The position numbers and the translations under genes were made by a program. Under the pieces are notes generated by a model that saw nothing but the letters and a program-made list of their open reading frames with translations, was not told where the DNA came from and did not search any database. A DNA stretch of 61,936 nucleotides, counting the filler, from Vermamoeba vermiformis (lineage: Eukaryota), in assembly GCA_045837725.1 (NCBI GenBank). It is 5 parts of 5 records of this genome, joined end to end, with 100 filler letters (N's around TTAATTAATTAA, not from the genome) between each part and the next. Parts side by side here need not be neighbours in the genome. Positions count along the whole stretch, not along the records: positions 17,103 to 43,788 come from JBEWZL010000190.1; 4 more parts are not named here. One strand, 5' to 3'. Below, one piece after another: positions 1 through 61,936 of this stretch (its first letter is position 1; the number at the start of each line of letters is the position of its first letter).

Positions 1-270
1 CGACTTACCGGCTCGAATCAGCTTCTCAAAAAGACCAGCAGCCATAGTTTAGTTTCGTATGCTAGAATTCTAGGCTGTTAAGAGATGTCTCGCGGTTGAC
101 GTGAGATCTTGCGAGATTTGTTTCCACAAATAGATAAATGATAATAATATAATATAATAATAATATATTGGATAGCATTGTAATCGTTGTAGTCAAATAT
201 GAGGTTAATAGGGACTTACGATATCGCTGAAAACTATAATACAAGTTTTATGTACATTCTACGACAGGAT

Positions 271-3200
271 CTAATGCGTAATTAAATAACCAGTGTCTAA
301 GCTCTGGTCAAACTCTAGGTCCGTTCCTTTGAAAGCTGGATGCAAGTACGCCACTTTAAGCGTCTCAAATTCTTCGACCGATCCGATCTTCGGGTACCTC
401 ATCATGTGCTTATTCATTCTAATAATTATTTCTCGCTTCTTACGGTATCGCAAGCCTTTCAGTACTATGGCTACGAATATTGTAAGTATCGGCAGCATGA
501 GCAGCAAAAACGCCGTCAGATCTTGTTGCTTGACCAAGAGGAAGAAAAACATGGTCAGTTGGAACAATACGAGCGTGACGAACGCGTTGTTAATGACGGC
601 GCTGATGAGTTTTCCAGAGATTTGCGAGTCACGTGGATGCACGAACAAAAGATTATGTTGCGTGACCAGCAACTTGAACAACATGTAGAACAGACCGCCG
701 ATAAGTGTGATGGGCGAGACTAGCGAGAAGTTGATGGCCAAGCTGAGCGATATAAGCACGTAGCCGAATTGAATGTCGTAGTGAAAGCCTTCGGGCTCAA
801 AAGTGTGGTGATGATGGTGGGTGACACGTGTCAACTTTGTTCGGATCTTGCTGAACAGGTAAGCCAATAAGAACGCCAATAACGTGAGTTCTATCATGGT
901 ATCGAAGAGTGTCTTTCGTATCAATGTTCCAACGATGAGCGACGTGACTCTTGAATAGTCAATGTTCGAGAACAAAAGGAAAAATCCTTCCAAATTCTCC
1001 GAAGCCAAATCGTTGCTGAAGACTCTGATGATTTCAGTACCAGTGTCGAATATAGCTTTGAAAATGACCAAGTTCGTGATCGCAAAAATGAAGTACTTGT
1101 GAAACACGGATCTGTTGAGCGATGAAAGTGAGTGAGGTCTCTCGAGCATAGCGATGGCTGTCAACATCATAGGCAAGAGCAAGTAGAAGGCACTGGTCAT
1201 GGCGACAGGAATCACCGTTTGAATGAACTCGATGACGATTTCCGGCAGCGTCAAGATCCAGCCAAAGTGCGGGGCCAAGTCGTCGGTGCTGGCAATGACC
1301 GTAATATTCACGAACACGGACACGGGAATGGCCCAGAACAGCGAGATTGTGATGACGAGCAGGTTCGTAAAGAAGTTGACCACCCAGCGGTGCGTGGCTG
1401 TTGAATACAGGTTGGACCACAGTAAGCTCGAGGGCCTGTCGATGGCCAACTTGACGCGCCATTTGGTCACGTGGATTTTCTTCATGAGTTCCATGGACTC
1501 GAGGGTTTGTTCGAAGGCGAGATCCTCGGGGCTAATGCGCGTCATTTCGGCGATTTGCTCGTCTGTCATGGGCACTTGAAGCTTCTCATCTGACATCATC
1601 GAAGCGAGCTTGATCACGTGATCGTCGTTATTATCTTCTGAAATTTCATCTTTAAGATCTTCGTCATTATTTTCATCTCCGCTACTCTTCGATCCTCCAA
1701 TCTCTTCGGACAATTTCATCGGAGAATATTCGCGTGGTGACGGCGGAATATTTAGACTGACATTGCTGACATCACTATTGATCAAATTGCTGCGATCAGA
1801 TTTGACACTTAACGACCGCATAGTCATTGTTCTAACATATAACGTGTCGTAGTAATCTTTGATTCGATGCATCAACTTTTTGCGTTTCTTCGCGTGGAAA
1901 AATTCTCTGACAAAATTATCCGCGTCAACTGGCTCCATAAATGTCACAAAACATAAATCAACTTTGCCACGTGACAAGACTTTGTTTCTTTTCTTTTCAA
2001 TTTTTGACTCGCAGCTGAGAATTTTTTCTTGCCATTTGTCCAGCTTGAAGAATTCTTTTCGTTTCTTCCAAATAACCGGATTTAGAAGTACGCGGAAGAA
2101 TTTGACGTATTTGGGCACGTCCTAAATAAAATGTTGTCGTTCAGTGAATGATTTTTTGCGGTAGATCTGACATGTCAGCACGTACTGGGTTTGTAATAAA
2201 GTCATTGGCCAATGCAGCGTGTGCTTCGAATTCTTTTTTCTTGTTAATAAGGGCCAAAATCTTTTCGCCTCGCCAGCCTAAATGAACTGATACGATTTTG
2301 CCAGGCCACATCTGCTGAAAAAATTTGAACAACAGTTTTCGATCTTTGACATCCATATCAAGTCCTTCTATATACAGTGTTCGTGCTTGATCTGGCGGCA
2401 GTTCTTTTTTCAACTGTTGTTTCATCTGGAGGACGAAAGTGTCAAAATGTCATCGAGCGTCAGGCGGCCTGTTGGCACTAACTTTCATGGACTTACAGAT
2501 AAATATGTTCGCTGGTATAGTGCCAGCATGCCTAAGCCTCCGAACGAGAACAAAAATGTCAAAGAGAAATGGACCCAAAAGTACGGTGAACTGTTGAATA
2601 AGGTCGTCAAGTCGAGTTCGAACGCGTGTTAAAAAAGCATTATTAGTTTTGACGTGAAATTACACTTACTCTACTGGCACTAGTGTTGCTGTCGTTCGCA
2701 TGAAAGAAGTGTCAATGTTGTCGTCCACTATAGTAAAACAAATGCAAAGTTAGATTTGACATTTCGTGTGACAAGTGTCAAAACAAAGGATCTTGATCCA
2801 CTCACAAATTCCATCACTGAGGAGTATATGTATGGGAATTAAGGCTACTATAGCGACAACTGTGCAAACGCCAATGTATATCGTAATGTATCGTTCAAAC
2901 GTGACAAAAAGAAACCTATATTAGGAAATGTTAGATCTGCAACGACTGAAATTAAATCGAATTATTTAAGGATTAAGTATTTCATGAACCACCATACCCA
3001 TTCAATCCTATTCTTTCTTTTAACTCGTCTCTCCTGCGAATTCTCGCTGAAGATCTGTGGTTTGAGAAACACGTTAGATCCAAATAAATTTTCTTTTGTT
3101 TGTGAAACGTACTTGATCCATCCCATATGAAAGGGCTTGCGATTATTAGTCCGCTGGTCGAGGCTGTAATATTGCCAGAATTAGTTGCAAAGAAAGATTT

Positions 3201-3526
3201 CGAAACGGAGTAAAGAACTTACGTGTCATTATTGTATTTCTTGGGCCAATAAACTTGAGGAATTCGCCATCGAATGGATAAATATACAATAAGAATAATT
3301 GCGAAGATAATAAGGTAAACAATAAGCACTAGAGATAAAAAATCAATTAGATCGAGTGGAATTTGATTTAACGGAATTCTAAACAAATTATGAAATCAAT
3401 AATAGGCATTTAGTAATACTAACCTTGAGGAATTCCAGCAGTTAATGAAAATGCATTCTCGATCTCCTTTAAATAATTTGTTGCGTTCGCATTATTGATC
3501 GGTAATTCTGGGATCGGCTCTGACAT
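271..3526 (-). CDS. CSC1/OSCA/TMEM63-family (DUF221) calcium-permeable channel, multi-exon
   Basis: The 615-aa terminal exon has a cytosolic FVTF motif, P..LLWSNL and about 7 TM helices. Upstream exons include RTLYIEGL and LWVHFSLTFLFS. ATG at 3526, GT-AG introns. Confidence 0.85.
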
Positions 3527-4048
3527 GGTGTACAGCGCTCTTTATGAGTTCATTGGGTTACCATACACTTCTTATACTGTCTGTTGTGTCATTCACGCGT
3601 GATGTCAAAACAGCAAAAATCTTGCAACTTCCAATTTTTTTTGTGATCGTGCACAACTGTCATGATCAATTATTAATAATCCCTACTTAAAGGGTATTTT
3701 ATATTAAGATAATATTATTATCGGAGTAAGAGTATTTATTCAAACGGATCACAAAACTTTTCAGAGGGCAGATTGGCGGTTATTTCTACAATTAGTCGAT
3801 TAATTCAAACAAAAGTATGGATCTGTTGTGTTTATTCAAATATTTTCTTATGATTTATTTTTTTGCTACCGTTGTTAAGAAAAATAGCAGATTGACGGAT
3901 TTGTTTCTGATACTTTTCTCAAGTTTATATTTATAAATATACTATGATCCGGGCATAATATTCATATCAAAATATCAACGATCAATCAAACATTCACGGT
4001 TGAACAACAATATTTTAATTCGTAACGCATCTAAACTAATAAAACAAA

Positions 4049-6433
4049 ATGGAGAGAAACGACAAGTCAATTAACCAACAACAAAAGAAACAATCAAAAG
4101 ACATTAACATGAAGAACGTATTATTGAACGATTTTCCTGTACCTGATTTCGTAAACCACCGAATCCAAATCTGGGACCAAATCAAGCAAGCCTCCTTCGA
4201 GAGTAAGTTTTCAATAGTACCGAACTCTTATATGGAATCTAAATTTCTTGTTCCAGAGCTCAAGAAACCGATCCAGATCAAGCTGCCGGATGGCAAGTTC
4301 AAAAGCGGCGTTGCCTTTGAGGTCTCGCCTTTGGATATTGCTCGTTCAATTAGCAAGAAGTTAGCAGAGGCCTCTGTGGTCGCGAAGGTACGTAAATTGA
4401 ATCCTTAAATTCGTAAACGGAGTCTAATACACATTTTTAAGGTGGATGGCGCGCTTTGGGATCTGAAACGACCGTTTGAAGCTGATGCATCGCTCGAACT
4501 AATTAAACTGGATTCTGACGAAGGAAAGAGGGTACGTTGAATGAGTACGATTTAAAATTGCAATCTAACGAAAGATCAGATCTTCTGGAACAGCAGCGCT
4601 TTTGTTTTGGCTCAGGTTCTTGAACGAAAATACCAAGCATTGTAAGTATAATTCTTCTATGGTTTAATATACTAATAAAAATATTATTAGAATGTGCGTT
4701 AATGTTGTCGAAGAAAAAGGATTCTATTGCGACATGGCGAGCAACAAGTACGTCCAATATTTTAACGTTACAATAGCCTCTAATTTCAAAATTTATAGGG
4801 CGGTAGTTCCCGATGACTACGAAGAGATTCAAGCGGTATTTAAGGCCATTGTGGTTGAGAAGCAATCGATCGAGCGTCTGGAAGTGCCGAAAGTGAAGGC
4901 TCTGGAGATGTTCAAGTACAACAAGTACAAAGTCCAAGCGATCAACGAGCAAGTAGCCGACGGGGCCAAGTGCGCGGTGTATCGTTGCGGTCAATTCATT
5001 GATCTCTGTAATGGCCCGCACTTGCCCAATGTGGCCATGCTCGAGGCTTTCGTGGTCAAAAATAATTCAAGTTCGTACTGGCAAGGCAACAAGAACAACG
5101 ACTCTTTGCAACGAGTCTACGGCATGTCATTTGCCGAGCAAGAGCAGCTGGACAAATGGCAAAAGGACCTCGAAGACGCCGCTAAGCGTGACCACCGTAA
5201 CATCGGACAGGCGCAGGACTTGTTCTTTGCACACAAATGGGCTCCTGGCTGCGCGTTCTTTTTGCCTAACGGCGCTAAGATCTACAACAAGCTCATCGCC
5301 TTCTTGCGCAAGGAATATCGCAAGCGTGGGTTTATCGAAGTGATGTCGCCTAATATGTTCAACAAGGAGCTGTTCCACTACTCTGGACACGACGCCAAGT
5401 ACCGCGGGAACATGTTCTGTCTGAACATTGACGAGCAAGAGCACAATCTCAAGCCGATGAACTGTCCTGGCCACTGCTTGATGTTCGACCATCAAGCTCG
5501 TTCATATCGCGATCTCCCGTTGAGATTTGCGGAGTTTGGCGTTCTGCATCGAAATGAACTTCATGGCGCATTAAGTGGTTTGACGAGAGTACGAAGATTT
5601 GTGCAAGACGATGGCCATATCTTCTGTTCTCCTGATCAAGTAAGCACTATAATATATTTCTTTCGGACTTAAATGAATTATAATAATAATTTCTATTCCA
5701 GATCTCGCAGGAGATCCAATCAGCTTTGGCGTTCATGAACGAAGTCTACAGCATTTTCGGCTTTGAATTCTCGCTGGCACTGTCTAGTCGTCCCTATAAC
5801 TATCTCGGTGAGCTTGCTGTTTGGGACAAGGCCGAGGCAGCGTTGAAAGAAGCCCTTGACAAATTTGGAAAGGAGTGGAAATTGAATCCAGGTGACGGAG
5901 CATTTTATGGCCCGAAAATTGATATTCGGCTCAAAGATGCTTTGAAACGTGAATATCAATGCGCTACGATCCAACTGGACTTTATTTTGCCCGTGAGATT
6001 CCAACTGAATTTCCGCAAAAGCGACGACAGCATGGAGAGTCCGGTCATGATTCACCGAGCCATTTTCGGATCAATGGAGCGTTTCCTCGCCATTTTGATC
6101 GAACACTGCGCTGGCAAGTGGCCGTTCTGGATCTCTCCGCGCCAAGCCATCGTCGTGCCAGTCTCAGACAAGTCGTTCGATTACGCCAAACAGGTGCACC
6201 AACGCTTGTGGGCTGAAGGTTTTGAAGTCGAATTGAGCGACTCTAGCGACCCCTTGAAGCGACAAATAGCAGAGGCACATGACGCACAGTTCAACTTTAT
6301 TCTCGTTGTGGGCGAAGAAGAAGCGAAGAACGGCTCGGTCAATGTACGAGCGAGAGACAATGCGATTCTAGGCTCAAAATCCGTTGAAGAGCTCATTGTT
6401 GAGTTCCACAAACTTGAAGACGAGCAAAAATAA
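4049..6433 (+). CDS. TARS: Threonyl-tRNA synthetase, eukaryotic cytosolic type, multi-exon
   Basis: TGS domain plus DLCNGPH, LKPMNCPGHC, HRNE..GAL.GLTRVRRF.QDD, GAFYGPKID, QCATIQLDF, MIHRAIFGSMERF, GKWPFWISPRQ and an anticodon-binding domain. Confidence 0.97.
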
Positions 6434-6788
6434 CTGGGCTCGAAGTAACGTCGCTCGCGGTAGAACTTAAAATTTCAACGTAAATTAAAACGCTTGTGAT
6501 CGCTTTGCCTTTATTGAAACACCACATATAATAACCCCATAGAAAGGTTAATATGGCAGCTAAGGACAAGAATAAGATCATAGATATTGGTGGTGACCCA
6601 AGATCCGGGTCGAGAGTAAGCTATGCGCAATAATATTTCGAGTTGCATTATAATTTGATCTAAGTATTTTCTACGTTCATATAAATCGGATAGTACATAT
6701 TTTTGGCTTTTGCAAACAGAATATTTTTATTTAACGTTAAATAATTTTTTAAATTTGCATCTGGATCTAACGAAAGTTGTAGACGAAT

Positions 6789-8531
6789 TTGCTGCAGCTG
6801 TTATACGAGTGTAATGGTGAGGACGACATATTCATCTTAAAAGGCAAATTGGAGTCAATCTGCAGTTGGCGAGTGGCAACGAAAAACCCTGCTCGAATGA
6901 AGGAATTGATAGTCCTTGCCGTAGTATTCAGTATAACGGGAAAACAAGAGATATTGAATAATGTCAATGCCGAGAAAGAGATCGGAAAATCAATAATGCC
7001 ACTGGATTTTTTGAATGATTCGACGCATGGTTTGGTAAAGTGGATCCATAACGCTGTTCTCCCACTTAGAATATATAGCACCAATAATAACTCAGAGAGA
7101 CGCACCGAAGGAGGAGACGACGCTGAACAATCCAAGCCGTTGGAAAGCGCCGAAGAAAAGCCACCAAAAGAAAAGAAGTCGAAGCACACCCACGAAAAGA
7201 AAACGAAGAAAAAAGATTCACCCGATAAGAAGGAAAAGAAAGGCAAAAAGAGACACAGAACTCATTCTTCAACAACAGGGAAGGTGTCAAAACGCCGTAC
7301 GCTTGCCCCGAAGCCGCGTACATTCAATGTAAGATAAACCGTATTGAATTTGATCTAATTCTGCAAGATTACGGATCACTTTGCCACGGATACGGTTGTT
7401 ACACCAGTGCAGCTGCAGAAGCGTTATGGCTCCCAAGTGAAGTACATCAAACTAGCGGAAGTTAATTTGAGTGAGACGATGTATCTTATTGGGAATCAGC
7501 AAGCTGAGGAACTAATGAATCTTCATTCCATTCATCGTGAGCGCTTATATTAAATGATCCATAATTAACAAGATAATCAGAGTTGTCGAAAGAAAACTCT
7601 AATATAGTAGCGGAGTATTTAAATCGGGAGGTTGATTTCGAAGAAACGCACAACAGATCGCGGGAGTTGAAAGACAGATTGCCCGCATTGAATAGCTTGA
7701 CTTCAGAAGAACGACTTATGTTGAAAACGGTAAAAGTTTGAAGAGAGATCACTAATAATCAGACGTAGGAGTGGGCTAGTTTCGAAAACAACTTACGGAA
7801 CAACCAAGACAAGGATGAAGCGTTCTGGCAAAGATGCTTTGTGGCGTCCGACGGAAAAATACTCAATTCTGATACCAAAGATGGAGAAGACGTGGAAGTC
7901 GAGGAGGACGGCAAATCTGTCAAGCTTATATGGTAATTTAATATTGCATTTCAGTTAACCATAATTGACGCTTGCCAAGCCAACAGAAAAATCCTCTAAT
8001 TTTGCCTTTGGATGATAAGACTTGGACAGAGTTGTACCCCGACTATGGGTACATGGCAAACGCTCAAACAGTAAGTTGGTCATGTTAACACTACTAAACG
8101 GACTCTAAAATTGGAAACAGCCTTCGGACGATATGAGGCTTTTGATTTTGTTTGAATTCAAAAGATTTCACGGAACCGGCACTCATGATACAACAAATCA
8201 AGTTTTCCTGGAGCAGGCGTTCTTCTACGCTCTTCACACACTAAAGAAAAGGATGCACGGCTTACCTTCAGCGGATCCGGAGATTTTCCAAATTTACGGC
8301 GTTGCGGAAGCCGGCCCTTTTAAGGGTATATTTCACATCAAGCCACGAGATGGAATGAAGCCTTTAATTACCGTCCTTTTCAGAGGTAAAGTTGAGAGTG
8401 AGCTGGATTTAGCTGCGTATTGGGTTGCCTTGAAGAAAGCCAAACTACATGCTCGATCAATAGCAGGAAAATTGCGTGCCCTGCTTATTGCCAAATTCCC
8501 CAACGAAAATAATCTGGCAAGAAAAAATTAA
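6789..8531 (+). CDS. Multi-exon hypothetical protein with a Lys-rich segment and a possible C-terminal PD-(D/E)xK nuclease-like domain; start uncertain
   Basis: Spliced reading ELYPDYGY...LLILFEFKR...NQVFLEQ...IYGVAEAG resembles restriction-endonuclease-fold motifs. Confidence 0.5.
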
Positions 8532-8614
8532 TTCTTACTTTTATTCTAGAATCTAGTTATATTTGTAAACAAGTTGTAAACCGGAATATTATTAATATAA
8601 AAATTTACTAAGCC

Positions 8615-9896
8615 ATGTTAGCTAAGGTATTAATGTTTGGATGCAACAGTTGCAAACACAGAAAACTGATCGTTTTAGGTGATCTTTGAAAAGGAAAAAA
8701 CCCCTTATAATAGAATTAAGCTCCCAAAACTACCCCTTAAATTGACCGATTATTTGGACTATGTTTTGTACGTAATTATAATTTTAAGTCTAAATTAATT
8801 TTAATCTGCTCTAATGTAATTTGTCTAGCATCCGACCCACACAAAAGCTACCGTCAATTAAGAAATACACCATAATTCTTGGCGTCAGAAATTCGGTAAA
8901 GATATTTGGCTTGAAAAAGAAAAAGAAAAGTCGAGAACTGTTCGGGATCGTAAGGCCGTTCGACGACTTTACGACAGAAGTTATAGCTCATCAACGGTTG
9001 GATCCACTCAATTGCCCTCATATTGTCAAAATGTACGAGTCCATTGAGCTTACAAAACGTGAAGGACTCGTTATCACGCCACTTTACAATGTTTTCGATT
9101 TTGAAGCCTTACGTCCATTCACTAAGCTCATAGTTTATCAATTACTGCAAGTAAGTCGGCTAATTATATATTCTTAGCATTAATTCGGTCATTACAGCTT
9201 AGCAATCCGTTTTCAATACAAATTTGAAAAAACGTTGCACGGATACCGCTCATTTGCAACCTATTAATTACTTATTGATTATTCCTGTAGGCCATCAAAG
9301 TGTGTCACGACAATAGAGTGATTCACCGAGACATCAAGCCGAGCAATATAGTATGGACATGGGATGGAGACAAGCCTCACATCTACTTGACGGACTTTGG
9401 GATCGCTCAGAATCTGGATGCCAACTGGGACCCGGGCCAGACGGGAGGAACAGTGGACTACATGTCACCCGAACAATTTTATGGCTATCCATTTCTTCCT
9501 AACGACAAACCATTTGATATTTGGGGTGCTGGTCTAGTGTTGACTGAACTGGTAAGTTAGGCACATCCGCGACTCCTTTCCCGTTTTAACGATTATTTTC
9601 AGCTTCTGAATAGGCCTCATATTCTGAAAGGAGACAGGGATTTAAAGATATGGAATAGCATGAAAGGCGAATGGTTTCGAGATATCGATCCAAAAGCGTA
9701 CGATCTGGTGTTGAAGATGCTCACTGAGAATCCGACAGATAGAATACTCGTTGATGAAGCGTTGGCTCATGAGTACTTTGACGAGGTGAGAGAAGAGAAA
9801 AAGAATGATAAGAAGAGGAAGCACGAGTCGGTCAGTACAAACGAACCGAATGCGACAGTCAGCTTTCAGCAGAAAAAGATAAAAACAAATCAATAG
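8615..9896 (+). CDS. Ser/Thr protein kinase, multi-exon
   Basis: CPHIVKMYE, IHRDIKPSN, LTDFG, GTVDYMSPE, DIWGAG, ML..NP..RI...EAL.HEYF. Confidence 0.88.
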
Positions 9897-9988
9897 CGAA
9901 TATGATAAATATAACCTCTTTAACAAGAATGTTGACAGTTATCAATCGGATTCGATCAGGGTGGATCGAACAAAACTACTTAAGTGTT

Positions 9989-12649
9989 TTATTTACTTTG
10001 CTTAGAGTACTGAGCATCATATAACGCTTTATAATGACCACCGAGAGCAATTAATTCTTTGTGACTGCCACATTCGACCACAGAACCGTTGTCCATAACA
10101 ATTATTTGATCTGCATCCACGATCGTCGACAGTCTATGCGCAATAACGATGGATACGATTCTTGAACAGCTCATCCATAGCATTCTTAATTAAGTTTTCA
10201 TTTTCGCTGTCCAAGCTGCTAGTAGCTTCATCGAGAAGTATGATCTTCGGATTTCGCAAGATCGTGCGAGCAATCGAAAGTCCTAGATTCAATATTAATA
10301 TCATTTCCATTATAATATTGTTACTTACGTTGTCTTTCGCCGCCAGACAGCTTATAGCCGCTTTCTCCAACTTTTTCATCCAATTTTTTCTCGAAACTTT
10401 GGATCAAACTCCATACATTAGCAGCTCTGCAAGCTTGTTCAATTTCATCGTCTGTAGCACCAGGCTTGGCGAAGAGCAAGTTATTACGGACAGTGTCGTT
10501 GAAAAAGAACGAGTCTTGTGACACGACGCCCATGTACCCGACCAATTCCGCGAGTTTCAATTGACGAATATCAACGCCATCGAGTTTAACGAGACCTTGA
10601 GTAGGATCTAATAGGCGATGAATCAGCTTCAATAATGTCGATTTTCCTGCGCCAGATCGTCCCACGATGGCGTTCATGGTGCCTGCTTTGAACGTGACAG
10701 ACAAGTTGTTCAGAGCCCAATCTCGACGCTTCAGGGAAGAGCCATTTGAATCGTTGCCCTTCTTTACGGCCCATAATCTATCGGCAGCGGCAATCTTGAG
10801 CGGAGAAAGCAATGAATAGTCCAAAGAAACATTTTCTAAGACGATCTCGCCGTTGACAAGTGACTCCTTCTCGTTGATGAAAGTGACGGGTTCGACTGGA
10901 TCTTTGATTTCAACAGGCAGCTGCAACAACTCAAATACGCGCTGTATTTGAATAGACACCTATATAAATGATTAGCGATATATAACGAACTTTAAGACTT
11001 GCCTTAATGTAGCTCATCCGAGCATTCAAAATTTCAGCCAAACTGCGATTGACTTCATCGAGGGTTTGCGTGAAGAAGATCAATGAACCAAGCGTTAGTG
11101 CGTTGTTGAAGAGGAATAGACCTCCAAAATAATATACTAATGCAGTATTAACTATAAAGTAACGTTAGATCCAGATCCGCAGCAAAATTTAGAAGACTTA
11201 CGTTGGCCGGAGTAAGATATAAAGAAGAATAAAAGGTACATGAACCATTGTTCTTCGCTGCTAGAGTCCATTTCGGCTTTAATATCCTCCTTTAATTTCT
11301 CCAAATTATGTTTTTCTCGACCGAAGATCTTGGTCAATAAAATTGCCTCAATAGAAACGTGTTCGGTCAATCTGTTATGTACCTAATAAATAAATCATTA
11401 GGGACATTACTTAATTATGAAGCGGTAAAGTTGAGAACAATAACTTACGAGATCGTACGCCGTCACGCTTTTCTTCGCTTTTTCTCTTGCTTTGACTGCT
11501 AATTTCATCAGCAGATAATAGGCCAACGGAAATGAAGAAAGAGATATTAACGTCAATCTCCATTCTATGGTCATCAGCGAAGTGAATGTAATAATAAAAC
11601 GGCAAACATCCTAAACCAAGTTAGATCCAGTACGTTTACATTGAAAATCGACTTACAGTAATATGCCTGATCAAGTTCATACATAACCTAGATAAATGGT
11701 TAATATTTTAGCTCAAAATGAGGTGAACTAAACTTACGAATGCACTCCAGTTATATCGCTCGTGATCCGCGAAACAATTTCGGCAGGAGGAGATTCAACG
11801 AAGAATCGAATATGTAGTTCCTAAATATAGCATTAATAAAGTAAGTAATCCTATTCATAATATACTTACTTGGACGTGCTCGAAGACTTGGAGTTGCAAG
11901 GTGCTAACCACGGCCTGTTCAACTAGCTTGTCTGACTTTCTTCTGAAGGACGAAAACACTTCTTTGACAATAGGGATCGTTGCGAGTAAAATGAAGCACC
12001 TAATTACATTAAAATATTAGCAAGTTGTAAATCCAAATCCGGTGTTCACATAATACATACCATAATAACTCCTTAGTGTCTTGTTGCACAAAAACATGAT
12101 CAATAAGTCGTATGATGATATACGGTTCTATTAAGGAAAGCCCCATTATCGTCAAATGCAGCAGTGTCGCTGAATCCGAAAAAAATGTGTCAGTAATCTA
12201 ATGAGTTTGATTATATTAATTATTTAGAACGTACATATTATAAACATCTTATACATAGGTCTGATCAACGGCAGTAACATTTTCATTGTACGAACAAACA
12301 AGCGAAAAAACCCTTCATCCGGTGAAGAGCCTTCCTCATTACTGTAAGCAATAGTGGTAAAAGACCACATGAATTGTGTTGTCTTCTACTATTATTTTTA
12401 AAAAATCAAATCTTTCGGCTGGCATTAAATAGTTTTCACTCTTCGCATCAGTTTGGGAAGAAAAGTGTAAGAAGTTGTGGCAGATTGGGTACTTCGCATC
12501 TTCTCACTTTGGTACGAATGTTTGATGTCGCTACACTAGTACTAGCATTCTGCTACTAATAACATAACGATTAGTAAAACAAACGAACCAATCCCGAGTT
12601 AAAAAGCAAAATTACCTCCAAAAATTAATTTAAAAATATCAGCATTCAT
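9989..12649 (-). CDS. ABC-B half transporter with an apparent frameshift near 10155
   Basis: Walker [11 protein letters not shown]-loop VSQD, signature LSGGERQR, Walker [11 protein letters not shown] and H-loop IAHRLST. TM exons lie upstream. Confidence 0.87.
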
Positions 12650-13010
12650 AGTAATATTTAATATACAATATTGGTTTACTAACACGCAAAAGAAACATAA
12701 AAGAAATTATTTTTTTATGCGGATGCGTTATTGATCGTCAAATTAACTTACGTCTCATTGAGTCGCTTTATAACATGTATGGCGGATAAATTATAGCGTT
12801 GGGTGGTAATTAATTGATTGCAAATAATAATAATCATTTTCCATTAAGTCTTCACCGCCTGACCGACAAAAGCAGGCTGGCCGCATAATTTTGAATAAGA
12901 TAGCCTGTAATACATTAACGTTCGTTCGCAGATCTATACGTCAGAAGTACGAACGAAAACAATTAAAAAAAATTGCGAGTCAAATAACAAGTTCCAGGCA
13001 TTGCAAATAT

Positions 13011-14786
13011 TTACAATGAGCAGTCGTACAAATAAGTCAAGCTATCCATCAACTTGCATTCGTGCAATGGCTGACTAAACTTGGGCTCTGCACTAATGCA
13101 CTTCAACGTTTGCAAATTTGTTAGAGTTGAGCACTTGTTTAGTGTTCCCTCGCTTAACCGCACAGTGGCTACATTGACAAGGTGTTTTAATCGCGGTAAC
13201 GATTCTAAAACTGGAATGGCTTCGTCGTCCAGGCTGAAAAACTGCAGCGTTTCTAAATCCGTCAAATGTCGAAGAATTTGCACGTTAACTTTTGTGCCGT
13301 TTGTGTCGTAGAACTTGTTAGAGCGGCATGTTAGATATTTTAAAGTCGTCAGTTTGCTCAAAACTTCAAAGTCGTAATGGTGGTGCAGATCGTACGTTGC
13401 CTTCAGTTGTGTCAAGTTCGTTAGTTCTCCAATCAGCGTAAGCGTTGAGTTGTCAATTTTGCATAAGCCTAGTGATTCTAATTGAGATAATGATGCGAGG
13501 ATCTTGCAGTCGATCGGTTTTGGATCTGGATCTTCTACAGAAAGACTTCGAAGATTTGGACAATATTTTGCCATTGAAATATGACGTGTAGTTAAGCTAG
13601 TTATACTCGTGAATTTGAACGAAATACTCGTTGGATCTGGTTTTGTCAACAAATACTGAATTTCTCGTAAGTTCGTCAGATGTGCTATGTATTCCACTTT
13701 AGTAGGTGCAAGGACATTAATATTTGTCAATTTCGTCGAATTTACGAACTGCAAATATTGTCCTGACAGTGTCGCAAAACCTTTTTCTTCGACCGTCAAA
13801 CTTTCGAGATTTGTCAAGTATCTTAGGAAGCTGTATTCATCTTCGTTGATCAAAATAGATAAATTCAATACTTTTAAATTGGTTAATGCTGTCAACTGTT
13901 GATAATCATGGGCCAGTACTGTCAGTTTAAGTTCCATTTTTTCACGGGCATCGATGCTCAGCCAAGTTAACTTGGTGTTCACTGAAAAATCATCCAATTC
14001 GTCGCTTTCGATCGTGAGAGATTCCAAATTTGGCAATTTACTAAATGGGAATAAAACGCCGCGGCAGCCGATTGACACTTTTGACACGTTCGACATTTTC
14101 GCGACAGACTCTGCATCGAATGCCAAAACCTCTCTGTTATCGTATATGTCCAATGATCGCAGTCTCGTGGGATTTCTTAATTTGGAAATAATGTTGGTTT
14201 TGACAGATCTCTTTTTCAAGTGTTCTGGCACGAGTGCATAAACGTCTTTGATATTGATATGAGTTAAGTTTGGAAAGTGTCTCAAAATATATGGCGTGAA
14301 GCTCGCCTTATTAAACGAAAGTTTTTGCAATGCTTTTAGTGCTGTAAAGTGATCTTTGTCTTCGCTATTGATCTGCTTATCATTTGGAAAATAACGCGTT
14401 GGTTCGACTTCTAGCCTTGTTAAATTGGTCAAAGTTACTAAGGCAGTAAATCTATTATTAAGCGAGATTGTTTTCTCGAATTGTAAGCCGATTGGTTTGG
14501 TGTATCTTTGAAATGTTCGGATCAAATCTGGAAGCATTGATGGTCTTGCGAAATAAATGGTAAAATCGTCATAATTAATTATTTCGGACCAAAGAGTGCT
14601 CGTTGAACGCATCATTCGTCTCGATCTGTCGTCCAAGAAAGATGCGAGAAGATATTTTGTCTCGTTGGGCAGTACTGAAAATGTCCTATTAATGAGATAA
14701 AAATTAATAATTGTTAATTTGAATATATTGCTATTTTTGGGCCATATTTCGTGTAAACAATATTTACTCTCGAGATCGCTTACCAT
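13011..14786 (-). CDS. F-box/LRR protein
   Basis: FSVLPNETKYLLASFL F-box followed by many LxxLTNLxxL repeats. Confidence 0.8.
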   Translation of the reverse strand: MVSDLESKYCLHEIWPKNSNIFKLTIINFYLINRTFSVLPNETKYLLASFLDDRSRRMMRSTSTLWSEIINYDDFTIYFARPSMLPDLIRTFQRYTKPIGLQFEKTISLNNRFTALVTLTNLTRLEVEPTRYFPNDKQINSEDKDHFTALKALQKLSFNKASFTPYILRHFPNLTHINIKDVYALVPEHLKKRSVKTNIISKLRNPTRLRSLDIYDNREVLAFDAESVAKMSNVSKVSIGCRGVLFPFSKLPNLESLTIESDELDDFSVNTKLTWLSIDAREKMELKLTVLAHDYQQLTALTNLKVLNLSILINEDEYSFLRYLTNLESLTVEEKGFATLSGQYLQFVNSTKLTNINVLAPTKVEYIAHLTNLREIQYLLTKPDPTSISFKFTSITSLTTRHISMAKYCPNLRSLSVEDPDPKPIDCKILASLSQLESLGLCKIDNSTLTLIGELTNLTQLKATYDLHHHYDFEVLSKLTTLKYLTCRSNKFYDTNGTKVNVQILRHLTDLETLQFFSLDDEAIPVLESLPRLKHLVNVATVRLSEGTLNKCSTLTNLQTLKCISAEPKFSQPLHECKLMDSLTYLYDCSL

Positions 14787-15143
14787 TTTATTGCACCTCA
14801 GTAATATAGCTAAAATTCAAATGACATAGGCACGTATCTTCCGTCATGTAACAAGCTGTGGTTTTATTTTATCAAACATCAATACAAAAAGGTAAAACGT
14901 CAACAAAGGTCATTATTATTCTCGCGTAAATCGCAACCCATGATTCATTGGCATTCAGGTTCTAAGTGCCAAATTTGGCCTTCTCTATGACGACGTGCCA
15001 CGGAATGTCAAAGAGACTTCTAGAAATCAACAAAATTAAGCTTCTAGAATCAAAGACCATTGCTGTATTAAAGTCAAAGCAATAGAATTTGGAGTTTTTC
15101 GTAATTATTCAACAAAGGATGCGCAGCGATAGAAACAACTGAA

Positions 15144-16649
15144 ATGGAATCAAAAACGGGAGCAGATGCCAAACGCGAACAACTTATACAGGTATTAAAG
15201 CGTTACCCGAAAATATTGCATAATAATATTATAATATCGTAATTTAATATAGGATATTAATACTGCAATTGGAAAATAATTATTCGAAAATTACTAATAA
15301 CGTTCTTGAGCAGAGATTGCGTCAAGAAAGAGAAGAACGACAGTTTGGAAAAAGTAAGACACAGCAGGCCCGGGCCGGATCTTACACGGGTAGCTTGTTC
15401 AAGTTGTACAATGCCAAGAAAAACATCTACGCGATTAAAATCCAGAATTACATGTGCGAAATGATAAAGACACCACCTCCGCCTGGTGAATTAGGCAGAT
15501 TTTTTCAGCACTTTAAAGACAAGTTTTCTCTCGGACGAAATATGATCTACCCCGTAAGTCTTACTAAATTCCTTTTACCGTCTATAATGCAAGAATACAT
15601 GTATTTTCAAAATTGTACTAATATTTAATTAGTCCTTGCCAGCAATGTCTTTACTTGAATTTCAATCGCTAGCGGATCGTCAAGCCTTGATAGCGTTAAT
15701 CGACGCTCAAGATGAAAACGGGTGGGTAAGTAGACATACTAGATAATCAACAATAGTACTGAGTCCTAATTAGACTGCGTTACATTGGGCTGTGTATCAC
15801 GTCAATACCCCGTTGGTCAAAAGTTTGTTAGCGAACGGTGCGAGCACTGAAATCGAGACCTTTGTGAACGTAAGTTATATTATTCATGATGTGCTATAAT
15901 AGATATTCATTTTCTTTGTCAAGCGAGACAAGCCTATCGATAAGTCAGTAACCAGGTCGGTGGCATCGGTGTCTCAAATTCACGAGCTGTTTCGAAAGTA
16001 CAAAGAGATCAGGGCCAATAACAGTGCTCGAAATGGGACAAAGAAGGCGACCACGAAGCAAAGCACTTCGGAGATCACGGGAGATACATCGCCATTTCCT
16101 TTTTTGGACCTGCCGATCGAACTCCAAACCCTGATCCTCGAACAATTTACAATTGGAGCCTTGTTGCGGGTTCGATGTGTTTGCAAATATTTGCAGACAC
16201 TGTACATCTCAAATAAGCACGTGATAGATTTGCCTGAAATGGGAATTTTCCAGTTTGTCGATCCGCCCGTAGATACTACTTGGCACCGAAAAAATTCACC
16301 GCAGTGTCAGTTGACAGTAATGGCGACACCAACAGTATTTCATTTTGGACTGATTTTCGGCAAACATTACAAAGTACCAACAGTGACAGGCATTGACACC
16401 TTCATTTATGAACTGACCGAAAGAATTGAAAGATTTGCAACGGAAGATAAAAAGTTCAAATATGACATTAACAAGATGAAAGAGTTCTTGTTGACTAGCT
16501 GGCTAAATAATCAGCGATTTTATATTATTGAAGCAAATAATTATGCAGGTCTGCACGTTGTCTACGTCGAGTTGGATTCGAGCTTTGGTGTCGGAATTGA
16601 ATTCAAATCACCTTACGATCCACCACCACCCAATGATGATGATTGGTAG
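15144..16649 (+). CDS. Ankyrin-repeat plus F-box protein, multi-exon
   Basis: Spliced DAQDENGW/TALHWAVYH...LLANGA ankyrin repeat; FLDLPIELQTLILEQF...RVRCVCK F-box. Confidence 0.75.
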
Positions 16650-17002
16650 TTCAAACATGAGTGTAGTTATTAGGCTAATAAATTTTCCTTACACTTTCGC
16701 TGCTTTAGAAAGTTGAAGCGACTTTTCACAAATTTTCCGCCTTTTTGACCAGCCAGGATTCATTTGTGTTATTTTATTGTCTTAAATTTGCTCGCACCAA
16801 TAACGTGCGTATAAGTTGTAATTAAGCCGAGACAGATTACTACTAAGAATGGAAGAGGATCGCAAAGGAAGACAGTCACCAGATGAGGTACTAATTCCAT
16901 TGATTAATCGCCGTAATTATATAATATTTATTGAGTCTACATATTCACTTAAATCGATATTGTGGTTAAAAATAAAAAAATTATGATTCTTTTTATTTTT
17001 TA

Positions 17003-17102
17003 NNNNNNNNNNNNNNNNNNNNNNNNNNNNNNNNNNNNNNNNNNNNTTAATTAATTAANNNNNNNNNNNNNNNNNNNNNNNNNNNNNNNNNNNNNNNNNN
17101 NN
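17003..17102. other. Artificial contig linker
   Basis: 100 nt of N with a central TTAATTAATTAA six-frame stop. Confidence 0.98.
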
Positions 17103-17209
17103 TATATAGCCTTTTAGGGCTTAGGGGTCTTAGGGCAAATAAAAAAAAAATGGTTAGCCTAAATTTTGCTTTATTTTTGCAGCTACAACCCAGCTGCTAG
17201 GTATAATGG

Positions 17210-17841
17210 ACTGAGAGCGTGACCAGCAGGTCACAGGGGGATGAGAGCGTGACCACCATAGACAGAAGCGTGACCAGCAGGTCACAGGGACCGAGAGCGT
17301 GACCAGCAGGTCACAGAGGGCCGAGAGTGTGACCAGCAGGTCACAGGGACTGAGAGCGTGACCAGCAGGTCACAGGGGCTGAGAGCGTGACCAACGGGTC
17401 ACAGAGGGCCGAGAGTGTGACCACCATAGACAGAAGCGTGACCAGCTGGTCATAGGGGGATGAGAGCGTGACCGCCATAGACAGAAGCGTGACCAGCAGG
17501 TCACAGGGGGATGAGAGCGTGACCACCATAGACAGAAGCGTGACCAGCAGGTCACAGGGACCGAGAGCGTAACCAGCAGGTCACAGAGGGCCGAGAGTGT
17601 GACCAGCTGGTCACAGGGACTGAGAGCGTGACCAGCAGGTCACAGGGACTGAGAGCGTGACCAGCAGGTCACAGGGGCTGAGAGCGTGACCAACGGGTCA
17701 CAGAGGGCCGAGAGTGTGACCACCATAGACAGAAGCGTGACCAGCAGGTCATAGGGGGATGAGAGCGTGACCGCCATAGACAGAAGCGTGACCAGCTGGT
17801 CACAGGGGCAGAGACAGAGGCGTGACTAGCAAGTCACAGGA
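17210..17841. repeat. GC-rich minisatellite of 21-30-nt units with palindromic core GTGACC-N4-GGTCAC and a ~270-300-bp higher-order period
   Basis: About 20 units of gagagcgtgaccagcaggtcacaggg, interleaved with gtgaccaccatagacagaagc. The block starting at 17243 recurs at 17513. Confidence 0.95.
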
Positions 17842-17860
17842 CTGTCGCCGGTCAACTCTA

Positions 17861-19601
17861 TCAGCAAAGCTTCATTTGGTCAGCGTGACGCTCAGCCATT
17901 CGACGGAATTTCTTGTTGAACTTGCGCTTTTTGCGAAGAACGGCAGACTCGGTCTTGGCATCTTGGTTGTCCCCAATCGGATTTAACCTATTTACCGTTA
18001 ATATTGCTCTACCGTGAAAATATTTTTCGACAACGTACCTCTTAAAGGCTGCATCCAGCGAGACAAATAGTACTGACTTTGGCACCGTAGTTACGGGGTC
18101 TGTTCCTGATAGCAAGCGTCGTTTCTTAGAGGGGTTTGCTATTTCGTCTTCGGCCTTCCTCTTGCCACCCATGAGGTTTGGCTGCAATACTGTAAGTCAC
18201 GGCACATCTTTTGTTCGCTGATAACTTACTACACTGAGCCACTCTTGCACTGGATTAAAACAATTTGGATCTGGTAACAAGTTTGGCTGTGTCGATTTCC
18301 AGTTGCTTGGAAGTGTATCGTTGACCCAAGGACACGTTGTATAACAAAGGCAGGGTTTAGTTCTGGCTAGCATACCAGCAACTTGCACCGGCTCAACACG
18401 GAAGCAGTGCACAGCCACGCCACGGTACGAGTCCCTTCGATGTACAAATAACAAGGCCTCTTTGAAGTCTTTCCAAGATGAGTCCATGAAGCGTTCGTAG
18501 TTGATGTCGTTGCCAATGAAATCAATCATTTGGGTCAACAGGGTAGTGCATACTTGCAGCAAGACTTTGCGATTCTTCGGTTCGGACAAGAATCGGAAGC
18601 TGTTAGCCCACGGCACCACTTCTACAAAATGCGGATTAATACTAATCCTAGTTGCTAATGTATTCGACGGCACCGGTGGCAAATGATTTGAAAGTCATTG
18701 TCACAGCCGGGCGGATCACTCAAACTAGAATTTGAAGTCTAGCTGGCGCGTCCGTCTTTGCCATGCACGATGAATTTTAAAGTTCAACGCGCACAACTAT
18801 AGGCCAACCAAGATCGATTGAAAGGTCGATCAGAGGCGAGATCGATTGACAGGTCGATCGAAAAATCAAGATCGATTTTAAAGTCGATCAGAATCAGAAT
18901 TTTAAAGTTCTGACGTGGAGGTTTAAAAGTCTCCTTCATCGTGCATAGTGAATTTTAAAGTTCACTTTGTTGGTACTTACTGAAGTGGTAATACAAACGT
19001 TGCAATACTTCGTTGACAACGCTTAAGCCAAAGCCATTGAACAGTGATTGGTTTAGCAGTGCTTCGAACAATGTACATTTCTGGAAGTATTCAGGAGTTG
19101 CGCACAGTCGCACCTCGAGGTTTGCCACAAAGGCACTCCTCTCGCTCAGTAGATCAGGACCCCACATCGGTTCCCAGGCAAGTTGTTTGCAGAACTGGAT
19201 CGCGGGTGGTCTGCTGTCCAAATAAGCAAACACAATGTCGCTATTATGAACGTGCAAGGCCCAGTATCTGTTCAATTTGCTGGATGTTGCATCTAACAGA
19301 GACGATTGCACCGTTTGAACAAATAGACCGCAGTAGGAAAGACGTATTTTCAAACAGTAGCCCCCGTCGAAAATTAGCGCCGCTTCTTTGCCTCGAGACC
19401 GTACCTATTTAATTAAATTAAATCAGTGATTATGCAGTGTAAAAATAATCGACTTATGCTTAGTAAACGCGCAGGTGCGAGCTTGTTAAATTCATCCAGC
19501 GCTGCACTGGCAAAATTCGTTGAAATTGAAGCGAAGGTATTGCCTACGAGGTTGCCATTGGCCCATTTCTCGAATAATTTGTAGATTAAAATTTCTGGCA
19601 T
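17861..19601 (-). pseudogene. NEIL1-like Fpg/Nei DNA glycosylase, copy 1, probably decaying
   Basis: MPE start, spliced VRSRGKEAALIF, WEPMWGPDLLSE and H2TH LFEALLNQSLFNGFG..VVNEVLQRL. The first intron donor reads ATAAGT, and no in-frame acceptor is visible after the repeat inserted in intron 2. Confidence 0.75.
18719..18945 (+). repeat. 227-bp inverted repeat, left copy (intronic, MITE-like, GATCGA-rich)
   Basis: Reverse complement of 20326-20552 with about four mismatches by eye. Internal 11-bp IR TGCACGATGAA/TTCATCGTGCA. Confidence 0.95.
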
Positions 19602-19966
19602 CTTAAAAAAAAAGGTTAGTTATTTATTTTAAGGTAATAATATAAAATGAGTTGTTTTTAATTTAAATAAAAATGTTCCGTACCCTGAATGGGCTCAGTT
19701 CGATCTAATCCGAAGATGAAGGCGTCATGACGTACTTAGCTAGTACTCCACGTTGAAAGGTGGTGTAAGTCACTTTTGTAAGAGTGACGACTCGTGTGGT
19801 GGTCACTTTTGTAAGAGTGACGAAAATAAAATTTGAATCGCGCGGGATTTTGTTTTTGAAATTTCCAGAACTAGCCAATCAGAGAGCGCCGAAACACCAA
19901 AATTTTTTTTGTTCTTAGTGCGAGCACTTACCACCTAACCTGAGCTGATTAACACACGGCTACCTC

Positions 19967-22900
19967 ATGCAAGCACGAAGACGATCTGGGCAAAAGCCTA
20001 CCGCGGTTGTGTAAGTTTTAATATTTAATTTTAATTTACGCGCAAACGCGTCATTATTATGTATTGTATACGTATTCTTATTAATAATTATTGGAATATT
20101 TCAATTATTAAAAGCAAGGATGGAATTTACAAGGATGATCGAAAATTATTAATTTATTTTCAAACCAAATTTCGAAGGGCTTATTATTAATTAAACCCCT
20201 CTTTGTTAGGAAATATTAACGGGCATATTTTTCCGGGGAAACTTTACAATTTCCTCGCGAAAAAATGTCCTAATCTGGAACGGATTTTATTCGAGTGCAC
20301 CAGCGAACTTTCCCATTCGTGTTAGTGCACGGTGAAGGAGACTTTTAAATCTCCACGTCAGAACTTTAAAATTCTGATTCTGATCGACTTTAAAATCGAT
20401 CTTGATTTTTTGATCGACCTGTCAATCGATCTCGCCTCTGATCGACCTTTCAATCGATCTTGGTTGGCCTATAGTTGTGCGCGTTGAACTTTAAAATTCA
20501 TCGTGCATGGCAAAGACGGACGCTCCAGCTAGACTTCAAATTCTAGTTTGAGCTGGACTTTAACATCCAGCGTGAGCAATTTATTAAGAGCTGAACGCTC
20601 AGTTTGCACTTGCCTCAAAGACTTACCAATCTTGGGCAAGCGTTAAAATCCGGTGCACTTTTGAAATGTCAAATGTGGATCAAGTGCACGTGCACTTGAC
20701 GGATCTTTTCCGTAAAATTAAGCCGTTGTGGCTTTTTGTATTCACATCCTTGACTTAATTACAAATTCGATCTTTCAATATCGAAATAGATGATTTTAAA
20801 CTCATCTATCCCGCAGACAACAAGATAAGAAGCTGATTGTAGCTACTTTCGCGGACATTTTCATCGTTGGGTACTCTCGGCCACCACCTGGTGGTTCCAA
20901 AGACAAATTCGTTGACGCTGTTATGCGCAGAATTAATTCGTACCCAATCAAATCCTCAAAGCACAACTTATTTTTGTTGTTGCTAGTGATGTTCGAGTAT
21001 CACGAGCTGCTGGAAAATGTCACAGATCCGCTTACTTTTCCGGTGAGTGATATTTAAATGCCGTATTAAGCAAGGCTAATCTTTATGAAACTAGGAATGG
21101 TTCAAGAAATACGGTGACGCATTTACGCACAAAACTGGTCATAAAAACACGGATCCCGGTTGGCGTTGCTTGCTTGAAACGCTTCGACAATTACCAGAGA
21201 ACTTACCCAAGTTATTAGAATTGATTCGAACGGAGGTTAGTATTATTTGGCTATGTTTGGCTATACGGACGCATTAATTACTTTCTCTTGCAGTTGATGC
21301 GTCTAAAACCCAAAGCAGCAAGCAGAGACCTTGAGCACCGCGTTTACCACAAATTGATCATTGCCCTTCGATATCAATGGTACTGCTTGCTTCCGTCTAA
21401 CTTCGACGCGTTTTGGAAGGCAACGCTTCGACATCAGGAGCACGTCGACTATACTGCGATCCCGTTTACGCTTCCTCCAGGAATTGCAGTAGACCCATCG
21501 CTAATCGCAGCAATGAATAGCGTGGTTCAAGCACCCACTGTACGCGGTACGTTGGAGGAATTCGCATTTGTTTTCATACCTAACTGTTCGCAGAGGGACC
21601 GGACCCATTCCGTGCACAGCGTGTAGCCCATCGGTTTATCAGTCAATTTAATATTGGAAAGGAGCCAATAGTAATTACGGCCGAGGTTGTTAACTTATGG
21701 AAGAGACGGTTGGATGAATCTACTCAAGCTACTTCAAACAACAACAACAACAACGTGCAGTCTTTCTTTCGCCAATCATAATACCCTTGCCAATGGTGGC
21801 TTGGAGCTGCTTGCGGAGAGTGGCCCATCAGATTTTCAAATTCCATCGGTCCGAGTCAACCTTGGCTCTGCGGATGTTTCGTTGATCAGCCAGCCTGGTA
21901 GCCCAGACCAGTGGCGTGGGGATGTACCTAATTCTCCAGACTTTCTGCAATCTCTTGACGACGTATCATTTCCGGAGTTCGAGGGATATTTTGCCGGCAG
22001 TCAGTCCCGAAAGCGCCCTTTGCTTGCAGTAAGTCCGCATTAATTGATCAGATCTCGAGCAAAATACTCACCGCTTGTAGCCTGAAGGACAAGGGCCTTC
22101 TGCTAAAAGACAAAAGATTATTGGCCGACCCAATGACGAGATGGAAACGGACAATTTGCAGCCGGTGGGTCAAAGGAGCACTGAACAGGCGTTCGAAGCT
22201 TCAACGCTTGTTACTGCAACAAACTCCTCAACACCGACAAGCAATGTGGACCCGACGAGCGCCGGTGCAAGTTCGAACACCAACACCAACAATGGTCGTA
22301 CTGCTGGCAATGACGCTAGAGCTATTACTGACCACAGAAGTCATCGCGATAGCAACAGTCGCAGTGACAGCAATAGTAGTAGCCGCAGTCGCAGTCGCGG
22401 CCCCAACAGTCGCGGCCCCAACAGTCACAACCGCAGTCGCAGCCGCAGCTACAGCAACAGTAGTAGTGGCAGCAATAGCAGCAGCAATAGCAGCAGCAGT
22501 AGTAGCAGCAGTAGCAGCAGCAGCCGCAGCAGCAGCCGCAGCTACAGCAGTAGCAGTAGCAGTAGCAGCAGCAGCAATGCTAGCAAGAAAAGCAGCCGCA
22601 GTGGAAGTAGCAAGAAGAGCAGTGGTGATAATCACGCTAACCTCGACTCGTCAACATCACTTGGTAACATGCTTGAAGACAACGCCAAAGATACTACCAA
22701 CACTCCATTGCCCTCAGTGTCGTCTACTAGTGCTGAGGACATCAGCAATCTTCCGTCTGCAACTACAATGCCAGAGACCAACCACGCAACAACTGGCCTA
22801 GTTAGTGCCCCGGGTTTTGCTGTTTCAAGTCCCGTAGCAATTGAACTAGATCATAATGACAGCGCTAGCCTTCAGCCGGTTCCAGAAACGTTTGTTCCCA

Positions 22901-23541
22901 CGCTTGAGAGTGGCATTAACCCTGCGGCAAAGGATCTAACCTGCATCAGTGCTGCAGCTTCGAATGAACGTGTTGAGTTTGGCTCTTCACAAATGCGACC
23001 TGCTGAAAGCGAGAGTGCTCCCAGCCTTCAGCTTGCTACTGTGCTTGACCACCAACCCTCTGCCAATTCTTCTACTTGCCTCACCGCTGATGTGGAAATG
23101 CGTCTAGCATCAAGCCCGGTGTTACAAACAACTTCCGAGTGCGAGAGATCAGAGCCGAGCGGTGTAGACCAGCCTAAAGTTGATGCTCCTGTTGTCAATG
23201 CACCTTCAACACCGGCAACTTCCGAAAAAAGATCAGAGCCGAGTGCTGTAAACATTGATGCTCCTGGCACGGTGTTTGGGCTGTACGATCTATGGCAATA
23301 CATCTTTTCGTTTGTGGATCTGCGTCAGAGGCACAGCAACTTAGACATCTTTGCTGTTAGTCGGACTTGGTTATCCTACGCGATAAACTTCTTTGGCAAA
23401 AACAAACAGAGACAACTAAGTGGAGCTTGGACACGCTACATTGGCTTGCTTCGATTGCCTTCGTTATCTCTATCACTTCAATTTGATGGACAACCGCTGT
23501 ATTTCGATGCCCCACTCGTCGTCACTCGACGAACGGGTTAG
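19967..23541 (+). CDS. Cassette partner protein copy 1: unrecognised helical N-domain, Ser-rich linker and F-box; 3'-truncated at a TTAGGG tract
   Basis: Spliced FPEWFKKY...RVYHKLIIALRYQWYCL..SNFDA, a poly-Ser (AGY)n tract and F-box-like LYDLWQYIFSFV...AVSRTW. Confidence 0.7.
20326..20552 (-). repeat. 227-bp inverted repeat, right copy (intronic)
   Basis: Reverse complement of 18719-18945. Confidence 0.95.
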
Positions 23542-23551
23542 GGTTAGGGTT
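23535..23551 (+). repeat. Interstitial telomeric repeat GGGTTAGGGTTAGGGTT
   Basis: Directly visible; it supplies the stop codon of the ORF ending at 23541. Confidence 0.8.
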
Positions 23552-24109
23552 GTGAGTATCGCCATGCGCATTTTAAACCTTAAAAACTAACCCCAGTCTC
23601 CCGCTTTGACTTGTAGTAAATTTGTACTGGTTTTTGCTAATAATGCGCATAATTCGGATTAAAACAACATTTATTTAAACAATTTACAATACAATGCGCT
23701 CATTTTGCAATTTGCATTGCCATTTATCAATGACAATCTGCATGAACAATGCGCATTAGCTACTGGTTATTTCGAAATTTCATAGCTCGTTTGTATTTAA
23801 TGGAAATTAATACTAACAATCCGCATGCCAATAGGCACGAACAACTTCGCACTAGATGCAGTGCGGTTAGTTTTTATGAAATTTCACTGCTCGTTCTAAT
23901 TAATATGAATTCAGATTGAAAATTCGAATTAATTCGCATGAGTTAATGCGAATGAATAATTTATTTTGCTTACCATGCGAATTGATTGTTGACCATGCGA
24001 AACTTGTTTGAATCTAGCGCATAAAAAATTAGTGAATAACGAGGTACGATGCGAATGATTAAGCTGAAAATACAAGAATTTGCGTGGTTAGTTATTGTGC
24101 TTACCGTAA

Positions 24110-24720
24110 ACTAACCTATCATTCTGATCATTCGAATTGCAGAATTTGAATCTTGCATGCAAATCGAATGAGTGAAGTTAGTTCCGTGATTACTGCTAAA
24201 CTAACCTGTAATTCGAATGAATGAGTATAGTTAATTTAAATATCAAGGCACTAACCAATCATTCTGCTCTCGCTCGAATAGTAAGAATTGCCTCAGCGGT
24301 AATTCGAATGCCTGCACTTAGTTTCGTAACTACCAATAAACTAACCTGCAATTCGCATGAATTAGTTTAGTTAATTTCAAATACAAGGCACTAACCGATC
24401 ATTCTGGCCATTCGGATGGTAAGAATTGGTCTTGCCGGTAATTCGAATGACTGGAGTTAGTTCCATGATTACCGCTAAACTAACCTGTAATTCGAATGAG
24501 TGCGTTAAGTTAATTTAATTATAATGCACTAACCAATATTTTTGCTCGTTCGCATGGAAAGAACTTGCCTCGTTGGTAATTCGAATGACTGGAGTCAGTT
24601 TCATGATTACTAATAAACTAGCCTACAATTCGCATGAATTAGTTTAGTTAATTTTAAACGTAAGTCACTAACCAATCGTGATACGAATTGAATTAATGTA
24701 CAGCATTCAATCCGGGCAAT
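24110..24720. repeat. Diverged ~139-bp tandem repeat, at least 4 copies
   Basis: An ACTAACC..T anchor recurs at about 24110, 24250, 24390, 24528 and 24667, with shared AATTCGAATG motifs. Confidence 0.85.
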
Positions 24721-26327
24721 TCGAATTACTTTGTCCGCTATAGACAGTCTACAGATTATCAATTGTTAGAATAGATTAAACAGAAATAATTATGGTTTGC
24801 TTACAGTAGTGAGCGACATTTTTACCGTAAGATCTTACGGTATTAAGCAACTTTGCCGCACAATGCTACTTATCTGGCAGGGTCATAAACGCGCTCCCTG
24901 GCATTGTACTGCATGTCGTCCGAGTCCACAGCGAGTCTTGGGTATCAACAAGCTCCAGGTCGTGATGACTGAGAGGTATGAGTGCGTAGAGGGATCATTC
25001 CCTAATGCACTGTTAGTATTATGAACCGAGCCTGGCGGACTTGTTGGACTGAATGTTGAGTTTAACGAGTGCTTGACTTACCGCCGCCTAGTAGGTGCCA
25101 ATGAAGATACGAGTGTCACGCGCAGCGAACAACGCGAGAAGATGCGCATGATCCACCAGAGCAGTGCGAAGGCCTCACAGCACCTAGCGCAACGACGATG
25201 GCATTCCAAGTGCGAGATGGCAGCGATGGCTCTACGCGGTAAGTACAAGCACAGGCATTCGTCAAGACTGCGGCAATGGAATTGACCAACTTGCGCTTGG
25301 CAAACGCAGTGATCAACATTGATTACATCGCGTACCGTGTACCGTGGATGCGTTGAAAATACACTTGTAAAACTCGCTGTCAAGGCACGGAAGCTAGAGA
25401 TCAAGTTCAGGGACACGCAGTGTTGTTGGCCAAGAACTGGAGCTGCCTGCTTAGCAGTGCTCGAGTGTGTGTTCGTAGTAGAGTGTGTTGTCGTTGAAGG
25501 TAGTGCTGCCACTGCTGCCGGCCACTCCAGCTTGCCGTTGTAAAACCTGGTGGCGGTATTGGCGAGCACCCGTCCCACGCCTTGCTGGACGTGAATAATC
25601 AGGTAATTGTTACAACAAGTAAAATTTTGATCCGATCCGCGTTGAATCAATCCGTGTACACTTAATAGAGGCTTTATGATTCTATTAAATTTACAACGTC
25701 ATTAGCTATTACAATTGGCTTCTAATTGCGCTTACCAAGGTTAGAACAATAAAACGATGTTGTTTGCCGAGCGAGCGATCTAGATCCGTAACACTAGGCC
25801 TCAATACCCTGAATAAACCATCAGAGAGTTTAAAATATTACCTAATTTATATCCATACTTACAAGCTGCTATCTACGTGCAAAACTACAGATCAAACCGT
25901 ACTTGGACAAATGATCCGATCCGGATCAGAACAAGCATTGACGTATTTATTCTAATGATAATAACGAATAAATGTCATGGTTTATTAACTATAATTAAAC
26001 TTACGAATTCATTCATATAGCTGGTATCGATTTAGGTAAGGAGGATCAGATCTCGTTTTTGAAGATCGCATTTTCTACCAAATCAAATCTATTTGAGAAT
26101 AATTATGTTAATACTTAAATTATTATTCCAATAGCGTTACATTTACCCTTGTTTAAATTGAAGACAAAACCAAGATCCGCACTTAACTGATCTGTGTCTA
26201 TATTAAATAAACGAATGAGAATAGTTACAATAATGTAAGGAAGCGCTGTATATAAATTTATTATTTTTGTTTGTTTTTAAATTATATTGAATATTAACTT
26301 GAGGTTGCAAAAGACCGTTACATTTCA

Positions 26328-29185
26328 TTACATCTTCTTTGACTTTTTGGCTTCCTTTTCATCTTCGGACTTCGGCTCCAACGCGAGAGATATCTTACGC
26401 TTCTCGCCAGTGTTCCGTTGGGCACTAGGAAACAGGTTGACTCGGAATATGGAGCCCCATCTCTTCTCTGATTCCTCGTCACTATCCGGAGGCGGAAAAG
26501 GGCCTTTGCGAGCAGGTTTTGGAGGTGGGCCGCTCTTGTTTGATGCCCGCGGCGTCTTCTTGGCAGTATTGCCGAGCAAATTCTGGGACTTCTTTGGCAG
26601 AGGTGGTTCGACTCTGACTTGTTCGTTGACAGAGCTCTTAGATGTACTAGTCGTTGGTTTGACGGGAGGAGCAGGAGCTCTGTCAAGCTTCACTTCAGGC
26701 AATACGAGCACTGGGTCTGTCGTTGGTTTGACGAGAGGAGCAGGAGTTCTGTCAAGCTTCACTTCAGGCAATACGGGCTCTGGGTCTTCTCGTACAGGAG
26801 AGAGCGGCAAAGTTTGACTCGGGATATGGAAGGACTCGTTGATATTAGTGGACTTGCTCATTACAGATCTGGAGTTTGACGAGGAGACCGATGGGCTAGG
26901 AGAGCACGACGAACTGGAGCTGCTCGACTCGGAAGACGACGAAGAGCTGACTTCGTCAGAATTACTTTCATCAGCTGAGCTGGACTCGAACTCCGAGGAT
27001 GGAGCTTCAAATGAAGACCAAGAAGCTTCTTCTTCATCGTTGTCGTCTTCTCCATCGTCTTCATCGTCTTCATCTTCTCCCTCTTCGTCTTCGTCGTCCT
27101 GCTCCGACGGTTCCTCCTTGTTGAGCGCGCTTTTAGACGACTTTGCTGCCGGGCTGCTGCTGCAGGATCTCCCTCCTACCGAAGACCAGTATGCAGAAAC
27201 CAAGTGCATGAAGGGGATCATTCTGTAGCCTGGAAAATCTTTGACCGAGCCATCCTTGAAGGCCACCGTGAACTCAACCTTCGAGCGAGAAACAAATCGG
27301 TGCTTGACAATTCGATCGATGCTCTCTGCGAAGTCGTCGTTCTTCTTCTCGTACTGCTTCTGAAACTTGTTGAGCATTTTTTCCATGGAGCCTGTTGGCA
27401 GCATACCGACAGTGTTATTGACGGTTTTCAACGTGTTTTGATTGACATCAGAGCGATGAACTCTGTCGTAGTGAGTGGAGAGCACATCGCTAGAGGTGTT
27501 TATCAACGCAGCGTGCTTTTCCGTGAAGAACTTGGCAATGCCCTCTTGATCGAGCTTCAAATGATGCTCGGTGAGGAACGTGACCAAAGCACGACGGAAG
27601 TAAGTGCATGAGATTGTTCTCCCAGGAAAGTAGGAGGCCACGATGCTTTGCACAAGATTTGACAAGCCTTGATATCCTAATGGACAGAAATTCGTTAGTT
27701 ATATTACTTAAACGCAGTGGGCGTGCTTACTCATTGCATTCCCGACTCTGTTAATCCAAACAGATTCGACGCCCTTGTTCGCAACTATTGGCAGATAGCT
27801 CTCGATCCATACTCGCAAAGGAATAGAGAACGAGTTGGGAAGAACGAAGAAGTCCGTCTTAGCGCGCTTGACTTTTTCACGAGGTGGAAAAAACTTTGCA
27901 TCTCCTCCTTCGAAGACGACGTTCTAATACTTAAATAAGTAATTGATCGATAATGATAAAGAATAATTTAAACTTACTTGCTTCGTCAGCGAAGCACCAA
28001 ACTGACGTCTTTGTCCACCTAAGTGCATCAGAGTCAGCAGGTACAAATGACCCATGAACAGGGTCATTTCGTCTCTGGAAAGTTTTGACTCGCGTGCTTC
28101 TCCGTAGATGAATGCGCTATCTCGTTCGATCATTTGCGTGATCTTGTCGCACACAGACTCGTTGAGTTGACGTAGCTCAGTTTGGTCCAACCACTCACCG
28201 AGTAGCATCAGAGTTTCGGCAACAGTTTTGTTGGCGTTAGACTTGGCTATGTCTTTTGCTTCTGTTAAGACAATGTTAATTTCAGGTTGAAAAATTGAAA
28301 CTGAAGCTTACTCGCCGCAGGTATTTTCAAGATATCATTCACAGCGTCGATACGGGCACGATAGTTAGCAAAACTTTCCAATCCCTGTATTGACGTTATA
28401 GTTAGACAGGTATGGATATACCGACTAAGACTTACGTGCAAGTACTTCAAGAACATACGAATGATCTTGATCACATTGGCAATTGTCGCTGGCTTTTTCC
28501 CCGTTGACTCATACCAACAAGGGAAAGCAGTGGCAACTCTAGTGTCGAGCAAGTGCCGAACGTCAACGATTTTTGGCTGAATGACATCTGCGACGAATCT
28601 GAAGTAGATGGCCAGTGCAGATCTGGTCTCGCCACCCCTGTCTGAGCCACTATTGCTCAGGAGACCCTGCTTGACCTTGGTCTGGTCCTCAGTAGAGCCG
28701 TGAAGCCGAGTCAGCCTTTTGCGCTCGATGTATTTTTCGAATAAAGAACCAACGCAAAAGTACTTCACAGATACCTTTTCGAGAGGAAATCCCTGAAGCC
28801 TTTTTGGCGCACCAGTTTGATCGTTACCTAGTAAGAATAATAGATTGATTAGATAATGATCTGTCAAAGTTATTGACTGTTAACTTACGCGTTAACGAAG
28901 GGAAAACTCGTTCTTCAAGGTCATCAGGCACGTCGTCCATGTCGCAAACGATTGGAGCGTCAGTGAACTGAGCCAATGCGAGCTTCGCCTTGGCTATCTC
29001 TCTTTCCAATTTTTTAACTTCTACTGCAAGTGATTAGAATTGAAGCTATATTCCAATTAGCTAACCGACTAAATGAACTTACCTTTAGAAGAAGGCGACG
29101 AGTTTCGTTTTATTTTTTTTTCTTTCTAAAACAATATTGCGTTAATTACGATATTGAAAGTAAGACGTTTGTTTACCTTCTCCAT
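26328..29185 (-). CDS. Intron-containing tyrosine recombinase with a chromodomain-like module and a low-complexity tail
   Basis: Spliced product has core-binding helix KKPATIANVIKIIRMFLKYL, box I LMHLGGQRRQ, Lys in REKVKR, box II TYFRR...AALINTS..VL..HY, then IDRIVKHR...VEFTVAFKDG...LVSAYW. Confidence 0.82.
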
Positions 29186-29357
29186 GTAGAAAAACGATAA
29201 ATGGATTAAGAAGTAAACCGATTGTATTCCAAAATTGCGCACGTGATCATCTAGCGAGATGATTGGTCAGACGTGCACGTGAGCTAATTGGTGGAAAACT
29301 GACTTACGCACAAAAAAGGTAAGTATACGTCCGTGATTGAATTGTGATTTTCAGACA

Positions 29358-29768
29358 ATGCAACCAATACTTACAACAATGGCAGAACCGAAACAAGATG
29401 ACTGGTCCGACTTCACGGAGGAAGAATGCATTATGATCGACGACTTGCTAAGAATAGCGCGAGAAGATAATATTGCAACCAACCCGTATTATTCGCAGGA
29501 TGAAGAAGCAACCCAAAAAGTTGATGATTATGACGAAACTGAATACGTGACGCACCCGGAGCCAGTTGAACCTGGTTTCGATTTTATTCATTTATTAGAA
29601 GAAAACGACGAATGTTCTAGCCCTGCTTCATCCACTGATGATGAAGTACTTACGCAAAGGCCAAGTATTAAGCGAGTCCGAGAAATGGCCCGATTGTTTG
29701 GCCTAACAATGCCTGATAATGAAGACTCGAAATCCCTACCCGGAGAAACTAATGTTAATTCGAAATGA
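29358..29768 (+). CDS. Small acidic hypothetical protein divergent from the YR gene
   Basis: Open Asp/Glu-rich ORF with an apparent 5'UTR intron (gtaagt...tttcag) just before the ATG. Confidence 0.55.
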   Translation: MQPILTTMAEPKQDDWSDFTEEECIMIDDLLRIAREDNIATNPYYSQDEEATQKVDDYDETEYVTHPEPVEPGFDFIHLLEENDECSSPASSTDDEVLTQRPSIKRVREMARLFGLTMPDNEDSKSLPGETNVNSK

Positions 29769-29834
29769 ACTAAAAATAAAATTTCCTTTTTTAAATATAT
29801 TCAAATTTGTTATTATTGATTAAGTAACAACAAG

Positions 29835-31054
29835 ATGGAAAGGTATGTATTAATAAGCAATTCGAATTGTCTAACTATTAACGAAGAAAATACCTGTGCC
29901 ATTGTTCTGATAAGCACGGTCATTTCTATGTACATACCGATGATTTTTCGGAGCAGTGGCTTGGAAAGGGAGGCGTTGCTGGCTTGTTGGGCATGAGCAA
30001 AAACTCGTTCTGCTCAAAGTTGTCTTTGTACGCTCCAAACGCTCCCATCGGAACTTATCCGTTCAATAACGTCGTCTTGGAGCATTCAAAAGAGCTTGGC
30101 GCCACAAGACCAACTGTGTTTTACACTCTCGAACAAGCCAATGCAATCATCAAGCAATGGTTGACGAGACCAGGCGGGAAAAAGAGTTGGCCGATTAGAC
30201 TTTCAAGTGCTCGTGCATTTCTCGCCAGCCTGGACAGAATATCGTTAGTTGAGATTAAAGACGGTAACAATAGCTACTTTAAAATAGAACGTACTGAGAA
30301 GCAGGGTGATAAGATTGCTGCAATTCAATACGTTCATGAAACTAACAACAAAGCCGCAGCAAGACAAGAAAATAATAGTGAACCAAGCTTGTCGCCTGAT
30401 TCGAAAGAGGTGTTACTTACGCTTATGGATATGTACCAAGAGAGCAATCCGGAAGAAGCCGATATTCCGGTCGAAGAGAAGCAATTTCAAAAGAGAACTG
30501 ACGAAGAACCTGCCCGAGAGCTGCACGTGCATGAACCCAAGCCAAATAACAATGCACAAGTGCAATTGGAGGGCCAAAATCAAAAACAAGCGTATACTTC
30601 GGAGCAAAGTTGTCCCGAGATAATTGACGTTGATTCCTACGAGCCGCCAGAGAAAGGCAAGCTATACAATTGTTAAATTACGATAGAATAACATATATTA
30701 GTGTGGCAACAAACCTCGCTCGAATCTCTAATGTCCGCCAAATCGAAGAGAAAAGCTTCAGCAAGTGATAGCAAGACGAGCAAGCGAAGAAAGGAACTTG
30801 AGCCTGTCTTTGATTTTTCGGCGCTTTCAAAACCTTTCAAGGCACCTCGGAAAATCTCCGCCGCACCAACGCCCGAAGAGGAAACCAAAGAACCAACACA
30901 AAGCGAAGCTGAGCCCGAAAGCGTCAAGCCTAACACTGAAACGTTAACGAACAATGATACCGTGACGCAAGCTCAAACTCCACAAGATTCAGTCGAATCA
31001 ATTTACAAAAAATTAGCTAAAAATTTCCCAGACGACGATGAAGATTTTCAATAA
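29835..31054 (+). CDS. Multi-exon hypothetical protein with a possible N-terminal HTH-like DNA-binding domain and a disordered tail
   Basis: Spliced MERKYLCHCSDKHGHFYVHTDDFSEQWLGKGGVAGLLGMSKNSFCSKL; NLS-like KSKRK and KRRKE. Confidence 0.6.
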
Positions 31055-31189
31055 GATAAATATAAATTAACTAATGCCTGAATCATCGGCATTAATAAAT
31101 TTTACGAGTAAATAAATGCAATGTTTAACAAAATTACTTACTTGGCAAAGCCGTGTTACCAAATAAAGCAGTCAAGTTAACTAAGCACA

Positions 31190-31924
31190 ATGGAAGAGAA
31201 GCTAAGATTTACCGAAGCGCTTGCACTGCTGTAAGTATCGCCAATTAATTAATCGACGCTGACAAACTTCGTAGTCGAGAGGGGCCTGTTAAAACAATAA
31301 CGTAAGAAATTTGCGATTTTATAATATACTATTAATTATGCTAACAATCGTAGTGCGGAAAAGGTGCTTCGAGATGAAGAAATTGGAGTATATTTTATTA
31401 AAAGCGCTTACGAGACTTACCTTTCCTTACCCCTCGTAGTTTTAATGTTACCAAAGGCCCACATCTATCAATTTAGCAACTTGATAGAGATATTGCAGCC
31501 CTTGTTCAAAGGTAACAAGATTTCGAGTCTTCGGTGCTTCACGTTAAGCGACGTTCATAAAATGCTATCGCTTTATTGCCGCCAGGTAATATCTCCTGTA
31601 CAACGTAATACAGTTACTAACATTGGTTAGAATGGACCTGAGTCGCTATCAACTTTGAAAAAATTGAAAAATTTAATTAGGGAATATAACCTTGATGGCG
31701 AGATTTTTAGTTGTTTAGATCCCTCGTACCATCGCTTAATTGGCGCTTACCCTGAGTACTACAGCGACTACTTGTCTTATGGTTGGCTTCCTGGCTCTTT
31801 GGAAGCCGAACTAGGTCTTGCAAGCAAGGGTGCTGACGAGGCAAGCGTGAAAGAAGACGGTTCCGTTGAAGAAAATGAGGAGTCTAAAGAAGGAACCGTA
31901 AATAACCCGATATTATTGGACTAA
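31190..31924 (+). CDS. Multi-exon hypothetical protein
   Basis: Four exons with canonical splice sites join in frame: MEEKLRFTEALALL...GVYFIKSAYETYLSLPLV... Confidence 0.55.
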
Positions 31925-31956
31925 AATAAAAACTTTCTTACTTTGATCCGGATCGA

Positions 31957-33770
31957 TCAGATCGAAACGGGTAGCTTTTGTTTAATTTTACAAAATTTGT
32001 GGAAGTGCTTCTTGCGCTTCCGCTTAATTCTATTGATCCTAGAGTTATTATTAGAACTCGACGGACTCAGCTGGAGCACGGTCGTTGAAGGATCCATCGA
32101 TCCGACATCTGCTTGGTTCTCTTGACGCTGATCTAACCTAAATAAATGGCTTCAGTAAAATTACTACAAAAATAGCTACTACTAGCTAACACTTACTCTA
32201 CGCTATGTACTTCGCTAGCAGACTTTGTTGAACTTTCGATCTCATTGCCGAGATCTTCCGCAAGCCACTCAACTCCGTCAAAGCAACGCTCCACGAAGAT
32301 TGGCTTTTTTGGCTTTGCATTAGCCTCCTTCAATTTTTTTTTAGGAGATTCGTTAGGATCCGAATCTGCCTTTCGTTTTTGTCGCTCCAACTGGGTTTGC
32401 TTTGACGCCAATTCCTTTTTGGCTGCCGTAGTACGCATTATTACGCTCTATAAAGAATTATTTAATTTTAAATGAGGCAAATAAGAAACAAACTTACGGT
32501 TGGATCGGCTAGATGCAGCTTTACCCGAGCAGTTGCCGAGTACCAGTGGTACATGCCCACGTTAAGACTATTCTCGGTCATTTTAGTTGTCGTAGATCGT
32601 TGCCAGCCGGGTGGAAGTGTAACTAATGATTTAGAAGGGCTATCGCCAGGCACGTCTGAATCCGATCCAGATCCAGGCTTAGATGATAGCTCTTGGTCAG
32701 ACAAGGCATTATCATCATCGACTGCGAAGCAGCAAGTCGTGTAGCACTTGTTCCTGCCTTTAGTATAACAGTGAACCTGCGCATAAATATTAGACTGGGC
32801 CGTTTATAATTACGTTAACTTTTTACCTTGTTTTTACCGCTCTTATTCTTGCGAAACACAAGCAAAAACAAGTTTGAAAAATCCAGCCACTCTTGTTCCA
32901 AGTAACGAGAGCAATCAAAGTCGGTACCAATATAATCGAGAATCTGTCGAACAAATTCCGAAGTGAACACGCGCAAAGCCTTCACGTTGCATTGCTTCGA
33001 AAGAAATGCTAGTGCGTTTGTAGTAGGCGGTACTCCTATATTAAATAAATTATTATTACAATTAAAAAATAATTGAGTAGTAGTTTTTAAAAAAAACAAA
33101 TAAAAAAGGGTAACTAACCATAATGCAAGTACAATCGCTCCAGTGTCTCGTTTATAGTGTATGCACCAAGTCCATTAAACAGTGCTTGATCGTGCATAAC
33201 TTCGAACAAGCTCTTATCAAAAGCTTTGGGCCTTGCCGCTAGCTCCCTTTCCAAATGCTCGGTCCAAGTAGTCGCTTCGGACACCAAGTCAGGACTTCGT
33301 GTAGGATCCCATTGAAGGGACGAGCTGAACGCTATGGTAACGAAGTTCGGAAATTGGGCAGCTTCGACGATGAACAGGCAATTGTTCAGGTCCTTGGAGC
33401 GAAGGACAAAATTAACGTGCTCGTTGAAAGGGTAGCTCTTTACGGCAAGCAGTGGCTTCACGACAAAGTAGCCACCGAGTGCGAGATGCACACGGAGACA
33501 AGAGCCATCCTCGAATATCAGGGCAAGCTCCTTTCCCCGCGCAGTTGCCTAAAAATAACACGTTAACATTAAAAACACAAAATTTACGACAGCACTTACG
33601 GAGACTAGCTTTTTGCTGCATTTCTTATTAAATTCTTCGACGACTTCAGGCTGATTCGGATCTTTAGTCAGTGCGTAGTCTCTGCACTTGATCAATTTGT
33701 CGAATTCGATGCCGCGAAGTCTTTCAGTAAGCCAAAGAGCGAATAGTTTGTATTCGGGTAATTCAGGCAT
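31957..33770 (-). CDS. NEIL1-like Fpg/Nei DNA glycosylase/AP lyase, copy 2, apparently intact
   Basis: MPELPE start (catalytic Pro2/Glu3), spliced ATARGKELALIF..HLALGGYF, WDPTRSPDLVSE and KAFDKSLFEVMHDQALFNGLGAYTINETLERL..GVPP. These match the NEIL1 pattern KAFDRPICEALLDQRFFNGIGNY. Confidence 0.88.
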
Positions 33771-34508
33771 CCATCTGGCCAACGATCAGCACGGATTCGG
33801 AAGCAGAACATCGCCAAACAATTACTGCTGAGCGCACACTTGCTTACGGAGATATAAGAAGTGCTTGTGATCGCACCCGTGACCATACGGACACGCCCCA
33901 AGTAAGTAAGATGCGCAACAACAATAACCATCCGGATGTAAAATAACGCAGCCCTCCCGAACCAACAAAATTATAATGCTAATAATTATGTCGATTTAGA
34001 GGAGGTCTAGCGCCGGGTAATTCATTCTTCGAGGCCAACATCTCGTACCGAAAAAGACTTGTCGTGCCAACAAGCGCTAATCAGCCGGAGGACACCGGTC
34101 CGTAATTTATAATTTTTTGTAGCTACCGCTACGTATAAATTAAATAAAATATTTGAAGAATAATAAAAATAAATTCGGTTTGGATCAAATCTATTATCTA
34201 TGGTCACTCCCGTGACAATGAAATATATAATATTATAATAAAAATATTTTTCTCGGCGCATACTACGCCACAGAAATACGTAATAATAAAATTACTTACG
34301 TGTTGACTGGATTGAAAAAACGTGCTCGAAAGTCGGATGCGCAATAACCGACGCGAAATAACAAAATTCGGCTGTTGTGTTGTATATTAATATAAATAAT
34401 GTAAAAATGATTGTTTCTGATCGAATTGCAAATTTAGCGCCCACGTGGTTATCACGTGCCTTGAACTTCACAATCAGATTTTGTTTTAATTTCATTTAAT
34501 TAAACAAC

Positions 34509-37500
34509 ATGCACAAGTCTACAACGTACCTAGAGCTGCCGCTGCCTAAAAAGTAAGTCCTTGTTCGGCGCAGATGCCGATCAACTTTTAAACATTGCGG
34601 TGGTGCTTCCACCGAAATAATACTTAGAAAATTACATTTAAATATTTTAAATAAGAAATAATTAAGCCGAAAATTACCCGAAGTAATTTAAAAAATCTCA
34701 GTGACACTGAGATTCATTTCTGATCGAATAAATTTAGTGTTCCTTCGGATCCCCGTGCAGTGGAACTGCACGTAGCACGTTACGTAGATTTTTTTATGCA
34801 AACGAAAGGAGTTTCCCTTCCAAACAAAGTGAAGAGCGGCTTCGTGCAATCGATCACGCAGCATTTCTCTTCGTATGGGGAGGAATATCGCAATAATAGC
34901 ATGCTGCTATTCGTACTAACGTACTATGGTTAGTAAATTCTAAATTAATAACTTTTGAATGTCTTTAAATTGACAAATTAATTAGCTTACAACGGATTCA
35001 TATTCGTGTCCGAGAACAACCACTTTCAGCAACGTTATCCCTTATGGTTCGAGGCATACAAAGCGGTGCTGACAAAGAAGCTATTTCTCAACGCAAGAAA
35101 CGGCACGGAATGGACATACGTTACCGAGGTGTTTCGTCGCTTTCCTGACGCGCTAGACACGTTCGTCACCTGGGCTACCGATTGGCATCGAGAGAACGTA
35201 CAAGAGTATGCAAATCTCGACGATAAAGAGCGAAGGAAGCGCGTATACTACCAAGTGTTTTGCGCAATGCAATATCACGTCAAGTTTTGCTTATGCAAGG
35301 CGAACTTCTACGCTTTGCTAGATAGCACAAAAGGCATGGACTTCGCGGAGTACACTACTCCGTTCTTTTCAAAAACAGCTCTTGTTGACGAAAACAAAAT
35401 ACGTAAGTATCAGTTCAAGTAAATTTGTAAACTAACTCTAGAAATAGAGCGCTACGTTCCACCACAGGGAGAACACGGTTATGGCAAAGGCGATCCTTTC
35501 GCTCCGTTTGGTAAGTTATAAGATTACTTTATTGCTCTTAAAAAATACCGATAAATTCTTGACAAGCTAACCTAAATAATGGATAGTTATAAACGAAAAT
35601 AACCGACAAATTGCCGAGTATTTCACGAAGGATCCCTTTGACGCCGAATCGTGGAATTCCAAAAAACGAAAGTTAGTAAGTGCAAAACGGAGTTTAACGA
35701 AGAGTTGACTTGCTAACTATACGACAGGACAAGGTATCGGGAAACTTAGACAAGCAGAACAACATTCCTCCCGCTCTTAGAAATGCACCGATACTTGGCC
35801 CAGCTTTCCCGTATGCAATTGTTCGGCCGGCCAAGAGCTCGGAAACTGTTCCGCTCTATGAACGTGCGCGTATCCAGGCAATCAGCAAAGGGCAGCTAGT
35901 TGCTAGTCCTTCTGATACAGCTGAAGACACGTCAGTCGGGATGGAGATAGAGAACACAAACAACGAGCACAGAACTCCTTACGAACAGGCGTCGGTGAAT
36001 TTCTCACCGTATGTACCACCTCCTTATCTTCCACCACCGTACGTTCCACAAGCGTACGTCCCGCCATCGTACCCGCCACAATACGGTGCACTATACGCAC
36101 CATACAATTACTATGTACCTCCAGCGTATTGGCCTGGTCAGGGACCGTATTCATTGCCTATCCAACTGTATAACCAATACGCTGGATACAATACCGTGTA
36201 CGATCAGAATCAAGCCAGAGCGAGATATAAACAACCTTCTGATAGTGTCAATCCTGGCATCATTACGATAAATAACTCTGAAAAGTCGCAAAAATCCCTT
36301 ACTGTAGCAGCGCCGCAGACAGTTGATCGCTCAGAGAGCACTCAAGTACCGCCCGTAGCTAATACAGTACCGCGCTCCACAGCTTCGTCGAGTTCAATTG
36401 CGATAGCCGCGACGCAGACAGTTGATCGGTCACAAAATAGTCAAGTACCGCTCGTAGCTAATTCAGTCCCGTGCTCCACAGCTTCGTCAAGTTCAATTAC
36501 GATAGAAGCGCCACAGACTATAATTGATCGTCCCGTAGCTAATACAGTACCGCGCTCCACAGATCCGTCGAATTCAGATACTACACCAGCGCCGCAGACC
36601 ATAGTAGATCGACCAGAGAACACTCAAGTACCGCCCGTAGCTAATACAGTCCCGTGCTCCACAGCTTCGTCGAACTCAGATACCACAGCAGCAGCGCAGA
36701 CCAAAATTGATAGTCAAGCACCGCCTCTAGCTAAATCTGTCCCTTCTTCGAGGGTAGAGACCCCTACGGCAGGAGGCAAGGACGAAAGTACAGCTAAACC
36801 CATCGAAACCAAACCGAAATCTGAAGTTAGCGGTTACTTCTCTTTTCCCTCTGTGTTACCTCCGATAACGGTATCAAGCGCACGCAGCGCTTCGGTCGCA
36901 AACACAATTTCTCTTGCCAAGTTCAGTGAATTACCCAAACCGATGCGTGACAACACAGTTTTTCGGGTAACTTTAGAAAAACTACCACACGACGCTAGTA
37001 CTTCAGTCATTGACGCAAGTACTCACAGTAGCCGTACGTAGCCCATATTAGTATAAAATTTAGGTCTAACTATTTTTAGTGGGCGCCATGGCAGTTATTC
37101 CAAAAGAGCTACTCGACGTGATTTTCTCGTATCTAGTTGCGTATGTCAGTTCAATACGCAGCTTGATGGACACGTGCAAGGAGCTACTCTTCAATGGCAT
37201 CAACTACTTACTGTCGGTCCCCCCGTTACAAATTTGGCTCTCAAACGACACAAAACACGTACAACGAATGCTAACCGCGTTCGATATCCCACATAAGTGT
37301 CTTCAAGTCATGAAGTGGGATTTTGAACTGTTGCAAAAGTTGAGCCTAGTTGCAGTGGCAAGGCGCAAGTCCCAGCATCATGATATATTTCTCAAGAGGT
37401 AACCATCGTAAAGTCATCTTTATAACAAGCTAATCTTTAATAACCCAGGAATTGGAATCTGGCAACACGTGCGTCTGTCGTTGTGTTAGATCTCAGAGTT

Positions 37501-38716
37501 GAAGAATTGCATCATTATTTTGACTGGATAATGGAAGTTTCCACGTCAATGCAGGGGATAGTATTCTGTGTTTTAGACGCGTATTTGCCCGAACGAACTC
37601 GCTTGGCTTTGGACGATAGAGTCCACAAGAAAGTCAAGCAAAAGCAAGTTGTCCTCCTGGGAATTGGTTCTCTCACCCCGAGAACGAGCGATTGGAGCCC
37701 AAGCAAATTGCTTCTTGATCCTCCAACAACGCTCGAATACCTCAGTGTCTCAGTCTTCAAACCAAGCATATCAACGTGGGGATGGAGAAATTTATCAAAT
37801 TTGAAGTACTTGCGCATCGACTTGCCTCACGGCATTCAAAGAAAACTCAAAAACGTCGAATCGATTAACGAATACTTTAGTGTTGGTGCTAACACTGACA
37901 CTACAAAGAACATGCTTCAGTGGATCAGCTCTTATATCCCTGGTTTGATTGGCTTGCAAATAGCGCTACACGAACCAGATTGGGAGACGAACACCGCCTG
38001 TTATTACTCGTCGTTATGGGACATTTGCCCATTTGGTCGCCTGGAATATTTGAATGTCATCGGCAGTTTCGATTGGGTTCTTCTTGATAGATGCAAGCTA
38101 CATTTGCCAGGCTCTCTCAAAGCGCTTGCCTTGACGAATGCGAGCCTCCGACAGAAGTCGTGTTCTTCCAAGTGCGAGCACTTATCGCAACTTTTAAGCA
38201 GCAAGACGACACTTCACGTTGGCACTAACACAGGCTTGAATTGGCAAGAAATTCTGATCCATCAAATGTTACCGTAAGCATTACTTTTACTTTTTAATTT
38301 GTTCGTACTAATTGCTACGTAGGTGCTTACATCCGTCCAACGCAAATCCTCCAAGAGTGCACAGTCTTATATCGTTTGTACGACGCTTTGCCCTAACAAT
38401 TTGCACGGAGGTATTAAAGTGGCCTCTTTCAGAACAAGCAAAACGGTACTGCAATTTGATGGATCAAGCTTACGTAGCGTTCGAACCTGTGTTAGTAAAA
38501 ATTCCAGGCAAAGAATTGAAGCGAATCGCCGCGATTGGTCCTGCTATTGACCACAAAGGTACTATCACGTACTTTCCGAGTAGCTACAAATGGAATTCCG
38601 CTATCAAAGAGGATCGCAGCAGCAATTCGTCCAACATTGACAGGAATATGCCATTACCTGAGCTTGAAACTTTAACATTGCGCAATAATTTCGCCGTACC
38701 TAACTTGTTATTTTAA
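34509..38716 (+). CDS. Cassette partner protein copy 2: unrecognised helical N-domain, Pro/Tyr-rich and S/T repeats, F-box and LRR-like region
   Basis: YPLWFEAY...RVYYQVFCAMQYH..CL.KANFYA; ~34-aa repeats APQTVDR..TQVPPVANTVPRSTAS; F-box IPKELLDVIFSYL...TCKEL; LEYLSV and LKYLRI repeats. Confidence 0.75.
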
Positions 38717-39129
38717 TTAAGAATAAAGGGTCGACCAAGCTTAATTTTAAGCAGTTTTTTAAAGCAGTTCAGTGTGTTGCTTAGATCCGATCATTTATTA
38801 ACTTCTTCAACAGTAAGATTAAATATCATTTTATATTTTAACCCAGATCTTTTGGTCGTTGAATCAAGATCTTAGTGTCTCAAACTTTAAACTTAAATAA
38901 CAATAATATTTAAGGTATTGCGACATTCAAATCCTACTATTTAATTATAGTTTGTAACATAACAAAGAAATTGCGAACTTACTCGAGACTTAGATATTTT
39001 AGAATGTAATCTTAAAGCATTTTAAAATTATTATAGGACCAACCTCGATAACTTCTACATAATAAAATTAACAATAATCTCCACTGGAGCGTATCACAAA
39101 GATCTGGTGCCGTTATTTTTTTAAAACTT

Positions 39130-39480
39130 TGACAGATCGACCACAAAGGTCGAAATATTAATTTAAAATTGATTATTAACAGCTGTTAGTCACGCGCCAC
39201 GGTTGCAACGGCCGTTCAGCGCGAGTTATTTTGATTTCCAGTCGATGCCAACTTGGATTCGCATCAGAACGACCACAAGGGTCGGGTTATTGATTATTTA
39301 TTGATTATTAGCACCTGTTAGTGACGCGCCACGTCGTTCAGCGCGAGTTATTTCGAGGATTGACAGCAGCGAATCCAAGATTCGCAACAGATCGGCCACC
39401 AAGGGTCGATCTGGTTATTTATACTGTTAATTTATTCAGTACACACGCGCCAAACGACTTTCAGCGTCGTTCCAGCGCGA
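39130..39480. repeat. Three diverged ~125-bp tandem units, each with a CGACC-N5/6-GGTCG hairpin
   Basis: cgaccacaaaggtcg...cacgcgcca...ttcagcg recurs at about 39135, 39268 and 39390. Confidence 0.75.
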
Positions 39481-41111
39481 GAGACTCAGAACGAGATCTA
39501 GTGTCGTGCGAATCTCGGTGCAATGACCGAGATTATTAAAGGTAATATTTTTATACAATAGTTCCACCTATTATAATATTAATATAACTAAATTCAATTT
39601 TAAATTTTTGATTTTAATTTAATCAGAAATACAGATCGAGCTTAGTGCTCGTAATTTAACCCGATTTTTGTTGAATATCGTTTTATTAATTATAATACAT
39701 TATATTAATGATTAATTTTCAATACAGAAACTCGTCCCGATTTTCTAACGCGATCGAAAGTTCTACTCACTTTCAGATCGCGAGATCTCGACCACCAATG
39801 GTCGTAATATCGTATTGTAGTGCTCTCCGTTCGTGTCCCGCTGCAGGGACGATCACCACTGCTCGCTCGTTGGTTTGGTAACTTGATGGCGAGATCGAAT
39901 CCGCCCAGGCCCTGAAAATAATTGGTAAGTCTTTACATATATTAAATAATAGTAAAATAATCGTATCGATGCGTCGATTATTAATTTAAAAATCAAGTTA
40001 AAATTTTAAAATTATATAGAATCGGATCGAGCTTCGTGCTCGTGTAAAATTTGAATTATTGTTTAATTTATTATTAACACAATATATTAATCATTAATTT
40101 ATAGGTTATTTGAAGCTCAGTACGCAGACGTGACGCAGCAGATCGATCGCGAAGTCTATCGCTTCATTCCCACTACTTTCGCAAGCGTAAGTAATTTAAA
40201 TACGTTAATTTATTATTATTTAACAATCTAAAACTTTTATTTTAGGTGTTAATAGTTGACCAAAGCGGATCTCGAACGCGATCTTCTCGCGTTGACAAAT
40301 CAATTACATTTGTTGTAATGGACCGGTAAGTAATTGTGTAGTTAGACATGGTTCATTACTAACGCGTTATATCATTAGGAATACTGAAAACAACTACAGA
40401 GGAACAATTACGAGATCGAGATCCGACGAGTCGAGATCTGTTAAAATTTGTTTACAGGGCATCGATTGGTTTAAACGTAAGTGATCCCCCTTAAATATTA
40501 CTATTATAACTCACTGATAACAATTTTACGTTCAGGAGATGACGCGGAGCTGGGGCCAGAGTTCCCGCACACAACAACCCGATCTCTCATAAGTTCAGTG
40601 ACGCGCATCGATCGCGTCAAAAGTAAGTAAAATTTACTTTGTATTATTACCGTAAGATACTGACATCTTTATTTCTCATTAGAACCGTCGGATAGAATTT
40701 TTGGTGGATTTGGTGGCGCGAGATCTAGCACGTTAAAATTTTTGTCAGTGCTAACTGATGAACCAAGGTAAGAGAAAAATACGTTTAACTGATCGTTGCT
40801 AACGTTTTTATAGATCGACAACGGTCAGAGCAACCTTTGAGTGACAGAATTCGGATCGGGATCCGACGCATCTCGATCCGTTAAAGTTTTGCTGAAGAGC
40901 TCTGAAGGCTCTTAAAGTAAGTAATAAACATTATATAACTTATTTAATGATAATTCTAATAACCTTTTATTGTTCAGTTAACCCGATTACGCGTTAATTT
41001 TGGACATGGCGCGATCTTGGATCGCTGACAAAAGTCGCCAGCTCTCAATAGGTAAGTTAATTTACGCTTTTATATTATATCTAATCAATTATTAACTCCT
41101 TGATGTACAGT

Positions 41112-41271
41112 TGAAGCGTGTGATTTCTGTAACGAATTGCGAATATCGTTGGAACGATATTGCGCATCGTTAGGGAAATGTCCCTTTCGATAGCATAAAT
41201 AGCGCTGTAACTATCACAATAAACGTCTTCTTATCCTACTCCTTGTCTTACAATCATTTCATTTGGTTCCG
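41112..41271 (+). promoter_or_regulatory. 3' part of a 5' LTR (left boundary uncertain) and primer-binding site
   Basis: CATAAATA at ~41194, AATAAA at ~41218, LTR-like end CA at 41260-41261, then TT and TGGTTCCG, which is complementary to a tRNA 3' end (Glu-like). Confidence 0.6.
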
Positions 41272-41287
41272 AACATACCGGTCAACA

Positions 41288-42307
41288 ATGGAGCGAGATC
41301 TCGTCTCTCCGTTCAAGAAACTGTCACACGTGCCTATTTATAAGGAGCGGGAGGATATGAATATTGACTCTGCTAAAGTCAATAGTTTCATTGCTGCCGT
41401 TGATCCGATTCCTGATCCTGACACGCAACGTCAACAATGCTTTGAATGGTTCACCAACCTAGCTCTCACCGTTCAAATCTTCAGTCTCAACTCTGCCGAG
41501 CTTCTACGTGCTCTGATGACTCGATTGGCTTCTCACAAGCACCACATCCAAAAGTGTCTCAATGTTGACGATCCGCACAAAATTCTCGAGAATCTTTCTG
41601 CAAGCATTCTCAGAGTTAAGGCCTACGCTAGTCTCGATGAAATCCTCAATTTTAGAATGACTTTTAACGAAACTGTTGAAAGTTATTTTAATCGAGCGGT
41701 GGAACTTACAACCCGCTCAGATCTTAAAAGCGAATCTCAACAACTCGATCTGATCCTCAAAGGTTTGCCCAACGACTGGAAAGCTCAAATGGTCACGTTT
41801 CCCGAAGCCAAGAATGTAGAAGAACTCTACCAGCAACTCATTCAACTCGAAGATCGTCGCAGAAAGTTATTCCGACCTAAATCCGGATCTGAACAGAGAA
41901 ATGTCAAACGAACGCCAGAAAAATCCAAAAATTCTGGTAAGCAACAAAACGGTTCCAATTCTACGGCCAATATCACCTGCTTTGCTTGTGGTGGTAAAGG
42001 TCATTATTCGTACGAGTGCAACGTTGCATCTGACACTGCACGCGAAACTTTGCCCTTCGATCCTCGCAACGTCACAGTTCGCAAGAAAGATTATCGTCCC
42101 TCGCCATCAGCCCCTTCTCAGCCCCAGAAGAGTTCAACTCCGTCAGATACGTCTCGCTATGTTGCTCGCTCGCCCTACAAACCACCTGGTCAACGCCCAC
42201 ACGACATCGCCGAAGTCCACGAGATGAATTATGCTCCTCAACATGTCCAATCAGCCCCTAACAACAACAACGTGAGATCTGTGCCTGGATCTCGTCCGGA
42301 AAACTAG
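41288..42307 (+). CDS. gag: Ty3/gypsy Gag
   Basis: ETVESYFNR..EL capsid-like motif, ILKGLP and CCHC knuckle CFACGGKGHYSYEC. Confidence 0.88.
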   Translation: MERDLVSPFKKLSHVPIYKEREDMNIDSAKVNSFIAAVDPIPDPDTQRQQCFEWFTNLALTVQIFSLNSAELLRALMTRLASHKHHIQKCLNVDDPHKILENLSASILRVKAYASLDEILNFRMTFNETVESYFNRAVELTTRSDLKSESQQLDLILKGLPNDWKAQMVTFPEAKNVEELYQQLIQLEDRRRKLFRPKSGSEQRNVKRTPEKSKNSGKQQNGSNSTANITCFACGGKGHYSYECNVASDTARETLPFDPRNVTVRKKDYRPSPSAPSQPQKSSTPSDTSRYVARSPYKPPGQRPHDIAEVHEMNYAPQHVQSAPNNNNVRSVPGSRPEN

Positions 42308-43788
42308 AACGCGACAAGAGTCAAGGCTCAACTGTTGTCGCGCAGTTATTAGAGCCTATGGATAAGAACAATGCGACCGACCACAACAACAAACCCGACA
42401 AGCTAAGCCACATGTATCCGTCTCGAAATTAATGACCCTGCAGTGGATGCATTGGTTGACTCAGGAGCGTCTTTCTCTTTAGTGTGAGTCCCGATGTCTA
42501 CAATGCCCTACCCAACAAACCACCCCTCCAACCTCGATTCGCTTGCTTGGGAGCGCTCAACGATACGCCGATCCCGAACATTGGTGAAATTTATGGATCA
42601 GTACGTATTAATTTGGTCACCTGGATAATACCAATTATTATCGAACCCCATGTATGCGCTCGCAATTTATTCTAAACAAAGATGTTCCTCAGAAAATATC
42701 AAGCGTTACTAAGATCAAGACAACAATCAACTGGAAACACTTCTGGCTGACCCCAAGCACTCGCCCGTTACTCAAGAACGACAATTCATGAATATTCCGC
42801 CAGTCAGCTCCAAATTCATCAAAAGCTCTATTTGGACGAAGAATTAGTTTTGGATCCGCGCCATTTCCGAATCACTTATCAACTTCCAAACATTCATTGG
42901 CTCATTCTCTGGCATAGTAAAACCAAACAGACGTATGCCTTCCAGACGCCTCTTCAAAGCTTCAGTTGGTCGTACTCTTAGTGCTGTCCGCAACGGAGTA
43001 ATGTACGTTCAATTTCTAAATATGGAATATCACGCCGTTACTATTCCTGCTGGTACTTTAATTGGACACTTTGTGCCCTACGATGACATCATCCTTCAAC
43101 ACCATCAAGGTCAAATCGCTTCTGTCGACAATGCTCAAGTCCCTGCCGCTCAGAAAGAAGAATTCTTCAAGAAATTGGATCACTCGTTCCGAAAGTCCAA
43201 GATCAACACTGTTCAGTCACTCGCTCTTAAAGAAGTCTTGTTTCACTACCGTGATTTATTTGCCGACAATGACGAAGGAATGACAAATGTGTCAAACGTC
43301 AAATGTCACATCAATTTGACAGATCCGAATTCTCAGCCAGTTCAAGAACGACTCCGACGCACAACGCCACAACAGAAAGCCGTAATTGATGAAGAGATAG
43401 ATTATATGCTTAAGAACAACGTAATAGAACCGTCTGAATCGCCATGGGCCGCGCCTGTCCATCTCGTCAAAAAGAAGAACGGAACATTTCGCTTTTGTAT
43501 CGACTTTAGAGGGCTCAACGCCCTTACCAAGAAGGACGCCTATCCCCTGCCACGTATCGACGACACCCTGGATTCACTCGCAGGCATGGTTTACTTCACT
43601 ACACTGGATGCACGAAAAGGCTATTGGCAAATCCTCATGAACGTCAACGACCGCGAGAAAACAGCTTTTGTATCACACAGAGGCTTGTTTCAATTCAAAC
43701 GAATGCCTTTTGGTTTAACGAACGCACCAGCAACATTTCAGCGAATGATGGATCTCGTACTTAGCGGTTTGCTCTATGAAATATGCTT
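42308..43788 (+). pseudogene. pol: Ty3/gypsy Pol (protease and RT); frameshifts and stops in the protease region, cut by the contig end
   Basis: ALVDSGASFS, SPWAAPVHLVKKK.GTFRFCIDFRGLN, YPLPRIDD, LDARKGYWQI and MPFGLTNAPATFQR. Confidence 0.92.
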
Positions 43789-43888
43789 NNNNNNNNNNNN
43801 NNNNNNNNNNNNNNNNNNNNNNNNNNNNNNNNTTAATTAATTAANNNNNNNNNNNNNNNNNNNNNNNNNNNNNNNNNNNNNNNNNNNN
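43789..43888. other. Artificial contig linker
   Basis: N run with TTAATTAATTAA. Confidence 0.98.
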
Positions 43889-43957
43889 TTTCAATTAAAA
43901 TTTCGAACTTCCTTTTGTTGGATTTACATATTTTCACAACGAAAGGAGCAGCACAGC

Positions 43958-44774
43958 ATGGGTAATTCGTAAGTTTGATAAAATTAAGGATTAATTGCCT
44001 AATTCTATTATTTAGACAAGCTCGAAATGATTTGCAAAGAGAAGGATTTTTCAGCGCCTTACCGGAAGATATTCTGATCTTATTGACGGATATTTTATCT
44101 ACGAAAGATTTTGTGCGACTAATCATGACATGTAAATACTATTACCACGATTTTTTAGGCGGGGTAAGTCAAATCTGTAATTTCTGAATTTGAAATTAAT
44201 TTTAACGACCTATTAGAATAATGCACTTTGGGCTAGAGTTTGCCGGTCATTAGGAGGGGCTGAAAAGATATTAAAAGAGCTTAAACAAGTTCGTGAAGGA
44301 CCTAATCTGGAATTGAAAGACCTCGATCTGACAGACAAGCGTGTATTGGCCTCTATTGACTTTAAGCACGAAGTTTTTACATATTACGTGCTATTAGTCA
44401 ATAATCAACGCCTGAGAAGAAAGCTCGATGGATTTTTCTTGTACGAAAGTCCCAACATCGTTATCAAAGCCCACCCTTATAGATGGACTTTTTTCTCTCA
44501 CTATTGGACAAGAGCTGATCTAAAAAGCAACAAATATCCGAGAGATTACTTTTACGAAGTGGATTTGACTTACGATCCAGTATCTGTTGAAGAAGTTTTT
44601 GAGGGGTCACAAGAGCTCCCTCATGAAATAGGAGGTCGATTAGTTGTATTTAAGAAGTCCAAACGAAAGGCACGTGCACATGGAGAATTTCTTTCGCGCA
44701 CAGAACTCGACATAGATATTGCGGAGATGCAGCGAACGCTGAATGAACTGGCAAAAGAGCAAGAGGTTGCGTAG
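43958..44774 (+). CDS. F-box protein, multi-exon
   Basis: FFSALPEDILILLTDILSTKDFVRLIMTCK. Confidence 0.75.
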
Positions 44775-44983
44775 TACAGAATACATATTGCTATTGGAGG
44801 CTACAGAAGTTTATGTACGAAGATAAACCAGATCATTTACGCCTGACGTGATTTCAATCGTAGAATGGGGATTCAATCAGGACTGATGGAGTGACACTGC
44901 GGAAAAACCTGGCGCTGTTGTGCTCTCAAATGCGAATTGATTCGTTTTATTATTTTATTGGTTTATTAATACGCAACACGACT

Positions 44984-47900
44984 ATGGCTGCATTCTTCTT
45001 TCGGCTCGAGAGATTGTCTATTTTGATAACCTGCCTACTATTATATTCTTCTGGTGCCTTGGCTACGCTTTACATCAACACGAGCAGTTTTGAAAATTTA
45101 ACGCTGCAGACGGGCCAGTATTATTGGAAAGGTACGTGCTGAATTATTTGGAGAAGCTACATCCGCTGCGACAACGTAATCTTTGTATACCAAATGCTTA
45201 GCAGAAGATTAATCATATTTTTAATCCGTAGGTGATGATATTAACTCAAGGTTCGCGCCATTGACCGCACAGCTCGCTGATTACACCGCATCTAACGTGA
45301 GTGGCAAGATCGTGTTTCAATCTTTTATGGGCTTTAGAGACTGGCTCGGACAAGTTAAATATTTGCAAGAACAAGGTGCTGCTGCCATACTATACGGTAC
45401 TGATTCGCGTAAGTCGCTCTCCTTTCCGATGAATCCTGTTGATGCTATTTTTGGCACGGGGATACGTTCCGAAAATAGAATCTAAGTGCTTATTATGTAG
45501 TTGTCTCGGGGCAATATGGTTGCGCCTTAACTTCGGCTGAACCAACAGGACAAGTGACGATCCCGATTGCGGAGGTATCGCAACTCGAATTCACTCAGAT
45601 CCGCACCGCAATACTTGCAGGAGACATAATTGAAGCTACGCTCACCTCCGAAGGTTTGATATGATAAAAATAGCTGTAAATCGAGTTTCATTTGCTAATT
45701 TGATCTTTTGACTTTAATTTTTTTCCGCAGGAAACCCGTGGAACTTTTTGGCGGGAATACATATGATTATAGTATTCAGAGTAGTATACACCGGTGCTGC
45801 TTCGGTATTGGTGCTTTTTGCGCTGTACAAGCTGGTCACATTTATTCAGTTCAAAGGCTCACATTTCAACGTCTCGCAAGTTTGTCTGGCACTCGAAATC
45901 ATCGCTAATCTGCGTAAGTCGATGGAGCTTTATAATTGCGAATCTAGAACTGCAATGATTTTGTCGCACAAAAGCGGAAATAGCGGCGAAAGAATTTACG
46001 AGATTTTTTCTGACTGCCAAATTCCTTTGCACCAGAGGAAAAAAATCAGGGCGTTTTGCAAGCGTTGTTTTGACCAACACTTCTTGCACGCGCTATTTTC
46101 CCTTCGATTTACAACGCCTGGCGTTACGAAAAAAATAAAACGGTTTACTTTAAAACAACGCCGTTATTTATTGTACCACAACGCTACTAAGCTCCGTTCC
46201 GTTCCCTCGTTCCGTTCTGTTCCTTCCGTCGGCCACGCGACTATTTTTTCTGCAGAAGAAAATGTAAAGTTAGTACTCAATCCGGTAAATTTTTTTTTGC
46301 ACTTACCGCCGGGCGACCACGCTTGGTTGGTGACGATCGTGTGTTGTGCTTTTTTGGTGAGTCACCTCCTGATCAGAAGAAAAGTCAGTTAAGGAATGAA
46401 AACTCGCGGGTATTACTTACTCTTTCGTTTTTTGCTTGCCTTCGTGGTCTTCTTGTTCGTTTTGGGTGGCGGTTGCTCTTCGGCAATACTAGAGGGCTCT
46501 TCGAATGGCGCGGCGCTGGGTTCGTCAACTTGGTCAGTGGCATGACTTGCCACGGATACGCTGTCGGAGATCATCTGCACGTCTTCAATCGTTGCTGACA
46601 CAGCATTCTTGAATTCTTTGTCCTTTGTTTCAGCGAGAGCCTTCTTTGCTGTGTCATGCGACGCCATGCCTAACAAAAAGGGTATCAATACGAGTGCAAG
46701 AGGCGTTGATGTGGACTTACTGCTAAAGCGGATCAAGTTCTCTTGAACAAAGGTGAGCAAATTACCCGAAACCTTGGCTTTGCCAGCTTCATTTGGAGTG
46801 CTCTCGAGGACAGTGGTGGCAATCCAAATCAAGAGTTGATCTTTGCCTTCTTCAGTCTTGAAATAGTCGCCGAAGTTGGCACGTTGGATGCGTTCGGTTG
46901 GTGAACCCCAGGGATAGTTCCAAGCAGCATCACAGATTTGAGACCTCAATTTGTGACGAATGCCTCGAACTAAATTATGAGCCTAACAAGAGAAGATGAG
47001 TTGAGACAACAACGAAAGAGTTTTGCGGATCGGATTCGCTTACGTGCCGCGAGACGTTTTTAATCCTGTCATCATCGACAATGACCAAGTTGCCTTTGCC
47101 ATCCGTTATTTTCCATGACTTGAGATCCAGACTGTTCACCCAATTGGTTACAACCCGATCCACGAAGAGTGCAGGATCGGCGTAGAACGGTTTCATGATG
47201 CTCTTCATGGGTATCGCTTTCTTCAAAGAGTTAATCGATATGAAAGATATAAGTCCCTTTGAGCTTACCCACACATCGTCATCCTTCGCTGGAATTGCCG
47301 CCGCTTTCTTCTGCGGAGTTTTCTTCTGAGGCTCGCCGGATGTGATGATGTAGCGGATGTGGGCAACCCATTGAGGCTTATCAGCAAGCTGCTTGAGCAA
47401 ATCAGACGTTGTAATCGCTGAAATAAACCAGCGATTAAACTCTGCGATATTCTGAGGCCTAAATTAAAGTAAGTTAGATTGGAGCTTAAATCGGATTTGA
47501 AACAAAAAGAACGAAAACAAACCCCCATGCGTCAGTGTCCGTGTTATCTTTGTTCAATGAGGTGGTTCGTTGACTATTAAGATCAATCAATCAGTCAGTT
47601 AATCGTTAGCAAAGTTAAAAGAAATTTAAATCCGCGAACACAATTTTAAATCGCCACCTAGGCGTTAAATGTGTAATAAATAAAATAAATGACAGTTGTG
47701 ATATAACTATGGTACGTACGCGTTAGTGTTCGATGCCATTATAAAAGCTAAGCAAGATCTGAATTTGCAGAGGGTTCTGAATCCGAGCTCCTTTTGAACA
47801 AAAGGCCTATTAGTGGTGCGATAAACATGACTATTAACACGATGCATTTCTATAGTATATTTAAAGGTATTTACTTACGTAATTTGAGTTGTGGTGCTGT

Positions 47901-50900
47901 TTGCAAACGGCAGTTAGAAATAAAAATTTGCCACGCTCTTTTAAAGCTTTTGCGATGGAGGAGGCACACAATATTGGTATCATAAGCATCGGAACAGGGC
48001 GCTGGAGGTGTGAAGTATGCAATGCAGAGTTCAATGACCGTTCCAAGAAAGCCCATCCGTTTACGACCAAATGCTTGCAAGTTACTGTGTCAAAATGTTA
48101 GTATGTGTAGTAAATATATGATTATTGATTAGTAAATTAGATCGAGAGAGATTGCTCAACACTGAGGAGCAATATGATGAAGATGAGTTTGAAACCGAAT
48201 TACTTAATTATGCCGATCTCCGTAAAATTAACCGAAAAGCCACAAAGGATGATGAATGGTATACTTTTACGTTGGACATCAACAACAACTCAAGAACATG
48301 GTCTTCAAAACTGTTTGACAAGCATAGCAAGACTTGGTAATTCAATTTCGTTAAAATATACAAATAAGGTAAATTTAAACTTGTACTATATTAGGCAATT
48401 TGAGGCAAATTTAAGCCGAAACAGAACGAACTTGCACTTAGTGTTGCTCCCGATAAGCAACGATCAGGAGCTCTCGTTGAAAACAAGGATCATCGTCAAC
48501 AACGGGTAAGTTGGAAAAATTTATGACACTTTTGACACAAGTTAAAAATAGACACGAAAAAATTGAATTCAAGAAGATGGATACCAGCAAAGAGCCTTGG
48601 TTAACGTACGAGCTTCCTTTGGAAGCAAAGTTCATAAAATTTTCTTTCGAGGTAATTTCAACGCACAACATCTTAAGACAAGAACCAGTCACGTAAGCAG
48701 TTTATATATATATACAATTGAATTGATAATTGATTTGTACGACAGCGAAAAGAAAGAATCAAAATACGACAAGATGTTTCGTGAAAAGTACAACAATCCC
48801 GCGACGCGATTGGTTCATGACTTTGTCAATCGATGGGAAGGCAACACTTTCACAAGTACGGCGAATCGAACAATTAACAACCTTATAAAATATATGTTTA
48901 GGAGATTGCACCGATGAATTTCTTCAGCTCATCCAAGTCAAAGTGGTTAAAGAAATGGAGGTCCCTGTGACGAGCCACCTCCTTCAAAAAACGTCTGATT
49001 TTTTCTATAACAAGTTACCTAAGGATGTGTTGAAAGTTGAGAGTGAAGGAAGAGTGTACGATCTGCGCTTCAACACGATCCAAGGCATCATCGATCACGT
49101 GATTAGCTCACCAATTTATACAAAAGGTAAAATATGTAATTGTTTGGCTTATGACTAATTACCTTATAAGATTGGGTACGCAAATCAGATATGAGCCAGG
49201 TTGACCATCCGTGCAGTCGCAAAGCGTGGACAAAATACGAGAAAGCACATGAAGATCGGCTTGCGAGCGGTCACGAACTGTTATTGCCTATAATTTGGAC
49301 AGATAAGTACAGTGCTCAACAATCAAGAAAGAAGAGTTTTTGCAGTGTATTACTCACGTTCGCCAACTTGTCGAAGGAAGTACGTGCCACATCTGCGTTC
49401 GTCCAATTTTTTTTACGTCTCCTGTATTTAGGTGTTAATGACTCAAAACTCCCGATTTCTAATCTGTACTATACCTCCACACCTCATGGACCAAAAGGAT
49501 TATATTCTGGACAAGATCGTTGTGGACTACATGTCCGAGCTCGAAGAGGGATCTCTTCCGAAAATGAAGTTTCACTTCCTCGATAAACCAGTGCCTGTCT
49601 GTGGTGGTCTCTACGCAATAAAGGGAGACCATATAGAGAAGACTCAGATGGCTGGTATAGTTGGACCAGGAGGAGACGTGCCTTCCTTTTACACAAGAAC
49701 GCCTAAGGAAAATATTAGCGACGTCGAACGGAAGAGAACCTTTCGAACCAAAAGTCATAGTAAGTTACAAACCTACTCTTTATATACTTACACCTTCTAA
49801 GCTATGGCTGTGTTCGAGACTTTTGAAATGCAAGACACTGCCAAGGAGATCAAGACAACGACGCAAGTCACTGGAGTCAAGAAAACTATCGTAAAGTCAT
49901 ATTGCCTGTATTATAAGTTATTAATATTTGTATTTATAGTCTCCGTTCTGGAGACTGAAAATTTTCTCGGAAGATTTCTACATGCGGTTTGCAATTTGTC
50001 CGCTTCACTTACTTCACCTCGGGTTGATCAAGCGCTATGTCGACCAGATCGGAATTGCCATGGGAAAGCCCTATCGGGACAGTACGTTCAAATTTTTGAT
50101 TGTAATGGCTATCCTGATTGATTGTAACAGCGATCAACGAACGAGCATCGGAACTCCCTCCGTCAAAAGAAATGACACGTATTACAATGCCTGTGTTCAA
50201 GAAGAAGAGTTAAGCACGTCTTTGATTCATATATTATACTTACGAATCGTTTGTAGAGGATACTACGAACCCACTGACGGGTAGAATGTGGTCTACATTC
50301 ACTAAAGTGTCCACCTCCGTGAACGCTGATCTTCTCGACGAAGATTTGCTTCAGCGATGGTCGTTCATCATGGAAGGAATGCAAGCTATTGATGAGACAA
50401 AGTGGCGACTCGATCAACTAAGTCAAGGTGGTGAGCTTGATACACTATGCAAAGATATCCTTACCAATATACTGGTACGTACGAAAACAATCATCGAATG
50501 GTACGTACTTAACAGGTAACAGCGGTCATTTGATGGCTTTGAAGAACAGCCTGACTGGAACATTCCAAACTTCGAGACCATGTACGCTCTGGCCAAGTCT
50601 GTCAAATTTCTTGGTCCTTTGTGGTTCCAATCAACCGATCTTGAGGAAGGAACGAACAAATTTTATCGTAGCTGCATCCGCGTGTCGAACCAGATCAATG
50701 CCCACAACCACATGCTGAAGATGGTATCGATTCATTTCTATAGATCAATATTAACGTTAGTTACTGTAGGTTGATCGTAAAAGGTCACTAGAGATGGTTA
50801 AATTTGACTCGAAGGAAGATCAAGAAAAGTACGATCAAATTAAACATCGTGATATCCATATAAAGGCAGAGAGGTAATTTTAATAATAAATATATATTCT

Positions 50901-53349
50901 TTAACGTACCCATTTTACAAGGGTGGACCTTGATGGTCCTCTACCTGAAGATCAACCAGTCACGGATCAGATGGCGACGATTATTGACAAAGACTTGAAG
51001 AAGTTGAACACACTGGCCAAATCGTACGAGCTGTCATCTCACGATTCGTTGAACTTCAAATGTACGTAGCATTGGTGATAGTACAAGTGCCTAAAATGAA
51101 AACATTTAGCGATCTACCTCGGAGGACAAAAGTTCCGCGTAACGGACGAACCAGCGATTCTTTACAAGGTAAATTAAGGTCACAATAATTCGTATATTAA
51201 CATGGTTATAGAATAATAATGAGGATTGTTATGGTATACTCACCCAAGTCAACGAGATCGAGGTGTCAATCGCCACACAAACATTAGCGGGAACGTCAAA
51301 AGAATCGAGATTGGTCAAGCTCCTCGTCATTACACCACTAAGAGAAGTGAACACCATTCCAAATTTGAAAAAAAGAACCTTTCAGGAGTTGAAACAATCC
51401 ACGCGGATCTACGCATTCGATGAACAACCTATTCAACAAGTATTAACCAAGTTAAAGGATTACAAAAATAAGGAATACGTATATATAGTATAATTAGAAG
51501 GAAAGAATCCGAAACATCGTTTGTTGATCGGATTTAGTTGATTTAAAAAATAAATTTAATTAGAAACAATTATTTACAACGAAATATACAACAAAAGTGG
51601 TAATATATGCGTAGATATGTTATATTTACCATTTAATTAATTGTTGATATCATCAGTTGTTTGCACGCGAAAACGAATAACTTGAATCTGCTCTAACAGT
51701 CGAAATAAATACAGAGCCACGTTTAAGTGCATTAAAATCAACAAAAATATATATTATGTGCTATTGCGTGGTTGTTTGTGTTCGTTGGTATTGAAAAATA
51801 GGTCGGTGGGCAAAAAACACTTCGCAAACTCAAACTACACAACACTACAACAAGTCAATAGTCCGTAGTGTTTGTTTTTATGTCATTATATGTTGTATCT
51901 CATCCGATTTTATTCTTAATTCAATGATCGAAGGGAGGATGTGCGATCGCCAAACACGATCTCTTACCAGTATTTCTCGAATTTCGAAAAAACAGCATGA
52001 TCACGTAAGAATGACTATATTTAATACACTTACATACCATCAAATTCATTAACCGCGACCTTGATCGAGATTGGGCCACGAAACAAAATTTCATCAGCAA
52101 TAATTTATTTTATTAATATAACATTGTCGTCATCATTTATATAATGCAAATAGAATATATTTATAAAAATATTTATTTTTAAAATCGTTCGACGGGAGAT
52201 CGCGCGATGAGCCGCATGTGACATCCTCTTCTCGAAATCAATCGAATCTAAACCATACCCATTCGCTTCTTGAATACATAAATATACTTTTCCCTCAATA
52301 CGACCCCTATAATCCCCCACGTCTCCGATCTGAAATCCGGTGTTTTCGTGCCCCAACGCCGTTTTTTCCTTTTTTTGCGTTACAATAATCAAAACAACGC
52401 CAAAAATCGACCTACAACGCCGGTTTATTGGTCAAAACGCCCTTTTTTTTTCCTGTAGTGATGTGCTTCACTTACGAGATCGATTCTAATGTTTTTGATA
52501 TTATAGTTCGAGTTGTTTATTTTGCTGTGGATCCCGGTTCTTGTTTTGGCAATTTTGGCATCGTTCATAGCTTTTTCACCACGCTTAGTTTTCCTTTCGA
52601 AGTTGGTACCTTCATGTTGATTACATTTTATTGGTAAGTTAGTAGTAATTAGTTTACGATTTTGCAATTATAATACCTCAGCGCATTTCGGATGAAATTT
52701 GCAAACGATGAAAATTCTACCCGAATACAGCTGAATGTTCGTTTACAGGTATGAAGTTACAACAAGCGCCAACATCAAAGTTTACACGTTTCTGAACAAA
52801 TCTCAGCCGTACTTTTTCGGCTTCACGCTCGTTATCATTGTCGGTGTTCTTTTAATCACCGTTCTGGGCTTCCTGCTGGCTTTCGAAATAACGACGCCGA
52901 TAATTATCATGTACGTGGCGCTGTCAATTGGGTTCCTAATATTTTACGTGATCACGTTGGTAAAAATTATCAAGCAAATCAAAACGTCCAGCAACCTGCG
53001 AGTAAGCAAGACAACTACCGTACAACAGGTAGGATCATAGCATTTTTTAAGCATCTGGTGTGCGGTCACTAACCTTAACAAGGTGAACAAGAAGATAATT
53101 CTCAACGGAGCTACACGAGTGTTGTCGTTAGTGCCGGTTATTGTCTTTGCATCACCTGCCGTAGCGACAGTACCAGTGCCGAACTACATTGGCTCAGTAT
53201 TCATTTATGCCATGCTGATGGTTGACTCATGGGCACGCATTTATCTGTTTAAAGAGCCATCCAGGAAGAAGAAAATTGAAGAAGGAATTACTTTACCTTC
53301 ACCGAAGAACAGAAAAACTGCTGATGAAACTACTAACGTGCACGAGTAA
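44984..53349 (+). CDS. Signal peptide, PA-like domain and multi-TM (GPCR-like) host protein; one intron contains a 6.4-kb transposon
   Basis: NVSGKIVF...QVKYLQEQGAAAILY...TIPIAEV (PA-like). TM helices run up to LEIIANL (~45912) and resume at VRVVYFAVDP (~52507), continuing to the stop at 53349. Confidence 0.75.
46241..47528 (-). CDS. Transposon accessory protein (TnpA-like role inferred), multi-exon
   Basis: Lies within the TIRs, divergent from the transposase; basic tail with AT-hook-like KRGRP. Confidence 0.6.
47955..51493 (+). CDS. CACTA/Plavaka-type transposase with many introns
   Basis: N-terminal CEVC..H..C, IWTDKY...SVLLTFANLSKE, KGDHIEKTQMAG, PLHLLHLGLIK and FLGPLWFQSTDLEEGTNKFYR....SN. 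Confidence 0.78.
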
Positions 53350-53469
53350 CAAATACCAACGCTACCGGTACGGATCTGGTTTGTAATTGAAACACTTGTA
53401 AAATACTAAGAATATAATGTGACAAATCCTCACTTGTCGCTTTATTCAAGTTGAATTCAATTTCACAAA

Positions 53470-53763
53470 AGTTCGGTTCCGAATCCTGCAAAACCAGCGA
53501 CGAACATTGGAACAGTCCGATGGATGGACGATCTGAAGCGCTCGGCAAACAGTTGTACAGCACCAAGTCAGACGTGTGGGCATTTGGTATCTTGTTGTAT
53601 GAAGATTCAGCGACATTGGATCGTCGCAGTTGTTCGAGATTGTTGCGCGACAAGAACCTCACGCAAACGACGATCTTCTGACGGTTGGAGTGAAAATGCG
53701 AGACGAAGGGTACACTCCAGCTATTCCTGAGAACTGTCTTGCAGTGCTTCGTGAGATCATGCT
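53470..53763 (+). pseudogene. Degenerate tyrosine-kinase-like domain fragment
   Basis: IGTVRWM, EALGKQLYSTKSDVWAFGILLYE and EIVARQEP lie in shifting frames. Confidence 0.7.
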
Positions 53764-53863
53764 NNNNNNNNNNNNNNNNNNNNNNNNNNNNNNNNNNNNN
53801 NNNNNNNTTAATTAATTAANNNNNNNNNNNNNNNNNNNNNNNNNNNNNNNNNNNNNNNNNNNN
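53764..53863. other. Artificial contig linker
   Basis: N run with TTAATTAATTAA. Confidence 0.98.
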
Positions 53864-54005
53864 CTGATATCTGGACGAAGTTACATAATATAGAATATGA
53901 CACGTGTCATTCAATATTTTTCACGTGTCAAAAAGTTAATTATGTTTTTTCAACAAGGCTGATATATTTATGTATTTTATAATATTAATATTGATATTTT
54001 TGTAG

Positions 54006-57000
54006 CGATCTCCTGCCGAAGAAGCCGCAGAAAAAGAAAAAGCTGCAAATATTAACACCAATGACGCAACAGATCTGCCAAGTACTCCGCCATTAAATAC
54101 GGACGAAAACAACGAAGACAATGATGACGAAGATCTCAGCAAAAATGAAGCTAAAAATAGCGCCAAAAATGACGAAGAAAGCAACCAAGACGAAGAAAAA
54201 GAACCCGTCAGAAAATCATCGCGTGCCAAAAGAGGCGCAAAGGCTCAAAAAGAAGCCCCGCCACCCAAGAAAAAAGCTGCACCCGCTGCTGGTGCTAAAA
54301 AAGGACGCGGAAAAAAGAAAGCGGAACAATCGAGTGATGATGCGACAGCGGAACAAACTGATCCGAACAAAGTCAAACTTTATAAGAGCAAATTGGTACG
54401 TATTAAGCATTGCAACAATTTTCCGCTCCCACAGAACCCTGGCCGAAATTACCAAATTAGGAAAATCAACTTTTGCATTCAAAAAACGGCAAAATTTCAC
54501 TCAAGTTCAATCTTTGCGAAAAATTTTTGTTTTATGGCAAGGAGAAAAAACTAACCACATGACTTTTACCAAATATAGACCGCAGAAGAAGAATTACCGT
54601 TGATCATCGAACGACGCGGCACTAAACTCGGCAACTTGGTGATTTATTTGCGCAAACTGTTCACCTTCCAAAAGAAGTCACGTGTCATCATCTTCTCGCA
54701 GGTATGACGCTCGAATAATAATATTATAATATATTGGATAAAATTTGACTACGGTGACTAAATTGTAAATAATTTTGGGATAACCTTGTAATGGGGACTA
54801 AAACCCCGTTACAGGTACCCATAACCCCGTTTTAGGGGGTCTAATTGCTTCAAGGGACGTTAAAGATACGTAGGGGGTAAAAAATTTGGCCGTCATTTTT
54901 GTCGATTTTTGGTCGTCAAATTTCATTTTTTTGCAACCTCCAAAAAGACAACCACAAATTCGGCCTCGTTCTACATTAGAACACATGCAAAAAGATATTG
55001 ACTGTTATTTTTGTAATATTGAATAGCATGTTCAAATAATTGAGGCATTGTGCAGATTACAAAATCAAGCCAAGGTGAATTTTACGTGGATTCATTTGAT
55101 CTATTTTTAATCGAATACTGCCCGGAACTAGGTTTCTTACCCTTTCTTACCAAAAAATTTAATATGTATAGACTCACTGTCTTAATTTTAATATATACCC
55201 GTGCTAACTCGGTGTACTTTCGCCGCCAAAGCAAGATATTAATTTTTTTAATTTTTTTCAAATCTGATCAAAATTATTCAGTAACAACTATTAATTATTG
55301 GCACCCGTCCACAATCGTTAGAAGTATTATATATTGAGATTATAATTATAGATTCAATTTTTAATTAAATCAACATAGTCAATGCTACGACCGCTAAACA
55401 GTGAGTGCTAGATCGCGCACTAAATTGCACGAAATTTCCTATCGCTGAACACTGAGGCTTCCCGCTTCACTGTAGATGAACAATATATTATGTATTCAAA
55501 TATATATAGTTGATAAGTATAGTAAATTGCATCACTGTCCATAGAACTTTATAAAACTCTACTGCGTAGTACTGAGATCGGAGATCTTTACGTTTAAATC
55601 TTACTTGTTATCGAGATAGCAATAAGACATACTTATTCTGAGTTCTATTCTAAGGATATGAACCCTAGAACTCTCTGCGGCAAAATTTTTAAAATTTTTG
55701 ATAGTACAAAAGTGCAGATCTGGGCACAAAATTCTGTCTTGTATGACCTTGGATGAAAAAACAATGAAGGAGTAATTTAATGGATATTATCCAAATATTA
55801 TGCTGGTATCAATTTTTTTTGTATAAAATGACACCGAATTGTAATTTGAAACAATAAGGAGTTAGTGGTGGGTCTTCACCGTAATTGTCGCCATTAACTT
55901 GATTACGGCAACAATTTCAGCGATAACTCGCCATTATATTCAATTTAGTCACCGTAGTGAAATTTTATCCATTATATAATGCTTAATATCAATAATCAAC
56001 TATTTCTACTGCAATTCAAATTTAACAACTTTCACTACCAGATCCGGATCTGCACTTATATTTTAATCCAAATCGCTATGATATAATTTTATTTATGCGA
56101 TTGTTACAGTTTTTTATTTTACAGATTTAATTTTGCAAACATTATTTTAAGCCAATCGATGACACGTGTCAAAAAGTAATTAATTGTCCTTTAGTTCTCG
56201 GAACTGCTGTCCACGATCGAAGAACTGCTCGGCAAGTGCAACATTGAGTGCGCCTTTGTGGAGGGCAGTGTGTTCAAAAAGAACAAAGCACTCGGCAGCT
56301 TCAAAGCGGGCAACACCAAGACCAAAGTCATCTTGTTGAGCTTGGAGAAGGCTGCCTCGGGCACCAACTTGGTCGAGGCCAGTCACGTGATCTTCATGGG
56401 TACGTACAAAAGCAATTACCAAATTAGGAAAACATTTTTTAAATCAATTGATTCCAAATCGAGTACATGTACGGGCCACTTCCGAAAAAGGAAAATTGGT
56501 CTCCTTGAACGTGAAAAAACTCATCCTTTCCTAATTTGGAAAGTTAAAAAATCAAGCAAACTAATGGCATTGTGATTCACAGAACCAATGCACGGCACGA
56601 AGCAAGAGATCGATGCGTACGAAGCGCAAGCCATTGGTCGTGCACATCGCCAGGGCCAGAAGAACAAAGTGACCATTGTACGATTTTACGTGGAGAGTAC
56701 GATTGAAGAGGACATGCACAACGAACGCAAGGGCATTAGAAAAGGTAACTAGAATAATCTTTACTAAATTTTCATTATTATATTAGTAAATTAATTTGCT
56801 TGCTGGATCTGGATCTCGATCTAATTTTTTTTTTTTTTCGTAGCGCCCCAAGTTCGCACGAAGAGTGGCCTGTTAGTGCGCACGAACAGCTTGTCAACGA
56901 TGCTCGCGAATCAGAATACCAACACTAACACCAACACTACGAGCACTAATAATACGAACAACACTAATACTGAGGCCGCGACGACTGCTCAAGCTGCGCT

Positions 57001-57058
57001 GTTGAAGAGATCTGGCAGCATTGCTGATTTACTCGCTGAAGGCAGTGCTGTCGTGTAA
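54006..57058 (+). CDS. 3' part of a SNF2-family (Rad5/16-like) helicase gene
   Basis: GTKL...RVIIFSQ/F, VILLSLEKAASGTNLVEASHVIFM/EP and EAQAIGRAHRQGQKNKVTIVRF...TIEE. Confidence 0.85.
54735..55971. mobile_element. Non-autonomous TIR element in the helicase intron
   Basis: 31-bp IR TGGATAAAATTT(G/C)ACTACGGTGACTAAATTG at 54735-54765 and 55941-55971, one mismatch. Confidence 0.7.
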
Positions 57059-57199
57059 TATTGATAATTCATTGATCATTTAAGCAATAGGTAATAATAA
57101 TTGTTTCCTAGTAAACAACGTTTGCAGGTAAAATAAAAACAGCTGAAAATTATCCGCGAGCTTATTGCTGACCATCAACTTTGCTCATAATGACTTCGC

Positions 57200-58357
57200 G
57201 CTATTGACTAGTAATGTCCATATGCCCATCAAACACTTCTAACATGTCTCTGAAAACTAGATCCGACGGCACATTTTTCACCCATGCTCCTCTACATCCG
57301 GATAGGTTGAAGCGTGCACAATGATAAAGCGAAGAACGTCTATATCTCTTCTGGCCCTGATGTTGTTTATAAACACGTAGCCAGTTTTCTCTAGCACATG
57401 AAGGTATTGACATCAAACCAAATATGCATAATGACAAGTATACCAAGGTCTATACATTCATATAGTCATTGGTCCAATATCTTTGCAGGTGATGGTCTGC
57501 AAGTCAGAAATACGACAAAAACTTGTCAAAAAATCCATCAAAAATTGATAAAAGGATCGTTCTGGAGGATAGTAAATCAAGCAATAGGCTCATACTGTAG
57601 CCTCAATATCTTTGGTTATTAGTGCTACTTCTACTCTGATATTATCGAAATATGAGATACAGCAAGGCAGGGCTTGTGCCCTAAAGCATGCCATGTACCA
57701 AGGACATGAAGCATGCCAATCTTAATTAGGTCAATAGGAAAATTGGTTAACTCTTCCAATAATGATTTTACTCAACCTTATCTATATATATATAGTAAAT
57801 TCCTAACTATATATCAAGTTGGACCGATATTCTCAATGCTGGGCAGTGTCAACCAACTGTAGCCAATTTTTGTACCTGAGTTTAACCTTATCCAAAGGGA
57901 CTGTAATATTGAGGGCTCTCATCAAACAACTATCTAATGCTAAAACAACTAAAATTCTTATGAAAGACTTGCTCAAGGCAACAGACCTCCTTTGGGAGGG
58001 AGTGGATCACAGATCCAGCAACTGCTTGAAGTCTCCAAATCAATTTTGATACCAAGTGTCTACCTCTTATGATAGTATATATATCTATAAAAAGTTTTGG
58101 TTTTACTGATTTACTACAGTCCAGAACGACAAAAACATAATTATTAAAAATGCAGATCAATTTAAATTTTGGCGGGAAATGAAATTTCTGGGCAATTTTC
58201 CATTTTCTAACACCCCTATAATACATCAAATTTGTTGTTATAGAGGTACCTGCATACTTGATGATCATCAAGAGGTAGAGGGGCTTTAACAAAAACTACC
58301 TCAGGGCCAGAAAAGATATATTGATCTAACTGCGCCCTCATTCCTGTAGCCTCGTGT
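57200..58357 (-). pseudogene. Heavily decayed transposase-like relic, possibly KDZ family
   Basis: LHVLGTWHALGHKPC...VEVALITKDIEATV* loosely resembles the KDZ motif FHA.GH..C...G.GL..GE..E..W. Many stops; CpG-poor. Confidence 0.3.
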
Positions 58358-58457
58358 NNNNNNNNNNNNNNNNNNNNNNNNNNNNNNNNNNNNNNNNNNN
58401 NTTAATTAATTAANNNNNNNNNNNNNNNNNNNNNNNNNNNNNNNNNNNNNNNNNNNN
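58358..58457. other. Artificial contig linker
   Basis: N run with TTAATTAATTAA. Confidence 0.98.
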
Positions 58458-58503
58458 TGCATTCTACGATATTTCTGACATCTATATCTATATTTTAAAA
58501 TAA

Positions 58504-59410
58504 TTAGACCAAAAATATCCAAAACCAGAAATATCTTCGGAACCATCTACAAAAAAACGGATTTGTTCCGAAAATAATTATCTTACATGGTCGCTTATCC
58601 TTATTATAGCACGCGAATGTAATGCCTAGTTGATAATATACATCTCCTGGTTCTTTTATGATCGTTGTGATGCGAACTATTCGTGCTTCAAAATGTTCGA
58701 TTGTTGGTTGAACTTCGACGCGATAATTTCGAAATCTTTCCTTAAAGAATTGTTTGTATTGGTTAAATGATGGCTCCCATGTAATTCCTTGGCTTTGCCA
58801 TTGCCTACAAATCAAAATATAGAATTTAAATAATTCCGTTCGGATCAATCTAATTTGATTAGACCTCAGAAGTTAGTACTTACTCTGGAAGGCAGCTAAA
58901 AAGTGCGTGGTAGAGCATCGATACAAATATACGCTCGTTTTGGTCGCAAGAGAAGATCTCTTTGTTGATCGTAACTGCCACGCTGTCAGATCTGTTCTCT
59001 ACAAGCGCGCCAGGTACTGCTTCGAGATCACTTAAGCTAGTCTTTCCAATGGTAAACCCCATATAAGGAAATAGTCTAAAGCGACCTGGGGAAAGGTAAT
59101 TAGTGCTGATTCCACTTTAATTGTTTGGATCTCCACGTAAATATATAACAGATCTATAATTGTAACCTAGATTATACGTACTATCGTAATATAGTCGTTT
59201 CCAAGCGGTAGATATTTTGTAGGTCAGATGCGGATATTTTAAATTAAATTTTGCTCTCCACGCAGTGCTATTTTCACCGCTAATACTATAAAATTTCTTC
59301 GATACTCTAGGGATATAAGTGGCTAGAGTTTTAGTGCTGCATTTGGATAAGACGAGCTCCCAGATTTCTCGCGGTAACGAGGGCAGTCCTTCGAGCTCCA
59401 TCTCCTCCAC
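58504..59410 (-). CDS. F-box protein; exon structure and integrity uncertain
   Basis: LPSLPREIWELVLSKCSTKTLATYIPRVSKKF...W. Confidence 0.6.
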
Positions 59411-60047
59411 AGTTGTAAACGTAATAAATAGAATACACTGCTCTCCTGAGGGGCGATGTAATCTTGGTAATTCAACACCAAATATCTAGTTTGGTAGTTT
59501 TTGAAGCAACAAAAAGTACCTACAATTTTGAAAATTCGTTGGCAAAATATGTAGTCCCCCGATTTTATTTTAACTGAGATCAATTAGCATAGACAGCGGA
59601 AGAGATACCTTGTTGTTGAAAGGCTGCTTGGTGGCCGTCGAAAAGACTTTGTGTTACGTTCAAACTGCTGTTCGTTCCAGGTTGTTGGCATTGCTCTCTT
59701 TTGTAAATTGGCTTGTTTCTCATACGATACAAATGATAAATTGAATAAGGCAAGTCCGTTGGAATTCTATGTGGCCAAGAATTTGATTATTCGACCATTT
59801 TTCTGTGCGAAAGCACAAACACGTAAATCCCAACTGATACGCACTTAGTCGAGTCACATATTACAATTTTATTAGTCCGATCACAATAGGTACGTTAATA
59901 TTTTGACAGAGCACATTTAATTTAATCAGGCTGTTCACAAGATCTAAATTAACGTCAATAATGCAAAAATATTACTTAACGGTCAATTATTATATTCTCT
60001 ACGTATTTATTTCATGGCTGGCTAATTATTTAATTTAAAGAAGGAAC

Positions 60048-61923
60048 ATGGAAGATTCTCTTGATCTGCCCTTTGATATTATAGCAATAATATTGGCGTT
60101 TATCCCCGAACATAGACGATATTTTTGCCGAGTAGTGAATAGAGCATGGCTTGCTTGGGTCGATAGTTCAATGACCCAACTAGATCTGTCAACGCGGAAT
60201 GTTCTAGAAATATTTACGTATTATATGGATAATCCGATTATACGCGCCAATGCCGAAAAAATCAGTAGAGCAGAACGAATTTTAATGACTGCAGCACACA
60301 GATTCACAAATTTGAAGAAGATCAAACTTGGAGCTGAACCAAAATCAGTTCGTGAGACATACATAGGATATCCTTCTGTATTAGGAGTCGAGCAAAATCA
60401 CGATTATGGCGTTGATCATCCTTTGTACACTTCGTTCGCTAAAAAACGTGCGTTGGATGACTTTGCACCAGTTCTACAAGACGTCAGTGAGGCTATAAAT
60501 AGACACAAAGCATATATAGACACTCTACTATGGTCCAGCTTCAGCTTGAAGCGAGTGCGAGATGATATAGATCCTATGGTTATTGTCCACTTAGTCAAAA
60601 ACTGTCCGGTACGCACGCATTTGTTCTGCCAAAATTTTGCTAATCAGACATTAGAAACTCACAGAATTGCAATTATACGGCATTGCGCGAGTCACTGACG
60701 ATATTTTAGCGGTAAGCAATGACAACTGTCTTCAAATTTAAAAATCCTTTTTTCGTGCGCTGGACCGGATCTCAGCATATCCATTGCCCTGTCTTAGTGC
60801 CATACCGATACATTCGGCTAATGGATATAATGGCACTGGCATTCCCGCGGGAATGACCACTTCTCCTTTTATGGAGGATCCATGTGACTATAATGCGAAG
60901 TAGCAATGGTCGAGATTCATACCTCCGGAAAAGAAAAGGATCAAATTAATTGTACGCGAGAGCTAACGTTGTCCTATTAATACTGTAGGCTATTGTAGAC
61001 TTACGACCGAACATCAAGCAACTTAATCTTATCAACACTTCTGTCTCAATTTTGGGCCTAGAGTACGCACTCAACAGATTGCCTAATTTGGAAAGTCTGT
61101 CAATTGGCAGAACGATATCTTCGGGCTACTTGTTGTGCTCACCGCACAAAAATTTTCCTTCCAATGCAATGCTGAAGCTCAAAGACCTTGAAGTTTGGAA
61201 GAAATTGCGAAAATTCAGAGTTTCGTACTTAAATATACAAGATATGACTCCGTTGTTTTCTGCGTGCACAAATTTGGTGAAATTTCATGACGTAGGCGTC
61301 AACGCAACACTTTTGCCGTACAAAATGTCGTTCTCGAATCTCACGAGCTTAGACATCGAAGTGTCTCATTTTGACGTCGAAACGTTTATCAGAAAACACC
61401 CTCAGTTGGAGCACGTGTACCTCCGAGGTATAGTTTCCTTTTTTGGTAACTTTTCGTTTCTAACTACTACCCGACAGGCAATGTCGAAGACGGGCACCTT
61501 AATGCCATTACAAATACTGTGGTCAAATTGACAAAGCTCCGAATCAGCGTGTATTACGATGCTGAAATTTCCAACGAGGCACTTCATGCAGTACTACTGA
61601 AACACGCAAAAACTTTGAAAAGTCTAGAGCTCTGCGGCATCCGAACGATAGACCCCAGTGCCCTAGATGTCAAGCTGCCATCGCTGAAAACTTTAGTTGT
61701 CAAACAGTGTAGCAAGATAAGCGGCTCAGACGTCGCAAAGTTCGTCCCTCGCATTGTTGGTGATATCGCGTACACGGATTGCATAACGGATCTACTAGCG
61801 ATGGATGTATCTAAGTTAGATAATGGAGTTAATACGTATCAGAAGTTCCATTATTACGACGAGAAGAATGGATTTGACTTGCGTACTGAAATCGGATCAC
61901 CATTCGATCCGGCTGACTGGTAA
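60048..61923 (+). CDS. F-box/LRR protein, multi-exon
   Basis: DLPFDIIAIILAFIP...RVVNRAW; LRRs LPNLESLSI, CTNLVKF and LKSLEL. Confidence 0.78.
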
Positions 61924-61936
61924 ATTTTAGAGCTAA

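Follow-up and report, generated by a model that had tools for sequence, protein, structure and literature searches.

Two copies of the same two-gene block, each holding a diverged NEIL1-type glycosylase gene head to head with a gene of a very rare protein family, lie side by side in a genome assembly of Vermamoeba vermiformis; the analysis itself points to a probably fungal organism from a root environment as the source of the contig. They probably go back to one old duplication of the whole block, with copy 2 being a working pair today and copy 1 degenerating or changed in role. Both blocks are part of record JBEWZL010000190.1, within a window of 61,936 nucleotides (filler included), by which we mean the whole stretch of DNA that was analysed. 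The ancestral block would have combined the NEIL1-type glycosylase with a nuclear-looking partner, and orientation, head-to-head layout and intron positions would simply have been inherited from it.

In copy 1 the glycosylase start codon is located at 19601 on the minus strand and the partner start codon at 19967 on the plus strand, leaving a spacer of 365 bp between them (19602–19966). The corresponding positions in copy 2 are 33770 (−) and 34509 (+) with a spacer of 738 bp (33771–34508), so that in both copies the two genes are on opposite strands and head to head with ATGs less than 1 kb apart, just as an earlier note on this DNA had described them. All four gene models, which were built from coordinates, are open, and their splice sites are GT-AG with one exception. 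At the protein level the two glycosylases share 34% identity over 306 residues (E=1e-50) and the two partners 24% over 185 residues (E=6e-11), the latter match being confined to the N-terminal ~185 residues. At 24–34% protein identity a dN/dS value for the two copies would be saturated. A lack of similarity between the partner proteins would have refuted the earlier note, but this similarity is indeed significant in the N-terminal domain, and the two proteins are members of a single small family that is also represented elsewhere. It was also right in calling the DNA of the two copies not visibly alignable, because blastn found no similarity between them and tblastx found it in the glycosylase exons only. 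The intron positions that it listed as shared could be confirmed as well: in the alignment of the two glycosylases, column and phase agree both for intron 1, which precedes RGKE and has phase 0, and for intron 2, which comes after the H2TH stretch and has phase 1. In addition, both partner genes start with a first exon of 44 nt ending in phase 2. Thus both genes are homologous between the blocks and agree in order and orientation, as in a segmental duplication. Neither a third copy of the glycosylase or the partner nor, by tblastx, further collinear paralogy around the two blocks was found within the window. As one block duplication gives the same orientation in both copies, the shared layout can be explained without selection, and a layout found twice within the same genome amounts to one event in its history and is no repeated evidence for selection.

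Both glycosylases are related to NEIL1 and are predicted from their sequences to be diverged DNA glycosylases/AP lyases of the Fpg/Nei superfamily. In PDB searches exon 2 of copy 2 matched human NEIL1 with E=2.1e-6, exon 2 of copy 1 alone with E=0.033 and a profile of both with E=3.3e-7, and with NEIL1 entries filling the top 15 rows of each search, human NEIL1 was the only significant PDB family for exon 2 of both copies. Exon 3 of copy 1 had no NEIL1 match in the PDB. When single exons were scanned for the Pfam family Fapy_DNA_glyco (PF01149, cut-off 25.5 bits), exon 2 and exon 1 of copy 2 reached 16 and 13 bits and the copy-1 exons gave no match. Each copy contains all motifs named in the earlier note, namely MPE, RGKE, FNG.G, VHC...CYTTC and a basic tail. 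Both models begin with Met-Pro-Glu, which in Fpg/Nei enzymes provides the proline nucleophile and the catalytic glutamate. The profile places the RGKE stretch at residues 50–60 of the human NEIL1 chain (−1.2 bits alone), and its lysine is presumably Lys54 of human NEIL1, a functionally conserved lysine; base excision would then rely on the proline at the N-terminus together with the lysine of RGKE. Human NEIL1 (PDB 1TDH, 5ITQ, 6LWA and others) thus has in common with both copies the Met-Pro-Glu start, the lysine stretch and also W.P..(G/S)P followed by the LFNG.G H2TH stretch, and the domain order with a disordered basic tail at the end is the same.

In contrast to an ordinary orthologue, the two copies have diverged far more from human NEIL1, as can be seen from E=2e-6 for exon 2 of copy 2 compared to E=6e-44 for the full-length NEIL1 match of a relative on metagenomic contig L001. 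This relative starts with MPELP like copy 2 and aligns with residues 1–213 of the copy-2 glycosylase. Two paralogues are present here, one of them with a degraded N-terminal motif, and the stretch after the H2TH is without a PDB sequence match. Fpg/Nei proteins carry a zinc or zincless finger at this place, as outlined in an excerpt of PMC9001079. A zinc-finger reading of VHC...CYTTC was dropped, because its Cys and His residues are not conserved in relative L003. By eye, a hairpin-like stretch with Arg follows the H2TH in both copies (KGRNK in copy 2, ARTK in copy 1), at the place where L001 and human NEIL1 read GR(R/T)IWF.

The copy-2 glycosylase gene (31957–33770, −) encodes 506 aa in six exons (33770–33600, 33548–33119, 33035–32827, 32776–32498, 32447–32197 and 32137–31957). 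It does not end at 32193, as a transcript joint revealed an extra intron (32138–32196) and the sixth exon reaching to 31957. This joint comes from run X3, one root metatranscriptome whose contigs show presence and not absence, and in which spliced joints were found at introns 2, 3, 4 and 5 of the gene with intron ends GT..AG. The copy-1 glycosylase gene (17861–19601, −) gave an open 409 aa model with five exons (19601–19458, 19404–18981, 18621–18230, 18181–18039 and 17987–17861). Its intron 1 has the non-canonical donor ATAAGT, and its N-terminus reads MPEILIY, without the second Pro-Glu, compared to MPELPEY in copy 2. No transcript of this gene was seen among the X3 contigs.

The copy-2 partner gene (34509–38716, +) encodes 1217 aa in nine exons (34509–34552, 34738–34928, 34986–35402, 35442–35510, 35587–35675, 35728–37033, 37080–37398, 37449–38273 and 38323–38716), of which intron 5 is confirmed by an X3 joint from 35675 to 35728, and a loose contig end at 34932 fits intron 2. 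The protein consists of an N-terminal helical domain, a KRK stretch, a long low-complexity and disordered middle, a weak F-box-like stretch and a C-terminal domain of ~400 aa. For the copy-1 partner (19967–23541, +) we obtained a model of 835 aa with seven exons (19967–20010, 20817–21042, 21095–21235, 21294–21546, 21594–21754, 21807–22028 and 22081–23541), whose weakest part is intron 5 (GTGCAG..TTGGAG). Here the N-terminal helical domain is followed by a Ser-rich middle and, by eye, an F-box-like stretch, and the gene ends at 23541, so that the last ~400 residues present in the copy-2 partner are missing; a counterpart of them was found nowhere in the window. RNA support for the copy-1 partner was not seen in the X3 contigs either.

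The label of an F-box protein given to the partners in the earlier note is weak, as the F-box-like stretch of copy 2 scores E=0.03 and 14.6 bits against a Pfam cut-off of 24.3, and neither the copy-1 tail nor the full-length relative P0019 matched a Pfam family. Moreover, the alignment of the F-box-like stretches of both partners is no better than that of shuffles, 125 of 1000 of which reached the observed score. Neither Pfam nor the PDB gave a match to an LRR, WD40 or Kelch type for the C-terminal domain, for which alternating strand and helix predictions were obtained and the structure model of its exon (pLDDT 37.7) was unusable. A lead from a language-model Atlas (score 0.86) pointed to a cluster with an LRR family in 24% of its members. 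The C-terminal domain may be F-box/LRR-like, and with its weak F-box-like stretch the copy-2 partner bears some resemblance to F-box/LRR adaptors of SCF complexes, but unlike in these, the conserved part of the partner family is the N-terminal helical domain.

To take a closer look at this family, a profile of the N-terminal domain was run against 1,835,955,588 representatives and returned nine proteins. The partner family is thus very rare, and it has no name: Pfam gave no recurring family over all ten members, the fold search with the N-domain model (pLDDT 70.9) against the PDB found nothing at E≤0.001 (best E=1.9), the N-domain had no match in the Atlas, and Atlas matches for the partner had scores of at most 0.92 and fell into clusters without names. 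The C-terminal exon of the copy-2 partner resembles P0019 (E=3e-4), and a word-indexed search with P0019 among proteins of similar length returned none out of 8000; no full-length annotated relative was found in the word-indexed protein searches. On metagenomes the partner profile found 42 pattern stretches, none of which was confirmed, the confirming copy-2 exon being only ~20% identical to distant members on long contigs. The glycosylase profile found 3 of 185 candidates, and on metagenomes 3 of 169 were confirmed, all on contigs of 1.1–1.5 kb that showed no partner signal but whose length leaves no room for a partner. A word-indexed search with exon 2 of the copy-2 glycosylase, directed at longer proteins, yielded no match among 676 candidates.

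In a tree of ten rows the copy-1 and copy-2 types of partner form separate clades (support 98/97 and 99/99), showing that the duplication predates the splits within them. Each of the four genes is closer to relatives elsewhere than to its own paralogue in the window. The ortholog-like ORF P0011 has 60% identity with the glycosylase of copy 2 and 31% with that of copy 1, and P0012 is 52% identical to the copy-1 glycosylase; P0002 and P0005 share 60% and 49% with the copy-1 partner, and P0003 and P0004 share 46% and 48% with the copy-2 partner. A near-identical exon ORF of the copy-1 glycosylase is also present in a public source (P0010), and exon 4 of the copy-1 partner agrees with library protein P0001 in 125 of 127 residues.

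The earlier note concluded from the conserved layout that the pair is held in co-regulation by long-term selection. Its underlying homology of the partners stands, but selection and co-regulation do not follow from it, as one duplication suffices, the spacers are without a common motif, copy 1 shows signs of decay and expression was seen for copy 2 only. In such a functional module the partner would regulate, target or degrade the glycosylase or act in the same repair path, for example as an SCF-type substrate adaptor, with the spacer serving as bidirectional promoter. Both pairs have kept adjacency, orientation and short spacers despite 24–34% identity, own-type relatives of all four genes in other sources indicate that both pairs have been kept for long, and basic NLS-like stretches occur in both proteins; from such basic tails a nuclear location may be assumed. 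Also in line with a module, spliced transcripts of both copy-2 genes are present in one sample, X3, at similar word depth (1.3–4.1). However, the copy-1 partner is without the domain that would carry an adaptor function, the support for an F-box is below threshold, and beyond AT-rich words no motif was common to both spacers, with one 11-mer as the longest common word (shuffles: mean 0.27, maximum 6). Taken together, we regard a module kept by selection as unlikely. The two neighbouring genes may have a promoter or a function in common, but this is less likely than not. Both pairs have remained adjacent since a duplication old enough for this divergence, which fits a constraint on the pairing that a purely historical reading need not assume.

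Divergent or bidirectional gene pairs are defined by start sites less than 1 kb apart (excerpts of PMC2670823 and PMC2648788), and more than 10% of human genes are arranged in this way according to an excerpt of PMC3552671. The pairs described here are likewise on opposite strands and head to head, with the distances of 365 and 738 bp being measured from ATG to ATG. According to an excerpt of PMC4551913, differential regulation holds for most of the divergent pairs that were inspected in yeast, which speaks against the module and shows that a head-to-head layout alone is no proof of co-regulation. Different from typical bidirectional pairs, two old paralogous copies are found side by side, and the copy-2 spacer itself lies under a transcript contig, as the unspliced X3 contig 33862–34338 covers part of it. 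The two transcription units may therefore overlap rather than use one compact promoter in common. Two CACGTG boxes are present in this spacer, at 34442 and 34453. Copy 1 was absent from the X3 contigs, which is weak evidence as these show presence and not absence. From the raw RNA runs X12–X14 127–150 reads were placed per run, and a fraction of 0.95–0.99 of these continues into unlike sequence. Runs X4–X10 showed small word shares. Literature searches on NEIL1 in fungi and on bidirectional promoters showed no pair of NEIL and F-box genes.

The surroundings of the two blocks are rich in repeats. A MITE-like element of 227 bp is located in intron 2 of the copy-1 glycosylase (18719–18945) and a second copy in intron 1 (806 nt) of the neighbouring partner gene (20326–20552), both being 98.2% identical by blastn and in opposite orientation. 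A telomere-like 12-mer sits where the copy-1 partner gene stops, with a satellite behind it (23538–24677 in total, with the 138/277-nt satellite at 24110–24677); the 12-mer alone is not significant, since 8 of 100 shuffles also contained a match. A gag/RT retroelement is present at 41174–43788, and an expressed gene without annotation is found between the two copies. One could thus think of the cassette as belonging to a mobile or selfish element, or as being carried by it as cargo, with the copies being old nearby insertions. Yet neither gene is prolific, as the 9 and 3 hits of their profiles show, no terminal repeats bracketing either copy were found by blastn, and the gene between the copies had no transposase, integrase or other match in Pfam or the PDB, which makes this origin highly improbable. 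A tyrosine-recombinase reading of this gene was rejected, as Pfam and PDB gave no support for it. Scanning the window for Rfam families and tRNA genes gave nothing, and a CpG depletion at copy 1 (observed/expected 1.02–1.06 compared to 1.18–1.22 at copy 2) was set aside, the difference being too small.

We therefore return to one old block duplication as the preferred explanation. Copy 2 is taken as the working pair because transcription and splicing were observed for both of its genes. Copy 1 appears to be decaying, since its glycosylase lacks the second Pro-Glu at the N-terminus and carries the ATAAGT donor, and its partner is without the C-terminal domain. Copy 1 may instead be functional, as its ORFs are all open and copy-1-type relatives in two other sources keep strongly conserved motifs; the ATAAGT donor may reflect an error of the assembly or a peculiarity of the strain. 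A misassembly could likewise account for the truncated partner of copy 1, because the truncation adjoins the satellite and the telomere-like stretch. Further copies may exist outside the window, and the cassette might be able to move.

In summary we have documented very diverged NEIL1-like paralogues together with corrected gene models. As a far-reaching and rather improbable idea, the diverged glycosylase and its partner might form an obligate two-gene module for DNA repair or base modification in a fungal lineage, whose head-to-head arrangement survived both an ancient duplication and later speciation, with the partner as a dedicated regulator or as an adaptor for targeting or turnover. If the linkage is functional, it would offer a first handle on a protein family of only nine relatives in 1.84 billion representatives, and it would suggest that, outside animals, a NEIL-type glycosylase has a regulator specific to its lineage.

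Four gene models were assembled by coordinates after a three-frame reading of both loci, and all four have an intact open reading frame: the glycosylase at 17861–19601 (minus strand) and its partner at 19967–23541 (plus strand) in copy 1, and the glycosylase at 31957–33770 (minus strand) and its partner at 34509–38716 (plus strand) in copy 2. The two glycosylases align over 306 residues with 34% identity (E=1e-50) and the two partners over the N-terminal ~185 residues only, with 24% identity (E=6e-11), confirming the divergent pair in two copies that an earlier note had proposed from the sequence. Its description also holds in that the motifs MPE, RGKE and LFNG.G occur in both glycosylases, no alignment between the copies was found at the DNA level, and the first and second glycosylase introns (phases 0 and 1, respectively) lie in identical alignment columns. 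Two further glycosylase introns are equal in phase but fall within the poorly aligned tail, and copy 2 has one intron more than copy 1. In each of the partner genes the first exon is 44 nt long and ends in phase 2; the later introns of the two genes agree only partially. As tblastx between the copies recovered the glycosylase exons alone and no other collinear paralogy around the pairs, the duplicated block consists of these two genes.

In a PDB search exon 2 of the copy 2 glycosylase matched human NEIL1 with E=2.1e-6, that of copy 1 with E=0.033 and a profile of both copies with E=3.3e-7, while no other PDB family was significant for this exon; Pfam scores on single glycosylase exons were below threshold. 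The metagenomic relative L001, which matches NEIL1 over its full length (E=6e-44) and aligns to residues 1–213 of the copy 2 glycosylase, is by sequence similarity a bridge between the latter and the NEIL1 family. The finger region gave no sequence match in the PDB, and we do not interpret it as zinc-binding because the relative L003 does not retain its Cys and His residues.

For the partner, a profile of the N-domain exons found just 9 proteins among 1,835,955,588 representatives, namely the window's own exon, two of the copy 1 type, two of the copy 2 type and four more distant ones. A 10-row tree was built from both window N-domains and the public proteins P0002–P0006, P0008, P0013 and P0019, omitting P0001 (the self match) as well as P0007 and P0009, which are represented by longer cluster-mates. 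The copy 1 and copy 2 types form separate clades (support 98/97 and 99/99) beside a third partner clade (95/99). P0019, a cluster-mate of 724 aa, is organised like the partner, its N-domain being followed by a basic stretch, a Ser-rich spacer and then the C-terminal domain; its C-terminal part is similar to an exon of the copy 2 partner (E=3e-4). No Pfam family was found in members of this family, and the predicted N-domain structure, all-helical with a pLDDT of 70.9, had no fold match in the PDB. The F-box assigned to the partner is weak: a score of 14.6 bits, below the cut-off of 24.3, was obtained in the copy 2 partner only, and the F-box-like stretches of both copies aligned no better than shuffles.

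RNA from three raw-read runs under the source's species label (X12–X14) and from the root metatranscriptome X3 was placed on 17800–37799. The three raw-read runs, of ~1.85 billion letters each, had no proper match over 20 kb and gave only partial matches, 95–99% of which run on into unlike sequence and which are uninformative on these genes, whereas X3 contained near-identical spliced transcripts. The organism of the contig may differ from its label, or these libraries may not express the region. The X3 contigs span 26471–37142, leaving copy 1 uncovered, and their spliced joints match introns 2, 3 and 4 of the copy 2 glycosylase and intron 5 of its partner, with a loose end compatible with partner intron 2. 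An intron seen in X3 at 32138–32196 removes the previously assumed glycosylase stop and leads to a sixth exon ending at 31957, which in its start and its basic tail is similar to the final copy 1 exon. One unspliced X3 contig (33862–34338) lies in the copy 2 spacer, and thus transcription units may extend deep into the spacer or overlap there. Two CACGTG boxes, at 34442 and 34453 and 11 bp apart, are located just upstream of the copy 2 partner start codon; the copy 1 spacer has none. Between the copies, a gene at 26331–29375 (minus strand) is expressed and spliced, with five X3 introns, spliced ORFs of 355 and 456 aa and an acidic/Ser-rich tail, and had no match in Pfam or the PDB. In the region 29882–31941, minus-strand GT-AG introns from X3 (30230–30420, 30662–30714 and 31884–31941) run antisense to long plus-strand ORFs (29882–30673, 30692–31051 and 31325–31924). 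Once spliced, the minus strand shows no long ORF there with an evident likeness to a known protein, and the transcripts may represent antisense RNA or long 3'/5' UTRs.

The eukaryotic DNA of the window has a G+C content of ~41%, and ordinary genes surround the pairs (an RSN1-type channel, threonyl-tRNA synthetase, ABC ATPase, LRR proteins and a gag/RT retroelement). The remains of the latter at 41174–43788 (plus strand) comprise two ORFs, one gag-like with a zinc knuckle and one for a reverse transcriptase, the latter entering a masked stretch. Further LRR ORFs and, by eye, F-box-like ORFs are present at 13014–14816 (minus), 59120–59485 (minus) and 60039–61920 (plus), and such genes seem numerous in the genome. 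Introns are 39–83 nt long with mostly GTAAGT donors, many with CTAAC/CTAAT-like branch sites close to the acceptor, a pattern that points to a probable fungal origin. Every intron of the copy 2 pair is GT-AG; the first donor of the copy 1 glycosylase is ATAAGT, and reading the locus revealed no canonical in-frame substitute. The near-identical public ORF P0010 differs from this glycosylase at three residues; in copy 1 two of them are changed from R to W (codon TGG) and from R to C (codon TGC), and a C precedes the odd donor. Together these changes suggest that the gene may have undergone recent CpG-type decay; CpG statistics are nearly flat. The copy 1 partner ORF stops at 23541 within a short telomere-like stretch followed by a 138/277-nt satellite, and a counterpart of the ~400-residue C-terminal domain of the copy 2 partner is absent downstream and across the whole window. 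The segment 23538–24677, in which a telomere-like 12-mer ends the ORF before the satellite, may mark the site of an old break or fusion, or a join made in assembly. A 227-bp MITE-like element is present twice in inverted orientation (18719–18945 and 20326–20552, 98.2% identical), occupying introns of both copy 1 genes mirrored about the spacer; P0012, an ORF of a relative, extends with similar letters into the same glycosylase intron. A 29/51-nt tandem array (17213–17808) lies directly downstream of the copy 1 glycosylase stop, beside the masked 17003–17102.

A single duplication of the head-to-head block would account for all features common to both copies, and for this reason the two do not provide independent evidence of selection. 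Some constraint on the pairing is favoured by the fact that both pairs stayed adjacent through deep divergence and that all four genes have surviving relatives elsewhere. The idea of a co-regulated unit kept by selection is partly supported; it is not demonstrated, since the spacers share no motif, copy 1 is damaged and expression was seen for copy 2 only, in a single sample; moreover, published abstracts describe head-to-head gene pairs as common (PMC3552671) and often not co-regulated (PMC4551913). The confirmed metagenomic contigs with glycosylase relatives are 1.1–1.5 kb long, and a scan of metagenome contigs with the partner profile confirmed zero relatives. The gene arrangement itself is of an ordinary kind. 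Judged from their sequences, the two glycosylases belong to the NEIL1 kind, of which they are new and diverged members, and the partner truly represents an uncharacterised neighbour family.

Follow-up and report, generated by a model that had tools for sequence, protein, structure and literature searches.

Of the devices by which retrotransposons are targeted, chromodomains are the best understood, and how transposons that encode a tyrosine recombinase (YR), such as Cryptons and Starships, choose their insertion sites is largely unexplained. In the portions of PMC8092012 and PMC11162782 drawn on here, the captains of Enterprise-family Starships, including Kirc, combine a tyrosine recombinase with a CHROMO domain that lies C-terminal to the catalytic domain and is proposed to guide insertion-site choice; because these captains are published, the idea of a YR-chromodomain fusion is not new. 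Among Cryptons (F, S, A and I), the corresponding portions of PMC3212892 describe accessory C-terminal domains that vary by lineage, including GCR1_C, the defining C-terminal DNA-binding domain of CryptonF, and an unnamed conserved C-terminal region in CryptonS, as well as 5-6 bp terminal direct repeats. In chromoviruses (Ty3/Gypsy), too, a mobile-element integrase bears a chromo-type domain at its C-terminal end. Further, in the GEN1 chromodomain, as described in the pertinent text of PMC5039027, Leu and Pro take the place of the rim aromatics, the preceding helix closes the cage and DNA is contacted, histone peptide binding not having been found.

The window, which is the whole 61,936-nt stretch of Vermamoeba vermiformis DNA that was analysed (filler included), is predicted to carry on its minus strand an intact, spliced, 824-aa gene of a Crypton-like eukaryotic tyrosine recombinase with a chromo-type module behind its catalytic domain; taken jointly, the gene, the recombinase fold and the fusion are very probably all real. 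The coding region (26328..29185) has eight coding exons and is open over 824 codons once spliced, its ATG being preceded by an in-frame stop. Based on GT..AG intron prediction, coding exons 1-4 span 29185-29177, 29125-29083, 29020-28889 and 28827-28436, and coding exons 5-8, stop included, span 28384-28312, 28261-27978, 27923-27731 and 27676-26328. RNA contigs bear out seven of the gene's eight introns, one of which lies in the 5' UTR. In particular, joints in the RNA-derived contigs X3 and X4 mark the introns at 29176-29126, 29082-29021, 28434/5-28384/5, 28311-28262, 27977-27924 and 27729/30-27676/7, and contig X3 contains the 76-nt 5' UTR intron (29299..29374; joint 29298/29375, CT..AC ends), the transcript reaching upstream past 29375; the intron at 28888-28828 comes from prediction, without an RNA joint. 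The species' own RNA-seq (X22 and X24, about 1.85 billion letters each) has only three and four partial reads on the gene, and correctly spliced transcripts come from data labelled as another organism and from an environmental RNA library.

The chromo-like peptide quoted in the preliminary description is present on the minus strand at 27180-27332, where it runs from FAESID at 27332 to SAYW, whose W ends at 27186. The module to which it belongs (residues 491-542; 27177..27332) begins 46 residues past the Tyr445 of THYDR, in agreement with the distance of about 45 aa first given. The start originally placed at 27665 is simply where a bacterial-style ORF has its first TTG, and the true exon start is 27676. 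Because the module and the catalytic Tyr lie in the same uninterrupted 1.35-kb exon, within an unbroken stop-to-stop frame (26328-27698), we regard the recombinase-chromo fusion as real.

At its N-terminus, the protein would open with a coiled coil, followed by a helical region resembling a core-binding domain and by a catalytic domain with Arg, Lys, Arg and Tyr445; a conserved helix, a linker helix, the chromo-type domain of about 52 aa, a long disordered tail rich in acidic residues and Ser and, at the C-terminus, a short basic motif would then follow. The recombinase fold was read from a model of the homologue P0019, to which the window protein is tied by exon alignment: window exons 4, 6, 7 and 8 align collinearly to residues 183-604 of P0019 (exon 7 to 387-442), and are collinear with P0037 as well. 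Residues 300-517 of the P0019 model (pLDDT 75-91) have the Int/Cre/Xer catalytic-domain fold, which Cre, Xer and lambda Int have in common with type IB topoisomerases; this bears out the earlier call of a tyrosine recombinase. VIA-align puts XerA (Z 14.0, 165 aligned, rmsd 3.2), XerH (Z 13.6) and Cre (Z 12.7) among the best matches, and the 23 chains that reach Z>=8 comprise only tyrosine recombinases, type IB topoisomerases and related regulators; Foldseek gave nine matches at E<=0.001, among them XerH at E 1.9e-4.

The catalytic roles given to individual motifs are our assumption from motif order and the tyrosine-recombinase consensus, not from residue-level structural alignment. The putative first catalytic Arg box is GGQRR (residues 298-302; 28005..28019), with GxQR[RK] kept in the four relatives of alignment A4 that cover the region; the putative beta-hairpin catalytic Lys lies in REKVKR (residues 326-331; 27864..27881), K393 of P0019 being invariant in A4; and the putative second catalytic Arg box is YFRRA (residues 401-405; 27588..27602), in which F26, R27 and R28 are invariant in alignment A5. 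An N-T-S motif and the catalytic Tyr445 follow in LINTS...THYDR (residues 433-447; 27462..27506), and A55, L57, N59, T60, S61, Y69 and R71 are invariant across the 11 aligned sequences. In A4, no variation is seen at the Lys, the second Arg or the Tyr (the latter two being R470 and Y510 of P0019), and the Tyr and Arg are likewise invariant in alignments A1 and A5. Both consensus His positions vary among active recombinases. Here, the HxxR-box His is absent, with Tyr or Thr three residues before the Arg in the window protein, and an invariant Asn-Thr-Ser stands where Xer and Cre, in what we take to be their consensus, have Gly-His or Trp about 9-10 residues before the Tyr; because both His are substituted (by Tyr/Thr and by the invariant Asn), we infer recombinase catalysis from sequence only.

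The recombinase lineage is Crypton-like and has no match to any Pfam recombinase model. In the window pieces and 17 relatives, no match was found to Phage_integrase (PF00589; at E<=1 to 10), DUF3435 (at E<=1 in the full-length P0009, P0019 and P0037), DUF3504 or GCR1_C. Separately, an ESM-feature look-up listed PF00589 clusters with a score of 0.90, which serves as a lead only. As with the Cryptons described in PMC3212892 (in the portions cited above), the gene is an intron-bearing stand-alone YR gene with no reverse transcriptase (RT) nearby and no RT domain of its own; it is a YR without RT or methyltransferase, unlike DIRS, Ngaro and PAT. Its first Arg box is of the GxQRRE type, SGQRRE occurring in one sequence of the CryptonF alignment in the supplement of PMC3212892, and the N-T-S motif was not found in those supplementary alignments, which hold no CryptonS sequences. 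Unlike CryptonF, the window protein lacks GCR1_C. It resembles the Kirc/Enterprise captains (DUF3435, Pezizomycotina) as a eukaryotic transposon-type YR with a C-terminal chromo-type domain, and the Kirc order of recombinase, zinc finger and chromodomain is echoed by those of its relatives that have a zinc finger and a chromo-like module. Unlike Starship captains, however, neither the window protein nor its 17 relatives match DUF3435, and no giant cargo element is evident at the window locus; unlike Kirc, the window module lies 46 aa past the Tyr with no intervening zinc finger and is invisible to Pfam Chromo.

The segment behind the Tyr (27321..27461) has a conserved helix (VN..TL..VN) and then a linker helix of low conservation (residues 471-494), which are helices 75-89 and 95-118 of the AlphaFold2 model; L82 and N86 are invariant in the family alignment, and mean pairwise identity is 0.35 in the post-Tyr helix versus 0.15 in the linker. 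The long helix leads straight into the module, which is predicted as three strands (27320-27288, 27281-27258 and 27245-27231; model positions 119-129, 132-139 and 144-148) and a C-terminal helix (27230-27177; 149-166) at pLDDT 84-91. The P0019 model, built from a separate alignment, shows the same topology at 559-605. In Foldseek comparisons, the module matches solved chromo and chromoshadow domains at TM 0.69-0.82 and rmsd 1.4-1.9 A, including the Swi6 chromoshadow domain at TM 0.75-0.82 and rmsd 1.6-1.7 A, and 35 of the 43 matches listed are chromo, chromoshadow, cpSRP43 or CHD domains, with E-values of 0.02 or weaker. VIA-align places the Chp2 chromoshadow domain best at Z 7.8, a value in the middling range, and all 28 matches at Z>=5 are chromo-type; Z differences under about 1 do not separate chromo from chromoshadow. 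Chromoshadow domains typically form homodimers, which bind peptides of the PxVxL type. The H3K9me3-binding chromodomain of Rhino also matches the module, with 24% identity and rmsd 1.6-1.7 A. A Foldseek search of viral predicted structures (BFVD) with the module gave no meaningful match, and a homodimer prediction scored 0.00, which gives no answer either way.

Sequence comparison points in the same direction. A 12-sequence profile of the module, searched against 177,635 PDB sequences, matches cpSRP43 chromodomains (E 2.3e-6, 2.1e-4 and 7.7e-4), CHD5 (E 1.1e-3), CDYL2 and CBX1 (E about 0.02), and then CBX5, Swi6 and MPP8. KDM4 Tudor domains score almost equally (E 3.7e-4), so that the profile places the module in the Royal family without fixing its subtype. 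The best profile match, cpSRP43, and the best structural matches, Chp2 and Swi6 chromoshadow, belong to cellular adaptor proteins (cpSRP43, HP1/Swi6/Chp2), unlike the enzyme that bears the module; the C-terminal helix of the window module is single and long. Within the module, one Gly is invariant and two core columns are aromatic in every sequence; the window module is also mildly basic (8 K+R versus 5 D+E). The positions that we take to be the chromodomain core pattern are kept, namely the strand-2 Y/F (12 of 12 sequences), the helix Y/F (12 of 12), W-x-P and L-V. As modelled, the module very probably has a chromo-type fold. The original chromo-like call thus stands as to the predicted fold, three strands and a helix in a segment that is conserved in homologues, and as to the profile match to solved chromodomains, but not as to Pfam Chromo (PF00385): that model has no match in the window module, matched 0 of 11 sequences in one scan and remained below threshold in 17 relatives, the best of which, P0032, scored 11.3 bits (E 0.34) where the cutoff is 25.1. 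A phmmer search of PDB sequences with the P0032 module as a single sequence gave zero matches. Because both the recombinase and the chromo domain escape annotation at the Pfam level here, similar recombinase-chromo fusions are probably under-counted.

The correspondence between module positions and the HP1 Y-W-Y cage is in part our assumption. Using the alignment of the module profile to solved chromodomains and the cage definition in the relevant text of PMC3605345, the three mapped positions are aromatic in 0/12, 9/12 and 0/12 sequences, the third being an invariant Gly or small polar residue, as had been anticipated by the remark that the aromatic positions are degenerate. The module appears to retain the chromodomain structural core and the central cage aromatic, without the first and third cage aromatics. 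Since positions 1 and 3 are never aromatic, canonical methyl-lysine reading, including HP1-like H3K9me reading, by the module is unlikely. The same first and third aromatics are missing from group II chromoviral chromodomains, which the same text of PMC3605345 reports from plants only; unlike the chromoviral enzymes, which are DDE integrases, the window enzyme is a tyrosine recombinase.

A search of 1.84 billion representatives found 14 family members, 11 of which have the module in alignable form, the three most distant members being without it; P0032 and P0033 are two further carriers. Word-indexed searches found the near-identical P0001 with the single protein, three proteins with alignment A2 and, at longer lengths, ten proteins with the module alignment A3, one of which (P0033) was new. 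Relatives bear other reader-like modules, for example a RanBP2 zinc finger (E 2.1e-8), and in some the zinc finger lies beside the chromo-like module; overall, the family is sparse and patchy, and its C-terminal accessory modules are shuffled. Cluster look-ups of the family returned no product name besides 'hypothetical protein', and no relative was found in a scan of viral contigs. A metagenome scan with alignment A5 found four loci, at none of which element ends were seen; three of these (L001-L003) represent a single locus, with 99.7-99.9% identity over their whole length. L002, a relative at 33% identity, shares at least two intron positions with the window gene. The chromo-type domain appears to be ancient in this clade of recombinases and integral to the enzyme. 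A second recombinase lineage without DUF3435 and with a conserved chromo-type domain would mean that the association of these domains recurs among eukaryotic YRs.

The best overall explanation, to which we assign a probability of roughly 0.5, is a Crypton-like recombinase with a non-canonical chromatin-tethering chromo-type domain. The domain would act as an accessory module outside the recombinase-DNA complex, holding the enzyme on its chromatin substrate through non-canonical binding of a peptide or partner (a histone tail or another chromatin protein); this tethering would bias the site of recombination or integration, without H3K9me3 reading through a Y-W-Y cage. The best sequence match, cpSRP43 CD2, is a peptide-binding chromodomain, and peptide or chromatin tethering as the module's function, considered by itself, is a tentative assignment at somewhat less than even odds. 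Alternatively, the module could clamp DNA on a duplex arm of the synapse or Holliday junction, raising catalytic efficiency without any chromatin reading. Tyrosine recombinases act through Holliday junctions, two of the module's cage positions are non-aromatic as in GEN1, a long helix enters strand 1 of this mildly basic module, and GEN1 chromodomains are among its structural matches (6grb_A, Z 6.3; 5t9j_B, Z 4.4). GEN1/Yen1 likewise place a cage-degenerate chromodomain, with a helix near the cage region, on a Holliday-junction-handling enzyme (PMC5039027, in the text cited above). However, the GEN1 matches are no better than those to HP1, Chp2 and Rhino, no DNA-contact residues can be mapped on the module, and, unlike the window enzyme, GEN1 has a Rad2/XPG nuclease as its catalytic domain and a demonstrated DNA contact, which for the window module is conjecture. 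The closest sequence matches, the cpSRP43, CDYL2 and CBX chromodomains, are moreover peptide binders, and we consider a DNA clamp somewhat unlikely. The module is small and foldable (about 52 aa plus the preceding helix), which suits a test of non-canonical chromatin reading versus GEN1-like DNA binding. The preliminary description had instead proposed an HP1-type reader of H3K9 methylation that steers a YR transposon into heterochromatin, convergently with chromoviruses; in its favour are the predicted fold, the good match to Rhino and the retention of the central cage aromatic by 9 of 12 sequences, and the same idea is proposed for Enterprise-family captains in the cited portion of PMC11162782, but the missing aromatics at cage positions 1 and 3, the sub-threshold Pfam Chromo scores and the ordinary genes around the locus make it unlikely. 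Finally, a small beta-rich linker might resemble a chromodomain by chance, as an artefact of structure prediction from a shallow alignment. The alignment holds 11 sequences only, and the weak Foldseek E-values, the Pfam result and the empty single-sequence search could be read in this way, but the profile (E 2.3e-6), Foldseek and VIA-align without Foldseek agree and are partly independent, and a second model from a different alignment has the same topology with the chromodomain core positions kept, so that a chance resemblance is very improbable.

A further reading concerns the carrier of the gene and is compatible with any mechanism of the domain: a host-domesticated, single-copy gene from a Crypton-like element, whose product would either bind chromatin or DNA as a cellular factor or carry out regulated site-specific recombination. 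The recombinase gene is single-copy within the 62-kb window, where no second copy, termini or target duplication were found, and a repeat search of its flanks gave no terminal repeats, only short chance-level ones. Its neighbourhood gives weak support to the earlier placement of the gene among other transposable elements (TEs): the nearest recognisable TE, a gag-RT remnant (gag and RT, 41174-43837; the sole RT of the window at 42848-43837, on the strand opposite to the recombinase gene), is about 12 kb away, and the window also holds ordinary genes (RSN1 channel, ThrRS, ABC and F-box/LRR). Ndc10, QRICH1 and ZMYM are domesticated genes from Crypton-like elements, and the Crypton-derived QRICH1 and Ndc10 are among the structural matches of P0019 (Z 6.7 and 6.6). 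The eight coding exons, the intron positions shared with L002 and the correctly spliced transcripts noted above also favour domestication, which is well documented for Cryptons in the cited portions of PMC3212892. The same portions report that DUF3504 genes have lost most of the catalytic tetrad, whereas the catalytic Arg, Lys, Arg and Tyr of this family are invariant down to 20-30% identity; its sparse, patchy distribution with shuffled C-terminal modules is typical of elements, and expression in the species' own RNA-seq is near nil. Domestication is thus possible, if on balance doubtful, and we lean slightly towards an element-encoded gene. A composite of these ideas, which we judge unlikely, is a widespread, so far unnoticed clade distinct from Starship captains whose cage-less chromo-type domain predates divergence to 13-25% module identity and serves as a GEN1-like clamp on the DNA arms of the Holliday junction, or in tetramer assembly via trans contacts with KRKISLxL, some members perhaps being host-domesticated; if true, two unrelated junction-processing enzymes would have recruited one histone-reader fold for handling DNA structure.

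The low-complexity tail behind the module (26403..27176) is rich in acidic residues, Ser and Pro, with 49 D+E, 55 S and 33 P among the 255 residues from 546 to 800, and contains a 69-bp tandem duplication (26650-26787) whose copies are 94% identical. Three plus-strand ORFs (26281-26817, 26818-27228 and 27015-27611) were rejected as genes, being antisense to the spliced, conserved coding exon and low-complexity only in translation. The basic C-terminal motif, KRKISLAL (26379..26402), was recognised by eye and follows the family pattern K-K/R-x-K/R-I-S-L-S/A-L, which the same inspection recognised at the C-terminal ends of P0002, P0005, P0007 and P0013 as well as of the window protein.

The chromo-like module of the recombinase gene (27177..27332, minus strand, residues 491-542) has, with a probability of about 85%, a chromo-type (Royal-family) fold of either the chromo or the chromoshadow subtype. 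The preliminary description had proposed such a fold, and structure prediction bears it out. In particular, AlphaFold2 with an 11-sequence alignment predicts three strands (119-129, 132-139 and 144-148 in model numbering) and a helix (149-166) at pLDDT 84-91, while the truncated recombinase part of the model stays near pLDDT 50; an independent model of the relative P0019 has the same strand-strand-strand-helix order at 559-605 (pLDDT ~60). A Foldseek comparison of the module with the PDB gave no match at E<=0.001; its top rows are the Swi6 chromoshadow domain (E 0.02-0.05, TM 0.75-0.82, rmsd 1.6-1.7 A), the Chp2 chromoshadow domain and the Rhino chromodomain (24% identity), and 35 of 43 among the matches listed are chromo, chromoshadow, cpSRP43 or CHD domains, the remaining eight being PH domains of Rtt106 or long alignments of poor quality. 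VIA-align, which is independent of Foldseek, found the Chp2 chromoshadow domain at Z 7.8 (59 aligned, rmsd 2.4 A) and 28 chains with Z>=5, whose titles are all of chromo type apart from New1 and eEF3, in which the aligned region is the chromodomain insert. The tool rates Z under 8 as 'middling'; despite this, the evidence carries weight because the match list is uniform and the full domain is covered.

Moreover, a profile of 12 modules searched against 177,635 PDB sequences matched cpSRP43 chromodomains (E 2.3e-6, 2.1e-4 and 7.7e-4), followed by KDM4 Tudor domains (3.7e-4), CHD5, CDYL2, CBX1, CBX5, Swi6 and MPP8. A single-sequence search of the PDB with the P0032 module gave no match, and the Pfam Chromo profile, which the preliminary description had looked to, stayed below threshold in the window's exon pieces and in the 17 relatives scanned; its best score (11.3 bits, E 0.34) falls in a stretch of P0032 that also has sub-threshold Tudor_5 and DUF7141 scores.

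The quoted chromo-like peptide does lie downstream of the recombinase motif on the minus strand, with FAESID starting at 27332 and SAYW ending with its Trp at 27186. Both the peptide and the THYDR motif are contained in one stop-free frame of 456 codons (26328-27698), so that the fusion is a single exon and not a joining artefact; the start formerly placed at 27665 is just where a bacterial-style ORF call meets its first TTG. The DNA is eukaryotic with short GT..AG introns, which were first predicted as GTAAG...YAG with an open spliced frame, after which public runs were compared with 26000-30800. Contigs from X3, a root metatranscriptome, and X4, a run under another organism label whose kind was guessed as RNA, have joints with CT..AC ends, equal to GT..AG on the minus strand, at 27676/7-27729/30, 27924-27977, 28262-28311, 28384/5-28434/5, 29021-29082 (62 nt versus 59 predicted) and 29126-29176. 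Of the seven introns in the coding region, six are confirmed by these joints, the other one (28828-28888, minus strand) being a prediction outside contig coverage, and a 5′ UTR intron is additionally revealed at 29299-29374. With the confirmed joints, the coding region encodes 824 aa, from an ATG at 29185, which an in-frame stop precedes, to a stop codon at 26328-26330. Its tail contains a 69-bp tandem duplication (26650-26787, 94% identical) that doubles a 23-aa Pro-rich segment. The basic motif K-K/R-x-K/R-I-S-L-S/A-L, at the extreme C-terminus of the window's protein (26379-26402, minus strand), P0002, P0005, P0007 and P0013, is conserved although the preceding disordered tail is unalignable, and may combine a nuclear localisation signal with a short motif for interaction.

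Pfam Phage_integrase, DUF3435, DUF3504 and GCR1_C have no match in the window's exon pieces or 17 relatives. When 1.84 billion representatives were searched exhaustively with HMMER, the query being the opening 167 residues of the final exon, 16 proteins came back at E<=0.001, seven of them at E<=1e-10; P0008 and P0014 were dropped as unrelated repeat proteins by inspection, leaving a family of 14 members that includes the 99%-identical P0001. The full-length relative P0019 (795 aa), folded from a 7-sequence alignment, has a mean pLDDT of only 49, with residues ~310-510 at 75-91. When this model was compared with 48,161 chains by VIA-align, the matches were XerA (Z 14.0, 165 aligned, rmsd 3.2 A), XerH (13.6), Cre (12.7) and XerD (11.9), and all 23 chains with Z>=8 were tyrosine recombinases, type IB topoisomerases or the recombinase-like phage regulators SroF and MrpR; Crypton-derived QRICH1 and Ndc10 were found at Z 6.7 and 6.6. 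Foldseek gave XerH at E 1.9e-4 and nine matches at E<=0.001, and all matches listed are recombinases or topoisomerase IB. The window's exons are collinear with P0019 (183-258, 306-374, 387-442 and 445-604) and also with P0037. Following the tyrosine recombinase consensus, Arg, Lys, Arg and Tyr445 come from GGQRR (298-302), REKVKR (326-331), YFRRA (401-405) and LINTS...THYDR (433-447); the Lys, second Arg and Tyr are invariant across the family, and both consensus His positions are substituted, by Tyr/Thr at one and an invariant Asn at the other. On this evidence, the product is a tyrosine recombinase, and it is probably active.

The module is conserved in homologues. It is alignable in 11 of the 14 family members (P0001-P0007, P0009-P0011 and P0013) and present in P0032 and P0033; the three most distant members (P0012, P0015 and P0016) are without it and have other sequence at their ends. 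By column counts in a 12-sequence alignment, a Gly is invariant, Y/F occupies a strand-2 position and a helix position in 12/12 each, and the Trp and Pro of the W-x-P motif are kept in 7/12 and 8/12. The sequences share a mean pairwise identity of 0.23 over the module, 0.15 over the preceding linker, 0.41 over the catalytic part and 0.19 over the low-complexity tail, so identity alone sets the module little apart from the tail. In one sub-family (P0027, P0032, P0033 and P0037) there is also a zinc finger of RanBP2 type (Pfam E 2.1e-8 in P0027), together with, by eye, a second chromo-like stretch at the very C-terminus; another (P0009, P0010 and P0019) has a beta-rich terminal domain (P0019 723-794, low-confidence model). 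The clade seems to collect reader-like modules. The 345-aa relative P0033 occurs in identical form on 22 contigs from metagenomes, of which the longest measures 576,630 bp, with cluster members on up to 25, reflecting either one common organism sampled repeatedly or a multi-copy element.

The aromatic cage was mapped from the family alignment through the cpSRP43 profile alignment and by the HP1 pattern. At the three positions of the Y-W-Y cage, as defined in PMC3605345, aromatic residues occur in 0/12, 9/12 and 0/12 sequences, the third being the invariant Gly or an adjoining small polar residue. This resembles GEN1, where, according to PMC5039027, Leu and Pro stand in place of two rim aromatics, a helix ahead of the cage closes it, and the chromodomain contacts DNA with no histone peptide binding detected. 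All this makes canonical H3K9me3 reading unlikely.

The helix after Tyr445 is conserved, with a VN..TL..VN motif in which L82 and N86 are invariant. Canonical recombinases (Cre and related) donate their C-terminal helix to a neighbouring subunit; if the post-Tyr helix is its counterpart, the chromo-type domain, one linker helix further, would lie at the synapse periphery. There it might, as the preferred but tentative reading, hold the enzyme on chromatin or on a partner protein, which is favoured because the central cage aromatic is kept and relatives stack reader-like modules such as the RanBP2 zinc finger of P0027; the module's closest sequence matches, which are peptide-binding chromodomains, are counted as support. 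Clamping of a DNA arm, by analogy with GEN1, is a rather doubtful alternative.

The architecture itself has a precedent: Starship captains that join a tyrosine recombinase to a chromodomain are described in PMC8092012 and PMC11162782, and no such fusion outside Starships was found in the passages checked of the likeliest open full-text papers. In PMC3212892 (Kojima and Jurka), different C-terminal parts set the Crypton groups apart, namely GCR1_C in CryptonF, which has no match in the window's exon pieces and 17 relatives, and in CryptonS a region that is conserved but unnamed. Unlike Starship captains, neither the window's gene pieces nor the 17 relatives match DUF3435. The locus is a Crypton-like recombinase lineage with no DUF3435 match, invisible to Pfam, in which the models place a cage-degenerate chromo-type domain directly after the catalytic domain. 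The earlier interpretation is partly supported: recombinase and chromo fold hold, heterochromatin-targeted integration is only a proposal, and its novelty is lowered by the Starship precedent.

The gene may belong to a mobile element or may be a host gene. An element is favoured by catalytic residues that stay unchanged at 20-30% identity, by the sparse and patchy family, by the shuffling of accessory domains from one lineage to another, and by RNA-seq labelled as the likely source species (X22 and X24, ~1.85 billion letters each), which gave only 3 and 4 partial reads on the gene region; these low counts also argue against active expression. On the host side, there is one copy in the window, terminal repeats were not found around the gene, its neighbours are ordinary (an RSN1-type channel, ThrRS, an ABC ATPase and F-box/LRR), at least two intron positions are common to the metagenome locus L002, a relative at 33% identity, and spliced transcripts occur in X3 and X4. 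The metagenome loci L001-L003 show no element ends and are one locus, 99.7-99.9% identical along whole lengths. The placement 'among other TEs' is weak, because the sole recognisable one in the window, ~12 kb off, is an LTR-type retroelement remnant (41174-43837, plus strand) with a gag zinc knuckle (41174-42304, E 5.2e-5) and an RT (42848-43837, E 2.4e-18); none of the ORFs downstream of it matches Pfam, and accordingly neither an integrase nor a chromodomain is recognised there.

Two paralogous ORF sets on the minus strand (18431-19601 and 32845-33770), which tblastx shows to be 32-55% identical in aa sequence, flank the recombinase gene, ~7 kb below and ~3.7 kb above. They resemble the N-terminal and H2TH regions of DNA glycosylases of the Fpg/Nei type, with a best Pfam Fapy_DNA_glyco E of 0.02 in one of the two. 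A 227-bp inverted repeat (18719-18945 / 20326-20552, 98% identical) encloses ~1.4 kb, including part of the first Fpg-like ORF, and may be a foldback or TIR-type insertion. A tandem array of a ~139-bp unit repeated ~4 times (24088-24677) lies downstream of the recombinase gene, 1.6 kb from its stop codon; another array, a degenerate one, occupies 17206-17844. In the region 29882-30800, an X3 contig has minus-strand GT..AG joints at 30229-30419 and 30662-30714 that cut across a protein-like plus-strand ORF of 264 codons (29882-30676), so that either the recombinase gene has a spliced minus-strand transcript upstream of it or transcription here is antisense.

Follow-up and report, generated by a model that had tools for sequence, protein, structure and literature searches.

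A NEIL1-like gene of a divergent clade, carried by a tyrosine-recombinase element and expressed as spliced RNA

A NEIL1-type Fpg/Nei gene, here called gene A, is a real, expressed and spliced gene that sits within a tyrosine-recombinase element. Phylogenetic trees place it in an undescribed divergent NEIL1-like clade, sister to NEIL1. The window, the whole stretch of DNA analysed (61,936 nt), includes contig C190 in its entirety (17103-43788), from the 43.3 Mb, 309-contig assembly of an intron-rich eukaryote labelled Vermamoeba vermiformis. The reading we prefer, and to which we give about an even chance, is that gene A serves the element as an expressed accessory gene, with a product that would work chiefly as an AP lyase and clear element DNA of abasic or oxidised sites.

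Capture of TET genes by transposons is known, and the step after oxidation was assumed to be the host's. Here two NEIL1-type lineages occur on mobile elements of one genome, together with TET transposons and signs of CpG methylation, and gene A is a concrete, testable instance of element-encoded base excision. It hints at mobile elements equipped with tools of their own for editing bases that are damaged or marked. A literature search that covered few subscription papers and in part only portions of texts brought up no report of a NEIL or Fpg gene on a transposon.

Gene A and the element around it

Gene A occupies 33770-31957 on the minus strand and is single-copy in the assembly. Its six exons form a CDS of 1521 nt encoding 506 amino acids with 0 internal stops, and its five introns are all GT-AG and 50-83 nt long; intron 1 (51 nt) contains an in-frame stop. 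Transcript support comes from one RNA run, X1, an independent sample. This run is a root metatranscriptome available as contigs, and 11/18 compared records were at least 99% alike. Introns 2-5 (4/5 coding introns) are spliced out in X1 with exact CT..AC joints, the exon 2/3 joint lying at 33034/33118, and no joint for intron 1 is among those listed for the run. Coding differences between X1 and gene A are synonymous in 3/4 cases. Raw-read RNA runs X13-X15, picked by species label, yielded nothing beyond partial matches of low complexity. The KRKRKK stretch in exon 6 (32025-32008) is likely a nuclear signal.

The sequence-only reading had called the gene element-borne, and synteny with related recombinase elements bears this out (Table 1). 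The neighbouring recombinase resembles Tyr-recombinase clusters of the Atlas (0.94 and 0.93, with 132 and 116 of 256 features shared) and its R..K..YxRR..Y motifs can be read by eye; Pfam and PHROG returned no match. Four relatives of the recombinase, at 60-64%, occur in the genome. Related elements with conserved gene order are dispersed on C183, C123, C117 and C228, and the genes flanking gene A keep the same order on C117 and C228. A recombinase gene and dispersed copies of this kind are two marks of Crypton-like elements. Between these flanking genes a clade HMM found no NEIL-like sequence. Because both related elements that span the site (2/2) are without it, gene A is optional cargo.

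The same absence makes an essential role unlikely for the processing of recombination intermediates that the sequence-only reading had proposed. Gene A and the recombinase gene are 2.6 kb apart and run X1 contains transcripts of both, as would suit a helper that processes excision or integration intermediates. Relatives of gene A adjoin other element types, however, and tyrosine recombinases rejoin their own ends, so we hold a helper role to be extremely unlikely.

A 138-bp tandem array is probably the left end of the recombinase element, judging from the arrays of its relatives. Neither a right end nor an empty site turned up, and contigs are interrupted at repeats. TTAGGG arrays stand at the ends of several contigs examined.

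Table 1. Features of the window and of related elements; coordinates are window positions unless a locus is named.
Feature	Coordinates	Strand	Remarks
Spliced tyrosine recombinase gene	26328..29400	-	5' limit provisional; 6 RNA joints (run X1)
Conserved element ORF left of gene A	29882..30676	+	Homologues at same position on C183, C123, C117, C228
Small element ORF immediately left of gene A	31655..31924	+	C228 homologue, E 3e-7
Conserved element gene right of gene A	34724..35422	+	Homologues on C117 and C228, 42-49% identity
138-bp tandem array	24164..24677	.	Relatives have arrays at same position
Gene A exon 1	33600..33770	-	aa 1-57; Met1-Pro2-Glu3, helix A
Gene A exon 2	33119..33548	-	Lys63 RGK, LALGG loop, EAAQF loop, H2TH with GLGAYTINE
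Gene A exon 3	32827..33035	-	H2TH domain end, remodelled lesion-capping loop, LxVFR helix (by alignment); RNA joints both sides
Gene A exon 4	32498..32776	-	Zincless-finger hairpin 32776-32732, acidic linker, clade motif; RNA joints
Gene A exon 5	32197..32447	-	Basic low-complexity tail
Gene A exon 6	31957..32137	-	C-terminal basic stretch and stop
Gene A MPE	33770-33762	-
Gene A RGK	33539-33531	-
Gene A LALGG	33485-33471	-
Gene A GAY	within 33173-33159	-
Gene A VHC...CYTTC	32776-32732	-
Gene A clade motif ending NVGMYHW	32563-32543	-	Exon 4; common to metagenomic relatives
3' UTR intron of gene A	31884..31941	-	Joint 31883/31942; X1 contig also covers exon 6
Gene B, second NEIL1-like copy	17861..19602	-	Pro2/Glu3/Lys kept
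Minisatellite just downstream of gene B	17213..17808	.
227-nt inverted repeat, 98%	arms 18719-18945 and 20326-20552	.	One arm in gene B intron 2
N-run spacers around TTAATTAATTAA	17015-17102, 43789-43888, 53764-53863, 58358-58457		Assembly filler; order of flanking contigs unverified
TIR transposon with NEIL1	L038:1743-8820 (C112); also C66, C70, C119, C173, C234		Copies ~99% identical

Minus-strand joints of run X1 cross the ORF at 29882-30676, and spliced minus-strand RNA at 30043-30715 is antisense to this conserved plus-strand ORF. The 3' end of the gene A transcript overlaps the plus-strand ORF at 31655-31924. After the recombinase, window positions 27117-27300 look chromodomain-like by eye and have no Pfam match. 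An LTR retrotransposon interrupted by the contig end, with Gag zinc knuckle and reverse transcriptase, lies at 41174-43788, and a weak Plavaka transposase match (E 0.022) lies at 48141-50284, on a contig other than C190. Contigs with related recombinases (L047 on C228, L048 on C16, L049 on C231) start or end in TTAGGG/CCCTAA arrays, and C228 has telomeric-type arrays at both ends in the same orientation; the element may insert into telomeric repeats.

Fold, active site and predicted activity

Pro2, Glu3 and the RGK lysine, noted earlier as retained, are present in the spliced 506-aa frame as MPE and Lys63. Assignment to NEIL1-type Fpg/Nei proteins was likewise upheld. Exon 2 matched human NEIL1 chains at E 2e-6 and scored 48.5 bits against marsupial NEIL1, the maximum of 200 shuffles being 32.0; exon 1 matched Pfam Fapy_DNA_glyco at E 0.099, under the cut-off. 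The fold was assigned through models of two relatives standing in for gene A: P0024, a full-length metagenomic relative (23% identical), and L027, a Pro-less genomic paralogue with a read-through intron (27% identical). The P0024 model (pLDDT 90.5) best matched human NEIL1 4NRV (Z 23.6, rmsd 2.5, 258 aligned), and its best 12 structural matches were Fpg/Nei in 12/12. The L027 model (pLDDT 86.2) matched NEIL1 with Z 17.7, rmsd 2.4 and 208 aligned, and NEIL1 ranked first for both. These proxy models support an Fpg/Nei fold for gene A, with beta-sandwich, H2TH and finger, nearest to NEIL1. Pfam gave 0 matches to P0024, P0015, P0006 and L027, so that the clade escapes Pfam. Neil1-DNA_bind (PF09292) had no match in the genome, in a search that missed host NEIL1 as well and in which no control gave a match.

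Human NEIL1 (PDB 4NRV, 5ITR and the 6LW series) would share with gene A the two-domain fold and zincless finger, and both have the WxPxRxP...KAFD...DQxxFNG stretch and a basic disordered tail. In a residue map referred to marsupial NEIL1, numbered as the human landmarks, alignment gives gene A equivalents of the human residues Pro2, Glu3, Lys54 (= Lys63), Gly83, Phe120 (= Phe123) and Glu181. It differs at Met81 (Leu81), Arg118 (Ala121), Asn176 (Ala) and Arg179 (Ile), at Arg277 (Asn by alignment), and in the loop near residues 240-250. The void-filling triad is thus Leu81, Ala121 and Phe123, against Met/Leu81, Arg118 and Phe120 in NEIL1. The H2TH stretch reads GAYTINE against GNYLRAE, with Gly, Tyr and Glu retained. 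Gene A differs further from human NEIL1 in its extra C-terminal motif, its separate clade, its place on an element and the multi-copy nature of its clade.

LALGG does stand in place of FGMSG, but it is weak evidence for the shifted specificity drawn from it: Gly83 is kept, and host NEIL1 reads HGLVG and DVQKMG, with Leu, Gln and Met at the void-filling positions. According to the available part of bioRxiv 10.1101/2020.02.28.970129, Met and Leu are both normal at the first of these positions, and mimivirus Nei1 has Leu (L84) at the NEIL1 Met81 position. LALGG alone shows no new specificity because host NEIL1 and mimivirus Nei1 also have Leu. The change from GNY to GAY was confirmed in the H2TH region, but it is clade-wide and not peculiar to gene A.

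Mimivirus Nei1 (PDB 3A42) resembles gene A also in fold (Z 19.3, P0024 model) and in residing on a non-host replicon. Canonical relatives in the residue table, unlike gene A, keep GM(S/T)G, RRF and GNY, and the spliceosomal introns of gene A set it apart from mimivirus Nei1 and from viral or bacterial NEIL1-like proteins. Both NEIL2 (Z 10.7) and NEIL3 (Z 17.1) scored below NEIL1 against the P0024 model. Like gene A they have lost the arginine that contacts the orphaned base, and NEIL2 too is without void-filling residues (bioRxiv 10.1101/2020.02.28.970129, in the part available). Compared with these two enzymes, the beta7-beta8 loop of gene A is longer rather than shorter, and the zinc finger is absent.

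The VHC...CYTTC stretch, taken earlier for a new segment, corresponds to the ordinary zincless-finger hairpin. It aligns with both predicted hairpin strands of P0024 (272-277 and 283-288) and of L027 (226-231 and 237-242), and falls within the model range that superposes on human NEIL1. We discarded a zinc site in this stretch for want of conserved ligands: the His and last Cys vary among paralogues, and its Cys are absent from the wider clade.

By register in two alignments, NEIL1 finger Arg277 corresponds to Asn279 of gene A, with Arg278 one residue earlier. The register is ambiguous, as Arg278 follows Gly277 near the hairpin tip in the manner of the NEIL1 Gly-Arg, and the finger arginine is probably lost. 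Alignment also indicates that the lesion-capping loop near residues 240-250 was rebuilt, a feature absent from the sequence-only reading. Human NEIL1 R277A has lowered glycosylase activity and fully kept lyase activity, according to the accessible portion of PMC12499884. Lyase retention in R277A and loss of the Arg118 equivalent therefore favour, we infer, an AP-lyase-biased enzyme. With the Arg118 and Asn176 equivalents lost, the finger arginine probably lost and the capping loop rebuilt, a product acting mainly as an AP lyase is the likeliest outcome. After removal of Met1, Pro2 would attack C1' of the everted nucleotide with the assistance of Glu3 and Lys63, and beta,delta-elimination would nick the strand; glycosylase activity on oxidised pyrimidines would be weak or re-tuned. 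Ordinary damage could produce the abasic or oxidised sites, as could the turnover of methylated cytosine by TET/TDG. The lyase bias may not hold across the clade, as the Arg277 position is Lys or Arg in 7/10 full-length metagenomic relatives.

The divergent clade and its copies in the genome

A separate canonical NEIL1, which the sequence-only reading had suggested looking for, is present among ordinary genes on C258; it is intron-rich and carries GNYLRAE and GRTI. The host also has an Fpg gene on C294, presumably of plant/fungal type. Two quick trees, midpoint-rooted and without outgroup, separated canonical NEIL1 from the divergent clade with gene A (SH-aLRT 100). Forcing gene A together with host NEIL1 was rejected by the AU test (p 3.2e-7). 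By these comparisons gene A is not the host NEIL1 orthologue; with the Fpg/Nei fold present in the proxy models, the sequence-only reading stands on both counts. The gene immediately downstream of host NEIL1 (L067, C258:31500-34800) encodes a uracil-DNA glycosylase whose N-terminal extension is long.

A protein-library search gave 37 matches, and the 10 looked up were all without names. The clade was found in several metagenomes; a profile search yielded only 5 proteins, and metagenome scans matched 2 contigs with A3 and none with P0002. Word-indexed homologue searches for longer forms returned nothing, which is weak evidence. The C-terminal motif W..K/G..T...GVG..W is common to gene A and its metagenomic relatives and is confidently modelled in P0024. 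The Atlas clusters nearest to P0024 by language-model features (0.95) are unannotated hypothetical proteins of basidiomycetes, a lead only. Viral contigs scanned for exon 2, P0024 and the recombinase exon contained no relative of any of them, and a viral origin of gene A is unsupported. Even without an epigenetic link, the clade adds to the Fpg/Nei proteins a hitherto undescribed branch whose recognition loops are rebuilt, with an extra C-terminal motif and with natural Pro-less forms that show dN/dS below 1, and it would help reveal the residues that set NEIL substrate choice.

At least 16 divergent-clade loci occur in the genome, many of them degenerate or fragmentary, and a minisatellite lies downstream of most degenerate copies. 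Pro2-Glu3 is kept in gene A and gene B; all other readable starts (12/12) have Leu or Ala at position 2, and two copies on C258 are 5'-truncated. The 8 Pro-less copies in the residue table have Lys54 changed or missing, or read so, with Arg in the C86 group and Ser/Ile/Gln/Glu in C78, C130, C117 and C264. Loss of Pro2 in these 12/12 paralogues suggests that catalysis is dispensable for much of the family.

Such copies could point to a protein that binds lesions or modified bases uncut and so shields them from host repair or redirects it, the catalytic residues of gene A being leftovers. The altered Lys54 and the preserved fold of the Pro-less L027 (pLDDT 86) suit this proposal, as do exon-2 dN/dS values of 0.30, 0.56, 0.14 and 0.21 in four pairs, although two of the pairs are near dS saturation and the remaining two have small counts. 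MPE is nevertheless kept in gene A and in most of the full-length metagenomic relatives, and we consider a non-cutting role quite improbable. The degenerate copies, with the defective splice donor of gene B, would also fit a captured duplicate that is decaying as a neutral passenger. That account is very unlikely: the clade is deep and occurs across several metagenomes, gene A remains intact and its RNA is spliced, and the paralogue pairs tested have dN/dS below 1.

Gene B shares contig C190 with gene A. Its first intron is without a canonical donor, and the clade C-terminal motif was not found in it. The 1380 nt between the arms of the inverted repeat hold its 5' half (promoter region and first two exons), an arrangement suggestive of a switch turned on or off by inversion, with the tyrosine recombinase 6 kb away. 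A MITE family was rejected as the source of the repeat, the genome having only the 2 arms.

Several copies have distinctive neighbours. Degenerate copies at L045:3934-7169, L030:6964-9811 and L026:1337-4598 share a divergently oriented module of unknown genes that includes an LRR-like protein, and the C78 copy adjoins a Plavaka/CACTA-like ORF (by eye; no Pfam match). SET-domain, GATA-like and histone-fold ORFs adjoin NEIL-like copies on C258 (L025:3738-6779), and a histone-fold, H3-looking ORF adjoins the C264 copy (L097:3554-3841). The neighbours on C258 and C264 suggest chromatin-related cargo. A telomeric location for a C258 copy was dropped, CCCTAA-like letters also occurring inside the second C258 copy.

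A second capture and the methylation context

Six near-identical intronless NEIL1-like genes each stand at the end of a 7-kb element with ~30-nt terminal inverted repeats, the gene ending ~40 nt from the right repeat. The element encodes a DUF7869 protein (E 5e-39). In the tree these NEIL1s stand with the canonical side, on a long branch, suggesting that a NEIL1 was captured a second time, independently.

TET/JBP matches number 15 in the genome, 1 of them above the Pfam cut-off, and the HxD...H...R pattern is complete in 6/7 aligned TET frames. Transposase-like ORFs beside four TETs are of DUF7869, piggyBac or RAG1 type in 4/4, one below the cut-off; two frames beside a fifth TET matched no Pfam family. 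In DUF7869 elements the cargo is TET at one locus and NEIL1 elsewhere. C5-methyltransferase matches were found on 4 contigs. CpG is the most transition-prone context in 7/7 repeat pairs, at 1.25 to ~6.6x CpA, a comparison without a non-repeat control. The genome also has a gene that we take, from its motifs, to be TDG/MUG-like.

This setting raises an anti-silencing role, in which the clade, adapted either to oxidised 5mC (5caC, 5fC, 5hmU) or to taking over from TDG, would complete in trans a demethylation begun by transposon-encoded TET enzymes. The TET transposons, methyltransferases, TDG-like gene and CpG transitions are in keeping with it, and the P0024 clusters lead to basidiomycetes, a group known for TET transposons (PMC12730594, in the part available). 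Human NEIL1 cut 5caC, not 5hmC and barely 5fC, and stimulated TDG, but another group saw no NEIL1 excision of 5fC or 5caC (both as related in the consulted part of PMC5566547). On the other side, the window contains no TET gene, and TET and NEIL-like neighbours occur only as decayed nested pieces on C76. The gene A element is not CpG-depleted (CpG o/e 1.07-1.18), the DUF7869-NEIL1 element alone being so (0.40), and host TDG-like and NEIL1 genes could already finish the pathway. We consider this role unlikely as an account of gene A, for which a part in demethylation is plausible and unproven. Circumstantial support exists for a link to cytosine marks through oxidised 5mC or abasic sites, not 5mC itself. 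Direct excision of 5mC, which the sequence-only reading had entertained, is unlikely and without support, human NEIL1 not cutting even 5hmC in the same portion of PMC5566547.

A broader scheme, equally tentative and on balance improbable, is a demethylation kit distributed over mobile elements, probably shared with basidiomycetes: some elements would carry TET, others re-tuned NEIL1-like enzymes that remove oxidised 5mC or the abasic products of TDG, and dead copies would serve as binders. If true, it would be a transposon-encoded base-excision arm of anti-silencing. DEMETER/ROS1 enzymes use bifunctional glycosylase/lyase chemistry in a demethylation setting, and these 5mC glycosylases have the HhH-GPD fold, unrelated to the Fpg/Nei fold predicted for gene A. 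Iyer and colleagues reportedly described TET/JBP-carrying DNA transposons in 2014 (Iyer et al. 2014), which may bear on novelty. Fungal TET/JBP transposons offer a close parallel, in that several unrelated transposon lineages have captured a DNA-modifying enzyme; the cargo here is instead a base-excision enzyme, and NEIL, Fpg and H2TH go unmentioned in the available portion of the main text (PMC12730594). If this organism is not a fungus, TET transposons extend beyond the fungal lineages covered in that portion of PMC12730594.

The TET/JBP loci L086, L087, L088, L089, L090 and L093, with others, adjoin RAG1/Transib-like, piggyBac-like and DUF7869 transposases. The TDG-like pair showed no sign of being element cargo; its members belong to a segmental duplication (91%) shared by C253 and C281 (L110:1-7078, L111:1-6848).
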